This document shows positions 1 through 64,000 of a stretch of DNA of 64,000 nucleotides, piece after piece. The position numbers and the translations under genes are program-made. The notes below the pieces were generated by a model, which was not told where the DNA came from, did no database searches, and worked only from the letters and a program-made list of their open reading frames with translations. How positions within the stretch are numbered: position 1 is the stretch's first letter; the number at the start of each line of letters is the position of its first letter. The DNA comes from Mytilus edulis (taxonomy: Eukaryota), in contig NC_092346.1 in NCBI RefSeq assembly GCF_963676685.1, forward strand, positions 44,392,001-44,456,000, read 5' to 3'.

Positions 1-686
1 TTCAAAAACTGGTTAAGGATTGTCCAGCTATCCACTGGACAAAATGCTATCAGGAGGACAACTCCCATAACCAGAGAACTCTTAATGATATTATTCAACC
101 TCTGTTTCAGAAAGTACATCACGATTCGCGAAAAGTCAGAAAATGGCATTTTCCATACATATACCTTTTTTTCTGAATACTAAACTATGAGCGTACCTAC
201 AGCCCACGATGATATATACCAGAAGTTCATTGAATATATATGTTGATGCAGTTCAAATATCTAAGTGTGACATAGGTACGCTCATAGTCAAACATTTTAA
301 AAACAGTAAACAAAAATTCATCCTACTCAGATCTACTCGTAGTTTTCATTGAATCATCGAAACTTTAAACGAACTGCAGACTGGAGAGGATTTCCGGTAT
401 TCACTGGGATCCGACGACAGACTTATATGATGCTAGATAATGGCTAGTTTCTTAAGGACTAGAATTAAACATATTTGAGACAGGAAAATATATAGATATA
501 AGAAGATGTGGTGTGAGTTCCAATGAGACAACTCTCCATCCAAATAACAATTTATAAAAGTAAACCATTATAGGTCAATGTACGGCTTTCAACACAGATC
601 ATTGGCTCACACCGAACAATAAGCTATAAAGGGCCCTAAATTAATAGTTTAAAGCCATTCAAACGGGAAAACCAACGGTATAATTT

Positions 687-836
687 GTATCTCGTAATTA
701 CGAGATAGTTTCCTGTAATTACGCGATACTTATCTTGTAATTACGCGATACTTATCTCGTAATAACGAGATAACAAACTGCTGATCTCGTAATGACGCGG
801 TAGTTTTCTCGTGATTACGCGATAATTATCTTGTAA
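687..836. repeat. Tandem array of ~22-bp self-complementary units (TATCTCGTAATTACGAGATA)
   Basis: About six degenerate copies, each a palindrome, abutting a truncated interspersed repeat at 493-686. Confidence 0.75.
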
Positions 837-2599
837 ATTTTAGTAATTTGAACAGTTATCCCACGAGTACTGGGTAGAAATACTACTATTTTAGATGAAA
901 ATTGCAGTTATACAAATTTAAGAACTATTTTAAATTAAGAAATATATCTCTCTTATGCATAGCTCTGATTCCTTATCCAAATTGACAATAAATTTTTGGT
1001 AAGTCTACCTTTCAGCATTTTCATTAGATTTTGAACATCCAAATATGTTGGCCTCAAGCATTACTTAAGCGACATATAGGAGCCGTTTTTGTTATACACA
1101 TGCCTTAGTAATTTATATTTACCATAAGGTTTACATTTTTCTGGTAATGATTTTATTTAATTTTGTATTGCTTTTTATATTTCTCTTAAAAGGTATAAAC
1201 TAACTGAAAAAAACCAATGAACAAGACTTTTTCCGATTAAATCAGTTCATATTACTGAAATTTACAAGTGCTGTCGTCAAACATCGCATTTTATTATTTG
1301 AGTGTTGATGCATATATCCTTTATATTAATCCTGATGAAATCAAACCGAACAAATGTTAATCATAATCATCTCTACCAGTTTTAATCATGTTTCTTTAAT
1401 GTCATTGAATGATGACACTAATGTATTGCCATATGGTAGTCAAACGCGTGATAAAATTATTGCTCTTATATGTAGTCGGAAATTAAGGGGCTTTTCTCAA
1501 AAGACAACACGCTTTCTTCATATTTTCTACGTTTGAACTGGCAGATTCATCGAAAGATTTCTCGATCAACTGTTTAGGTAAACTTTTCAACTAATAAGTC
1601 TTGAATGAAAAAAAATCATTTTACCCAAGCACGCAAGAAAGACAAATTTTGTGTTATAAAGATCTACGTAAATAGATATAAGAAGTAAAAGCAGTATTAA
1701 GACGGTATGTATGTCAGGTTATTTTATATTCCAAATGGAAGAAATATTCTGAAATAGTATTTCCAATAGAACAAACAGTATTGGTTCCTAACAAAATAAA
1801 GAGAATCGAATACGTATTCCAATAGAAACAGATCTTATGACATTGCCTTTAACAAATATTCAATGGAACTGCTGTTAGACGGAAATTTTACCAAAGTTAC
1901 CAAAATTCAAGGCAAATTCAAAAAGTCCATAAAACTGACAAATAAAAGAAACAAGTGAAAAATAACTGCCATATTCCTGACTAGGTACAGGCTCTATGAA
2001 TTCTAAATTATCTTCACTTATCTAATACTGTAGTTTTAAAAGGTTTCATTGTATTCGAATGTTTTAATGAATGTTCTTTTTGTATATACCTGTTCATGTG
2101 TAAATATATATGCATAACTGATTGGTTTTAAATTAATACTGACCAACCATTTAATATCTTTCATCACAAAATATTTTTTCTCTCTGCTTTTCAGATTGAT
2201 GACATAATGCTCAGGGATTTGTAAAAAAACATATTCAACTACTCTACTTGAATTTCATCATGTACTACTGCAATGAAACCGGATATCTGCTTCTGTCTTT
2301 TTACATGTAGCATACATCTTTAATGAGATGTAGCAGTTTATAACATGCAGTAAAATGGTTTAGATATTAGCTAAATATGGATTTATACTCTGACATTATT
2401 TACAGAAGTCTAGACACATTTGATCAGTTAATTGTGTTCAATATTTAGCAAATCTGCTTTGAGGATAAATATTTAGTATAAGGCCAAACACTTATTTAAA
2501 TCAAATAAAATATATACAACTAGGTGAGAGGAAAAATCATAAATCTGCATGACATTTTGAAAGACATACATATGATTTTAATGGGATTTCCCAACTTAA

Positions 2600-3293
2600 A
2601 GGGGCACTAGCTGTCAAATTCATGTTCACCGATTTTAATCAAATTACCATATTTGATTTATAACAATGTAAAACATTTATCCAAACTGTTATAAGTCTAA
2701 AAAAACAATAAACAGGGAACTGGCAGGAAAAAACGTAGCTTCGTTTAGAGTGTATTTTAGTATTGACACCATCTAATAAAATATCGAGTTGACCCTAAAG
2801 TCATCCGATGACCATATAAGCGATGCAAACATAAATATAGATATAAATCGATTAAGTAAACTCGTGCTGTTGGATTTTCATAGGTCTATATAATTTTATA
2901 TTATAGGTAAAAAATAAATGTTTATTATCGTTTTTACCATATAAGAAAGTTTTTTTTTGTGGATCGAATCAGTTAATCAAATGATTTACCTTTGTTTCAT
3001 TTTCAATGTTGACACTCTTTTCCTTTAACAACTTTACACATACAATTCACGTGTTATCCATCTGAAGCTAAGGGGTTAAATTGAGTTCACATGAATACGG
3101 ATTCAATGAGGTCGAATCATTCACTTGCAAGTGATTAATTCATACAAAAAAATATTTTTAGCTTATTTTGACAAATTTGAACTATACTGTCTGCTAAAAT
3201 CGAATTATTATTTCACTATTTGCAATTTAAATAAATGATTGAGCCAAAAAAATAATATATTAGATTTTTCATTATCTCGTAGCTAGTGCCCCT
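2600..3293. mobile_element. Non-autonomous DNA transposon, TTAA TSD (Kolobok-like)
   Basis: TTAA|AGGGGCACTAGCT ... AGCTAGTGCCCCT|TTAA: perfect 13-bp TIR, purine termini, no ORF. Confidence 0.85.
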
Positions 3294-4629
3294 TTAAAGT
3301 CGAAAATAAACTGACAATACCATAGCAAAAAAAGAAAAAATACCAAAGACAATTATGGAAAACTAAAGATCGAGTTACACGAACCTCTACCGATCACCGG
3401 TGGTGATTTCATGTGACCCGGAAGAAAGGAAGATCCGACTCCATGTGTAACATATGAATTTATAATTATAGCGGGTATAATTTGTATCTGTGATAAAGAA
3501 GTAAAACATCGGAGGAACTTAAAACGTGTCAACACATGGAATGGCATAAAACAGGTAGAGTCATACATAGGACCCATTGACGTATAGTGTTAATGAGAAA
3601 TGTACGACAGAAATGCGTTTGTCTAATAATTTGTCACGTAGATATCTCCCAATTGACTGTAAAAAAAAACGTGCTTAAGAGAGTCATTAAAATTTTGTTT
3701 GACTTTGCAATAATTTTAAATACACAGCTTGGATATGGTCTTGTTATTATATTTATGTAGACAGTATTATCAAAATTTACGCTACCTTATTTTGATGCGC
3801 TGCTTTTGATTAATAAGGGACGAAAGTTATTCAACCGACCTTATAAATTCATCAAAAAGATACAAATAAAGGTCATCACCAGAATGTGATAGAATCGCAT
3901 TCGCTCCAAAATGAGCGAAACTGTATTTGTCGTCAGCAGAAGCTTTGCCTGCTTTGCAGCAGTCAATCAAATTGGCATAACATAAACAGGAAATTAAACA
4001 TTTGGTAAATTTACAGATTAGACGACTTTTCAGTTATTCAAAGATTTTTAAGACCGCTAAAACGTGTCGCTAGTGATGGTAGACACAGAGACATTATATT
4101 TGTAAAATAAAATGCTAACCTAAAGCAGGAATTGGCATACGTAATTTGTCAACAGGAAGGAATAATAAACACAATGCCAATGGGCTATGCGATACAAACT
4201 TAAAATGGTTGAAATATTCATGATGTTCTACCCGAGGATTATATTATTCTAACTGTATCTGACCAATATTTGGTCCTCGATGTTCTTCTCCTCAGTACTT
4301 CATTTTGGCTTTTAACAATTCGTTTAATTCTAGTGACACTGATGACTTTTTTGTCCGGCGTGCAAATTAAAAGTCTAGAATCTTTGATGAGGTTTTTTTC
4401 AAACGTCCGAAGCGATTTTCTGGATTTACCTTCATCATGAACCTTAAGACTAATAATAATAAATCATGGAAGATAATTACATAATCACGTCAGGAGCTTA
4501 GACCTTAGTTTCTAAATAATGTTTAACTCATCAACGGGAATGGTGAAAATAATATCAGTACCGAACCACTGACTACTGAGCTGATTATACATTTAGATAA
4601 CTTTCGTCGTATAAATGAAATTGCGTAGG

Positions 4630-4960
4630 AAAGAGTAAATCGCAACAATACTGAACTCCGAAGAAAATTCATAAACAGAAAGTTCCTAATAAAATGGCAA
4701 CATCACAAGCTCAAACACATCAAACGAATGGAAAACAACTGTCATATTCCTGACTTTGTAGAGGCATTTCCTAATGAATGAAATGGTGGATTAAACATGG
4801 TTTTATAGCTGGCAGAATCTCTCACTTGTATGACAGTTGCTTGAAATTCTATTATATTTACAACGTTGTGTGAAAAAAAACCCCAGACATAGTAGGTAAA
4901 AATATCAAATGTTCAGCCGTCAACATTGTGTTATCATCTTAATCACTATAAAGACAACAA
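4630..4960 (+). repeat. Second interspersed repeat family
   Basis: aatactgaactccgaagaaaattca...aaatggcaa...ctcaaacacatcaaacgaatgga recurs at about 28250-28435, 42611-42715 and 25195, and reversed at about 9000-9270. Confidence 0.65.
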
Positions 4961-5424
4961 ATAATCAATCCTTTTCTATTTTATACAAAATCAATAAAGG
5001 GTCATTAATTTCAGGACCTTAATTTCTTCTAATAAATGGTGTTACAGAGAAAGTTTAGTCAGACAAATATATTACAACTTGAAATAGACTTTTAATTAAA
5101 TATACCATGTTCGGTGGTCGTAAGGTAATGGATTAATGACAGGTTTATTAAATAGTTTACTTGTATATAACTTAGGTTAATTGAATGTCTGCCTTTCAAA
5201 CATATTACAGTAAGTAATAACGATGTGTATTTGATGAATTCAATAGCTTAAGCTTGATATATAGTATATAATTACAGTAGTAATTGTATTATGCACCGCA
5301 ATTCGTTTTACAGTTCTCAGCGCACTGTCCCGTTTTTGTAGTGGAAGGGAATGGATGGAAGATACTGCTGAGTATACATCAATAAGAAGACTTAGTTTCA
5401 AAAATATGGTTATAAGATACTTAA

Positions 5425-5990
5425 GGGCATACGATACAGTTTTGATCCCGTATTTACAGTTTGATAAAAATTTCCATATAGACTATTTTTTATCTGATTA
5501 AATGAAATATATAATAAAAAATATACCTTCATTTGCTACTTTTTGAGAAAATTGAGGTTCAAATTTCAGATATTTCCTCAAATTACGGATTTGTGGACGT
5601 ATTTTTCCTTTCGATAGAAATACATAACTTTTTTTGATTTAAAAGATAAACACGATCTGTTTGTTTTTAAATTATTTGTAATTTATGTGTTATATAAATA
5701 TTGTATAAATTTGTACATTTTCTTTTTACAAATAACTCAAATTTATCAAATGTTCATGAATGTAGGGAAAAAAAGTATTTTTTTGCTGTATATTAATCAA
5801 ATTAGAAGAAATTGCACTCTTTACGTTTTCATGAAAATTGGTACACATAATCTTCTTACGTAATCCAACCAAATGTCATTTTAAAGAAGAGGGGTCCATG
5901 AACTCTATTTCAAGTTAACTGCATCTTTTCCCGATAAGTCACCGTTTGACGTCGCGAAAATAACCTCCCCTGTAACTGTATCGTATGCCC
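5425..5990. mobile_element. Non-autonomous DNA transposon, TTAA TSD (Kolobok-like)
   Basis: TTAA|GGGCATACGATACAGTT ... AACTGTATCGTATGCCC|TTAA: perfect 17-bp TIR. Confidence 0.88.
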
Positions 5991-7099
5991 TTAATTGCAT
6001 AAGATAACTATATGAACAGTCGAATGCAGAGCAGAACAATAACCTGTATTTTTACTGCACTCGTTTTAGGCATTGATGTGCATAAAATTCCACATAGGAT
6101 AGATTATAATATTAATTATCTATGTAGAGTATTGATTTATTTGTTGACAAAAATTATGTATCTAACTGACTGTATCTACAAGTCGATCAAAATTCACCGC
6201 ATTGTATGCGTTTTTACTCTTAAGACACTATATACGAGAAATTATCTATTACAGTTTCCAGTGAGATAGCAAACTGTCACATAGATATGTTTTATTTGTC
6301 AGTATGAAAGTTGTCAAAGTGATTAGGTCCAATCAATGGTGTAATTATACAATTCATATGTAAATCAGTTTTTTATATGATATGGGTAATTTTAGCTTTA
6401 TTTATAACATTGCCACAAAAGTGGGAGGTTTAGCTAACCATGGAACCATGTTCAAACTACAAAGTCAGTAATATGACAGTTTTGATCACAATGTCCATTT
6501 GTATGTATATTTGCGTTTGTTTTTGTTGTAATTCAATGTTTCTGTTGTTCCGTTGCTTTTATCTTATATTTGATGTGTTTTCTTCGATTTTAGTTTTATG
6601 ACCCGGAATTGTTTTTGCTTCAACGAACTATGACTATTGAACAGTGGTATACTGCTGATGACTTTATTTAATAATAATCAATTGCAGTATAACATAAAGA
6701 GATGTTATTGAGTAATGGAATATTGAATCATTTTAGGACGTAGAAAAAAACTAACACTACAGCAAAACCAAAATCCTCATTGAATAATTGGCGATGAATT
6801 GTTGACTCTGAACAAGCGTTTTTCTATGAGGTTTCAATCATACAACAATGTATACAGAATAATCTTTTAGAAATTAGTTTGGAACGATTGATCTTAACTA
6901 CGACCCTTAATCTTATTTGCAAAGATTGTTACCATTTTGTCTCCCAAATGACTCTAATATTTCAACGACTACCAACTAATTTGAAAATTTAACAATGCAA
7001 ATATCAAAGCACAAAAGTAAACAAATATAAATGATAAGGATTTGTATTTCAATAGAACAAATTAATCCTAAAGCTAAGAACAAAAACTTTAAACACAGA

Positions 7100-8570
7100 A
7101 ACGATAAGTAAATTCCTTCAGTAGCATCAGAACGCATTTGAATCAACCAATGACGTTTCTGATTCCGTACCACAAGTTTGATCCATACAGAATATTTGTA
7201 ACATTATTCAACCAATGCTTTCTTTCAAATAAAACTGCTAGTTGTAAAATAATTTGTGCTAAAAGGTATAGAACGGGTTGATAAATGAGATCTCAGATAA
7301 TCCCACATACAAAAACTAATTCTTTGACAAGGATGAAATTTTGGCGAAAAGTCAAACATGGGTTCAATGAATATTACATTGAACAGCAAATCAAAGGACT
7401 GACTTTGTTTGTATTGAATACCTAAGCTGCACAATAGTCCGTACAAACAAACGGTACATTGTCGGTTTAGCTACATGTTCGACGAAAGACTTTCCAATTA
7501 GATTAACTAAAATATCTTTACTGGAGTGAAAGAGGGTCTTCAGAATTACTGTGAAACTGTTTAATCGCGAAGTGGTATTAACCAAATATAGATTGAAAAA
7601 AACTCTAAAGAACTTCGGGATAATTTTGAATCTGGAACTTTCTCTGAAATTAGTTCTATCAAAACGTTTGATTTTTCAACTCTGCATTTCACTGTTTCCC
7701 TATTGAAATTGACAATTCACCAAAATGAAATAATCCACAATGCTTTGCAACATACAAATGGTAGTATACGCTATAAAATATATTACTTTGGAATATTATC
7801 CGGCATATTTTGTTAAAATGAACAAAATGGTAAAACATTCTACATTGAAGAACAAGTGATCAGTATGCTTGAGTTTCTAATTGATAACATATTTGTTGAA
7901 TTTGGAGGTAGACTTTTTTAACAAATTGTCGGTATTTCTATGGGAATGACCTGTGCGCCTCTTCTTGTCGACCTCTTTTAATATTCATATGAGTCGGAAT
8001 TCCTTCAAACACCTGAACTAACTAGTTTCAGAACTATAAATTGAAGAAACAACAAATACAGCTTACTCTGGTTCATTTTTAGACTTATATCTCGAATTTG
8101 ACATAAGTGGCAATCATAGTACCAGACACATTTCAATTTTGAAATTATGAATTGCCCCAACCATAGCAGCAATATACCAACTTCACCTGCAGATGGGATA
8201 TACGTTTCCCAACTAATTCAGTATAAAAGAGCTTGAAGTTTCTACTCAGACTTTGTGAAAGAGGGGTGAAGGATACCAGAGGGACAGTCAAGCTCATAAA
8301 TCGAAAATAAATTACCAACGCCAACGCTAAAGAAAAAGACAAACAGACAAATAATAGTACACAAGACACAACATAGAAAACTAAAAACTAAGCTTCACGA
8401 ACTTCACCAAAAACTGGTGGTGGATCTTTGCAAAAGTCAACAGTGTCTGATCAGAAAGTTGATGAACCAGTGTTGTCAAAGAACATTTCGTCCTTTTTCT
8501 AAAACAAAAGATCGTCGGGAAATACCTTGCTGATAAATATTTCGTATAAACTTCACAAATCACGATGGTC
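7100..8570 (+). pseudogene. Decayed Penelope-like retroelement reverse transcriptase
   Basis: Frame-broken motifs Y*IPKLHNSPYK (~7412), KNSKEL, SIKTFDFSTL (~7655), MLEFLIDNIFVEFGGR, QIVGISMGMTCAPLLVDLF*YSYESEF (~7922) and SNIPTSPA.GIYVSQLI (~8167). Many stops and frameshifts, and a nested repeat at about 8260-8425. Ends are approximate. Confidence 0.85.
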
Positions 8571-11336
8571 TTGAAGTATAGATTCTAGGTGCTGACGTTA
8601 TTTGTCATCTAAAATACGTGTTATAGTGTTCATTCATTTGCCTTGTAAATTGTTACTCTTTCTGTTTAGTCTATTTTTGGTTGAATCCATTTAACAAGGC
8701 TCAGCACTTATACAGCCTGTTGTTGTGTTGTTGTGTATTGGTAAATTATTGTAGTCTTGTCATTTGTTTTTGCGATTATGCTTTGTCTATAAGCCTTTTT
8801 GCATTTCTTTGTTGACATATTTGATCGTTTTATAGTTATTGATATTATAACTAAATGTAGACTGCCTTTACCTTAATTTTGACATTTTTACCTATTATGT
8901 TTTTGTATTTTGTTCACACATTGTTGTCAATATAATAGGATTTTATGCACAGGGTTGAAGAAGTGATAGGTTTAGCTATCTATGCAACCAGGCTTAATCC
9001 AACCTTTTCTACATAAGAAAATTCCTGTATCAAATCAGGACGATTACAGTTGTTTTCCATTTGTTTGATATCTTTGACTGTTTGTCCATGTCATTTTACT
9101 AAGAGACTTTCCGATTCGACTTTTCCTTGGAGCTCAATATTTTTTATACTTACCTTTTTTTCACTTTATATTCGTTCAAATATGTTTGAACTTCTGATTT
9201 TGCCATTTGATTAGGGACCTTCCATTTTGAATTTTTCTCAGAGTTCATTATGGTTGGTATTTTACTTTTTTCTTATTTTGAATGTAAATAACTCGTCAAA
9301 AATTCTATGAATATAGTTTGTTTCGCCAGACGTGCGTTTCGTTTACATGAGGCATATCAGTGTCGCTCGAATCAATATTTGAAAACAAATACAAAGTTGA
9401 AGACCGTTAATAACCGCAAATTCCAAAATGCTGTGTCAAATACGGCTGAAGCAATCTATTCGTGGTGGGAGAAAGCCTGAGTATTTTAAATATTTCAACA
9501 TTTAACATTAAATTTACAGAAAATGACCACAACCATGGTAAACGAAGGACAACTCTAATGCAATTTACAAGAGCGCAATTTTTTTTTTACATTTTACAGG
9601 ATGGTACTCAGAATAGAAGCTTTTATACCTTCTGATTAGATGATATATGATTGAAATTACTTTTCATCGAAAGCTTTATCAATTAGGTTTTTAAAATACA
9701 GAGTCAATTTCATATTTTACCGAGTATAGAAAATATATTCAATTTAAGCTCGTCGGAACCAAGACAAATTTTCATTTATCATTAATCGAAAAAAAAAGGT
9801 CAACTTTTGCCTCTTGACCATATACATTTTTTGACTGTAATGACACGCTGACATGTCTACAAACAGGAACTGATACCCAATGTTTTCTAGTTTGTGTGAA
9901 GACTCCGGGAAAGATAAGATGGAATACCACTGATGCTCTATTGAAAATGCATTATGAATAAATGAACTCCTGTAGCACTGGAGCACTGGAGAACTCGCAA
10001 TGAATGGATATAAGATGCAGGTGATGTATATACTTTATGAATACATAGAAAGTGTTATTAACTACCTACTGTAAAATTGAGAAATGAAATGGGGAATGCG
10101 TCAAAGCGACAACAACCCGACCATAGAACAGACAACAGCCGAAGGCCACCAATGGGTCTTCAATATAGCGAGAAACCCCCTCACCCGGAGGCGTCCTTCA
10201 GCTGGCCCCTTAAAAAATATGTATAGTAGTTCAGTGATAATGGACGTGTATACGTTATATATGTTTATGACTTTGTATTGACAATACGATAATGTACATA
10301 TAGAACTTTGTATACGATAATTTATACATAGGTTTGTGTATACGATATGTATACATAAGTTTAATTCTGAACTATTAAAAGTCATATGAAACCTCAAATA
10401 AAAAAAAATGATGCATATGTTTTTTATGACTAAATGGATGGTTTTCATTATAAAATTTATGTACATATACTTTTTTAAGAAAATTCTTTAATTTGTCCAC
10501 ATTTAGAAGAAGTTTATTTCTTTTAATTGCTTGCTTCCAGGAAGCAATTCTCCGACATACATTCCGTATGCAAGTAATCTAAGCGTGACACCTCTCGTAA
10601 AATCCGGTGATCGCAATACGCATGGATCTGTCTTTAAATAAATTATTATCTGATTATACATGTTATACACGTGCTCAATATCCATGCATCTTTGTTGATT
10701 GTTTACTATAAGGTGACAATCGATAAACTACGGCTTCAAAACACAGCAATTAATGAGCAGCCATATTTGTTAGATCATAACAGACTGACTCTCAAAAACA
10801 AATGACGATTATACTATATTTTGGCGTAAGAAATGAAAAAATCGTGCACAGAAGACTTAAGTTTATGATATATACATGCATTGGTTAAAAAATTGGATAA
10901 ACTTTATTTTTCACCGGTCACTCGTTTCATTTGACTTTAACCCGAAATTGTCAATGATATTGTCAAAATACAAAATAGCCAGATATCAGTGTACATACTT
11001 CCCATGGTTTTTGCACACAAACTAATTTGGAATGCACTATAAAAAAAATTGAAACGTTTTCTTCAGTAGAAAATGCATATCATGATGTCGTTCATGTGGT
11101 TTTTTTTTATACTTGTAAATTGTTTTACAGAGGTTTTAATTGGTTTTGTATGCAGGTCTCATACTTGTAAAGATAATAATCAAACTCCCCTTCAGTTCCA
11201 GCTCCGATCCGCATACGGGTCCTCATACGATTCTACCCTAATCACATTGTTCGAGTAAAGGAAAATAGTTCCAGAACGGAAACGATCACTGTACGGAGTT
11301 TGGATATAATGTTACACATTTTATTAAAATTAGCAA

Positions 11337-14300
11337 CTAACATGAAAATGACCGGATTAGTCCTGGTTTAAAAAATGGAAGCATTTTTTTCCTGAAATTT
11401 TCATCATCATATTTCACAGGCTTTATTGCCCGAAACTCAGTTGGCAGTTTGTCATCTTTTGTCATTAATACCGGAATGACCCTACCACGTTTGTTTTCAT
11501 CTTCTAAAGACATGACGAGGCAGGTGTTGGCTATGTATTGAAATATTTTTGACTCGTGGTAGTATTGAGATAGTAGAACAAAAATATAATGTCTTGTGAA
11601 ATACGGGTTCACATCAAGCAGCATTTCCCCTGGTTTTGATACTTCATCTTGAAGTTCTATTTTCACCTCAGGTATTGTATTATTAAATTTTTTCAAAAAG
11701 GATCCAGCTTTGTGAGAGTCTTCTGGAAACTCAGAGTGGAGGACAACAGCAGTTCCGTAGCAAATTTCATGATCTTTAAATAAAAATAAAATATTAACTA
11801 ATACAATAGAAAATAATATATGTATGTCAAATTGCTGATGATTTACTAACACTCTCATACGTATATTAGAAAGAGAGTTCTTAAAATTATCGTTACTTGA
11901 TCTGGAGTTTAAGTTATGTATATTGATAGCATAAAGTGATTTAATTAGTAGCTTGAAACAGTAGTATACGATTGGGGTCTTTACTTTTTTTCGTACCTCA
12001 AATGTGTAATGATTAGTCATCACAATGCACTGACTTATTCGACCAACGAAAATATCAAACGTAATTTTTTCTATTATTTTTTTTTTAATTTCTTTTAACA
12101 CGAAGGTTATAAGTAATTAAATAAAAATAGAATTTAAACTAGTTTTTTCTGAATAAAGTTTTAAATGGGCAAAGATATATTTCATCTGGTAAACTCATAC
12201 CAGATTTGTCGTCTGTTAACTCCTTATTCAGCTCTTTGACGTCTAACCTCCAGTCTACACCCAGCTCGCTTAAGCTATCTTTTATTTTTGTTCTCTTTTT
12301 CCTTTTCCTAAATTCATGTTAAAGAAGTTACTTTATATTAATCATAATAAGATATAATGCAAAACTGTATACTAGTATATGATTTTATAGCATTAATTAT
12401 TTAAATATGCAAATTTTGAAATGATGTAGAGAAACTTTACCATTGAGAAAGCGTTAATTATCAAAGATTTTTTTTTAAAGCGTAAATGTAGTTTTATCAA
12501 GCAGATTAACTGTATTTGTGTTTAAATCAATCAAAGTTCTAACGTTCATTTTATTAAATAAATAAATGCCTTTTCGAAATTTATAGATGATGAAAAAACT
12601 TCATTACAGTGAAAAAGATCAATGATACAATAGATAAATGTAACTTGACTAAATGCACCATACCTGTTTCTCAACAATGAACAAACGAAGTCAAACAGTG
12701 TCCCTTCTTTGGATGGCAACCCTGATAATCTTCTAGCCATCAAGGTTACTTCTTTGATTACTTCACATGATTTTCGTTTAGAGTATCGTCTGTGTAGGTA
12801 CTGTTTCTTTGAGTTTTTCGGAACAGCAACAGCAATATTCCAGCTTGAAAATGATTCCTTGGAAGGAAGAGAATATTCTGCATGCCGTTCTGTTTTAGAA
12901 TATCTTTTTCTTTGTTTTTGGCGAAATGTTTTCTTTTGTTCTGATGCTGGTTTTTGTAAATCTACTTTATGGGTTTTAAACATATATTTCGGGTTATCCT
13001 GTCCTTCAGGTGTATGTGGTATTGCTAGTGAGTCTTGTATATGATCTTTGATCGAATTTTGAATCAGGTGTTCTTGGTCTTTGTTTATCGTTGATGACTG
13101 ACTCTGTGTCTGACTTTGACAGGCCCCAATCTCGTCGACTGAAAGCTTCTTAACTGTGTCGACCAACGGACTTCGGCTACGCGAGACGCTTTTATTTCCA
13201 GTTCCAACGCAAGAGGAACATGCCTGATCCAATTTACATTTTTCGTTTCCACTTCTGAGATGAACAACCAACTGATCAGGTTTATCGAGACTTCTTCTAT
13301 TGCAAAACCCAGTTTTCGTGGTCGCAAAAAGTGCTGAATGATCGAATGTTCCTATTTCACTTGGACATTTCCTGATACCTTGATCATTGCACACCTCTGA
13401 TTGCTCAAGGTGAAGTTTAGATCTAAAATTATAATCGTTGGATTTGTTATTTCGTACAAATGGATGTATGAAAACTATTTTGTAATTTTATGCAGAATAT
13501 ATAGTCGAAATGACGGTGATGCATAGTGAAAGCTAAACAATTGTTTGTATGCTTTATGAAATCTCTTCAGCAATAGGTCTTGTCAAAAAGAAATAACAGT
13601 ACTACTACAGTTTTTTAAACGTCCTTGTGTGACAATTAGCATCGTTTTAAAACCATTAAAAGATAAATATACAATACAATTAGGCTTTCAATATCGTATA
13701 ACATTATGTAAATGTTTTTGTGAACTGAGTGTTTTCTTCAACTCCATAATGTTTATACTTGTTTGATTAAGAATAATTTCCCTTGGTTTTAGGATGAGGC
13801 AGCTCTTAACATTTTCCTATGTTTCTTAATCTGATACGCGTATTGTACTTTCAACAATGAGCGAGTGCCATTACTTGTGATCTAAAAAAAGTATGTTCTT
13901 TGTTGTTAATTCTGGAAAACAAAATCTCACCTAAAAGGAAGAGGATGTTTAAAAGTCTTTAGTCTCTCACAACATTCTTTTTCATCAGTTTTTCTCGCTA
14001 CCTCTGTTTTGTCTAAAACAGGATCCCTTCTAGTCTATAAAAAATAAAAACCAGTAATAGAATAAGGAATTGGAAATCACCTGTTGTTTTGTTGATAATT
14101 CTACCTTTGATTGTGTATAGTTTCATGGACTTCAATCTTTTTGAATTTACTTTTCATGTGTATATACTCAGTTTTTTTTCATACTTATACACTTTGAACA
14201 CTTTATATTCGGAAAATAATAGGTATTTTAATGAAAAGATTGTGTCGCTGGGAGTTTTTCTCAATGTTGTTGAAAGAGTAAAAAAATATATAAAGGAACA

Positions 14301-17300
14301 CTTTATATTTTTATTAATCTTTTAAAGACTTGCAATGGTCATTTTCATCTTATTGCAATGCGGACTGGTGTTCTATGCACTTTTATAAGATTTCATTGGT
14401 TTGATGAAGAAATTTACCTTTATCCTTTAGGGAAGGCTGTTTGCGCTCGTGTACATTTGTCAATTTTATCCTCATTATTTAAAACAAGAAATAATTTGAC
14501 GTTATTATAAGTCATTCTCTCTGTATTCATATGTATAAAGTTTTTGTAATATGGCCACTGAAAATCGAAACGTTTCTAGTTGTTTTATTTAATTATTTCA
14601 ATTGTTACCAATATAACAACTGTACCACTGAATTAACCGTGAGAGAAAAAAATAGTACTTACTTTATCAGTGTGTTCTTCCACTACGTATTTAAGTGACT
14701 TAGAATTAGTACATGGTTTGTTACCTGAAATAAAATAAATCGTTAAATAAATAGTCATTATACAAGGTGAAGTATTTGTGTCTCAGCAAACTAAAATGGG
14801 AGTAAACTTAAATAATTTAAGAGTGTTTGGATTCACTTTTGCTTAAAACTTCTTTTATATAATTTGTGGGATTTGTTTATTTTGTTTATCTTCTTGGAAT
14901 TTTAAATCTTTATTTTATTTGCATTTTTAAAGCAGTTTCTCGAAAAGAATAGAAGTTGAAACTATAACAAGTCATTTGGGAAAATATGTGAAGCACTTTA
15001 AAACTTGGTTAACTCAGCTTCATTCTGTTGTTTTCTGACCAAACGCAAAAGCCTGTAATTCAGTTGTTGATAGTTTGTTTCATTTTGCATGTGTAAAATG
15101 CTCATTTGTTTTACACCTTTTTGACCGTCGCGTCATATGTCAATTTTATATCTGTTCTTATGTTCTCTGTTGTAAGGTTGGGGTTGAGCGTCACTGATAA
15201 GTCTTTTGTAGTCGAAACGCGCGTCTGGCGTAAATATAAACTTCCAATCCTGGTATCTATGATGAGTTTATTGATGGTGTTGCAAAACTGAAAATATATT
15301 AAAAAACATTATATTTACATTTCCCTTAAAATATATGCAAATTTATGAAACATACGAAAAAAACCATTAAAACGAACTGTCATAAATATATATAATCCTT
15401 CGTAGCAAATGATAGCATGCCCAGAAGGTACATCTTAGGTAAACGTAACATTTTTTTTGTATTAAGCATAAAGTTACATTTACCTCTTAGAAGCCTAACT
15501 GGACACTCTGTCAAGATATTACGAAAGAATAATGGAATTTAAAAATATTTACCTCGGGCATTTAAAAACCACTTTGTTTGCTCTGGAGGTTCCAATCTGT
15601 TCTTCGCCTGTAAATATACATGTTTAAATAGTTCAAGTTTAGGACAAGAAGTTTCATGGAAAGAAAAAATGATACTAGTATACTCTAGAATATATATGAT
15701 TATCATCTAACGTTCTCAAAATGCAAGTTGATACGACATTCCCGGGATAGCGTTTCCTATTATCTTCCCTTGAGACATGGTCACAGCTTGATAGAGGGTT
15801 GAAGCTCTTAAACTAAGTGTTCCGAGTGTTAAGGTTGAAAAAATCTCTTAAAAAATCAACGAACGCCATCACGAGTTGATTGACCGTTTAGTGTCACAGG
15901 TGATGACGAATATAATTCAATCGTCATAACCACTATCCCCTCCATCCTTTTCCCAGAAAGTGCTCTTCCAAATAAGACTTACCGACGTCTTTGTACTTAT
16001 AAGAACAACATGAGGCGTGCCACATGTGGATCAGGATTTCATTACCTTTCTCTTTCTGTAGCGCTTGATATCAACCTCGTGTTTTCGTTGGGACATACTT
16101 TGGTTTTCTATGTTGTGTTTTGTATAGCTTTATTTGTTGTTTGCTCTTTGTTCTATTGTTCTCTTTTAATTTGCCATGGTTTTGTCAAAAAAAATTTCGA
16201 CTGTTCTAGTTTGGATGTCATTTTGGCATTTTTGCTTCTTTTTTATATTTTTTTTTTTGTAATCAAAGATTTTTTACAAATTTAATAGCATACATTTATT
16301 ATTTTCTAATATCAAAGATTTTATTGTTTCAGTTTGTTGTGATCAATGACACTTACTGGAAATTTGAATTCCGTCAATGAATGTTTAACTGTTTCAATTT
16401 GCAAGTCAATCCTATCTGTAAAACAAAGTAATCTATTAGATAACTCAGATTTTGGGCATCATTCGGCTGAAACAAAGTATTCTAATGAACAGACACGTAA
16501 AAACAAAAACTATACGACTTTTGACAAAAAGATTTAATAATTTAACATAAGAAAAAAAGTTGCCATAGATACTTCATTCATTGTTAACAAACAAACCAAA
16601 GCTCGTCATGTAATGTTGCCATTTTGGCGGTATATTTAACATTGCCATGAAGCGCAAGGTTTGGCTAGCCACAAAACCAGGTTCAACCCAGTGTGTTTAT
16701 TTAAATGTCTTGTACCAACTTAGGAATATGGCAGTTGTTATATAATAGTTCGTTTTGGTGTATGTTGTATTTTCGGTTTTGTTTGGTTGCACTTCAGTGT
16801 TCTTTTGTTTCCTTGTTTTCCTGTTATAGTTGATGTTTTTCTCTCAATCGATTGGTGACTTTTGAACAACGATATACTACTGCTGTCTTTGTTTACATTG
16901 ACTTTTGCTATTGAATAATAGTACTTTCATTGGCGATCATACCAAATATTTTGATATTGTTACTTTCAGTAAAGAACTCTATGAGGCTTGTGGAAGTTAT
17001 ACAATGCTCTACTTTTGAGTTATCGTGTATATACACCAAAAAATGTCTTGTTTAAAGAATATTACCTTCTTTGGAACGTGTGTTAACTTCGTATATAATT
17101 TGGAATTTCTGCTCCAAAAACTTCGGTTTCTTTAGGTATTCCTCCAAAGCATTTGCTATGTTACAGCACTGGTCAAAATAGATCTCAAACTGTGATTCTG
17201 TTATATTTGTATTTGTTAAATGACATAACTCGTTTCTAATTCTCATCAGCGTTGTTATAAGTATTTCAACATTGTTTTTCTCGTGAATATGTCGAAGAAG

Positions 17301-17567
17301 TACCGCTATGGTTGTTATGTCGAAAGGTCTGTATCCCGTTCTTGAAGCATTGCATATGAGTTCTTCTTCTCTTTGTGTAAATCGTTTCTTTAACTTGTTT
17401 TTAACTGCATTATAGTAGTCTTCTATTTTAGAATTGGCAATAGAATGATGTAAAAGTTCCCTGAGCAGCTCAGTCAAATCATCAAATATAATTTTGTTCA
17501 AAATAGATAAATACTTATTACACTCCAGTAGTATATAGTCCTCTGAAGACGTTATAGGAAACGGCAT
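11337..17567 (-). CDS. HEPN (DZIP3/hRUL138-like) - low-complexity linker - TICAM/TRIF-like TIR domain protein, about 656 aa, 6 coding exons
   Basis: Exons 17567-17066, 14724-14663, 14034-13931, 13422-12664, 12307-12201 and 11773-11337 are all GT-AG, phase-compatible and free of internal stops (1971 nt). Exon 1 has FDITTIAVLLR...RIRNELCH (DZIP3-HEPN signature plus Rx4H). The last exon has AVVLHSE..EDSHKA...KPGEMLL...IFVLLSQYY...NTCLVMSLE...RVIPVL, matching the TICAM-type TIR pattern. The ATG was chosen because an in-frame TAG lies just upstream, after the acceptor at 17623. Confidence 0.8.
15186..15232 (+). ncRNA. Degenerate hammerhead copy in intron 1 of the HEPN-TIR gene (antisense)
   Basis: GAGCGTCA-CTGATAA-GTCTTTTGTAGTC-GAAAC-GCGCGTC-TGGCGTA, with a G8A change and a damaged stem II. 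Further decayed copies lie at about 9324-9368(-), 20671-20716(+), 26860-26905(-), 27765-27810(+) and 54102-54125(-, truncated). Confidence 0.6.
15700..16060 (+). pseudogene. Highly decayed 3' fragment of a Penelope-like element, intronic
   Basis: aaatctcttaaaaaatcaacgaacgccatcacgagttgattgaccgt resembles the KSLxKFYGRHHxLVDRY thumb end typical of this element family. Confidence 0.45.
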
Positions 17568-18469
17568 TTTCACATTTTCAGGATTCCTTAAGAAATCCAC
17601 CAAATTCTAGAAAATATAACTACCTGAAATAAACGATGGCAAATTTTATAAACTGTGCCCAATGTAGATGGTGTTAGGTCAAACAAATTTAGCTGGAATA
17701 ATAAAACAATTGTAATTAACATGCATGATGTTTTTTTTTCACTTCTTTTTGCAACAATACTTTGTCCTTAACTTGTCTGCACTGCATTTAAAACGCTTGT
17801 CTAAAAATGTCATCAAAAACAATACGGTAAAACATTTGAAAAACAAGGAGCAGAAAAAGAAAACAGTTAAAATCTCTTGGGTTAAATTGCCGAAGTTTAT
17901 AACTGTTTCAACGTTTAAAGATGCTTTAAAGTTTCTTATCATGCATACATTGCGTGCCTTGAATAATTGGTACATCGTTGTTTTGCCTACCAATTGTTTT
18001 GACTTTAGTGCCACTCACTTATGAATAAGAAACGCGCCTCTGACAAACAAACATATTATTCCTGGTATCTAGGATAACATTTGTTTTCAATACTGGATCT
18101 TCCTGTCGGTAATATGCTATTAGACTAGCGTTTGTTTTCGTCAGCTTTTATATGGACTTCCCGCTTTTTCAATTAACAAGTTAAGATTTCAGTAGTGTTG
18201 TAAGAATATTTTTTTTCAATACCATTTCTGGTTAAACTTTCAGCTTTGAATGTATCACTACCGCAGTATTAAAGCAAAAATCTCCAGGGTTTGTTCATTT
18301 CTGTTAACTTACTGCTCACCGAATACTTAATTTATTCAAAAAGATACGGGTTTTTTTTCTACCCCAGGAATAGATTGACTACCTAGCCAGATTTGTCGCA
18401 TTCGTTTTGCGATTTCTTGTTTTTGAAGATCTTCAGTTTCGTATTGATTTTGATTTCAAACACTTTGAA

Positions 18470-21400
18470 ACGATTTGCGTCCCAAATGAGTCTGAATTGG
18501 ATGAAAATCGCAGCTAGTGTTTAAAAGGTGTAAACCACGAATCTTTCAACTTTTTTTAAATGCTCTAGAAAAAAAGAGCGAATTGATTTCGAATTGTATT
18601 TTTTTAAATTGCAGGGCACAAGCTTAAGTATTTGTCTGAAACACCCAAAATTAAATTGTCTTTCTTATCAATCATATATCAATATAGAAAAGTGACAAGA
18701 ATTGCATGCAGGCGAAAAAAATCACAATTCTAGTAGTTGTCAAAACTGTATAATAATAACATAGAAAAATAATCTATTTTAGATCATGTATATAAATATA
18801 GAAGTTTAAAAATAACCATTTCATGGAAATCATGTTATGATTAATGTAAAATATATCTTTTATATTTATTTGCTTCTCCTGTTAAATTTTTCACCAATTA
18901 ATATCTCAAGTTATAAAATTGTCACATTTTATAAAAAATATCCCTATCAAAATAGTATTCTTGACATTCGAGATTTGCTATGATTACCGACAAATAAACA
19001 TGACAAAGGTGACGACATCGACTAATATATAACCTCTAAATCCCTTTCCTGTGATAAATTGCCAATAAAAATGAAACTTGTACCTAATGATACTGAAATT
19101 AACATTTTTAATACACATGAAAAAACAACTTACCGACACATCTAAGATGCCTCTATTTAATTTAATTTGATAATTCCAAACATTTTGACAATGGTCCAAG
19201 AAAAGATCACGCCATAATAACATGTATAAACTTTAGGTGGGCGAAAATACCCAAAGTTATTTTAAGCTAAAGAGGCGCGAATTTCAAATTATTTGAATAA
19301 TTGATAACAAATATTATAGTTTTAAAAACATGTTATAGAATGGCATACAGACATATATACATCACATGATGTGTAGTTAATTTATTAGCCAAATGTTTAC
19401 GTTACTTTTAGATTCATAAAAAAGAACAGTGGCAAATATTCACATTCTTTGTATTAACCATCTTCTTTTTAGAATGTTTACTCCTTTTGCTGAATTACAT
19501 CTGAGGAAAAGTTTCACGAAAGAAGAAAGAGCGACTACAACATTTCTGAACTTGAATGTATCTCCTATATTCAAATCCGACTTTTTGTTTCCTAAAATTC
19601 ATTTTTAAACGTGTATCTGGCGTACAAAATTTTAATCCTGGTATCCCTGAGGAGTTTATTTGCTCAGTTAAATGTTGTATTACTTTTTTCTTGTCTATAT
19701 GTCACTAGATATGTCAATGATGGAGGTAATTTAAGGGTAACTAAATAAGTCACTAACTTCAATAAAGTACTTACAACAATGATTATTATTATTAACTACA
19801 TTTGTGAAGACCTTGCTAAAAGAGTGTGTTACTTTAAAGATGCATTAACTTGATAATAGTTATTACTATGAAACAATATAGATCTAGTACTTTATATTGG
19901 AACGTAGTTACAACGACTATTGCTACACTGCATATGTTTGGTCATATTTCAAACTATTTAGGTTAAACAAGTACATTTTAAATCATTAGACTGACATAAA
20001 CGAACAAACAAAAATACCTCATGGAGAAAAAATCAAATGTAATGAAGATGCCACTATTTTGTTTTATCAAATCCACTTAACCGCAAAGGAAAGTAAAAAA
20101 AACGGGGATAATTCGGTGATGTCCAGGTATAAAAAGTGTCTACGACAAGGAGGAAATATATCAGTAGTTATTTGTGACACTGATTATCCACACAGCCAAA
20201 TCATGATATAAAAATCTCTCTTGGAAAAAAATGTCTTTTGAATATATGCCACTTATTTTCTTTTTCACTAATCTGCTAATTCACAGAGGAAAGTAAGAAA
20301 TCAGGGGATAAGTCGGTGATGTCCAGGTATGAAATGTGACATATCAGTGGCTATTTGTGATAATCCATACAGCCAAATCATAATGGTGCAATTTCAACTG
20401 TACCTTTTTTATCCTCTCTTGATAGGAGAAAAATGCGCTGGAACATGGTTCCAACTGGGGGATAAGTATATATGTTAATCACCAAAGTTACCCTGATTCG
20501 TTAAATACATAAGACATTTTTAAATAATTCCAAAATACCCCCACCGGCTTCTAAGCAGATTGCTTTATATTACACTAACCATTCATCTTCATGTAAATGG
20601 TTTAAAATTTCCGCTTTTCGAGAAACTTCATATTGTAATGATTTCGACTTAAAACCCTTTTAAATGATTTGAGTGCCACGGATGAGTCTAAATTGGACGA
20701 AACGCGCATTTGGTACACAATAATTGTGAATATGGTATCTTTGAAAACGTATTTCTATTCTTAAGAAAAATAGAGATAACCAGTTTTGAATTTTAACTCC
20801 TTAATATTCGGAGCAGAAACTTGCTTTGGTGTCAAAACCAAAAATAACCCTGCCTTTAAACAACAAAGAGGTCATTGGAAATCGTATATCAATATAGAAA
20901 CCAGATGCTCCGCAGGACGCAGTTTGATACGACCGCAGAGGTCAAACCCTTAACAGTTGGGGCAAGTATGGACACAACATTCAAGCTTGATACAGCTCTG
21001 AATTTAGATTGTGATTAAATAGTTGACACAGAATGGATGTGTTCTAGGAACTTAACAAATTTAAATTGGACATTTACCTATTATGGTTATGGTCCAATAT
21101 CCAAAATCTAAAGACATGCTTAGATTCAGCATATCAATGAACCCCAGGAATTTAATTTTTGATGAAATCAAATAAAGTTCAATTTCGGACCGTTTAGAAC
21201 TCAATGTGTACCAATTTGATAAATGGGCCCAAATATCAAAATTCTAAATGCATGGTTAGATTCAGCATAAAAAAAGAACCCCATATATTCATTTTTTGTT
21301 GAAATCAAACAAAGATAAATTTTCAACCCTGATTTGAACCAACTTGAAAACTGGGCCTATCATCAAAAATCTAAGTACATCTTTAGATTCAGCAAATCAA

Positions 21401-23795
21401 AGAACCCCAAGAATTCAATTTTTGTAAAAAATCAAATTAAGTTTAATTTACCCTTTGGATATTAATTCCTAAACTGTTGGGACCAAAACTCCAAAAATCA
21501 ATCCCAACCGTCCTGCTGTGGTCATAAACCCTCAAATATTTCTATTTACTTATACTAAAGTTATTGTGCGAAAACCAAGTAAAAGCTTATTTGGGATTTT
21601 TGGACCCTAATTCCTGAGCTGTTGGGACCAAAACCCCGAAAATCAATTCCAACCTTCCTTAAAACCATGTGTTAAAATTTTATTAATTTCTATTTATTTA
21701 TACTAAAGTTATTATCCGAAAATCTTAGGACGACGCTGACGACGCAGATGACATGATACCAATATGTTACCAATATACAACCAAAATATTTTTAATTTTC
21801 GCGGTCGTTTAAAAGTGACAAAAAATAGAATGCATGCCTAATCATCGCAATTCTACTAGTTGTCAATGATAAAATTACCCACAAGAGAGAGACATTTTGT
21901 TTATGTTGTCTAAATATGTATATTGAAAAGTTTAAAAATAACCATTTCGTTGAAATCATATGACTTCATCATGATTCATGTAAACTTGTGACCTTTTATA
22001 TGTACTTCCCCGGTATGCATCTATTTTACATCATTAATTCTCACAAATTATAATTGCCACACATGATTACAATTGCAGTGTTAATTAAAACAATATTTTT
22101 GCATTCTGATATTTACTATGATAATACTGACCTCACAAGGGTGACGAAATCAACTAATATATGACCTCTTAATCGCCTTCCTATGATATCTTGCCAATAA
22201 ATATGAAACATATATCTGTATGTTATTGAAATTAACTACTAAGACCAAATAAAACTTACCGACACATCTATGATCTCCAAATAATTCAAATGGCTTGGCA
22301 ATGATTCCAGGAAAAGATCATGCCATTATAAAGGTCAACGGAATTTCCTAAAGTTATTTAAAGTTCTTTTAAAGGCGCGAATTTCAAATCACTTTAATGA
22401 TTGATAGTTTCAATTAGATATTACAGAATGCCATACTGAAATATACACATCATATGTGTAGTTAATTCGTTGACCAATCTTTTATGTTACTTTTAAATTC
22501 ATTAAAAGATCTTAAAAAAGAACTTCGTCTGATATTTACATTCTATGCTTAATATAAATCATCTGTTTAGTATTGTTACTGTTTTACTGAAATACCCTTA
22601 AAAGAAAGAGCAAAAATAACTATTCTGCACATGCATGTTTTTCTTATATTTAAATCCGAGAACTCATTTTAAAACGTGTGTCTAGCGTACAAGATTTTAA
22701 TCCTGGTATCCATTGGGTTTTAATTTATCAGTTGGATGTTGTATCATATTTTTTCACTGATCATGCCTATATATCAATCCATGGGGTATTTTTAACATTT
22801 AATAATTGACTTTCTTTCAATAAAGTTACAACAATAATTATCTTTAAGAAGACCTTGCTAAACTAAAGTGTGTTACTTTATAAATTTATTTACCAATCAT
22901 TGGCCTTTGTCAAGCAAGATGCATAAACACCATAGTTCAATTATTATCATCATGAAATATATAATTTTATTTGTTTGGGGTGTAGTTACAAGGACCATTG
23001 CAGTTGTTTGGCGAAGTTTTAACAATGTATTTTGGTTAAAATGGGTATATTTTAAATCATTAGACTGGCATTAAAGGATATATAAAATCCCTCTTGGAAA
23101 AAAAAGTCTTATGTCTATATACCGGTACTACTTTTTTTTACACCACAAAGGAAAGTAAGAAAACCGGGAATAAGTCGGTGATGTTCACTTATAAAATGTG
23201 TTTTACGACTAGTGGTTATTTGTGACACTAATTATCTTCACAGCCAAATCATGATTGAGCAATTTCAACTGTACCTTTTTATATCTCCTCTTATGATCTC
23301 TTACATAAATCTTGATAGGAGAAAAGCGCACTGGAACATGGTTCCAACAGGGGGATAATGAGGAAATATGGCATTGGACATAAATAGAGCTGAGAGTGCC
23401 AGCAGCCGATGATATCTCTTATAAACGGTCCTTTAATATCAATATTTTACAAAAAGATTCTACTTTTGTTGTAAATTCAAGAAAAACAAACACAAATGAT
23501 GAAATGTATTTTCAAACGTCAGTCTGTGTGTTATGTTAAAAATGTAGACTAGTAAGTGTTTGAAATGCCCTTCCATTGTTAGTTCGGCATAATAAAACAA
23601 TTGTGGCCCCTTAGAATCGATGAATATCCAAAATTGTCAACCCTCAAAAGTCATTTCACTCAGGGCTGCGCCCCCAATGAAATAACCTTCTCGTGTTGAC
23701 AATTTTGAATATTCACCTCTTCAACGGGCCATAATTGTATAATGTTAATCTCCCAAGTTACCCTGTTTCGTTATATACATACGACATCTTTATTT
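18470..23795. repeat. Old tandem segmental duplication (copy 1 about 18470-20530; copy 2 about 20660-23795, with two later insertions)
   Basis: Colinear shared blocks include atatcaatatagaaa (18676/20886), aacttaccgacacatcta (19127/22253), ggcgcgaatttcaaat (19274/22374), ggaacatggttccaac (~20440/23333) and aagttaccctg (~20485/23755). Confidence 0.85.
20899..21813. mobile_element. HINE/Helentron-like non-autonomous element with internal ~130-bp tandem repeats
   Basis: Absent from the sister copy of the duplication (empty site atatagaaaa|gtgaca near 18690). Subterminal inverted repeat acgaccgc/gcggtcgt. Internal repeats ttagattcagca..aaccc at about 21120, 21257 and 21383. Confidence 0.7.
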
Positions 23796-23980
23796 TAATT
23801 CGCTAATAACCATCGCAGACAATTAAGTACTATGCACCTTAACACTGGCTAAGCTTCTTCAACGGTCGTTTTTCAAGCATAGATTTCACCAATACAGTAT
23901 TCTGATTCCTTCCTATTGTGATAAAAAATACTTTAGGTGGTTTACCGATGTTCTGTAAATCCGATAAATTATGGTATTAA

Positions 23981-24253
23981 GGTGGTACCCAACGCTTTCC
24001 TTAAAATTAATTTGGTTTGTTTAATTTTCATAATATTATGACTAAGTATTTACTTTGACCCTTAAACAAAAATATAAAAATTTCAAAAATTTTGAACCAA
24101 CCGTTTTGTCAGAAAAATTACACTGGTTATATAGCAGTTTGACAAACACCAATTTTGATCATTGAGAAGCTTAATATTCCCTTTACAACACAACATAATT
24201 AAAACGTTTAGCTGACTTTACAGAGTTATCTCCCTGTAGAGTTAGGTACCACC
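23981..24253. mobile_element. MITE, TTAA-flanked (Kolobok-like)
   Basis: TTAA|GGTGGTACCCAAC ... GTTAGGTACCACC|TTTAA: TIR matches at 12 of 13 positions. Confidence 0.75.
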
Positions 24254-25559
24254 TTTAAAGAACAAAATTTAGTGAAAACAACGGCAATCGCATAAATTAC
24301 AAGGTTATAATAGGCAACATCAGTTTACCAATGTTCAAATACTAGTATCATAAATCCATTAAGAAGATACAGGTCAAGGTAAACGGAAAACGGAAGTAAT
24401 CGCATGAACTTCAACAATGAGCGAGACATTGTGCGTCGACGTGGTTATTAAGTGTCTCCTATTATTGGTACATCGATGTCAGAATCGGAATTAGGATGTA
24501 CTCGGAAAATTAACAGGTCAGACATTTATTTCTTGTATCTAAAGAAACAAGACCACAAAAACATGTTGCAAATATAAACTCATCACAGATCTCAGTATTG
24601 GCGCGCGTTGCAAGTGATTCGTACACAGACACATATCATTGGTCAACCAATTTTGCCTAATGACGGTGAAACTTGTACTAATCAATATATGTATATAATA
24701 TCCAGACATTTTATAAATATATATCTGGAAGTTGACAATTGATCTATGTGAAGGTTCTATATGTATTTTGCTGCATGTAAGTGAAGAAATGTTGTCCTAT
24801 GTGTATACTCACGACCTCTTTAAATATCAATTCGCTAATATCCTCTTTGATGCCCAGCATTTTATTAACATAAATGTGTATTTGTTGTTGGAATCAGTTT
24901 CACACCTTCTGTATTGACATGAATTATCATTGAAGTGGTCGTAATTATAATTTAATTGTTTACAAATCTTATATTTTTTTTATTTAAGTACTAAGGATTT
25001 CCTACCCAAGAAATAGATTACCTTAGCTAAATTTTGCAAAACATTTCGGAAAATTTTGTCCTCAATAATCTCCACCTTGGTACTATATTTGTTTTTTTCT
25101 TTTTTTTTTTTTAACTCGAGCATCACTGTCCAAAAGTAAAATAACAAATATACCAATCGCTGATGAAAATTCTTAAAATACAAAAGTTCCTAAGCAAATG
25201 GCAGAATCAAAAGTTCAAACGCATCAAACGAATGAATAACAACTTTCAAATCGCAAGTCCGACATACAAAATTCTAAGCAGAGTATTATGATGAGTTTAT
25301 CTTCACAAGTACGATTTTTCGTGACCTTAAACAATTGAAGTATGTTTACTTCGATTTCAACTGTCGTCATAGAAGCCTTTGTTTTATGGGTCAATCTTAC
25401 TCGTCACTTTTTCGATTTAACCTGGTTAATGGTAACCTTACTATTATACATGCTAAATTCAAAGATCGATTCCGTAGCGAAGTTGTTGCCAACATCTGTA
25501 ACATTTCCAATCTTTATAAAGTTACTAGGAATCAAAAGGTACCAGGCTGATAATTTTAT

Positions 25560-25603
25560 ACGCCAGACGCGCGTTTTGTCTACAGAAGACTCATCAGCGA
25601 CGC
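25560..25603 (-). ncRNA. Type I hammerhead ribozyme, core-mutated copy
   Basis: GCGUCG-CUGAUGA-GUC(UUCUGUA)GAC-AAAAC-GCGCGUC/UGGCGU. GAAA is changed to AAAA (catalytic G12 lost). Confidence 0.7.
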
Positions 25604-25917
25604 TCAGATCTAAAAAAAATAGAAAGCCAAAGCAAGTTCAAGGTTGAAGAGCATTGAGGACTAAAAATTCCAAAAAGTTGTGCCAAATACAGCTAAGGTA
25701 ATCTATGCCTGGGATGAGAAAATCCTTAGTATTTCGAATAATTTATATTTTTTCAAACAGTAAATTTATAAAAATGACCATATAAGTGATATTGGCGTCA
25801 ACACCGAAGTGCTGACTACTGGGCTGATGATACCCTCGGGGACGAAACGTCTACCAGCAGTTGCATCGAGCCAGTGGTGTAAAAAGTTATCAAAAGGTAC
25901 CAGGCTTATAATTTTAT

Positions 25918-25961
25918 ACGCCAGACGCGCGTTTCGTCTACATAAAACTCATCAGTGACGC
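25918..25961 (-). ncRNA. Type I hammerhead ribozyme, intact core
   Basis: The minus strand reads GCGUCA-CUGAUGA-GUU(UUAUGUA)GAC-GAA-AC(GCGC)GU-C/UGGCGU. Stem I is GCGUCA:UGGCGU, stem II is GUU:GAC, stem III is minimal and palindromic, and the cleavage triplet is GUC. Confidence 0.85.
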
Positions 25962-28900
25962 TCAGATCTAATAAATTAGAAAGCCAAAATAAGTACAAAG
26001 TTGAAGTGCAGTGAGGACCAAAAATTCCAAAAAGTTTTGCAAAATACAGCTAAGGTAATCTATGCCTGGGATAAGAAAATCCTTAGTATTTTGAATAATT
26101 GATATTTTTTCAAACAGTAAATTTATGAAAATGAACATATAATTGATATTAATGTCAAAACCGAAGTGCTGACTACTGGGCCGGTGATACCCTCGGGGAC
26201 GAAACTTCCACCAGCATTGGCATCTACTAAATTGACATTAATAGATACATGTGGTCCATGACCGAGTTAAAAACTTAGACACTGGTACTGCCATAAAGTT
26301 CATTATAGCTACTTGTAAAGTGATAATTTTCGTTGTTCTTTATAAAACATTGCTAGAGTAGCATTTGGGTTCAGAATATATCTCTGTTAGAAGTATCACC
26401 ATAATGGGAAAAAACACAGGCACAGAAAAATCAGCGTTACAAACTAAAACTGAGGTTAAAAAACATCAGCTATAAGAGGAAAACAACGAAACAACAGAAA
26501 CACTGAAGTACAACAAAAAAACAGAACGACAATGCAACACACACCTGTCAGAAACGAACTATAAGATAACAACTGCCATTTTCCTGACTTGATACAGGAC
26601 AAAACCTCCCGCTTTTATGACATTGTTTGATTGATTGATTGTTGGTGGCTTAAAGTCCAGTGGCAAATATGTCATGCATATTCAGGACGATATGACATTG
26701 TTAAATATAACACTAAAATGATAACATTACACGACAGGACTACAGTAAAAATATATGCAAGAACATTACGGACAGAGAAATACACAAGTAAACATTACAA
26801 TAGTTCATTTCAACATGCTAATTACTATCAAAGGTACCATGCAGGCCTACAATCGAATACACCATACGCGTGCTTCGTCTACATAAGACCCACCGGCGAC
26901 GCCTAGATCAAAATAGTGAAGAAAGCCAAAAAAGTACAAAGTTGAAGAGCACCGATGACCCAAAATTCTAAAAAGTGCCAAACACGGATAATTTTATCTA
27001 TACCTGGAACAAGAAAATCCGTAGTATTTAAAATAATTCGTACCCTTGCAAACAGTAAATTTATAAAAAATTACTATACTATTGATGTTCATGTCAACAC
27101 CGAAGTGGAGACCATGCAACCACATAATAAAAACGAACTCGTAAAAAAACTAAGACAGCACATAAAACAGCGCAAAATAAAACCTGCATTGTCACACGAT
27201 GATAAAGTGGCGTCACAGGTAATTTAAAAAATGTTTGATATTGTTCAAAATCAGGTTTGTATTTTTTATTAATATAGAGACGCATAAAGGATCGTAAAAT
27301 CGATTGGCGAATAGTGTTACTACTCTAGACTGGAAGATTGACTATAGAAACTCTGAAACCATCGCGTTTTTCATTGGTACTAAAAAAAAATTCATTAATT
27401 CATTTAAAAATTACAAGTAAAATATTTGGACATAAAGCCAACCATCTAGTTTCAGTAAAGTGACCTTTGGTTTCATGTTCACAAGCTTAAATGAGATTTA
27501 TTTGCTCCCTGAATAAAGAGATAGTATTAACGAAAGAACATCGTCAGGATATCTGAAAGGAAAATTAGGAAGTTTAGAGGGTGTTTTTTTTTTAACTGTA
27601 TAGGCTTTTAAAAGACTGCTTTAGTTGAGTACAAGAACAAGTCAGATATGCAGTTAGTATTTTTCGAAATACTTGGGTTACCTTAGCTGTATTTGGGAGA
27701 AAAAAACTTCGTAAATTTTATGCTCTTTAACTCGGTATTGTTTTGGCTTAAAGACCATTTATTCGAGTGCCACTGATAAGTCTTTTGTAGACGAAACGCT
27801 CGTTTGGCTTACAGTATTATTTGCCTAGTATCTGCAATGCGTTAATTTAGTAGCATTATAATTATACCGAATTGTCAACTTGTCTGTGGAAACAAAAAAA
27901 AATCGTTGCCTCCTCGGTATTACGTCTTTAAAATAGAGAAAACGTTAATGCTTTATCCCTTCAGATATATATGTTATGGTTAATATGTTTATTTGCTCCT
28001 CCTTTTTATTTAATCGAACATATTGTATTTTCTTAACTTAAGAAACATCTCCAATATTTGATGTAAATGTGCATCTTATATCAAATTCTTTGAATATTTT
28101 CGTTGAGAAAACAGCAATCAATCAATCATATTGTTTTGCTTTAACTGACAGAGCAAAACATGAAACATGTTTTCCTTCCTGAAATTTTACATCCACAAAC
28201 AACAACTTTTCCTAAACTAGTGAGGTTTTGGAATAATTTTCAAAAAAAGTAAAATTACAAAAATACTGAACTCCAAAAAGGAAAGACCATTATCGAATGA
28301 CAAAATCAATAGCTCAAACACATAAAACGAATCATGTTCTTGAATTGGTAAAGGCATTTTCTTATGCAGAAAATGGTGGATTCAACCTAGTTTATAAGCT
28401 AGCTAAACCTTTTACTAGTATGACAGTAGCATCAATGCTTTGTGTCATTTTCAGCATTTTTTGTGATTTTTTTTTTCAAATGTTTCTACATATTTTAACA
28501 TTCTAGCCTTCAAAGTTCAGGAGTGAATATTCCTGATGAAATTAAATTCAGTAAAGTTCCTAGCTATGACAAAAGAAAATTATAGTGTTATTTTCAATAC
28601 CTAAAAGTGTCTTTCTTGTGATAGACAATTCATGATTTTGTGTTCTGTATAATTTTATAAGAAAGTTGTTTATTGTATAATAGATACCAAAACGCATTAC
28701 AAGAAAAAAAGCATATTCATTTCAACCAAATGAAGATAATTTCTATTGAAGAAGTTTCTATGTCATTAGTAATTCTAAATCATATGAATACAACGGTCAT
28801 ATGTTCCAATATTTTCAATACACTGTCAATAAGATGAGGTTGATGATGAACAATGAGACAACTATCCACCAGACTATGGCATTTTTTTATGTGTTGATAA

Positions 28901-29972
28901 CTATCTTCTACTTTATCTTCATATAGGTATCTATATCTACTCACTGTTTACCATTCTAGGTCAAATGAATGCAATAGATAACATCCATGTTGTCTTCTGT
29001 ACAAATATGTAATATAATTCTATGTCTCATAAATAAGATTAGTATGCATATCATCTGATTTCTATGTGTTTTAGAGAGAGCACCACTTAAAAATGAAGTT
29101 AATGCTTATATAAAATTGCATATTTACTAATTGTATATAAAAATATACATAATCATATTTTTTTTTAAATCTGTCCAATATAATTAGAATTCTATATGTA
29201 AGGGGGATAACCACAACTTTTAATATCAAAATGATTGTAAACCAATCATATTAAAATATTACCATCAAATATATCCAAAGGATAGATCAAAAGAAGATAA
29301 TAATTTGTTCAATGACCATGGTGTCTTACTCTATCCCTGAATATAGTGTCTACAATAGAAGGGGGAAGTATTTGTTTGCAAAATTTCGGAAACAAACTTC
29401 TGAGCAAATTCTTAATAATTAAAAAAAAAGACAGATTTATAATACATGTACTACATATATTCCCCATTTCTCATAGTCTTCACATTTTTTATGTCTGGGA
29501 CTGTTGTAGCTGAATAAATATATAGCTATAAGGTACAGGTTTTCTCATTGTTAAAGGCTGTAAAATGACCATTAATTGATTATCCACTTATGTGAACTCT
29601 AGAGGACAGTGGTCTCAATGGCAGTCATACTAAATCACCTTAATCTTAAAAAGCCATACATTATTTACTATCTCTGCAGATGCTATCTGCTTACTGATTC
29701 TTAAAACAAATCTATGGGCTATTAAATAAAAACTTAAGTACAGTCCAGACTTTTACTTCATAACAGGAGCAAAAAATGCATTTATATAATATAAATAAGT
29801 AATGTACAAATGTAAAATCGTCTTTTTAACATTTAGTATGCTGTAAAAGTAGGCATCAACTATGAAATGACATGATTTAAAAGTTTATAGCTGACACTTT
29901 CTGTTCACAACACTATTCAGTTATTTATCTGCTGTTTCTTGGCAGTTTATAAGTTTATAATTTATTTGTTAT

Positions 29973-32900
29973 TTAATCATCTTCTTCCTCTTCTTCTTCT
30001 GCCTCTTCCATTTCTTCGGGTTCAACAGCCTCTTGTTGTGCTTTACGGATCTGTCTTTCTTCTTCAACTGATGGATCTTCGATTTCGGTGATTTCAGCAC
30101 CACTTGGGAATTCTTCTTTAATTGGTGTGGTTTCTGGTGGACTGTAATTGTCTCTAGAGTATTTGTGTCCAGTGCCGATGTATACATTTTCAAATTTCCT
30201 GTAGACAGAAACAGATTGAAATTTATAAAACTGTACAAATAATTTATGGATATTTATTTCATCTTATTACTTAGTAATTAATATTATATTTTTAAAATGT
30301 GATAAAATTGGAAGTTTAACATTTCATTCTTTTTTTCTTTCATTCAAGTCACCAGCAGAAAATAGTTTTTATTAATTCTACATAAAATTCTTTGTAAAAT
30401 TAAAAAGAAATGACAACTTGAAACTAAAAATTCACAAGATAATTAGATTTAAAATCTAGTGATACAAAAATCCTTCTTCAGTATAGGTCAAAATAAAACA
30501 TTTAACCATGTTCCAAATACTTTCAATAAAACATTTACGGCTACAAAATCAGACTTACTTATCTGCGGCAAATGCATATGCTCCTGGCCATAGATTTGAT
30601 CGCATTACAGCACAGGCATACTGTGGAATGAGATTGTAAGAAAGTTTTGGTGTCCATGGTGGCATATCTCCAACTTCAGCATCCTCAGACAGAGGAGTGA
30701 GCAGTTCTGGACCTCTTTCTGGTTCTGGTTCATCTGGTTCCTCTCTTTCCTCTTCCTCCTCCTCATCCTCAAACTCATCCTGGTCTGGTTTAGCAGGTGG
30801 GAACCAGACACATCGACCCTGAAAGTCAAATAACAATCAATTATACAATTTGTTCAAAAACATAATAATGTAGGTCTAGAGTAAAGGTTAGGAAGTTTTT
30901 AACCCAACAACATTTAAAAAATTCAAAATCTAGAGGTAGGCATTCAGTTTTATTAATGTAAAAGTTGCCATAACATATAGCAAGCTATACATTTACCACC
31001 TCGTGACAAGGTGCCAATCAATTTTTCTGAGACTACTTCAGATCTAATATGAGCAAATGATCCAAATGACAAATTTTTTTAAAGTAACAGCAATCGTTAA
31101 TAAAGTTCCCATATTTCAGCCACAAAAGACAGAGTAACATTTCACTAAAAAAAATGGCAATTGTAAACCATGAAAGTGGTCAACTTTAGCAAAAAAACTA
31201 CTACACAAGTTTTGCATCATTAATTTGTTGCCATTTTCCATAATCTTACAATAATGTGTCTTTTTATTATCTACCCTTTAATAATGTTTACTTTAATCAC
31301 ATCTTTAATTGTGTGAATTGTTTACCTGTGGTAAGATGTGCTGTACATGGTGGACCCAGTGTGATAAAGACTGATCTACCAGATCTCTCATTGGATGGGC
31401 TTCATATTCAGGGTTAATGATGAAATTCTCCCGGCCTGTAAAACAGAATATAAAAAATATATTGACAATTTAGATCTTTAATTAATTGTGTTACAGACGT
31501 TACTAATAACTGGCAAACAATGAAATATTCACTGCAGAAGAGAAAACAACAAGATGGGCTTCAGTTTACTGTACCATGTATTGCTGCTGAAAACAGTAAA
31601 TTTCTACTGAATCCCTGCAGTATAAATATAAAGTTTCAATGTATAATTTGATGAATGCCAGACAACTGTAATATTCTGTGTTTTTTTCTTTTCAATGTTA
31701 GATATAAAGTCTATCAAGATAATTCAGAAAATTATTAAATGATATTATATCATATGTACATGTAAACAATATGATTTTTACTGAGTGCATTAGATATGAA
31801 TATCTGTTTATTTGATTATAGTCTCAATTATGGTATACAGTTACTTTCACCAAAAAGATTCCAGGCTTCATGTTAGCAAAATATCATAACTACGGTATTT
31901 CGGCCCATGGTGTAATTAAACCATGTAATACAAAATGGTTACTTACTGCCTCCTTCTTCTTCTTCCTCCTCCTCTTCATCAAAAATGTAGAATGACAGAG
32001 GTGAAATGTGTGTTCCAGCACTGATACGTGCAATCATAGCTCTCAGGTAGTTACATTCATTTCCTGGGAATGGGGGATAACTCACAATCTACAAGAGTAA
32101 ACAGACATTAATACAAGCAATCAGCCCATGTCACTGTCTTAGAATAAGATTAATTTTTATCAGACTAAAATACAATAAAAACAACATGTTTTCTTAATTA
32201 AGATTTAACCGATTAACATACTTTTTTGCCTTTTTATTAATCTGTGTAAACAATCCCTGTAAGACCCTGTTCATGTATGTACAATACGAATGTGCATGAT
32301 TTACTGCATATATTCTACTTAAATTTTAACTTACTGGAGCATCTAGTCGTCCTGTAAAGTATTTTTTAATATTTCTGGCAATGTGAATCTGTGCAGGTGT
32401 TACTGGTGGGAGTTTAATCCATGGCTTACCAGCTAAAATAGAAAAGATTGATTTGTAATGCATTTTCAATGTATATTCTATATTCAATATTGTTTAATAT
32501 AAAGCTATTGATAAAATGGAAAATCTAATTTATAATTATTACAGTACTTTTCAAACTTAACACTTATTAAATTGTTCTACTTCATTTTGCCAATATGGAT
32601 ATTTACATTTTTCTTAAAATTAAAATAATCTTAACGAACTGAAAAAGCTATTGCTATTTTCAAATGTATAGTAGCTTAATATTATTAGGTCAGGGAGAAT
32701 AAGGAGCAGAAAATAAATAACTTACGGTCATTGCACACAAAATATGTCTTTTTATTTGCACCAGATCTGTTTTCTTCTTTTGGTACTTCTGCTGGTGGTT
32801 TCCAGTCTGGTTTTGGGGTATCATCTTCCTGTTGTTCCTCTGTGAAAAAAAGATTTAATTTACCAGTGTACGAATTCAAAATACTTATAGTATAACTAAT

Positions 32901-35814
32901 CGCTGTATTTGAATATCAAAAATAAGACAACGCGTGACCGAACGACGCATGGATTAAACGAGTGCGCAGCACGAGTTTAATCCATAGCGGCGTTCGGTCA
33001 CAAGTTGTCTTATTTTTGATATTCAAATACGGCGATTAGTTATTCTTTTTATTACATTGGCAAATGGCTTTTTTTTTATGAAATTAATGTAGAAAATGTA
33101 AGGAACTATATCTTTTTCCTACGCATTGACAATTTGTTTTGATCCGACGTTATCGACGTCTTGACAACGCCTATTGTTGTATGACGTCAGAGGGTGAAAT
33201 AACCACGTTTATTTCACATGTGAAATTATCGGTTTTTATTTAACTGGGAAATCAATGTAATTCATTGCAACCAATGTAATAATACATTATATCCATGTTT
33301 ACACACATTTTATAAATTACATGCATGTATAAAAAAAATGTACATCACATTATCACTACATGTACATTTGTAATGTAAGCCTTTCGATTGGATTTCATCA
33401 GAAAAAACTTTGAAAAATAAATTGTATCTAAAATTTGTTTTCCTATAATCAATAATAAAACTTTTTATTTCCAAATTTATTTATGGCCAAAAATCAATTA
33501 TCATACATATCTTAGGTAAATGTACTTAATATTACAGTCATGTTTTCTCTCTAAGTGAAATAAGTAAAAGCCAAGATGTCATCTATCTCGTAATTAAAAG
33601 TTCTAAACGTTTAAAAAAAGGTTCTTTGTAAGCATTCAGATAGTGGATATGTAAATAATTAATACATAACATACCTTCTTCCCCATCTTCATCTCCTTCT
33701 TTTTCTGTTTCTTCCTCGGCATGAGCTTCTTCCTACAAAATTGAAAGAACTAATTGATAACTTTTATGATATTCTTCAGTTTTAAACAATCATTGGTTTA
33801 TAAATCCTTACTAGAAAGTGAAGGTCTAAATCAGAAATTTCTTTCACAAAACTATTCACTTGTAGTTAAGTGTACTTCTGGTTTTCAAGTTATCCAAACT
33901 AAATGTTTTTAACTGTTGCAGTATTGAAATTGGTAGCATTTGTTAGAGGCTAGTTAAAGCAGACCATATCTAAAGTAAGAATCCTTGGTTTTTTTTCTTT
34001 TTTCTTTTCTTGTTTTACAAATTTATACAAAAGTTGATAGACCAGTTTCATACCAAGCAGTGAAGCACTTCTGGCATTCAATGCATTGGGTATATAATTA
34101 ACTAACCTCTTCTTCCTCTTCATCTCCCTCGTCATTTCCTTCTCTATATTCTACCTCTGCTACATAAAAGTTCTGTTCTGTTCCAAATATTTTACCCCAG
34201 AAATGCACATGTTGTAATGGATAACGATCTACAAGGTCTTTTAATGCTAACCAAATACGCACAAGTTCTTCACGACCTAATCCAATGCCAGCTTGTTCAA
34301 AATAGAAAAAGTGATCCATCAAATTTGGTAGTGGTGTTTCAACCTCCTCATCTTGATCCTGGTCTGCATCTTCTCCTTCTCCTTTCTAAAAATCAGAAAC
34401 ACAAAATTAGTCTCAACTTTCATTTTTTTTTGATAGGTAACAAATAAAAATTATTCTCATTATTTGAATGCTAAAAAGACAGCTTGATAATAACTTGATT
34501 ATAAAAACATCTATATATATGAAATGTGGCTGAACACATTTTTTTCTATCCTGTTTTATCAAAAATATTAAAAACAAATCAATAAAAATGAAAAGTAAAA
34601 TTTAAATGAAAATATCCTCCTGTGTTTTCAAATATTAAAGTACTGTGAATCAAATGAATACCAAGTTTGGTTTGATACCTACCGAAAATAGTTTATGATG
34701 AATTTCAGCAAGAGCAACTTCTGTTGACTTGTCTACTTTGTCTTGAACTGTGTCAACTTTGGAATTAAACTTTGACCTTTTGACATCCCTACTGATGTCT
34801 TCAATAATGTCGGATGCATTTTCTGGTCTTTCATCAAGTACTTTTGCCAAGACACAACTCAAATGATCATATCTGAAAATAATAATATTTATTACAGACA
34901 GCTGTTATTTAATATAACTATATACCAAACATAGACTACTAAAACATTTATGAATGTGGTATTCGAAAAGTATATAGAAATAAGAACATGTAAAACGAGG
35001 TCACGCAAATCTTACTAAAGTATCCTAACGTGAATACAAATTTATGTGGGATATGATGCAAAATGAAAAGCCTTCATACATCTTAAATTGTATGGTATAA
35101 ACAATTCAAGAAAAGTAGTCTACATAAAAAAAATATTAATCACAGTCCAAAAATCGTTCGTAATTCACTAATTGCGTCCGGTGAGGCTAACATGTACATG
35201 TATAATGTTTTGTGTAAAAACTTTCCACAAATGGTGTTATACAAAAGGTTCATAATACACAATTTGTAGCTATCTACATGTACATGTATCTCATAAAATA
35301 TAATAACACATTTAAAAAAATCTTTTGTTTTCTCTTGATGTAAACATGTGCAAAAATGTACAAAATGTATAATACCATTAATTTGGTTGAAATTAAATGT
35401 AAATTTCAGGGGGATAAATATAACTTGTGTTTGTATCTTTAGAAAATAAGTATGCTTCACAACAAATACATCAACAAAAATAAATAAACCTGTGACACTC
35501 AAATGGTAAGAAGTTGATGAGAATTCCCCAAGTAATAATTGATCACAATATGCATGATATGTTTTACAAGAAATTTAATTTAAAAGATATTATTTACATG
35601 ATTTACAAACAGCTAAAACATAAGAAAATGATTCAAGTCTAGTAAAAAGGTCTATAAATTCATCTCGTATTCAAAATAAAGCAAATATACACAGATAAAC
35701 TTACAAATTTGTTCCCGTGTCTGTGCTTGAAGTGAGAAGATATGATTTTGCACTAATAAATTGTTGGTCCTTCGGGTTCATGTTTAGTTCCGTGTTTGCT
35801 GGTGTTGTAGTCAT
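29973..35814 (-). CDS. RSPH4A: Radial spoke head protein 4/6 homolog, 528 aa, 10 exons
   Basis: Exons 35814-35705, 34872-34683, 34385-34107, 33732-33675, 32839-32726, 32432-32335, 32088-31947, 31435-31326, 30818-30559 and 30198-29973 (1587 nt, GT-AG, in phase). Hallmark motifs: [99 protein letters not shown], and an acidic C-terminus. Probably co-orthologous to vertebrate RSPH4A and RSPH6A. Confidence 0.96.
32892..33282. mobile_element. Intronic element with a 152-nt hairpin plus a second short IR pair
   Basis: Hairpin at 32892-33043; IR ttattacattgg (~33049) / ccaatgtaataa (~33271). Confidence 0.75.
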
Positions 35815-36399
35815 CTTGGAATAATGGGAGGCTTATCCTCCTTTTACAAAATGACGGTAATTTAGACCAAAAATGGTGTTGTTACGTCTCTACTTGTTGC
35901 CAAACTACCACACTACATCGACAGTGAAGTCGTCAAGGTAAATACACAAATTTGCGTAAAATTTATTAAACGTCACTTCCGGCCCAATTTCAATGACATA
36001 TTACACACTACCCGGGCACTTGCAGATTTGTCAACAAACTAGGAATTGGAATTTACGAGTTCTTCCATATTTCAACTACTCAAAAACTGTCCACAATTTC
36101 AAAAATCAATACATATAATATTCATAAATGAATTGGCACAGTAAAGTGTGCCAAACATATCTTTTTAAAGTTTAATGGGGCGTTTCCATTGTGCAAAAAG
36201 TGAAATGTACTGATGAAGTTGACATTTCCTTTTTTTTTTAAGTATACACATATATACTGTTAAATGGTATTTTAATTTAATTGAGAAATTAAACGAGTTT
36301 ACAGTTTCCAACCGGGAACAATGAAGGACCCTTAATATTGATATGACTAATCAAAAAAGCATGTGCATATTAGTAGTAAATACAAAATAATGAAATAGT
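35815..36399. promoter_or_regulatory. Bidirectional promoter region RSPH4/6 - SAV1
   Basis: Divergent start codons only 585 nt apart; locally CpG-richer; ETS/CRE-half composite CGTCACTTCCGG at 35971-35982; RFX half-site GTTGCC at 35896. Confidence 0.7.
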
Positions 36400-39300
36400 A
36401 TGCTGTCAAAGAAAAAAGAATCATCATCAGGTATCAACGATGGTATTGCAGGGAAATATGTCAAAAGAGACACACCTCCTATGCTCAGAAGTAAGTTACA
36501 CAGTGTTTCTGCTAGGATTTGTAAATAGAGGGGGTATATAATAAAAACAACACTTAAGTGATGTTTGTGTATTCACCCATTAAAAGGGTCATTTACTAGA
36601 AACTTGATCTGTTCCCCTTGGTTAAGGATCACACTGGCATGGGTCTTTATGCTAAGCTTTGATTTTAATTTTATTTTATAGCCTTGTTACATAATGTTCA
36701 TTATTTGAATAGATTTAAATATTTATGTTCATTATTTTCCTTTGATTTGCACTATGGTGTACATACATACAAAGGTATTCAATATGTGAAAGAGCTAAAA
36801 ATCCATTTCCATATTAAAAAAAGTGGTCAAAACAAACTAGAGGTAAAAGAAGCATATATATAGCTGCAAAACAAATGCCCTCTTACTTTACTTTTAATAT
36901 TAAAAAAAATACTTTTCATTACTAATTCGCTTATTAATGAAATCAAGGAAACTTTACTACACATGTAGTAATCACAATTCTTTATTACAATCAACAATCA
37001 TTTAAAGTAATTCTAAATAAAAATTAAAGTATCAATGAAGTGTATTAATGCTTCAAAAATAGCCATCAATTTTTAAATATTTTCTATCATTGTCTATCTG
37101 TTTTTAAGAAATATATATTTTCTTCAACACTAACTATATTAATAAATGGATAAAGTCTTGATCTATTAAATTATAATAATTAGAATATATATATTTTTTT
37201 AAATAAAAGTAGGGCAAAACAGACTCTGTGGGTGAATGAAACCAGGGCATGGACCTGATACATCAGCACCCATTTACTACACCACCTGCACATGTTAATT
37301 TTATTATGGCCTATGAATCTACCAGCTAATACACAATAATTACTTTACAATACTAATGATGAAAAGTTCCACAATCATATGTTTCTTGAAAATTTATAAC
37401 AGTGTATATCAATGTTTAGCATTTGCAGAGTAGCAAATGAATTTCCATAGGCTGAGATTATTGAAATTAAATGTTAAATATGTTTATTATGGTAATTTAA
37501 TCAAATCCTGTAGTTAGCAGGTACATTTAGCTTGTCTTAATTAAATCAGGTATCTTTAATTATGTGTTAAATATTAATCATCTAGTGAATGGTTGATGAT
37601 TAGGGAGAAATAGTTTATTTTCAATTTCATTGTAAGAAAATTGGATTTTTTTAAATTGTTTAAACCAGACACCTTCTTGTTAAACTACTGAAAAAAGTGA
37701 ATTTGGATATTTATACAAGTTTTGAAGGGGAAAATTAATTAAATCATTGGCATATCATTTTTTTCTTCTCATATGTATATTCACCATATTTGGATTTTTT
37801 ATTGCAAAAATGCTAGTGTAGATTTTTATAATTATAGCTTAATTGAAATTATTATATGTAGGACTACATCACTATTCCAAATCACAAAATGACAAAACAA
37901 TTTGAAACTTATAGTATTGACTGTACATTGTATATAACCCTCTTTAATAAAACAAATATCATATATGTATGCAGATTTTGCATGTTATACCTAGGCCTCT
38001 ATTTGAATTTTTTGAAAATTGAGTAGAGTTTTAAACATCAAATAGATATTGTTCATCTGTTAACACTGATTTTATATCTGCTTTGGAAAAAATTGATAGA
38101 TCAGGATGACATGCATTACATTTATGTGCATTTGGGGATTAAATTTTTTACTTTTGCACAAAGCTTTTGATAAAAAAAAATCCCACATTCATTTTACAGG
38201 TTACATGTCAATAAGTTCCTTTTTTTTAATTTACAAAATGCACTTAAAAAAAAAAATCCAAAATAATATGTTAACAAATTTTTTTTAACTTTGCAGATTA
38301 TCACACACCTGTACGTCAAACTGTCAGACGAAGTGTAAAAACTCCAGCGTTTTACGCACCACAACAAGCAGCGACAAATTTAATATCCTACAGACCTCCA
38401 AGTGTACATCCACCACCGACAAACCATGATCTCCGTAACTTTCCACAAACACAACGTCCATCTAGATTACCTAGTCAAACATTTGGTCATCTGTCAACAG
38501 GTATACAAAACCTAAACATATCGGAGAGGAATGCTCAAACAGGATCAAATAGTTCGTTAGAGACTGGATCAGAAAGTGGTCAGTCTTCATCATCTGGATA
38601 CCAATCAGGAAACACTGGTGTCAGGAAGTTGTCTGGAAATGTTCCAAATTTGGGGACGGTCGGAGAAGGTAACTTTAAAATTATAACGCAAATTGAAAAT
38701 CCTACAAACAGTTGACTTCTATATTTTTAAGAATTCAGGTCTTTTGTAGAATCTTAGTGGGTTGTTTCATTTTATATTTTTAATCAACCCTGTTAAATTA
38801 ACTATCCAACTTAGCATATACATGTGTTCAAATGTAAAATGTTTTGGATCTTATTGGTGTAAATGTTTTGTAAATTTCCAAATATTAAAACAAAACAGAT
38901 ATTTTTAAATTATTTTCCTAAATTACAATTCATAATCATTGAAAAATCATATTTAGAAATGCGAGAAAAACAGACATACTCATGATTTAGAAAATCAATA
39001 ATTTTTCCAGGGGAGATAATTTATCTGAAAATGACTACAAAGCAACCCATTCTTATATAAAAATAAGGAGATGTACAGTAGAATGATTGTCAATGAGACA
39101 ACTATCCACCAGAGCTCAAATGATGTTAATATAAGCAAGTATCGGTCACCATAATGCCTTCAACAATGCAAAAAATATATGGTATACTAGTCCTCTATAA
39201 AAGACTCTGTCTGACATTAAAAATTTTAAACAAATCAAACGAGAAAATTTACAGCCTAACAAAACAATTTATGAATAACATGAACCAACAACAACCACTG

Positions 39301-42300
39301 AGCTACATGATCCTGACTTGGGATAAGCACATAAATACTGTAATTGTGTTAAACATGATTGTAAGTGCTCAACCCTCCCCTAACCTGGGAGATTGGTGTA
39401 ACTGCACAACATAAGAACAAACTGTTAAATGAGTTGGAAAGGGCTTGATGCAACAGATTGGTATGAAGCACACAAAAAAATCTAAAACATGTATCTCAAT
39501 TATGTTGTGGTTATAATGTTCATCTTAGATGAAGGTTATATATGTATAAGAATGATTCTGAACTGTATAAACAATCATCTTTTTTTCTTATTTTCTAAAA
39601 TATATCAGATTTTGATGACAACTCAAATTATTATCATGGAAATTTCAACACAGAGGCTTACAGCCAGTATGATGAGAACTATCAGATACAACAGCATCAC
39701 CAGGAGATCAGAAATCTGTATGCTCAGAAAAATATGTCAACTCAACAGAATTTATACACATCTGCACAGAGGGATAATCCAATTACAGTAACATCAGGTT
39801 TGTCCTTCATTGCTGTTCCTTACAGAATGAATTGAAATAGAAAAGTTTTTGTGAAGTGTCATAAATTTATTCAATGAATGGGTGATGATATGGGACATAA
39901 CTTCCGCTTCAGGTTAAAGTTTTTGGTCAAGGTAGTTTTTGAAGAAGTTGAAGTCCAGTCAACTTGAAACTTAGTACACATGTTCCCCATGATTATATCT
40001 TTCTAATTTTACTACCAAATTATAGTTTTGACCCCAATTTCATGGTCAACTGAATATAGAAAACGATAGTGCGAAGTTCAGGTTAAAGTTTTTGGGCAAG
40101 GTAGTTTTTGATGAAGTTAAAGTTACATCAACTTGAAACTTAGTACACATGTTCCCTATGATATGATCTTTCTAATTTTAATTCCAAATTAAAGTTTTGA
40201 CCCCAATTTCACGGTCCACTGAACATAGAAAATGATAGTGCGAGTGGGGCATTCGTGTACTATGGACACATTCTTGTTATTTTTCATTTGTACATACAAA
40301 TACATAATATTCAGTCTTTCATTGTTTTGACGTTACAACCAACTGAATTTGACACTTATTGTTGATTATAAAATTAAAGTGATTAAAGTGCATATACATT
40401 TGTACTTGACAAAATGATCTTGATTGTTAAAAAATAATTGGTTCATGTATATTTTGGGGGAAAGTTAAATTAACGAATAATATTTGAATACCTAATATAA
40501 AAATATAAAGGAGACGAGGTATGATTGATAATGAGTCTATTATACATTAACGACCAAAGACAAAAATATGAACAATTTAAAATACTGGTAACCATACAAC
40601 TTTCAACAATGAGCCAAACTGATATCAATTATTTTATAAAAAAAAATTGGGCATACATCAACCAACAACATTCACTGGATTACAGAATCTAGGTTTCAGA
40701 CAGACACATAAAGAATATTGCAAGGATAAAAATGTATGGGAGTGCTCACCCCTTGGCTTTACATAGGACAGGGGCGTAACAACACAATATAAAAACTGTT
40801 AAAAATCAGTTAGGAAAGGCTTGATGCATCCAATCAGTTCTAAACACAAAAACAAAAAACAAATAAAGAAAAGACAAAAAAAGGCAATCACAGTTACTGA
40901 AAGCTAATTCAAAGGCCAATTTCAGCTTAAAGATGAAAAAAAAGTTGCCAGAGAGAGTACCATTTATGTAATTGGAATATCTAAATATTTTTTGAAAGAG
41001 GTCAAAATAATATGGAAAAGATGTAGGTTCACATCAATGAGATAGTAACCCAACAATACAATACAACAAGAAAAGATGTCTATAATAATGCAATGTATCA
41101 TGTATTAAGTTGGAAGTATTATAAGGATCAACATATTGTGTTACCAGATAATTGATAATGATTTATATCTAAATAGCTTCAGGTGGATTTTGTGGACAAG
41201 ACATGCTATTACCTCATGGATGGTCAATTGACTGGACTGTCCGAGGACGCAAATATTACATTGACCACAACACTCACACCACACACTGGAGTCATCCATT
41301 AGAGAAAGAGAGTCTCCCTACTGGTTGGGAGAGGATTGAATCAAAAGAATTTGGAGTGTATTATGTCAAGTAAATATTGATTTTTAAAACATTTCTATTG
41401 CACTAGTAAAAAAGAATATTAATAGGCTAATGGTGCATGGCTTCACATATGAATATCAACCTGCTAACCAATTTAAGATGAACTATTTTTATTTGTTGTT
41501 TTTATTGGTTTTTTTTAAATTGTACATTTTTAACTAGACATCATGGGTTATTAATATGGTGATGTACGGCAGTCGGGTAGGCAGCCATTTCCTGTGACTA
41601 AATGAAGGTCAAGTTAGATTTTCACGACTTCTGCTTTTATCTTTGTTGACTTGTAGATCTTTAAGTAGAGAAAAGTGATACTTATAGCATTGTCCATGCA
41701 ACAACTTGAAAATGCCTTCATGAAATCTTACCAAATTTAGATATGTTGTTTTCTGTGACTAAATGAAGGTCAAGTTTGATTTTCCCTATTTTAACTTTTA
41801 TCATTTTTCAGGTGTAGACCTTAAAGAAGCGAAAAATGATACTTAGATTAGTTTTGGCAATTCCATTTTGAACCCAACACATTATTCCATTCTTATTTTT
41901 ACTTGATCCTGTTTGCGGATTTGGATTTTCAAATATCATTTTTATGACGAAAATTCAGTTTGAAAAATCTTTTTATTTGTTTCCTTTTAGTCATATAAAG
42001 AAAACAGCCCAGTATCCTCATCCATGTGCACAAAGTATACCAAACATGCATAGTTTCCAACCACCATTACCAGGTGCATTAGAGTATAGACCATCTATAG
42101 CTAGACAGCCCAACGTTCTTGTCCCAGCGAATCCATATCTTAATTCAGGTAAGTATTATTTCAAGAGTTTGAACCATGTTTGCAGTTGATGCCAAAGTCT
42201 TTTTAGTTTAATATTTCCAGACATTATTCATGCCATGGGGTCAGATTAAAAATAACTGCAAATATGAAATATTGAAGTGTAACAAAAGCTATTCATGCAG

Positions 42301-45300
42301 TAAAATCTAGGATTATTTAAAAAAAAAAACTTAAGTTGTGAAATAAAAAGTAACATCACACTGTTCTTTGAAATATCTTTAAAACAACTGTTCATTGAGT
42401 TTGAATTGACCAGTTGCCAGAAAAGGGTTAACAGTTGTAGTTCAGGTTTAATCTTAAAAATATGTTGATGCCTAAACAAAGTTTAAACAGATAAATTGCA
42501 ACATAATGACCTTTAATAAGGTCACTGAACTTCGTTCTAAGCATATTCAAATTTCTCATTACAGCAGATTTTTTATTTCTCAGAAAATATTGATATACAT
42601 GTATAAGAAAAAAGTAAAAACACAAAAATACTGAACTCTGAGGAAAATTCAAAAGGGAAATCCCAAATCAAATGGCAAATTCAAAAGTTCAAACACATCA
42701 AATGAATGGATAACATTTTGACATCTCTTACACTTACTGTGAATTGTTCAGAGTTGGGTTTTTTTAATGTCATTATTAGATATAAGAAGATGTGGTATGA
42801 GTGCCAATGAAACAATTCCTCATCCAAGTCACAATTTGTAAAAGTAAACCTTTATAGGTCAAAGTATGGTCTTCAACACTGAGCCTTGGCTCACACTGAA
42901 CAACCAGCTGTTAAGGGCCCAACAATGACTAGTGTAAAACCATTCAAACCGGGAAACCAACAGTCAAATCTATATAAAAAACGAGAAACGAGAAACAATT
43001 ATGAACCACATCAACAAACGACAACTACTGAACATTAGATTCCTGACTTGGGATAGGTTCAAACAATTGCCGCAGGTTTAAACGTTTTCATATGTACCTA
43101 CCTTCACCCTCACCTTAAACAATAGTGAAACATCACAACATAGAAAGACACACTACATTTATGCATAAGATTTTTGAGGGTAAAGCTATAACAGTATTGT
43201 TTCTCAGGGTTTGTTTTTATATAGCATTTGGTTTATGATTGTAATTTTGTTGCAGCCATTCCCCAATGGTTACATGTTTACTCTAGAGGTGCTCCTGAAC
43301 ATGATCATAAATTAAAGGTAAGCCACTGTAGAAATGAGGGTTTGGATGGGGTTTACAGAATTGAGAATGATGGGCAAAAAAAAGAAAATATGTTTGACTA
43401 ATGAATAAAAAATATATTGATGTACAAAAATGACCTAAATAAAGAATTAAGAAATTAAGATCCTACTAAATTATGTTGTAACTGTATTTAGGGATATCAA
43501 GATATTATTTAGGAAAATTAGGTCCTTTGTTAAATATATTGAATGTTATTTTCTTTTATTATACTTCAAGTTTAAATGCCAGATTTTGATGGGCTTATAC
43601 AAGGGAGATAATTTGCTCTCAAGGGAGATAATTTGCTCTAACCAATAGCTCAGTGGGAGACAATATGGGTTGATTTCTCTTCACTAATAGTATGTGATCA
43701 AATGGTTCAGCTGATTTTTTAACAGTTAACTCCCTTATGTGTTCTATACATTTATTTCAAAGGACAAGTCCACCTCCAAACTATTTCTGTGCAATAACTG
43801 TTGCAACCAAATTCAAATTTTGATATGTTGTTTTTCACAACAAACTTGGGTATAAGTTTGATTTTGGAAATTTTTGCTGTCCTTGATAGATAGATTGATC
43901 AATTCAAAATGATACTTTGGTTCATTTTCTTGTGGTTGCCTGAGAACAATTCAACTGATCCTGCTCACATCTGAATACTTTGGATTCATTTATTTTTGTG
44001 GGTAACAATTTATTATGAAATGAGAAAAAAAAATCATTTTCCTGGATATTTGATTTTGTGGTTTTGACAAAGTCTGCATATATTTCCATTTGTAATTCAT
44101 GGAACTTTTGAATTTATGCTTCCCTTGTATCTATAAAAATTGAAATCCAATGAAAAAACAATTAATCCACAGTATCTTGTATTGTAACCATTGGGTTGAC
44201 AATATTCAATTTTCCCATTGAGCAGATATCATTATTTAATGAACTAAAAATATTAGTTAGTGTCTTTTCCATTAAATAAATTGAGAACAGTTCAACCATT
44301 TTTTTTCTGATAACAAAATGTTGGTCCAGGTTGATTTTGATCATTTCCACTTTTGATACTGAGGAGTTATGGCCCTTGATAACTGATAGACTGAAACTAA
44401 TATATGCGAGAAAGACCCTGTTTGCTCATATGTTTAAAGTTTCTTGTCTTTTTTTTCATCATAGCCTCAGTAAAGTTAAAGTATCATTATTCTTATAACT
44501 TATTAAGATGACCTAAAGTAAAATTTAAAAAAAAACAAAAACAAGCATTTTTAATGTTGATTTTATTCTTTTGTATTTTTCAGTGGGATTTATTCCGTTT
44601 AAATGAACTAGAACATTTTGATGCCTTGTTAGTACGATTGAATAGACAAGATATAGAAGACATTGTCCTGAAATATGAGCATTTTAGATCGGCTTTAGTG
44701 ATAGAAATGGAGAGACGCAGACAGGAAAAAGAAATTGAAATGCTAAAACAATCAGTTGAAAATCCACAACTCCCTGTATCAACAACTGGGAATAAAATGT
44801 TACCTTTCTCTATAATGAACAATCCAATGGGACAAAATTTACCAATAAATCCAATGGGGAACGATCAGTTTCTGTCTCAAAAACCTGAATCTAAACAAAT
44901 GATGTACATGCAAAGTCATGTCAATGAACAACCTAAGCCTTCTGTGATATCAAATGATCATCCTCGTGTTGGACAACCACAGTTGATATACAGTCAGCCT
45001 ACAGCAATGTATGGTCCCAACAGGATGATGGTCAACAGAGATCTAGAACAAGAACACTTAGAACTTCAACGAGAGATGCAACTACAGTCACAACAACAAC
45101 AAAGAATTCAACAACTTCAACAACAGTATCAACAGCTTTTACAACAATATCATGCCCAGCATAATCAACCTTTGAGTTCACCTACCACCGCTAATGTCTC
45201 TGTTTATTCACCTTCAATTCAATATAGACAACCCATGCAACAAGTTCAGCTCAGACAACCTGTATCCCAGCCACAGTTACAGTCACATATGCAAATGCAT

Positions 45301-45735
45301 AGGCCGCCACCTTCCCTTTCTCCTGCAATGCAGGATCAAACAGTTTATGGACAGCTGCAGCCTCAATCTATGCAAATTATGAGGTACCAGCAACCCCCTG
45401 TTCACATCCAACAAGCCCAACCTGTGCCTTTCATACAACAGCCTATTCTTTCTCACCATGGTCAATCAACAACATCTCAGCAACAGGTGAATTTAACACA
45501 GCATATTACACAATCAGCACCTCAGTCTCAAGGAAACCCTAGTCAACTTATCAACCAATCAGCTCCTCAGTTGCAAAATTCTTCACAACATATCAACCAA
45601 TCTACACAGCACTCTCAACAAAACATGCATATGATACAGAATCAGCAGTCAGGAGTCGCAGCAGCTCAGGGTCAACAGACAAATGCACAACAAACATCCA
45701 GAGCATTAACTCAAAATATTGAAACAAAAGTTTAA
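36400..45735 (+). CDS. SAV1: Protein salvador homolog (Hippo pathway scaffold; 2 WW domains + SARAH) with Gln-rich C-terminal extension, about 738 aa, 7 exons
   Basis: Exons 36400-36490, 38297-38668, 39609-39797, 41177-41369 (alternative in-frame acceptor at 41183), 41991-42148, 43256-43317 and 44584-45735 (2217 nt). The N-terminus MLSKKK...[13 protein letters not shown], the WW pair [78 protein letters not shown] and the SARAH segment [19 protein letters not shown] all match SAV1/Sav. Confidence 0.96.
39880..40280. mobile_element. HINE/pearl-like element with 2 x ~170-bp tandem units (SAV1 intron 3)
   Basis: The unit ttcaggttaaagtttttgg..aaggtag occurs at 39908 and 40077, and the element ends ggggcattcgtgtactatggacacattcttgtt. 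A one-unit copy of the same family lies at about 50770-51050. Confidence 0.75.
42777..43157 (+). repeat. Abundant interspersed repeat family (longest copy)
   Basis: tagatataagaagatgtggtatgagtgccaatga... recurs at 493-686, about 39062-39470, about 40500-40850, 50574 and reversed at about 51055-51245. Confidence 0.75.
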
Positions 45736-47155
45736 TGTTAGCACTGGTTCAATTCAAAGGCATTTATGGACTACCCCGGTAATTTAATTTTTCAATCAAA
45801 TAAAATTAATATTGCAATTCTGTTGAGCATTTGATTGTAAACAAAAATGAATTTTGTAACTTTTATAATATTGTATGTCAGCACATATGAAAAAAGATTA
45901 GCTGAAAATTGTACTTGATTACTCAAACCGGAATCTTAAAAAAAGCTGTTTTTATTTGGTTACCACATATTTATTTATTTTTTTGCTTAACATTTGTTTA
46001 TGAAATCTGTCTGCTGTTGATCTCTATTTAATTGATATTTTGTACTTGAAACTATTATTTGTTTTGTTGCTTTTTGTTATCTGTCTCATTATTTAATATG
46101 ATAGATTTATTCAAATCCTATTAAACTACATATCCTGTGTCCAAGCTTTGTTTAAAAGGATCTAAAAACACTCAGTTCTCCTCTCAGCCTAAAAGACATT
46201 TAAGGATTCTCTTGTTTTGTTAAAAATTTGAAGGCTTAAAATTTCATTGAAAAATTGGCCAATGTTATAATTACCAGAACAGAAAGGGAAATGGACTGTT
46301 TTCAGAATTTTGTAAGCAAAGCTTGAACTCTGGATCAATGTTTTAATCAGATTGTAACTATTCCATATGTTATTATGTACTGTTACTGGTACTTAAATGT
46401 TTAAAGAATTATGGTTACTTATTTTCTTAATCATGCTTACTGAAATTTTTCTTCATGTCAACTTTAGATATATTTATTCCATATGCTTCAAAAAATCTAT
46501 TTTACTATAAGGTACAAAGCTGGGACGGAAGTTGTCTAAAGAAATATAACGTCTTGAAAGACTAAGTTGTCAAAGCAAAAAAAATAAATCGCCTTACAGA
46601 ACGTCATAATTATTTGGACTAGGATGGAACAAATTCTTCAGCATAGCAAGGCAAACAGTTTTGTATTTCTGAATGGTACAAATTAATATTCAATTACAGA
46701 AAAGTCTGTATTAAAAGGTCCTTTATTTTTATATACCGTTACTAGTAAATGAAATGGATTGATATGCATTTGCTGCTTTATAAATATATGGTCTTCATAT
46801 ACATGTAATTCTCAAAATTCTTGGTGCTTTTTTCTTGTAAACCTGTTTATTTCACTATTGCAGTCCATTTTTGACATGAAACATACTTGTGTGTGAAACA
46901 TTATAGCTATCTGAAGAACAAAAAACAGTCAGTATATACTGTGAATGCATGATTATTCATGGGTTACCAAATTTTTCATGGACTTCCTTGGTAAAGGTTA
47001 ACCAAATATTTTAAGTTTTAACGAAGTACAATTCAGATGTTTCCATTATATCAGGATTAGTTTTGCAAAAAAAACATTTTTCAGTTTGATAGCATTATAT
47101 GAATGATGCATAAAGCACAGAAAAGCCTACACCAATGCAACAAATATATGGTATA

Positions 47156-47343
47156 CTGTGGATTCATTTATTTTCGTGGATAGAGAAAAAAAGGCATTTC
47201 GTGGTATACATAAATTCGTGGATCGCTGATTACAACAACAAAAAATTAGATACGTAATTCGTGGATTTCTTTTGGATTTATGTTCGCTGTGACTCACGAA
47301 ACCCACGAAAATTGGTATACCACGAATAAAAATGAATCCACAG
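47156..47343. mobile_element. MITE, TA TSD
   Basis: TA|CTGTGGATTCATTTATTTTCGTGG ... CCACGAATAAAAATGAATCCACAG|TA. Older relatives lie at about 43977-44173 and 46937-47050. Confidence 0.8.
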
Positions 47344-50300
47344 TATTCTGTTCATTTCAAATTCCAAGGGTTCAGTACAGTAGTTTATTAATGCTTAATT
47401 TTGTTTGCCACAGTACACATAATGGACTAAGTTTTAAATCTTGTGTACATCCATTATGTAGCTTGCTTACAGTTTGATGCTATCTGAGTGGAAAACTTGA
47501 TTACTTTTTAATCTGTTTTATGCATTATGGAGATGTGATAAAAAGACTAGAAATAACAATTCAAAATAGACTTTCATGTGTATTTTTTAAGGCATATGTA
47601 TAACAATGTATTGATAAAATTGTACAAATTGTGTAAATATTAGATAAATGTATTTATCATTACAGCAATAAATTTTCCATTCCCTACCAGATGTATTTTA
47701 TTTTTCAACTAAGATGTTCCTGTTGTTTGAGATCAACAATTATTGATTCATTCATTTGGATGTCCTCAATGGAATTTATGCCTCAATTCATGCTGGTGTT
47801 CCTTTAATCACCTCTAAATGTTCACTTAAAGCCATCCAATATCAAGAATTTCCAATTATATTTAAAAAAAAATCATTGATAAGAGGAATCAGACTTTATA
47901 CAATGTTCAAGTTTCTTAATTCGCAGTTTCATAATCTAAAGAACTATGGGTATTTTCTATGTTTGCATTTCAAATAAAAAGAGGTTAAATTCCACTGTTC
48001 AGGACCTTGTACTGCTTCATGACCAGTCAATCACAATGATTTGTCCTGTATAATGTTTAAAATATTACCCAGAATGCATTAGATTTTGAAACAGCAAATT
48101 ATAACACTGAAAAAGGTTGACATGTATTAGATGTTTATACATTATTTAAAACTGGTAATTAAGAATCTGATCATTTTCAAAACCTGCTACAAAAATATGT
48201 CTTTATCAACATCAACACGAGTATAAATCTGGTACTTATAGTATATAAATGGAAAAAAAATACACCTTACAAAAAATTAATGTGGCAAGTGTCTTGCGTA
48301 TTAGTTGTTGTTACACAAATATATTGATTATGATTGAAACTGTTAAGTGGAAAATGCAAGATGAAATCACAAATACTTGTAATTCTTGATGTACACAAAC
48401 ATGTTTAATTAAATACAACTTTCCCTGTCTGTGCCAAAAATAGAATTAAACAGAAATATGTACCTAAGCATCCCTCTTCACCCCCTAAAAATATTAGTAG
48501 AATTGATAATGGAACATTTGCATGGCTCAATGAGTAGAAGTGTCATTGTTATACATATGATAGAGAAAGGGTTAGATCGTTTCCATTTGCTGACCATTGT
48601 CATTGTCTTTTAACAGCTCCTAATCTACAAAAACTTACAGTTGTTCATGCTTTTTATTTCTATCTAATCATTCAAAATCATTAAAAAAAAAAAAATTTAA
48701 TGCAAATTTTATGACATATATTTAGATATTTTGGCAGTGTGGATTTCTTGTCCAACAAAAGTTTTGCATTGATTTATTCCTAACTAAAAAACAACACTCA
48801 AAATCTGAATTATGAAGTTATACAGATTTTCATGAAGTACAACAGTTGAAGTTAAGTTAATAAAAAATAATATATATCACAATTTTAATAGTTACATATA
48901 GTTTATTTTTAATTAAGGTTACGGTATGTCCATAACAACATTTGTACAATATTTTTTTGACAATTCATTTGAGCTGATATCAATGACTCTTAAAAAATTC
49001 TTTATCTAGTAAGACTTTTTTGTCGTTTCCTAAAATAATTCATTGGCATTATATTTATTCAGTCTGATTGAAATATTTTTAAGACAACAAGACACATATC
49101 ATAAATGCCATCTGGTTCACATAATAATTATCATTTTCCCAATATGTTTAATTACACATTAAATACTCTTGAGTTGACTAAAAATGTCATGTGTGTAGCT
49201 GATCATGGCTGAATAATAATATAAAAAGTGTTTGGTCAATATCATACTAGTACATTCATCAAACTAAAAAGTAGGGTCACAACAGAGGTATTAGATTTTA
49301 AGTTAACAATAATATAGGTCAACAATTTTTAGTGAATCACTGAACTATGGAAATTAGGTTAACACCCAACAAACTTTCAACAGTGCTTAAAGAACATCAT
49401 GCATGGTTGACCTTTTTGTTGAATATATATGCTGGAGACATGGACAGTAAGACATTTATGAAAAAAGAATGGATTGTTCAGCTTTTCTATCTTCTAAAAT
49501 ATAACTTTGTACAACTAGTTAATGCCAATGCTATTACAACAAACATGTTTTTCATCTTCATCATCAATTATTAAAAAATCATAGATTAATTTTATAGATA
49601 AGAAAAATTTTGGAACTAGAAAAAAGAACATTTGGGCAGTGTCAGAAAAACCATAAGCAGAATTATGAAAACGATTTTTTTTCTTCTTTTTTTTACTTTG
49701 CTAAAAAAATAAGTTGTTTTTGGTATTTTTTTTCCAAATTTTGAATTTAAATTCATTGCAAATGAAAAATCCACAAAACATTATCTTATAGATTGGAAAA
49801 AATTAAGAAAATAAGAAAGCTGAAAAAATTATCAGTAAAACATCATTGCTTATACTCAAGTCTGCACAGCATTCAAACAACAAAGGGTTGCTATTGGTAT
49901 AGGAATATTGTCTAATTATATCTAGCACATTTTAATCTTTGGTTCTATGGGTTAGCTTCAAAACAATTTACAACACTGATAACAAAATCTGTGATAAAAT
50001 TTGTTTAAACAAAGTGAAAACTTGTATAAAATAAAGATATTCAAAACAATTGTAAACAGACTAAAAACTTGTCAATGAGGCCATTCATATTGTTTTATTA
50101 GCACCTTGTGCTGATATGACTGCAACAAATATACCATAAAATTATTGATATGTATTAAAATATTTTTACAGTACAAAATGTCATGGACAAATTCAAACTT
50201 TATAAAAAAAAAAAAAATATCAAACAAGAAACCAAAAACATTTAAAAAAAAATCCAGGGAAAAAAATTAAATGCCAGCATTAAAAGCAATAAATTCTTTT

Positions 50301-50447
50301 TGTTTGAATTAGTTTGTTTTTTTATAAAAAATTTACATGCATATAAAGTGTATGGGAACTAATTATTACATTTTATTCTTGTGATTTTTTTACAGCACAA
50401 AACATTCGTCATTCACTCACATTTTCACACATTTGTACACACTTGAG

Positions 50448-53400
50448 CTACGTTTTCTTTTTATGTCTAGATTTATTTTCATCCCCACTGCTTTGAAAAG
50501 TACTCCCACCACCTGCCATTTTTGATACATCTATTCTGTCTTTTAAATGTTCCTGTAATACAAATATTAACATAAGAAGATGTGGTATGATTGTCAAATG
50601 AAACATCTATCCATCAGATAGAATATAAGTGCTCATACTTTATTACTGATTTTCAATAATGTTCGACAATGTAATGTTCGACAATGCAGAAAAAAAATAC
50701 TAATTATCTTTTGGTATGGTTTGTGATGTAGAAAATTAATGAAGGTTCATAAGTGTTTCTGTTGCTAGTTTTTTCATGCCCAATTTATTGGCATTATGTT
50801 TTCCGGTCTCTGCGTCCATCTGTTTGTTAGTTTGTCCGTCTTTCTCGTTTCAGGCTAAAGTTTTTGGTCGAGGTAGTTTTTTGATGTAGTTGAAGTCCAA
50901 TCAACTTGAAACTTAGTAAATATGTTCCCTATGATATGATCTTTCTAATTTCAATGCCAAATTAGAGATTTTATCCCATTTTCACGATCCACTGAACATA
51001 GAAAATGATAGTGCAGATGGGGCATCCATGTACTTTGGACACATTCTTGTTTTTTATGGATTGGACCAATAGTTTTCCTGTTTGAATTGTTTTACACTAG
51101 TCATTTTAGGGCCCTTAATGGCTTGCTTTGTTTAGTGTGGACCAAGGCGCTGTGTTGAAGTCTGTACTTTGACCTAAAATTGTTCACTTTTTGGACAGGG
51201 AGTTGTCTCATTACACTTATACCACAGCTTCTTATTTCTATATATACAGTCTTAGATATTCCTACAAATTTCTTTTGTGAAAATTACATGCTTTTGCCAA
51301 AGCATGAATTGCAACATTGTTTGGAAAATGGCATTACAAATATGCATGAAGTCAGGACTGAATATACTGAGTAAAAACTGTTAAGCAACATACATTTTAA
51401 TTAATAAAAGTAAAAAAAAATCGTTTTTTATTTTTTTTAACTCAGTATATATTTTGTATAACACGAGCATGGAAGGACTTAATGTATCTTACCTTTATTC
51501 TCAGTAATTTATCTTGAAACTTCATTTGTTCTACTGGAGGGTCATAGTATTTTCTACAACCTTCAGCCATATTATTGATTGCCATGACGATCAAACCAAG
51601 ATCTGCATGCTGTAAAAAATATATGAACAAAATGGAATTAGTCACTTGCAATTTTGTTCTTGTTTATGATACAAAACAATTGCAGCAATAAATGTAATAG
51701 ATGTACAAATTTCCTGTAGGTTTGTAATAAAACTTTGACAAATCCTCTATATGCATTATCCACAAAAATAATTTTGTGGAACGAAACCTGTGTTTAAAAC
51801 CCATTACACAATAAGTTCGTTTCCTGTATTTGTCATCATTCAGTAAGATACTTTTTCTCATAGAAAAATGAAAAATGGACTTGTCCAAATGTAGAAGACG
51901 TCAAGTTAAAGTACTAATCTCTATATATATGCAAATCATTTGTTGGATTTCTTGTTTCATAGATGATAAAAAAATATATCGTCCAATTGGATATAAAAAA
52001 AAATGGGAATGCATGGCAACTGATGAACCCGATATGTTTGTTTTTCCAGTGGACAAGTCTGATGTGTTGTTTTGTGACCAATTTCATATGACGTGTTTGC
52101 AATGTTTTCTTTATTAGTTTTCGTGCTTGAAGATCATTATTCATCTTTTATATAAGCTTTGGATTTCAAATATTTTGGCCACGAGCATCATTGAAGAGAC
52201 ATGTATTGTCGAAATGCGCATCTGGTGCAGGAAAATTGGTACCGTTAATGTTATCACTAAGTTTCCTGAAATTGATATAGGGCTATGCGGATCTGGTTTT
52301 TTTTTCTTTCTTGTTTGTGAAATGACAATTTAATTTCTTTTTTGTCCATGGACACAACCCCCCTTTTTTGAAATTATGAGACGATGTCAATTGTCATTTG
52401 ATGTTTATGACAGCTGAGCAAAAAAATTTAGCTAGAATTTAAGAAATAATTACAAAAATAGCATGCCAAGCATATTGATAGAAAAGGTGAAATATGTTTT
52501 TTTGCATATTTTTCTGTCATTAAAGAACGTTTTTTCTTCTTTTTTATCCTGACTGACTGACCCCGACTTTTTTATGGGAAAAATCCCTATACCAACAAAT
52601 TAAAAAACCCTGGCCTTCATGTTTAAACAAATCAATATCAAAAAAAGGTTTGAACTGAATCAAATTAAGACATTTATGTTAAATAAAAAATGCACTTTTA
52701 ATAGTGGAAATCAAACCTTTTCTCTTTGATCTCCTTTATTTAACATGATCTCTTGTTCATCATGTTTATTTTGATTCTGTGTTTTGTCATGCTTTTGCTG
52801 TAGTTGTGATAATATTCTGTTGTTAGACATCTTCACTTTGTCATGTTCTGATTTTTCTTTCTCAAACTCTTGCCGTAATGTGTCCAACTGAAACAAAATT
52901 ATTATAAAGTTAAAACTATTCTCATTTCAATCTACACAAATGTTTAATGTCCAAAAATAATTTACCATAATTTATCATAGAATATACAGACCTTTGTTGA
53001 CAAGATTTTTTCCTCAAGTCAAATGACATTGAAATTTAAAAAAAATTACATTTCTTAAAAATTATGAAAAACTTAGTTGAAATAAGAGCACATAATTTTT
53101 TATCTCATGAGTAAAACAATATTGCCAATACTGACTTTACTCAATACTTTCTTTCTCCCATTAGTGAGCACTCTTTTTTAACACTGAGCAGGAGGTTAAA
53201 CTGATTCTAATTGCTTGCAGAACAAAGAGTAAACATAAAATAGACATGTGAAACTATACATCCCAATCACCCATATTGATCGACTCTGTGTTATTAAGGA
53301 AGCTGGCTTGTCATGTTTTGGATTTTTTGACAGATTTTTGGAATCCTCTGGTTTTATCCATTTAAATGCCTGGAAAAAATTTGCCCGGTGACCCCCATTT

Positions 53401-56400
53401 TTCTTTTTATAAATCTTTTACATGTATAATGATAAGCAATCTGTAAAAGTCTTATAAAATTTTAATTACTTTTTAACAGTTTTTGAGAACTTCAACATGT
53501 CAATGATAAAGCTATGAAAAGTCAAGAGAGAATATTTTCCCGCCAAAATTTCAATGGCATATATCTCGAAAACAAGCACGGCGACCTATATATTTGTTTT
53601 GCTCTTTGGATTTCTTTTATAACCCCCTATCTATATAAACTAGTGTTTTGAAAAGTTAATTACTTTGAAACTGAGAAGCGAACTCCCTTAATCAACAAAG
53701 CATCTTATATGTATATATTGCATCAGCATTATGCATGTAATATTTTCCACAGGACATCTAACACCTATGCATAGGCATTAAAACCTGCATGGAATGGGCC
53801 AATTATTGATCTAATTACTAACCTCATCACCCATATTGACTAGGTTATCTATAAGATCTTTGTTAGATTCACTCAAGGTTTTATGCCTCATCATTAATCC
53901 TTTCACCTTGTCCTCGGCTGCTATATAATCTACAAAATGACACAATAACATAAAGTGAGAGTTATCCTCAACAATTAAAATAATCTGAAAATTAATTTAT
54001 AATACACAATGATGATTACGTTCAATTGCTTATTTTAAGTTATGATATACTTACAAGGTTAAATAAACTAATCATAGATACCAGGACTAAATTTTGTATA
54101 TACGCCAGACGCGCGTTTCATCTACAATATACTTACAAGGTTAAAGAGATTCTGACAGACCTGAACACAGTCCAAGACTCTCAAAATACCACTTTTACTT
54201 TGCCAGTATATAAAGTCAGTTACTGTATTTACAATTTTTATCCAGCACATACAGTTTCACTAAGCAAAAAGAATGGTTGCAATATGATATACATGTACCT
54301 TTAATTGTATCACCACATGCCGGTACAATATTTGTACATATATAAAGATAAAGAATAAAATATGAAAAATTAAAGATGCAATAAAGAAAGAGATTTGAAG
54401 ATAAAATATTAAATTGGCATAGATTCTAAAAAGTTCACAGTTAAATGAAAACATGTACTAAGTTTCAAATAGATGTGACCACAACATCATGGTAAACTAC
54501 CTTGACCCCCCAAAAAATTTCTGATACATGTACTTGATGAATAACTAGACCAGAAAACATAATGACACCATCACTATCATATGCAGGGCAAACAAAATTT
54601 CAATCCCATTATCTGTACCCTTGAGTTACAGTTACTAATTGAATGCACACTTTTGTTGTTTTTATTCACTAATTACAATCTTGCAGTAGTTTCTAATACA
54701 AATTTCATAAAATGTCCTTATTTGACACACTGGACAGGGGGTCACATTTTTCTTTTTTCAGACTTAAATTTCTTAGGAACTGATCTTCTCTTCTTGATCC
54801 ATAGTAAAATCATACACCAAAAACTATATACACAAAATAAATATCAAATCTACTAATAAAAGACCTTTGTTTATTAGTTTTGTAATAAGACCTGTTACAT
54901 CTACATGGATTTTTTAAATGTTTTTGTTCCTACTAAATACGAGGCTCCCACAGGGTACCCCCCTCAGGTCCCAAGGTCGCTTTAAAATTCGTCGAGGTTG
55001 TTTTTAAGGGAAATGTACAGGTCGCAGGTCGTTTTTCCCAACACAGAGGACAGAAGTCGGTCCCAGGTCGTTTTTTCCAAATTTTACAGGTCGCAGGTCG
55101 TTTTTAGAAGGCCCTCAGGTCGGAAGTCGCCTCTAAAAAGCCCAGAGGTTGCACGTTTTGACCCTGCGGGAGCCTCAAATACCAGATGAATAAGCTAGAG
55201 GAAGGAAGAATTAAAAGCATAGCTTTATTTCATTAATATATATACATAATGGCATAATAAAAATTATAATCTATGTAAATGTATTCACTAAAATGTAAAT
55301 TATTTTTACAAAAGTAAACCTATACCAAGGTGTAAATAAATACCTCTAAAATGTGACCTGGATTGTGCTATAATCAAATATCAATTCTTTATGATGACTT
55401 ACAGTAATTATCATTTAATATTTGATGAGTTATATAACTTAAAATAAATGTAAACTGATAATGTTCTGACCAAATGGCCTTTACATAAAAAAGGACATAT
55501 CAATTATATAAAAAAGTCTAGGATAATTTCAAAAGCTGAAGTCAAAATATGATGGCAATGTGAGGAAAACACATCCTTACTATGATTGTAATTTTTTGTG
55601 ATCTTCTTTAATTTTGTAAATAATTTAGGGCTATGGTATGTTAAACTGTAATTCCTTCAAAATTTCAATGCAAACCTTTTCTTTTAATAAACTGCATTTA
55701 GCTCTGCTTTATAGCGTATCCAGAAAGATTCTTTTGAAGATAGTTATTTGATTGAACAATAAAAATATAACATTTAAATTTAAATTTAATAGGATATTTC
55801 AAATTAGCATGTACAAAAATAAATCTGCATTCAGAAGTAAATATGGAAATATATTGGAACTGCATACAATTGCTAATTATTTTCCAGAGAAAACATATGA
55901 TACATAAATGAATTGTAATTTACTTGGCTTGATTGTATTACTTGTATTACCAAAATTATGTGAAAATCATATAAGTATAATTCTTTGCCATCATTGTATT
56001 CCTTATCAAATTCAGAACTCTCTTTTATGAACTGTTTTCTTTCTAAAAAAAAAATATAATTTTCAATTTTTTGCTCAGAGTAACAACATGTATCTCCTTC
56101 AACAATTTTATTAGCATTTTAAATTCTAATAGTTTATGCTTAGTAATTGCTTACCATCAGGCATGGCCTCTGTAACACTGATCATATAATCTGAATACTT
56201 TTTAAATCTTTCTACTTTTTCACTGAGGTATCTTTGTCTGAAATATATATATCAATTTTATAAAATTTATAATATTTAAATTTCACAAATAGTAATTTTG
56301 CTCTACAAGAGGGAAAACATAGCCCTATATGATATTGTTGATGGTGATAATTGATGGCTGATTAAAATACATATATTCAGGATGAGAAGTTGAGATCTTG

Positions 56401-59400
56401 TTTTTTATAGTACATATAATATGAATATGAATCCTGTTTCATAACATTCTGCAGGTTTTCATTCTTCTAAACATCAAGTCCTTAGTGGAGTCTCGAGTGG
56501 AGTAGCAACAAATACTACTTTTCAAGTTTTGATTTTACCCTGGTGTTATTCAAACCCAGAACCTCCTTCAATTTAGGCTACCATGCTGCCACAAGACTAC
56601 CTATAGGTTTTCTTTTTCCAAATATTGAAGAGTTGGGACACTTTATTCATATAAATACCAAATTAAAATGTATAGTTGATTGATTACTGGTTGTGTAATG
56701 TTCAGAAGTAAATGACTTATCCATAATCCAAGTATTTAGTGTAGGAACAAACTAGTACATTCTTTTTAAAACGATTGATATTGTGTTTAAACTGAATTAT
56801 CTCCCTTGTAAATACAAGTTGTCCTTTCAGTAAATAATGTTAATCAATAAAATTGTAAAATTCAGCAATTCATGTTAATTAATTAACTTCGAGCAGCAGA
56901 ATTCTGTCAACATTAATCGTCAGACAGTCTTTAACTTAACCCTTCTGTTTTAATTTTGTGTCCCATTATAAATTTAAAAAGTATGGTTATACTATTAGCT
57001 TGAAAGCATCATAAAAAAATTAGAAACCAGATGTACTATCAATGATATTTAACCTTTGTTTGTACTCCTCCAATTCAATTTTAAATTGTTCAAGTTCTTG
57101 TGTTTTCTGTTCTTTTGAAATGACTTCTGTTTGATATTTCTGAATGGCTCTCTTCCTCTTAGCATCATACTCTTTGATATATTTATCACAGTCAGCAATC
57201 TGATGTTTAATCTGTAATGCACAACATGATAGTGCTATAGTTAGACCTGGACAGTAATAAATAGTCTAAATTTAATCAATCCAATTGATTTTTTTTAATT
57301 ATCATTAATAGAATAGAAAAAGGAGTGAGTACTTGAAATGTGTTGTTATTATCCCCTAAATTTAATGGTCCATCATTTTCAAAAGCTAAATCTAACAGTT
57401 CATCACCTTCAAAAGTAACAACTTAAAATGTTATCTGGAAAACTTTTCTGGGAGTCACCATATATGTTGCTCTGAGAAGGAACTATTTTTTATGACATCT
57501 CATTATTTTTTAGATTTGAACAACTGGCTCATCCAAAAAAAGATACTTCACTGTAAGATTTTTTTCCATCATGATTTATTATTGATTTTTACATGCTTAA
57601 TGCCCAATGGCAATAATATAGAAGTTTATGTTTAAACTGTAAACATTAATTTTTAATTTCGCAATCATCTAAATCTTGAATTGAAAACAATGCCTATAAT
57701 CATACCTCCTGCCTTCTCTTTTGTATGCGTATTCTCCTTTGTGCACATTCTTCCATACGTTGCCTGAAGAGTCTCCTGGCTTCTTCTAAGTCGGCATCGA
57801 CTTTAGCCACCTCTACCTCTTTCTTTAATAACAAAGTTTTCTGCAGAGTTCTGACCCCTGTTTCCAGAAGTCTGTCTCCAGACTCACTGACAACTGGGAA
57901 AGCTGTGACCTCATCTTCAAATTCTCTGTGAAAAAGAGTAAGGTTTTTTTTCTGAGAAATTTCAGTTAGAAATCATTGTAATTATTATCTGTATAACTAA
58001 ATGATCTTTTTTTGTATATTGACTGGTTAGATACATATGTATACTGTTCCCAGGAACACCTACCAATTGTTGTCATCCAATCATAAGTATGTATAATTAT
58101 GAAACATATATCAAGGTAATGTTATTATTAAAGGTTGAATTGTTTTGAAAATGGCCTATGGACATGATGGAAAATAAATTCTAGGGAAATTGGTGGTACA
58201 GTACATTCCGGTTATTTGCATAGCCTATTTGTCAGACGAAATTATGCAATAAAGCGGAGTATGCTTATATCCGAAATGCCAAATTACGGAGTCAAAGAAC
58301 ATCGATAGTGCAGATCAACAAAGAAGGAAGATGAACGTCCATAGTCCACTTACAACATATTGAATGCTTATTTATTCTAATAAAAGTTATTTGTCTAGTG
58401 TCATACATTTTATTTCATTGTGTATTCTTTCAATAAAGATTATAAACACATTTTGTTAAGTTTATTTATGTACCGATTTTTCCTTTACCTGAGATACGAA
58501 AATAAAATTGTTCTAAAAATAGATTTGTTTCTATGACCCAGATGTACAAATTACATTGTTACACCTTGTTTAAAATAAACTGTTTAACAATACTACACAG
58601 TTAATAATCATTGTAAACAATAATTGTGCAATGAACTGCCTTTGATATTCAGTATTTACCGATTACACAGTGATGTGACACTGTTACTTTAACACCGCTA
58701 GTTTCGTTTATGCAAAGCAGTTCACAGGTGATGGGGCCATGCACGGGTTATTTGCTGGACACGAGTGTTGAAAGTGAGAAATATATAATAATCAGAAGTT
58801 AATTTTCTTTTAAAAAATATTAAAAAAAAAAGATTAATGTATAAAATTCTTCAACCATATATAAAAGCCCTGTAATATTTAACATAAATGTAGATCACCC
58901 AAGCTGAATTACGAGATTACACATTGGATAATGATCGATAATTAGCAGGCGGTAATGTTTTAAAAATTCACCCAAAATGGAATCTATGAACAATGTTTGA
59001 AATCCAATCAATAATTAACACCTTTTGAGATAGAAGATCATAGAATGGTTGTGTTTTTACAACAATCAGCTGATTGACATTTTTATGACCTCGAGGCTTA
59101 AATTAGAATATGGGAAACTTTACCTGTGTACACATCGAGGACTTTTTTATAATCATATGAACACGAAAGATACTGTTTTAAAACTTTATTTGAATAACAC
59201 ACAAGTAAATGTGAAATAATAATGAAAATTATGATGCATTCAAGTAAAATATACTTACCAAATTGCCGTTTCCGGTCAAAAATCACGTCAGTTTTAACAC
59301 AGCATATCTAGCTGGCGATTATTTTCTATGCAATAAACCGAAATGCTACTTGTAAGGCTATGCATATAACCGGACAATTTAACATTAGGTGAATGGGAAA

Positions 59401-60912
59401 TGGTTTCGTGCAGGAGAAAAGTATGCAATTAACCGAATTATGCTATTAAGCGGTATGCAATTAAGTGGAATCGACTGTAATATAATTAAAATAATTATTT
59501 CTTTTCAGTGATGCTTGAAACATATGAATAAGAAAATATAAAACATTGAGTAGCAATAATCATATAAGTTACACCACAGGCGCTTGAGTATATGATACAG
59601 ATAAAAAAAAAAAAAATTGTTATTGATTAAAATATTCAATTTTCTACATGTATACTATCTATCACTACTGTGCATATCTCACCTAAGATGGAGTGATTTT
59701 ACCAACTCTGAGAAAAAACAATTTTACTATCCACATTAACTTAACCAACTCTGCAGTTAATGGTAAAATCACTCGAAACTAGGTGAGATATGCGCAGTAG
59801 TGATAGATATGTAGTATAATTAGATATAGAAAATTGAATATCTTAATCAACAACAAAAAAAATTAAAAACGAGATGTGTCAAAGCGACACAAATGGCCCC
59901 ATCTCAAAAAGTTGAAAAATTTGCAATTTCAATAACACATGTGGACACAAACATGAGGGTAGTCTCACATATCAAAAATCAGCTCAAAATCTGGATGCTT
60001 ATAGGAAAAAAAGTCTGTATATCTGTGATTTTCAACAATCTTCAGAGTTGTAAAGCCTTAATTTTGGCAAAAATTAGCTGAGCAGAACGAAACTTAAACT
60101 TGATCTGTTACTCATCATGAGTTACTCACATACCAAAAATCAGCCCAATATCTGAAGGCGTTTAGAAAAAAAGTCTGTATAACTGTGATTTTCAACAATT
60201 TATCTAAGTCCAAAGCCTGTAATTTCGGCAAAAATTAGCTGAGCAAAACAAAACTTAAACTTGATCTGTAACTCATCATGGTAACTCGCCTACAAAAAAT
60301 CAGCCCAATATCTGAAGGCGTTTAGAAAAAAATCTGTATAATGGTTTGTTGCGGAATGACAGAATGACGGATTTTCGGACAAGGGTAAAACTATATGGCA
60401 CCGACAACTTCGCTGTTGGGCCATAAAAATATCTGTATCATATACCCAAGCACCTGTGCATTGTGATTAATACTAAGTTAATGTCCAATGGCAATTATTT
60501 CACACATTTTCAGCAGGTTGATCTGTGCATTTTGAGTTTAAGCTCTTAATTCATATCTTTTTTGTATTCCATCAATGGAATGTATTAGGTATATTACAGT
60601 ATAGGCGATGAACTCACACCAAGTCGGTTGCCTATTGAGCATGCAACAAAATTAACAGATCATTTGTAAACTAATTCCTTATCATAAATGTTTGAATTAG
60701 TGTCCCCTCTCGGGATTTCCGATGATCAGTATTTTATTACATTCTTGTTTGCTAAGCCAGCGATCTGTCTTGAAAAGAAACATTATTGCTGTCTGTCAGG
60801 GGTTTTAGGGTAATATTTCATGAATTATTTACCTTTCGTGCAACTGAGTCACGAAAACATTTTGTTTACGGTTATCTAAATCAAGCTTATAATCATCTCT
60901 TGTAGCTGCCAT
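50448..60912 (-). CDS. CCDC42/CFAP73/CCDC197-family (DUF4200-like) ciliary coiled-coil protein, 346 aa, 8 exons
   Basis: Exons 60912-60833, 57925-57706, 57211-57054, 56237-56155, 53929-53823, 52887-52717, 51609-51493 and 50552-50448 (1041 nt, in phase). Motifs TLLLKKEVEVAKVDADLEEARRLFRQRME, DKYIKEYDAKRKRAIQK, LMMRHKTL and LGLIVMAINNMAE fit the family. The exact paralog is not resolvable by eye. Confidence 0.82.
52185..52228 (+). ncRNA. Type I hammerhead ribozyme variant (covaried stems, C3U)
   Basis: GCAUCA-UUGAAGA-GAC(AUGUAUU)GUC-GAA-AU(GCGC)AU-C/UGGUGC. All three stems pair. Confidence 0.7.
53298..53687. mobile_element. MITE, TTAA TSD, degenerate TIR
   Basis: TTAA|GGAAGCTGGCT ... AGCGAACTCCC|TTAA: TIR matches at 8 of 11 positions. 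Confidence 0.55.
54941..55176. mobile_element. MITE with GAG termini, 6-bp TSD and internal AGGTCG repeats
   Basis: AAATAC|GAGGCTCCCACAGGGT ... ACCCTGCGGGAGCCTC|AAATAC: TIR matches at 15 of 16 positions. GC-rich interior with about five AGGTCNCAGGTCGTTTT units. Confidence 0.85.
58199..59477. mobile_element. Non-autonomous Tc1/mariner (pogo/Tigger-like) element, TA TSD
   Basis: TA|CAGTACATTCCGGTTATTTGCATA ... TATGCAATTAAGTGGAATCGACTG|TA, with repeated subterminal TATGCA.TAA.CGG motifs at both ends. No transposase ORF. Confidence 0.75.
59575..60458. mobile_element. Foldback element with a nested HINE-like element (about 59864-60428, ~160-bp tandem units)
   Basis: Outer IR cacaggcgcttgagtatatgatacagata / tatctgtatcatatacccaagcacctgtg; inner arms about 59617-59704 and 59761-59856; nested units aaaattagctgagca at about 60070 and 60231. 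Confidence 0.7.
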
Positions 60913-61080
60913 CGTGGGAAATCAACGATATATATTATTAATCGAACAGTAACATGATTGCGTGTTCAGAAATACAACAGGTGTTCGATGTTATATGGCG
61001 GCAGCCATGTCTAAACAGTTTTATGCAAATGAGGGAACCTTGGAGATCGTCACGTGATAAAAGTTGATTTACGCGGGAGT
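60913..61080. promoter_or_regulatory. Proximal promoter of the coiled-coil gene
   Basis: Directly upstream of ATG 60912. Clustered motifs: ATGGCGGC (YY1-like, 60995), ATGCAAAT (octamer, 61023) and GTCACGTGA (E-box, 61049). Confidence 0.45.
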
Positions 61081-61808
61081 TTATAATTTTAATTTTGAGC
61101 TTTTTCAAGATCTTTCAATACCGTTAGGGAGCTACCATTTGATTTTTATAGGGGGGGGGGGGGGGTATGTGCAAGCAGAGACATATAATAAATGGTCTTA
61201 AACTGAAAGTCGTCCAAGTTGTAAAGAGAATTTTTGGTGGGTCTACATAATAAATTAGACTAGGTAAAGTATATTGATTGTTGTTTTCTTAACAGAATAG
61301 AAAATTAATGGACGAAATAAAAAATAACAAAGAAAAGGGAGTGCTTAAATATATAAAAAAAAGACTCAATAAGAAAATGAGCAAAATAAACAAAGACTGC
61401 AAAGACAACTCGAAATGGCCTAACCAAAGATTCAAATTGCATGTACTATATAAACCCTTGTCATAACTTGTGACTGTCGTACAATTAAAGGATGTATAAA
61501 CACCCAAAGAGCTCATCCTCTCCAATCCAGACTCTCATACAAGGTTTATAATTAACTATGACAAACGTTCTTTTTGTCTCTATTAGATTCGAGTCATCGA
61601 CAAGCGCTGGAATTTACAGTTTCATGACAAAATCAATAAAAAAACGAAAGACATATTGAAAACCAAAATTTACAATTAATTAATGCAAATCTGAGGAATT
61701 CTAGGCTCGGATCAAAACAACTTCAGTTTTACGAAATATTTGAACAGTTTATGAACTATAAATTTACATATCAAACGTGTTAGAGTAAAACAACTTTATG
61801 TTTCGTAT

Positions 61809-62255
61809 TAGTATGAAATTCAAAACAGTGTAGCTGTGGCCATTGATTGACCCATCAAAATCATCCATTGACTGGGACAATTTACGTGAACGTTTGTCTG
61901 TAACAACCACTGTTCATGACGTACCTACGATAGACATTTAAACTGTGGGGTCAACAAAGGTTTCTTAACGCCTTTAATTATAAAATAATTCGAAAAATTA
62001 ATCAGGAATAACCTTTGTGTTTTGATTTATATAATTGATATAAATCAAAATATCGTGTTATTTCTGATTAATTTTTCGAATTACTTTATTTAGGTGTTGA
62101 GAACCTTTGGTGACCCCATAGTTTAAGTGTCTTTAAAAAGTACATAGTGAGCATTGGTCGTTACATACAAACGTTCACCTAAATTGCCCCAGTCAATGAA
62201 TGATTTTAATGTGTCAATCAATGGCCACAGCTACACTGTTTTGAATTTCATACTA
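61809..62255. repeat. ~445-bp foldback palindrome (MITE-like)
   Basis: tagtatgaaattcaaaacagtgtagctgtggccattgattgac... pairs with ...gtcaatcaatggccacagctacactgttttgaatttcatacta. The arms are complementary almost to the centre (~62035). Confidence 0.85.
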
Positions 62256-63055
62256 TTTGAAAATTTTACATATCAAACGAGTTTTATGTTTGAAATTGAA
62301 GGTCTTGGAATATTTCAAGAGATCTTCAATGAGTAATGGATATCCTGAATTCGAATTATGGAGATCCTGAAATATTTCAGCAGCTCCTTTAAAAGAACAA
62401 CAGTTTTGACTTAATTTGCGTCTCGTACTATCGTACGTTGCGCCAAACAAACTATCTGCATGCGCAAAATGTCTACCTGCCATATTCTTCTAGATTATAA
62501 GTTTATTTTTCTTATTGTATGCTAAGCCATAGTTCACTGCTCCTTTTCAGACATGCCACACAGAGGGCTTTATTAGAACACTGAACTTTTTACACTCCGT
62601 CTCGAACAAAGGATCACTTATCAAAATGTCACGTAAACGAACATTAACTTAACACATCGTTTGCATGTGCATCGGTCTGGACATAAAATGCAATGATCGT
62701 GAACAGCTGTTATGAAAACTAAAGCTAAATCTAGAGAGCTTTTATTTGAACTTTCAATCTTTCCCTTTTCAAGCCAGTGCTGTTTAGTACAATTTAAGTA
62801 CATACTTTTAGCTTACACGTACAGTATGTACTAAACAGAACAATTCTGACCTCGTTTACAGACAAATTTTCTAAACGTGCGAATATCTTTTCAAATATTT
62901 CTGACCTATTTCATAGTATACTTGTCTTTTATCTTATATTGTTGATGTCCGAATTTCATTCAATATCAATTTAAGATAAGTTATGTTTGCCCTTGAAACT
63001 CAAGATCTAGAAACTTTGGAATCTATAAACAAAAGATTATATGTTATCTTTGAAC

Positions 63056-63063
63056 TATAAAAG
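63056..63063 (+). promoter_or_regulatory. TATA box of the countin-like gene
   Basis: Perfect TATAAAAG beginning 58 nt upstream of the ATG at 63114. Confidence 0.55.
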
Positions 63064-63113
63064 GGATTCCTTTGCACAATTCGTTCCACTTTTTAGTTTA
63101 TAGTTATAGGAAA

Positions 63114-63877
63114 ATGAAGGTAAGATTTTATGCAGCAATATACACACTCTTTCCTGTTTTTAAATTGAGAAAATTCATAAACTGAGAAATCTTTAACAGA
63201 ACTATAAAAAAAAAACAAAAAAAAAACCTTTATTTATTTTGTGCGTTCGAATGTCTTTTCTAGATTAACCGTTATCCGGAAGGCTCAAATTCAAACATTT
63301 GAAAACCAAGGTTGGAGCTATTTATATGACTAAAGGAGACTCTAAAAAAAATTAACAAAATTCATCTAAGCTGAACTTTGCCTACCTTTTAGGCTTAGCT
63401 TCTCTTAAAATAATTATCAATGGAAAATCTTTGAAAAGTGTGTTATAAAGCAAGTCAGTTCTGAAGCACTGACTTATGAGCTTAAGATACACTCGAGGAC
63501 TAAAAGTCATGTTTAACCTTCTACAATGCAAGACCATTTAAAATGTAAATGGTTATATTATATGCATTTCTCAAAAAAGTCTAAACTTAACCGATTGCAG
63601 ATTTTAAAAAAATCCAATAAAATGTTGACAGAATATTTTTGCGACTCAAAAGGTAAAAAACTTTTTCAGGTATTCTGTGTAGGGGTAGCATTGATGCTGG
63701 TTTGCCAGTCAACAGCAATGTCGCTGTTGAGGGATAGACCAAATCAGAAAGTTGTACACAGCTTCCTTCAGAAAGTAGAATACATAAATCCACACAACAA
63801 AGTTGGTGCTGATCTGTGTCCTACTTGTGTATCATTTACAGGACAGGCTATTAACACACTTCTCAATTTGATTCTGC
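63114..63877 (+). CDS. Countin-like secreted saposin-B-type protein, 5' partial (continues beyond the window)
   Basis: A 6-nt coding exon ATGAAG|gtaaga (63114-63119) splices to tttttcag|63670-63877|gtaagt. This gives the signal peptide MKVFCVGVALMLVCQSTA, followed by LCPTCVSFTGQAINTLLNLIL, which resembles the first saposin helix of countin (CxxCVxFxGxxxNxLLNxIL). Confidence 0.75.
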
Positions 63878-64000
63878 GTAAGTAAAGTTTGAAATTATGT
63901 CCCACTTTGTATAGTGAAGTTATCGTATAGTGTTTTTTCGTATGAGCCTTCTAAAGATTTGCATGTATAATATAAATGTTTAAGTAAAATACCTAGAAGT

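Follow-up and report, generated by a model that had tools for sequence, protein, structure and literature searches.

RNase L and Ire1 are HEPN RNases of the KEN type, which form a composite site between two protomers and become active when a ligand makes another domain dimerise or oligomerise. Bivalves contain hundreds of DZIP3-type HEPN genes. The expansion of this HEPN type in bivalves has been reported (PMC3710099, PMC9646362), and in bivalve immune expansions it is placed in effector positions next to CARD, Death, NACHT, DED and TRADD-N domains (PMC3710099, PMC8195603, PMC9646362), including the N-terminal effector slot of NLR-like proteins (PMC9646362). Animal HEPN proteins have been proposed as RNA sensors or RNases (PMC8662601). 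A fusion of HEPN and TIR has been listed for bacteria, where a DUF4145-HEPN is joined to a TIR (PMC3710099), and TRIF-like TIRs have been described as chordate-only (PMC7075850, PMC9334734).

A gene joining a DZIP3-type HEPN to a TIR domain was identified in the blue mussel, Mytilus edulis, in a stretch of 64,000 nucleotides (the window, to which all positions refer). The gene occupies 17567-11337 of the minus strand and consists of eight coding exons encoding 694 amino acids, as determined from RNA-derived contigs and a check of the reading frame (Table 1). Its translation is identical to the RefSeq-derived protein P0025, "uncharacterized protein [Mytilus edulis]". The sequence-only reading knew of no characterisation of the architecture, and a literature search found no published description of HEPN paired with TIR in an animal, although the gene itself was already predicted, as "uncharacterized", in RefSeq.

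One contig of 2430 nt from RNA run X1 covers the gene from 17484 to past 11500, all junctions included. Its joints were also found in runs X3 and X2, so that they are represented in three runs from three different studies with two organism labels. HEPN and TIR exons are therefore parts of one spliced, expressed transcript, as the sequence-only reading had proposed. That reading started from three minus-strand open reading frames (17052-17603, 12546-13394 and 11337-12101), all of which are present, and joined them through small exons into a six-exon coding sequence of 656 amino acids. The join is open in silico with GT-AG at all junctions, but two exons were missed. These exons, of 59 and 55 nt, add 38 codons and keep the frame, and the coding sequence consequently comprises eight exons and 694 rather than 656 amino acids. 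The junction 17066->14724 of the shorter model, although open in silico, is absent from the transcripts, which pass instead via 16415-16357 and 15607-15553, and the eight-exon model is preferred. No reads on the exons were found in the approximately 6% of raw RNA run X21 that was read. Seven exonic differences were detected among the RNA contigs; the three in the two domains are all synonymous, whereas the four in the linker, all located in exon 6, are non-synonymous. This pattern and the frame, open over all eight exons, argue that the gene is not a product of chance. One contig from X2 runs from exon 6 into intron 6 (12533-13422), and one gene model of M. galloprovincialis (P0027) ends in the same way, which suggests that an isoform lacking the TIR may exist.

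Table 1. Coding exons and other features of the HEPN-TIR gene, in window positions
Feature	Position	Strand	Description and evidence
Coding exon 1	17066..17567	-	aa 1-167 plus 1 nt; ATG at 17567; whole HEPN_DZIP3; three runs join donor 17066 to 16415
HEPN Rx4H motif R-N-E-L-C-H, codons 111-116	17220..17237	-	read from the sequence
Coding exon 2, 59 nt, absent from the earlier model	16357..16415	-	joints 17066->16415 and 16357->15607 in X1, X3 and X2; CT..AC on the + strand; frame open
Coding exon 3, 55 nt, absent from the earlier model	15553..15607	-	joints 16357->15607 and 15553->14724 in X1, X3 and X2; frame open
Coding exon 4, 62 nt	14663..14724	-	transcript joints; phase
Coding exon 5, 104 nt	13931..14034	-	three runs contain joints 14663->14034 and 13931->13422
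Coding exon 6, 759 nt: most of the K/S-rich linker and start of the polybasic stretch (12664-12671)	12664..13422	-	transcript joints
Coding exon 7, 107 nt: remaining polybasic stretch and conserved pre-TIR helix	12201..12307	-	joints 12664->12307 (X1, X3) and 12201->11773 (X1, X3, X2)
Coding exon 8: TIR, aa ~556-685, about 11367-11756; stop codon 11339-11337	11337..11773	-	profile and fold
Probable 3' UTR	10909..11336	-	extent inferred from the X1 contig (2430 nt, 591 nt past 11500), assuming no further intron

Exon 1, whose start Met is common to all full-length homologues in the alignment, encodes the N-terminal domain. It matches the Pfam family HEPN_DZIP3 (PF18738) with 33.8 bits, above the gathering cut-off of 27 (E 3.5e-8), over positions 4-114 of the 144 in the profile, in agreement with the assignment made from the letters, and PF18738 is also precomputed for P0025. 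The predicted RNELCH (aa 111-116) is present as an Rx4H motif with Asn after the Arg. The pattern RN[EK]xxH is kept in eight of eight full-length Mytilus homologues and in five of five paralogous exons of this genome (L011-L015), and thus in every paralog found, although their identity is 35-64%. Conservation within the protein is highest in the HEPN, with 61-84% identity to the homologues. The predicted model is helical over aa 8-184, and its nearest solved folds all belong to HEPN proteins, namely Csm6 (Z 9.6), AbiF (8.0), sacsin (7.1) and Swt1 (6.9), values that are weak for helical bundles. On these profile and motif matches, the N-terminal domain is assigned to the DZIP3/hRUL138-type HEPNs with an apparently intact R-N-x3-H motif and a putative RNase role.

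A homodimer of the isolated HEPN was modelled with an ipSAE of 0.72 (best control 0.00), with at least 75% of contacts common between runs and a pLDDT of at least 84. The modelled interface contains residues 115-121, including His116 of the motif. In the tool's own calibration, this mark was attained for 21 of 30 proteins whose structures are pairs of one chain and for none of 23 with single-chain structures. The score may reflect HEPN dimer structures that the model remembers. In the paralogs, a predicted coiled coil adjoins the HEPN.

The last exon encodes the C-terminal domain. Searched alone against Pfam, where the earlier reading had suggested a comparison with TIR and TIR_2, it reaches 16 bits with TIR_2 and lies below the cut-off of 28 (E 0.018); the paralogs score 16.6-26.6 bits. 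A single-sequence phmmer search of the exon against the PDB gave no match. The TIR identity is settled only by the family profile and the fold. Family profile A1 matches TRAM (1.8e-10), TRIF (2.2e-7), MyD88 (6.6e-4) and Mal (0.02) in the PDB, with margins over MyD88 of about 20 bits for TRAM and about 10 bits for TRIF in a comparison among solved structures only. The AF2 model of the exon (pLDDT 84, pTM 0.81) consists of alternating strands and helices. Foldseek returned 29 matches to this model at E <= 0.001; all matches listed are TIR domains, the best being TRAM (9dki and 9dlg, TMq 0.79) and TRIF (9dk8, 0.76). TRIF, TRAM and MyD88 had Z values of 11.6, 10.5 and 10.3, respectively, in the VIA structure comparison. 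A structure search of the ESM Atlas gave TM values of 0.21-0.27 only, with TICAM1-like clusters ranked first, and a feature search of the same resource gave no usable match. The Pro-Gly of the BB-loop is nearly invariant in the family alignment. Family profile, AF2 fold, Foldseek and the Z of 11.6 agree on a C-terminal TIR, and by profile and predicted fold the last exon is a scaffold-type TIR with its greatest likeness to TRAM and TRIF.

The two domains are separated by a linker of about 390 residues with a pLDDT below 50 over aa 167-555 of the full-length AF2 model, in which no confident fold that could represent a hidden domain was found. The linker is probably disordered, as judged from this model, and by sequence comparison it is fast-evolving, with an identity to homologues of 29-46% against the 61-84% of the HEPN. 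A polybasic stretch, RNRKRKKRTKIK (aa 512-523; exon 7 share at 12280-12307), precedes the TIR. This stretch resembles a nuclear localisation signal, and such a signal would be at odds with the role of a membrane-proximal TLR adaptor. A very abundant intronic repeat was considered as a hammerhead or retrozyme element, a guess unsupported by an Rfam scan of 10800-18200, which gave no match.

The sequence-only reading had called the TIR TICAM-like, which holds for the domain itself, as its closest solved relatives are TRAM and TRIF, but not for the rest of the protein. There was no Pfam match to the TRIF N-terminal domain or RHIM (PF17798 or PF12721), and no match to the pLxIS, TRAF6 or RHIM motifs in P0025 (searched as L.IS, P.E..[FWYDE] and [IV]Q[IVL]G, respectively). 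The protein starts with M-P-F-P, lacking the Gly2 of an N-myristoylation site, and its TIR begins after about 555 residues. In sequence terms, the resemblance to TICAM proteins is confined to the TIR. Because no pLxIS, TRAF6 or RHIM motif is present, the HEPN is the sole remaining candidate for an output domain.

The HEPN-TIR family was found only in Mytilus, with at least three loci in this genome and collinear full-length paralogs in five Mytilus species, and Rx4H is conserved in the homologues. An exhaustive phmmer search with the TIR exon, covering 1.84 billion representatives, yielded nine clusters, of which all named ones are from Mytilus, and no link to other phyla. All named matches in profile searches with A2 and A1 were likewise Mytilus proteins; these searches were word-indexed and length-limited, and their blank outside Mytilus means little for that reason. 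This genome contains at least 150 matches to PF18738 (651 candidates), in line with the expansion of DZIP3-type HEPNs in bivalves that the sequence-only reading had named and with its published descriptions (PMC3710099, PMC9646362). The present HEPN is a divergent member: its 33.8 bits compare with 68-112 bits among the 150 matches listed for the genome.

The anatomy of the gene and its domains is regarded as close to certain. For its function, the protein would be a cytosolic bipartite TIR adaptor like MyD88, in which the output domain has been exchanged for an RNase-type module. The TIR, with its BB-loop Pro-Gly, would enter TIR assemblies for which activated TLRs or other TIR proteins serve as nuclei; HEPN dimers would thereby be concentrated or re-oriented into higher-order arrays, and these arrays would switch on or localise RNA cleavage. 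This logic would be that of the KEN domains of RNase L and Ire1 together with that of the HEPN effector slot of bivalve NLR-like proteins. The sequence-only reading had proposed that TIR clustering dimerises the HEPN as the switch. The confident homodimer model of the isolated HEPN slightly weakens that proposal; dimerisation as such is unlikely to be the switch, since the isolated HEPN models as a dimer and the paralogs have an adjoining predicted coiled coil. Recruitment of an RNase-type effector through the TIR is plausible and is held tentatively, and the participation of TLRs in it is one that we infer. When anatomy and mechanism are taken as one proposition, we consider it evenly balanced.

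The flow of the signal might also be reversed, with a catalytically quiet HEPN that senses or binds RNA and gathered TIRs that nucleate a signalosome via MyD88-like adaptors. TIRs of the TRAM and TRIF type are filament-forming nucleators, the closest solved structures are filaments, and the basic linker (pI 9.5) could bind RNA; a role of animal HEPNs as RNA sensors is one of the two that have been proposed, beside that of RNases (PMC8662601). A pure binder would not need the catalytic-type RN..H, however, which is strictly kept in all paralogs. In known TIR adaptors it is the TIR that faces the receptor, and in bivalve NLR-like proteins the HEPN stands in the effector slot (PMC9646362). Such an RNA-sensing adaptor is rather doubtful, and the TIR-recruited RNase effector is preferred to it. 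The protein could instead act as a regulator or decoy that dampens TLR signalling through competition for TIR-TIR interfaces, as other inhibitory TIR proteins do, with the HEPN as a dimerising scaffold. The small group of Mytilus paralogs that consist of a TIR only (124-385 aa) would suit this role, as would the stable modelled dimer and the lack of downstream signalling motifs, but the HEPN is the most conserved part of the protein with its Rx4H intact, and for dimerisation alone R, N and H would be dispensable. A decoy function is considered improbable.

An enzymatic TIR, which would hydrolyse or cyclise NAD+ like those of SARM1, plants or bacteria and work with the HEPN as in bacterial defence, is highly improbable. 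TIR NADases commonly partner nucleases in prokaryotic defence, and SARM1 and bacterial TIRs are among the structural matches, low in the list. In SARM1 and plant TIRs, the catalytic Glu is located in the alpha-C region. The helix that aligns with TRAM alpha-C, SKIFQYIANTCL, contains neither Glu nor Asp, the catalytic-Glu column is not conserved as Glu within the family, and the best matches are scaffold TIRs, all of which bears out the earlier description of the TIR as a scaffold without an NADase-type Glu. An artefact, in which the HEPN and TIR exons come from separate genes or from a pseudogene or retrocopy, is barely credible despite the X2 read-through into intron 6 and the like end of P0027, because one contig covers all eight exons and three runs would all need chimeric contigs, the open frame is identical to an independent RefSeq model with collinear full-length paralogs in five species, and the genome has a single 100% copy of each end exon, so that no retrocopy was found.

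The gene represents a small, tractable case: it has two domains that are folded, its catalytic-type motif is intact, its dimer model is confident, and R111 and H116 are clear candidates for mutation. It could reveal whether the DZIP3-type HEPNs of bivalves have RNase activity and whether they are under the control of immune adaptor domains; should the HEPN be inactive, the gene would still inform the reading of many molluscan HEPN-NLR and HEPN-death-fold genes. It also documents an invertebrate TIR with TRAM and TRIF as its nearest solved relatives, which bears on the chordate-only origin of the MyD88-independent adaptor branch. The strongest form of the proposal is an animal TIR adaptor of the TRAM/TRIF lineage that carries its own active HEPN RNase and is fired by TLR or TIR assemblies without a kinase or transcription cascade. 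This form is considered unlikely; if true, it would provide a eukaryotic counterpart of the bacterial adaptor-plus-nuclease defence logic, and a TIR lineage so far called chordate-only would be pushed back to the bilaterian ancestor.

Among the known systems, those of prokaryotic defence (Csm6 with CARF-HEPN, Cat1 with CARF-TIR, and DUF4145-HEPN-TIR) draw on the same pair of superfamilies, either combined or in the same roles as effectors, and the HEPN of Csm6 is the best structural match of the mussel N-domain (Z 9.6). These systems differ in having other HEPN and TIR families and a TIR that is usually an enzyme, and the homology is at the superfamily level only. RNase L and Ire1 follow the activation logic that is proposed for the mussel gene. 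They belong to the KEN family and are driven by a pseudokinase or ankyrin module instead of a TIR, and their activity is proven, whereas that of the mussel HEPN is predicted.

MyD88 (Death-TIR) is also bipartite, with a TIR that couples to receptors and a second domain that serves as output, and its TIR is the next-best solved match. In the mussel protein the domain order is reversed, and an enzyme-type HEPN replaces the kinase-recruiting Death domain. The TIRs of TICAM2/TRAM and TICAM1/TRIF, the closest solved relatives, have a BB-loop Pro-Gly and no catalytic Glu, as found here, and TRIF has a similar layout of helical N-domain, long disordered linker and TIR. Unlike TRAM and TRIF, the mussel protein has no TRIF N-terminal domain, RHIM, pLxIS, TRAF6 motif or N-myristoylation site, and its N-domain is a HEPN. 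Its TIR may be a distant relative or a case of convergence. The DZIP3/hRUL138-like HEPN proteins of bivalves (HEPN-NACHT NLR-like and HEPN-Ig-DED-TRADD-N) share the N-terminal PF18738 domain and R-N-x3-H, and they likewise combine a very large lineage-specific expansion with the joining of HEPN to a module for immune adaptor function or oligomerisation (PMC3710099, PMC8195603, PMC9646362). The partner here is a TIR, and the gene adds a variant to the fusions of HEPN with immune adaptor domains that are known from bivalves.

The minus-strand gene at 17567-11337 encodes an HEPN domain and a TIR domain on a single mRNA. The three open reading frames from which the sequence-only reading started were present (see table), and its six-exon join was open in silico, with 656 aa and GT-AG at each junction. 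Four public RNA runs were mapped to window positions 11500-17499 (6000 letters). Three of these, kept as contigs (X1, X3 and X2; three studies, two organism labels), cover exonic sequence alone within the stretch, and their joints skip introns with ends CT..AC on the plus strand, which is GT..AG on the strand of the gene. No raw RNA reads of the fourth run, X21, fell on exons in the approximately 6% of the run that was read. A single 2430-nt X1 contig, spanning 17484 to beyond 11500, bears all the joints, and the HEPN and TIR exons are therefore parts of one mRNA, as the reading had claimed. Its direct junction 17066->14724 was seen in no transcript; two small exons intervene, which lengthen the coding sequence by 114 nt (38 codons) without a change of frame. 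The resulting eight-exon coding sequence is open and yields a product of 694 aa.

Features of the HEPN-TIR gene and of its paralogous loci (window coordinates unless a sequence of this genome, G000, is named)
Feature	Position	Strand	Basis or remark
Open reading frame	17052-17603	minus	sequence
Open reading frame	12546-13394	minus	sequence
Open reading frame	11337-12101	minus	sequence
Joint	17066->16415	minus	RNA contigs X1, X3, X2
Joint	16357->15607	minus	RNA contigs X1, X3, X2
Joint	15553->14724	minus	RNA contigs X1, X3, X2
Joint	14663->14034	minus	RNA contigs X1, X3, X2
Joint	13931->13422	minus	RNA contigs X1, X3, X2
Joint	12664->12307	minus	RNA contigs X1, X3; absent from X2
Joint	12201->11773	minus	RNA contigs X1, X3, X2
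Added exon, 59 nt	16415-16357	minus	RNA joints
Added exon, 55 nt	15607-15553	minus	RNA joints
HEPN-TIR locus 1	window gene		
HEPN-TIR locus 2 (L011, L012, L002)	G000:C3:44063810-44064307, 44067177-44067668, 44072456-44072827		~330 kb from window, same chromosome
HEPN-TIR locus 3	another chromosome		
TIR-exon copy L003	G000:C6:46952240-46952608		two in-frame stops (TGA, TAA)

Sampled words were present at a share of 0.25-0.34 in 14 contig runs from eight studies, near the exonic share of the stretch (~0.31 by our own count). Neither end exon has another near-identical copy in the genome, and thus no processed retrocopy was found that could explain the intron-less contigs. The gene region contains no runs of N. 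A 694-aa "uncharacterized protein [Mytilus edulis]" (P0025), with a precomputed PF18738 match, was returned by the search with a full-length paralog and is identical to the eight-exon translation across all 694 residues; the gene has thus already been predicted in Mytilus edulis, without a name. All eight close homologues begin at the same Met, an argument for translation starting at ATG 17567.

On the 5' side, RNA contig coverage reaches 17484, and in three independent runs the contigs all break off at 17484-17488, 80 nt inside the coding sequence. No splice acceptor is located at 17484-17488, and the stop probably reflects a common variant or a branch in the assembly graph. An X2 contig runs from exon 6 straight into intron 6 (12533-12663), and P0027, a gene model from M. 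galloprovincialis, terminates in a corresponding read-through; there may thus be a TIR-less isoform made up of HEPN and linker, or the RNA may be unspliced. Short repeats are found in introns at 15186-15272 (intron 3), 15700-15900, 16100-16300 and 16500-16900. These have very high RNA depth (contig word depth 10^4-10^5), raw RNA reads on both strands and many loose ends at 15184-15186 and 15232, and are probably an abundant transcribed mobile element; a search of Rfam with 10800-18200 gave no match.

Exon 1 matches Pfam HEPN_DZIP3 (33.8 bits, E 3.5e-8; cut-off 27 bits), and the R-N-E-L-C-H motif claimed for the N-terminus lies at codons 111-116 (window 17237-17220). R-N-[EK]-x-x-H is retained in 8/8 full-length homologues from five Mytilus species and also in the paralogous exons of this genome, one of them only 35% identical. 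The HEPN domain is the best conserved region (61-84% identity to homologues), followed by the TIR (48-55% where a full-length TIR is present) and the linker (29-46%). The full-length model shows it as entirely helical, and its nearest solved folds are HEPN domains (Csm6, Z 9.6; AbiF, 8.0; sacsin, 7.1; Swt1, 6.9), with Z values of a size that the aligner itself warns is not decisive for helical bundles. A homodimer model of residues 1-170 scored 0.72 (best control 0.00), with at least 75% of contacts common to runs and pLDDT of at least 84; in the tool's own calibration, 21 of 30 proteins solved as one-chain pairs attained this score, against 0/23 solved as single chains. The high score may stem from solved HEPN dimers that the model has memorised. 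The modelled interface takes in residues 115-121, and His116 is thereby placed at the predicted interface, as a composite HEPN site needs.

The last exon alone scored 16 bits against Pfam TIR_2, below the cut-off of 28, and gave zero matches in a single-sequence PDB search. Eight TIR-exon paralogs were identified in the genome and nine clusters by exhaustive protein search. A profile built from twelve of these sequences matched the solved TIRs of TRAM (TICAM2; E 1.8e-10, 44.5 bits), TRIF (TICAM1; E 2.2e-7, 34.5 bits), MyD88 (E 6.6e-4, 23 bits) and Mal (E ~0.02, ~18 bits). The AF2 model of the TIR is confident (pLDDT 84, pTM 0.81); Foldseek ranked the TRAM TIR first (TMq up to 0.79; TRIF filament 0.76), and an independent aligner ranked TRIF (Z 11.6) and TRAM (10.5) at the top. 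The BB-loop Pro-Gly is nearly invariant across the family. The TICAM-like character proposed earlier thus holds for the TIR, which among solved structures is nearest TRAM/TRIF by profile and fold, but for nothing else in the protein: outside the TIR, a TRIF-NTD or RHIM Pfam match, a pLxIS or TRAF6 motif and Gly2 are all absent. Of the TIRs with solved structures, those of TICAM proteins resemble this domain most, and the protein is not a TICAM homologue beyond its TIR.

Residues 167-555, with pLDDT below 50, form a K/S-rich linker region (pI 9.5), which shows the lowest conservation in the protein. Where the RNA contigs differ from the window, the four non-synonymous changes all fall in the linker, and the HEPN and TIR domains carry three differences, each of them synonymous. 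Before the TIR comes a polybasic segment (aa 512-523), which may serve as a nuclear signal or as a patch that binds lipid or RNA. Both paralog groups, as well as the homologues from M. californianus and M. galloprovincialis, have a coiled-coil-like segment of ~50 aa after exon 2 (columns ~212-262 of the homologue alignment) that is missing in this copy. A tblastn search of intron 2 (15608-16356) detected no remnant of it, and exon 2 of the ancestral gene seems to have continued beyond the present donor site.

Full-length collinear proteins form two groups in M. edulis, M. trossulus, M. coruscus, M. galloprovincialis and M. californianus. The genome contains at least three loci with an HEPN exon a few kb upstream of a same-strand TIR exon. 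Locus 2 has two tandem HEPN exons, each 64% identical to that of the window, upstream of a single TIR exon; these represent two genes or one gene whose first exon was duplicated. Paralogs with a TIR alone (124-385 aa) exist, and L003 is probably a pseudogenised paralog. The named matches were all from Mytilus in exhaustive and profile searches, the latter limited by word index and length. Genome-wide, at least 150 HEPN_DZIP3 (PF18738) matches were scored, all above the cut-off, among 651 first-look candidates; this is a very large lineage-specific expansion. Many matches are clustered, e.g., at C3 4.6-7.0 Mb, C6 5.8-6.3 Mb and C14 43.2-43.4 Mb.

TIR adaptors bring their TIR into receptor-nucleated assemblies, and a second domain yields the output. 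The protein may be a bipartite adaptor of this type, in which the TIR would enter such assemblies and the HEPN would give the output. No kinase-recruiting or TRAF/IRF motif was found in the protein, and the HEPN, with its apparently intact site, is the sole conserved candidate for output. Since a dimer is already predicted for the HEPN domain on its own, higher-order clustering or relocation seems a likelier switch than dimerisation itself; this would amend the earlier proposal that the TIR dimerises the HEPN. Flow could also run in reverse, the HEPN sensing RNA and the TIR providing the output, or the TIR could act as a decoy or regulator. An enzymatic TIR is a further alternative; acidic residues are absent from the helix that aligns with TRAM alpha-C, in agreement with the reported lack of a SARM/plant NADase-type Glu, and a NADase role is therefore unlikely. 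An annotation artefact is refuted by the evidence.

No description of such a protein was found in literature joining HEPN, TIR and bivalves or Mytilus, and TIR is not among the partner domains in the literature passage quoted. The architecture is therefore a new domain combination inside a well-known combinatorial theme, located in a gene that was predicted before and is still unnamed. It is unsurprising for a bivalve, yet provides a compact system in which to test what animal DZIP3-type HEPN domains do. TRIF-like TIRs have been called chordate-only (PMC7075850, PMC9334734), and bivalve NLR-like proteins carry an HEPN of the same family in the N-terminal effector slot (PMC9646362).

What the first reader, a model, noticed from the sequence alone, without database searches (positions are those of the whole stretch)
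25535..26225. Retrozyme-like locus: 358-nt tandem units bounded by type I hammerhead ribozymes
Seen: an intact hammerhead at 25918-25961(-) and a G12A-mutated one a unit away (25560-25603). Stem III is reduced to the palindrome ACGCGCGU. Established: such minimal type I hammerheads occur in Penelope-like elements and in metazoan non-LTR retrozymes (reported in mussels among others); they can cleave as dimers through the palindromic stem III and release monomers that circularise. Inference: this is a genomic copy of a circRNA-producing, non-coding mobile RNA that borrows a Penelope RT, and a decayed RT of that type lies at 7100-8570. The class is known, but gene annotation would miss it.
Basis: partly seen in the sequence, partly recalled or inferred. 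Interest (0 to 1): 0.7.

Follow-up and report, generated by a model that had tools for sequence, protein, structure and literature searches.

The report
Mussel retrozyme carrying a Naiad signal
This is an aged copy of an abundant, already described kind of mussel repeat that contains a self-cutting RNA motif, but copies of the family nearly all end just before a short sequence, predicted to fold into a stem, that also opens Naiad jumping genes, which likely identifies the enzyme that spreads them and the signal it reads.

Summary
Observation confirmed: type I hammerheads at 25918-25961(-) and 25560-25603(-, G12A), 358 nt apart. The genome holds 15,117 exact cores. This is a roughly 10% diverged, 5'-truncated two-unit copy of the mussel non-LTR retrozyme kind (Cervera and de la Pena 2020). 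The hammerhead is the ordinary invertebrate type, not the minimal Penelope type. The insertions are not bounded by hammerheads: 55 of 61 sampled arrays end at one point about 42-49 nt past the cut, with scattered 5' ends. Right after that point lies a 58-nt motif, absent from Rfam, that opens three Naiad families here (87% identical to one) and 14 published Naiad entries; 7 of 21 predicted pairs covary. Naiad copies end at the same point. Likely mechanism: Naiad reverse transcriptase starts beside this motif and copies through the hammerhead site on circular or uncut RNA. The nearby decayed RT is a Naiad, but of the family with the least similar motif. This locus is not shown to be expressed. 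The scan noted the Naiad link before on other DNA of this genome; I retested it and did not find it in the papers searched.

The parts
25531..26224 (-). Whole insertion: 1.9 tandem units, 5'-truncated at 26224, 3' end 35 nt past the last cut site
   Evidence: each unit 89-91% identical to young family members and 89.4% to the other unit
25918..25961 (-). Type I hammerhead, core intact; predicted cut 25924|25923; one stem II pair is U.G where the family has C-G
25560..25603 (-). Type I hammerhead with G12A (25577); its cut site (25566|25565) and stem I 3' arm are intact
25566..25923 (-). Predicted 358-nt monomer, cut site to cut site (a permuted unit: post-cut segment, Naiad-type motif, U-rich body, hammerhead)
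   Evidence: release from this locus not shown
25818..25875 (-). Naiad-type head motif (predicted nested stems around an invariant CUGCUGGUGGA / CCCCGAG core); here 3 of 21 pairs are broken (25870, 25862, 25852)
25797..25816 (-). Predicted 8-bp hairpin with a UUCG loop directly after the motif
   Evidence: sequence; circular fold
26175..26224 (-). Second, 5'-truncated copy of the head motif (outer stem's 5' arm missing)
25531..25565 (-). Terminal post-cut segment; the family's fixed 3' end, here about 7 nt short of the usual position
7281..9144 (+). Separate element: decayed, 5'-truncated Naiad (RT and 3' UTR), 73-81% identical to Naiad family 1; no hammerhead

Best explanation
The locus is an aged two-unit copy of a mussel hammerhead repeat (non-LTR retrozyme) that was likely inserted by a Naiad retrotransposon's enzyme, which probably recognises the Naiad-type motif carried in each unit. 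Steps: (1) tandem copies are transcribed mainly from one strand (family-level reads shown; that it is the hammerhead strand is inferred). (2) The hammerhead cuts out monomers and a host ligase circularises them (published for mussel retrozymes; not tested here). (3) Naiad EN-RT binds the folded head motif, nicks AT-rich DNA and starts copying immediately 5' of the motif (inferred from the shared motif and shared end point). (4) It must pass the hammerhead site about 43 nt later, so the template is continuous there: a circle, or an uncut multimer (inferred; circle about 60%). (5) It stops at random, giving a fixed 3' end, scattered 5' ends and arrays of whole units (pattern shown). This copy has since decayed and is probably not an active source.
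For: End pattern: 55 of 61 arrays end within -12..+2 nt of the motif's outer stem, 1 of 61 at the cut site, at most 8 of 61 5' ends in any 15-nt window, 18 of 61 longer than one unit; the end moves from median +42 to +49 in subfamily B, as the motif does. Motif in Naiads: 19 of 30 examined short-loop matches lie just upstream of a Naiad ORF; 12 of 15 fetched Naiad loci of three families (56-64% aa identity) carry it, and in all 12 it follows a copy of the element's 3' end, while the downstream 3' end stops before it. Family 3 head is 87% identical over 63 nt to the retrozyme's. Covariation: 97.6% of cells paired, 7 of 21 pairs changed on both sides, 0-2 in slid controls. 14 of 16 occurrences of the core 9-mer in the Naiad paper's supplement lie at the head of Naiad entries. 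PLE families with C-terminal endonuclease lack the motif. A second hammerhead family with an unalignable body and a diverged 340-nt unit in another assembly show the same layout. Internal initiation at a stem-loop is shown in vitro for another PLE (PMC11167929).
Against: No experiment links Naiad protein to this RNA. The covariation set is 8 related sequences from about five lineages, leaves out family 1, and the structure was derived from folds of the same sequences; the invariant core says nothing on pairing. A shared motif could be inherited rather than recognised. No target-site duplications found (3 of 55 at 7 nt or more; shuffled mean 0.6, maximum 3). Reads cannot tell circles from genomic tandems, and no read starts pile up at the cut site. 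In the PLE studied in vitro, uncut RNA was the main substrate. Arrays were chosen on an exact hammerhead core and come from the first 7.3 Mb of one contig. Library direction could not be calibrated.
Confidence: 0.7

Rival explanations
1. Same helper, but the template is an uncut linear read-through transcript of tandem copies; circles are a stable by-product and the hammerhead is not needed for transposition.
For: In the anole PLE, hammerhead mutants insert normally and uncut RNA is the main substrate. The mussel hammerhead is slow, about 0.1/min. 43 of 61 arrays are no longer than one unit.
Against: Runs of identical units (8 of 8 in one array) and an ABAB array fit repeated passes round a circle, though duplication gives the same. 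Circles are the dominant form in mussel tissue. Hammerhead stems covary between families.
Confidence: 0.3
2. The head motif is itself an undescribed self-cleaving ribozyme that cuts just 5' of itself; the fixed 3' ends would then be true RNA ends copied by ordinary target-primed reverse transcription with template jumps.
For: It sits at the extreme 5' end of Naiads, which lack hammerheads; other non-LTR elements have 5' ribozymes; invariant core inside covarying stems; no Rfam match.
Against: Ends are spread over about 13 nt; mussel circles are stable and abundant; no read-end pile-up at the junction; the predicted fold is a nested rod with no pseudoknot found.
Confidence: 0.1
3. The helper is another retroelement (a hammerhead-bearing PLE or a LINE); the motif is a relic of Naiad origin or acts as a promoter.
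For: Several young hammerhead-bearing PLE families with long ORFs are present; in Xenopus, retrozymes resemble the pLTRs of annotated PLEs.
Against: None of the fetched C-terminal-endonuclease PLEs shares the hammerhead, the post-cut segment or the motif; retrozyme and Naiad copies stop at the same distance from the motif; paired changes point to RNA structure.
Confidence: 0.12
4. It is a satellite spread by DNA-level events such as unequal crossover, and the hammerhead is incidental.
For: Long tandem arrays exist; the 2026 preprint favours local tandem expansion.
Against: Dispersed short copies with one fixed and one random end are the mark of reverse transcription.
Confidence: 0.03

Closest known systems
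Mytilus galloprovincialis non-LTR retrozymes (Cervera and de la Pena 2020, PMC7229834; parts 1-4 of 6 read, supplement not readable)
   Same: Type I hammerhead in low-GC tandem units of about 350-390 bp, thousands of copies, two size or sequence families, mussel host (host inferred from Naiad heads matching the Mgal/Mcor entries).
   Different: Sequence identity to the published clones not tested. The paper names PLEs as candidate helpers without a clade or signal, and in the parts read reports no fixed 3' end or Naiad motif. This copy has G12A in one ribozyme.
Naiad Penelope-like elements (Craig et al. 2021, PMC8557442; sections 5 and 6, passages, supplement passages read)
   Same: Same 5' head motif; same end point just before it; 5' truncation and partial tandems; no clear target-site duplication.
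   Different: The repeat has no ORF and has a hammerhead, which Naiads lack. The paper's text has no 'stem-loop' occurrence and the passages seen do not mention this motif.
Xenopus retrozymes as non-autonomous PLE derivatives (Li, Clavereau, Pollet 2026, 10.64898/2026.07.22.740005; parts 1-3 of 5 read)
   Same: General claim that animal retrozymes use PLE machinery and share terminal sequence with PLEs.
   Different: Vertebrate-centred; homology to pLTRs; no mussel or bivalve mention; no Naiad link or initiation signal.
PAc Poseidon element of the green anole (Frangieh et al. 2024, PMC11167929; passages and part 2 of main text read)
   Same: Reverse transcription starts inside the RNA at a stem-loop downstream of a hammerhead, matching the ends of genomic copies.
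   Different: Autonomous, other clade, other structure; hammerhead cleavage not needed in vitro.

Membership tests
Metazoan non-LTR retrozyme | Type I hammerhead with conserved core and three stems | tested here: met
   scores below Rfam gathering; second copy G12A
Metazoan non-LTR retrozyme | Tandem units of about 150-450 nt, low GC, one hammerhead per unit, many dispersed copies | tested here: met
Metazoan non-LTR retrozyme | No protein-coding capacity | tested here: met
   no ORF of 130 aa or more over the locus; LTR, PBS and PPT not searched for separately
Metazoan non-LTR retrozyme | Transcribed as RNA of the hammerhead strand | tested here: inconclusive
   family reads about 3.6:1 to one strand in one run, Naiad control about 1:1, direction uncalibrated; locus itself 5 of 5,798 reads at 99% or more
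Metazoan non-LTR retrozyme | Self-cleavage and circular RNA | not testable with these tools
   published for mussel repeats; reads cannot separate circles from tandems
Published M. galloprovincialis retrozyme family | Sequence identity to the cloned circles | not testable with these tools
   supplement not readable
Minimal PLE-type hammerhead | Helix III absent, located in the pLTR of a PLE ORF | tested here: not met
   2-bp stem III that covaries; no adjacent ORF; the genome's PLE hammerheads differ
Non-autonomous Naiad dependant | Shares a terminal sequence with Naiads | tested here: met
Non-autonomous Naiad dependant | Fixed 3' end and variable 5' truncation at the Naiad position | tested here: met
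Non-autonomous Naiad dependant | Mobilised by Naiad protein | not testable with these tools
   needs biochemistry
Naiad (for the RT at 7100-8570) | N-terminal GIY-YIG, CxC and DKA motifs, C-terminal RT | tested here: met
   met in intact relatives 81-84% identical; the window fragment itself is truncated and gave no Pfam hit
Viroid-like RNA with hammerheads in both polarities | Conserved hammerhead on the opposite strand | tested here: not met
   look-alike at 25824-25851(+) is the reverse of the Naiad motif; core variant private to this copy

The most novel reading that the evidence does not exclude
The Naiad head is an undescribed class of self-cleaving or RT-activating RNA, conserved from corals to bivalves and hemichordates, which replaces the hammerhead in Naiads; mussel retrozymes are chimeras that use a hammerhead to make circles and this second RNA to re-open or prime them for Naiad reverse transcriptase. 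(The weaker form, a protein-binding initiation signal, is the best explanation at about 0.7.)
Probability: 0.1. Interest if true: 0.88.

Novelty: new member of a known kind. Interest (0 to 1): 0.52.

Why it matters
The locus itself is one worn copy among thousands. The family-level pattern bears on two open questions: which enzyme moves animal retrozymes, and how Penelope-like elements choose where to start reverse transcription and come to form partial tandems. It names a clade (Naiad, family 3 closest), a 58-nt RNA with predicted pairs, and a start position, all testable with the in vitro system already built for another PLE. If it holds, a hammerhead circle parasitises a hammerhead-free retroelement through a captured recognition element, and the motif is a conserved structured RNA missing from Rfam.

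Tried and rejected
Antisense hammerhead at 25824-25851(+), which would have made a viroid-like two-polarity RNA: rejected. Of 70 distinct copies, 59 were parsed; 43 read CUGGUGA and 2 (both this locus) CUGAUGA, subfamily B lacks the GAAAC-GUC half, and the stretch is the reverse of the Naiad motif. Hammerhead-bearing PLE families as helper: no shared sequence in 48 loci apart from separate retrozyme insertions. Target-site duplications: none above shuffle. Pfam on the window's RT fragment: 0 of 5 frames hit. First covariation count had the 3' half one column off and is void; repeated. Calibrating library strand on a Naiad failed, both strands equal. Contig-level RNA runs X15, X16, X20 show presence only. 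A possible extra helix between the 3' end and the head was seen in two folds but not tested. The Lunse 2017 dimer paper was not available; dimer cleavage is known to me only from its title and. Supplements of PMC7229834 and of both bioRxiv preprints were not seen and may mention the ends or the motif.

Full report
1. Observation. The second has G12A; this change slows a full-length hammerhead about a million-fold by the authors' measure (PMC2553840, passages). Cut site to cut site is 358 nt; the array spans 25531-26224. The exact core pattern occurs 15,117 times in the 1.37-Gb genome, the reversed control 0 times. Across 10 hand-picked hammerheads from four families 93% of cells pair and 5 of 12 pairs change on both sides, including one of the two stem III pairs. 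Among 31 young contexts the core is nearly invariant, which says little because they are close relatives. Stem III is 2 bp with a GCGC loop, the type that Cervera and de la Pena describe for invertebrates, and a cloned mussel repeat cleaves at about 0.1/min. The minimal hammerheads of this genome lie behind the ORFs of other PLE families.

2. The family. Young copies form arrays of 355-360-nt units on many contigs; a second subfamily of about 368 nt is 83% identical to the window unit. The two window units are 89-91% identical to young members and 89.4% to each other, so the insertion is old. Size, host and abundance fit the published Mytilus retrozymes; identity to the published clones could not be checked.

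3. Ends. I took 70 loci around listed exact-core matches in the first 7.3 Mb of one contig. They gave 64 distinct arrays, with 3 further hits not anchored; 3 more rows were dropped as unanchored or at an edge, leaving 61. 55 of 61 end within -12..+2 nt of one stem, at median +42 nt past the cut in subfamily A (41 arrays) and +49 in B (20 arrays); 1 of 61 ends at the cut site; 5' ends are scattered. A cut linear monomer copied from its 3' end would end at the cut site, so the template must be continuous across it (inference). No target-site duplication was found. The window copy ends at +35.

4. The motif after the end. Before the look-up of earlier scan notes I had the end pattern and had classed the nearby RT as a Naiad not shown to be the partner; the notes gave the lead that a hairpin is shared with Naiads, which I then tested. 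A full-length Naiad has the motif directly after its upstream 3'-end copy and about 25 nt before the start codon. Of 45 short-loop matches 30 were examined: 19 precede a Naiad ORF, 7 have a retrozyme-body hit, 4 are other. A protein search found two more Naiad families; 12 of 15 fetched loci carry the motif, always after a 3'-end copy, and their downstream ends stop before it. Family 3 is 87% identical to the retrozyme over 63 nt; family 1 has an inserted hairpin and gives no blast hit. The same nested fold is predicted for retrozyme subfamilies and Naiad families, with 7 of 21 pairs changed on both sides in 8 sequences (family 1 left out, structure derived from these sequences). In the supplement of Craig et al. 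2021, 14 of 16 occurrences of the core 9-mer lie at the head of Naiad entries whose labels point to corals, oysters, mussels and hemichordates (taxa partly read from labels by recall; the number of Naiad entries was not counted, the paper gives 36 host species), with visibly different but complementary stems. Rfam has no match. The subfamily A form occurs 3,635 times exactly. A second hammerhead family and a diverged 340-nt unit in an AT-rich contig of another assembly, ending just before the motif, repeat the layout.

5. The RT at 7100-8570. Its intact relatives have an N-terminal GIY-YIG, CxC and DKA motifs and a C-terminal RT, so it is a Naiad, closest to family 1, without hammerhead. It is one of thousands of fragments.

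6. Expression. In one raw RNA run 5,798 of 8,710,588 records read lay on the locus at 85% or more, about 3.6:1 to one strand by my sum of the bins, which would be the hammerhead strand in the usual library type; 5 reads reached 99%; no start or end pile-up. A Naiad copy gave about 1:1 in the same run. The run may be of another individual or species. This shows family RNA, not circles and not this locus.

7. This copy. One ribozyme has G12A, the complete head has 3 broken pairs and folds at -20.8 against -29.3 kcal/mol for a young unit, and the other head is truncated. It is probably inactive.

8. Mechanism and rivals are set out in the fields above: retrozyme kind about 0.95, Naiad as helper through the motif about 0.75, circle as template about 0.6.

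9. Novelty. The kind is published (PMC7229834), and PLE dependence is proposed there and in a 2026 preprint on Xenopus. Searches for 'Naiad + retrozyme', 'Naiad + Penelope-like + non-autonomous + stem-loop', 'Naiad + Penelope + RNA structure + reverse transcription' and 'retrozyme + circular RNA + Penelope + target-primed' found no paper that, in the parts I read, reports the Naiad motif or the fixed end; subscription journals and unseen supplements are outside this. PMC7761336 was seen as passages only; 10.1101/721605, PMC10886601 and PMC6765202 as search listings only. The scan's own earlier notes report the same link on other DNA of this genome and are not independent support.

10. Verdict. 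Real, ordinary as a locus, a new member of a known kind; the family-level link to Naiads makes the helper question directly testable. Interest 0.52.

Noticed in passing
L191-L195, 3' UTR (for example L192:4548-5055): All 5 fetched copies of Naiad family 2 carry a decayed 250-nt retrozyme-like segment with a dead hammerhead in their 3' UTR, same strand, 72-73% identical; likely an old insertion now carried by an active family, though an origin of the repeat body from a Naiad UTR is not excluded.
   Followed up: partly
window 26826-27107(-), 9312-9529(-), 24906-25090(+), 15185-15258(+), 27678-27833(+), 54076-54126(-), 20666-20716(+), 19607-19643(+), 22672-22708(+): Nine more decayed fragments of the family; those with a hammerhead remnant end in the post-cut segment.
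   Followed up: partly
L175:1406-1550, L176:1406-1550; L141, L149, L151: Other hammerhead repeat families with CUGAAGA cores; the first carries the same Naiad motif, the second has a different downstream sequence.
   Followed up: partly
L137:99-600, L146:97-600: Units about 440 nt apart with a hammerhead-like core followed by a tRNA-like, A-box-like stretch (label recalled, not tested).
   Followed up: no
L014/L018 (one array on contig C8): Units alternate ABAB with 3 differences, as expected from a dimeric circle or a dimer duplication.
   Followed up: no
L145-L160: At least six young PLE families with C-terminal GIY-YIG and ORFs of 700-960 aa, several with minimal hammerheads behind the ORF.
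   Followed up: partly
window 17052-17606(-): Open frame with a DZIP3-like HEPN domain (PF18738, 33.8 bits).
   Followed up: no
window 11337-12116(-), 12546-13487(-), 44512-45735(+): Long open frames, probably host exons; the first looks TIR-like to me (recalled, no Pfam hit), the last is glutamine-rich.
   Followed up: no
window 18688-20465 and 21811-23358: A 1.6-kb duplicated block, 65% identical, each copy with a short retrozyme end fragment inside.
   Followed up: no
window 39908-40282, 50846-51055, 59964-60341: Tandem units of 169 and 161 nt, probably satellite or transposon cores.
   Followed up: no
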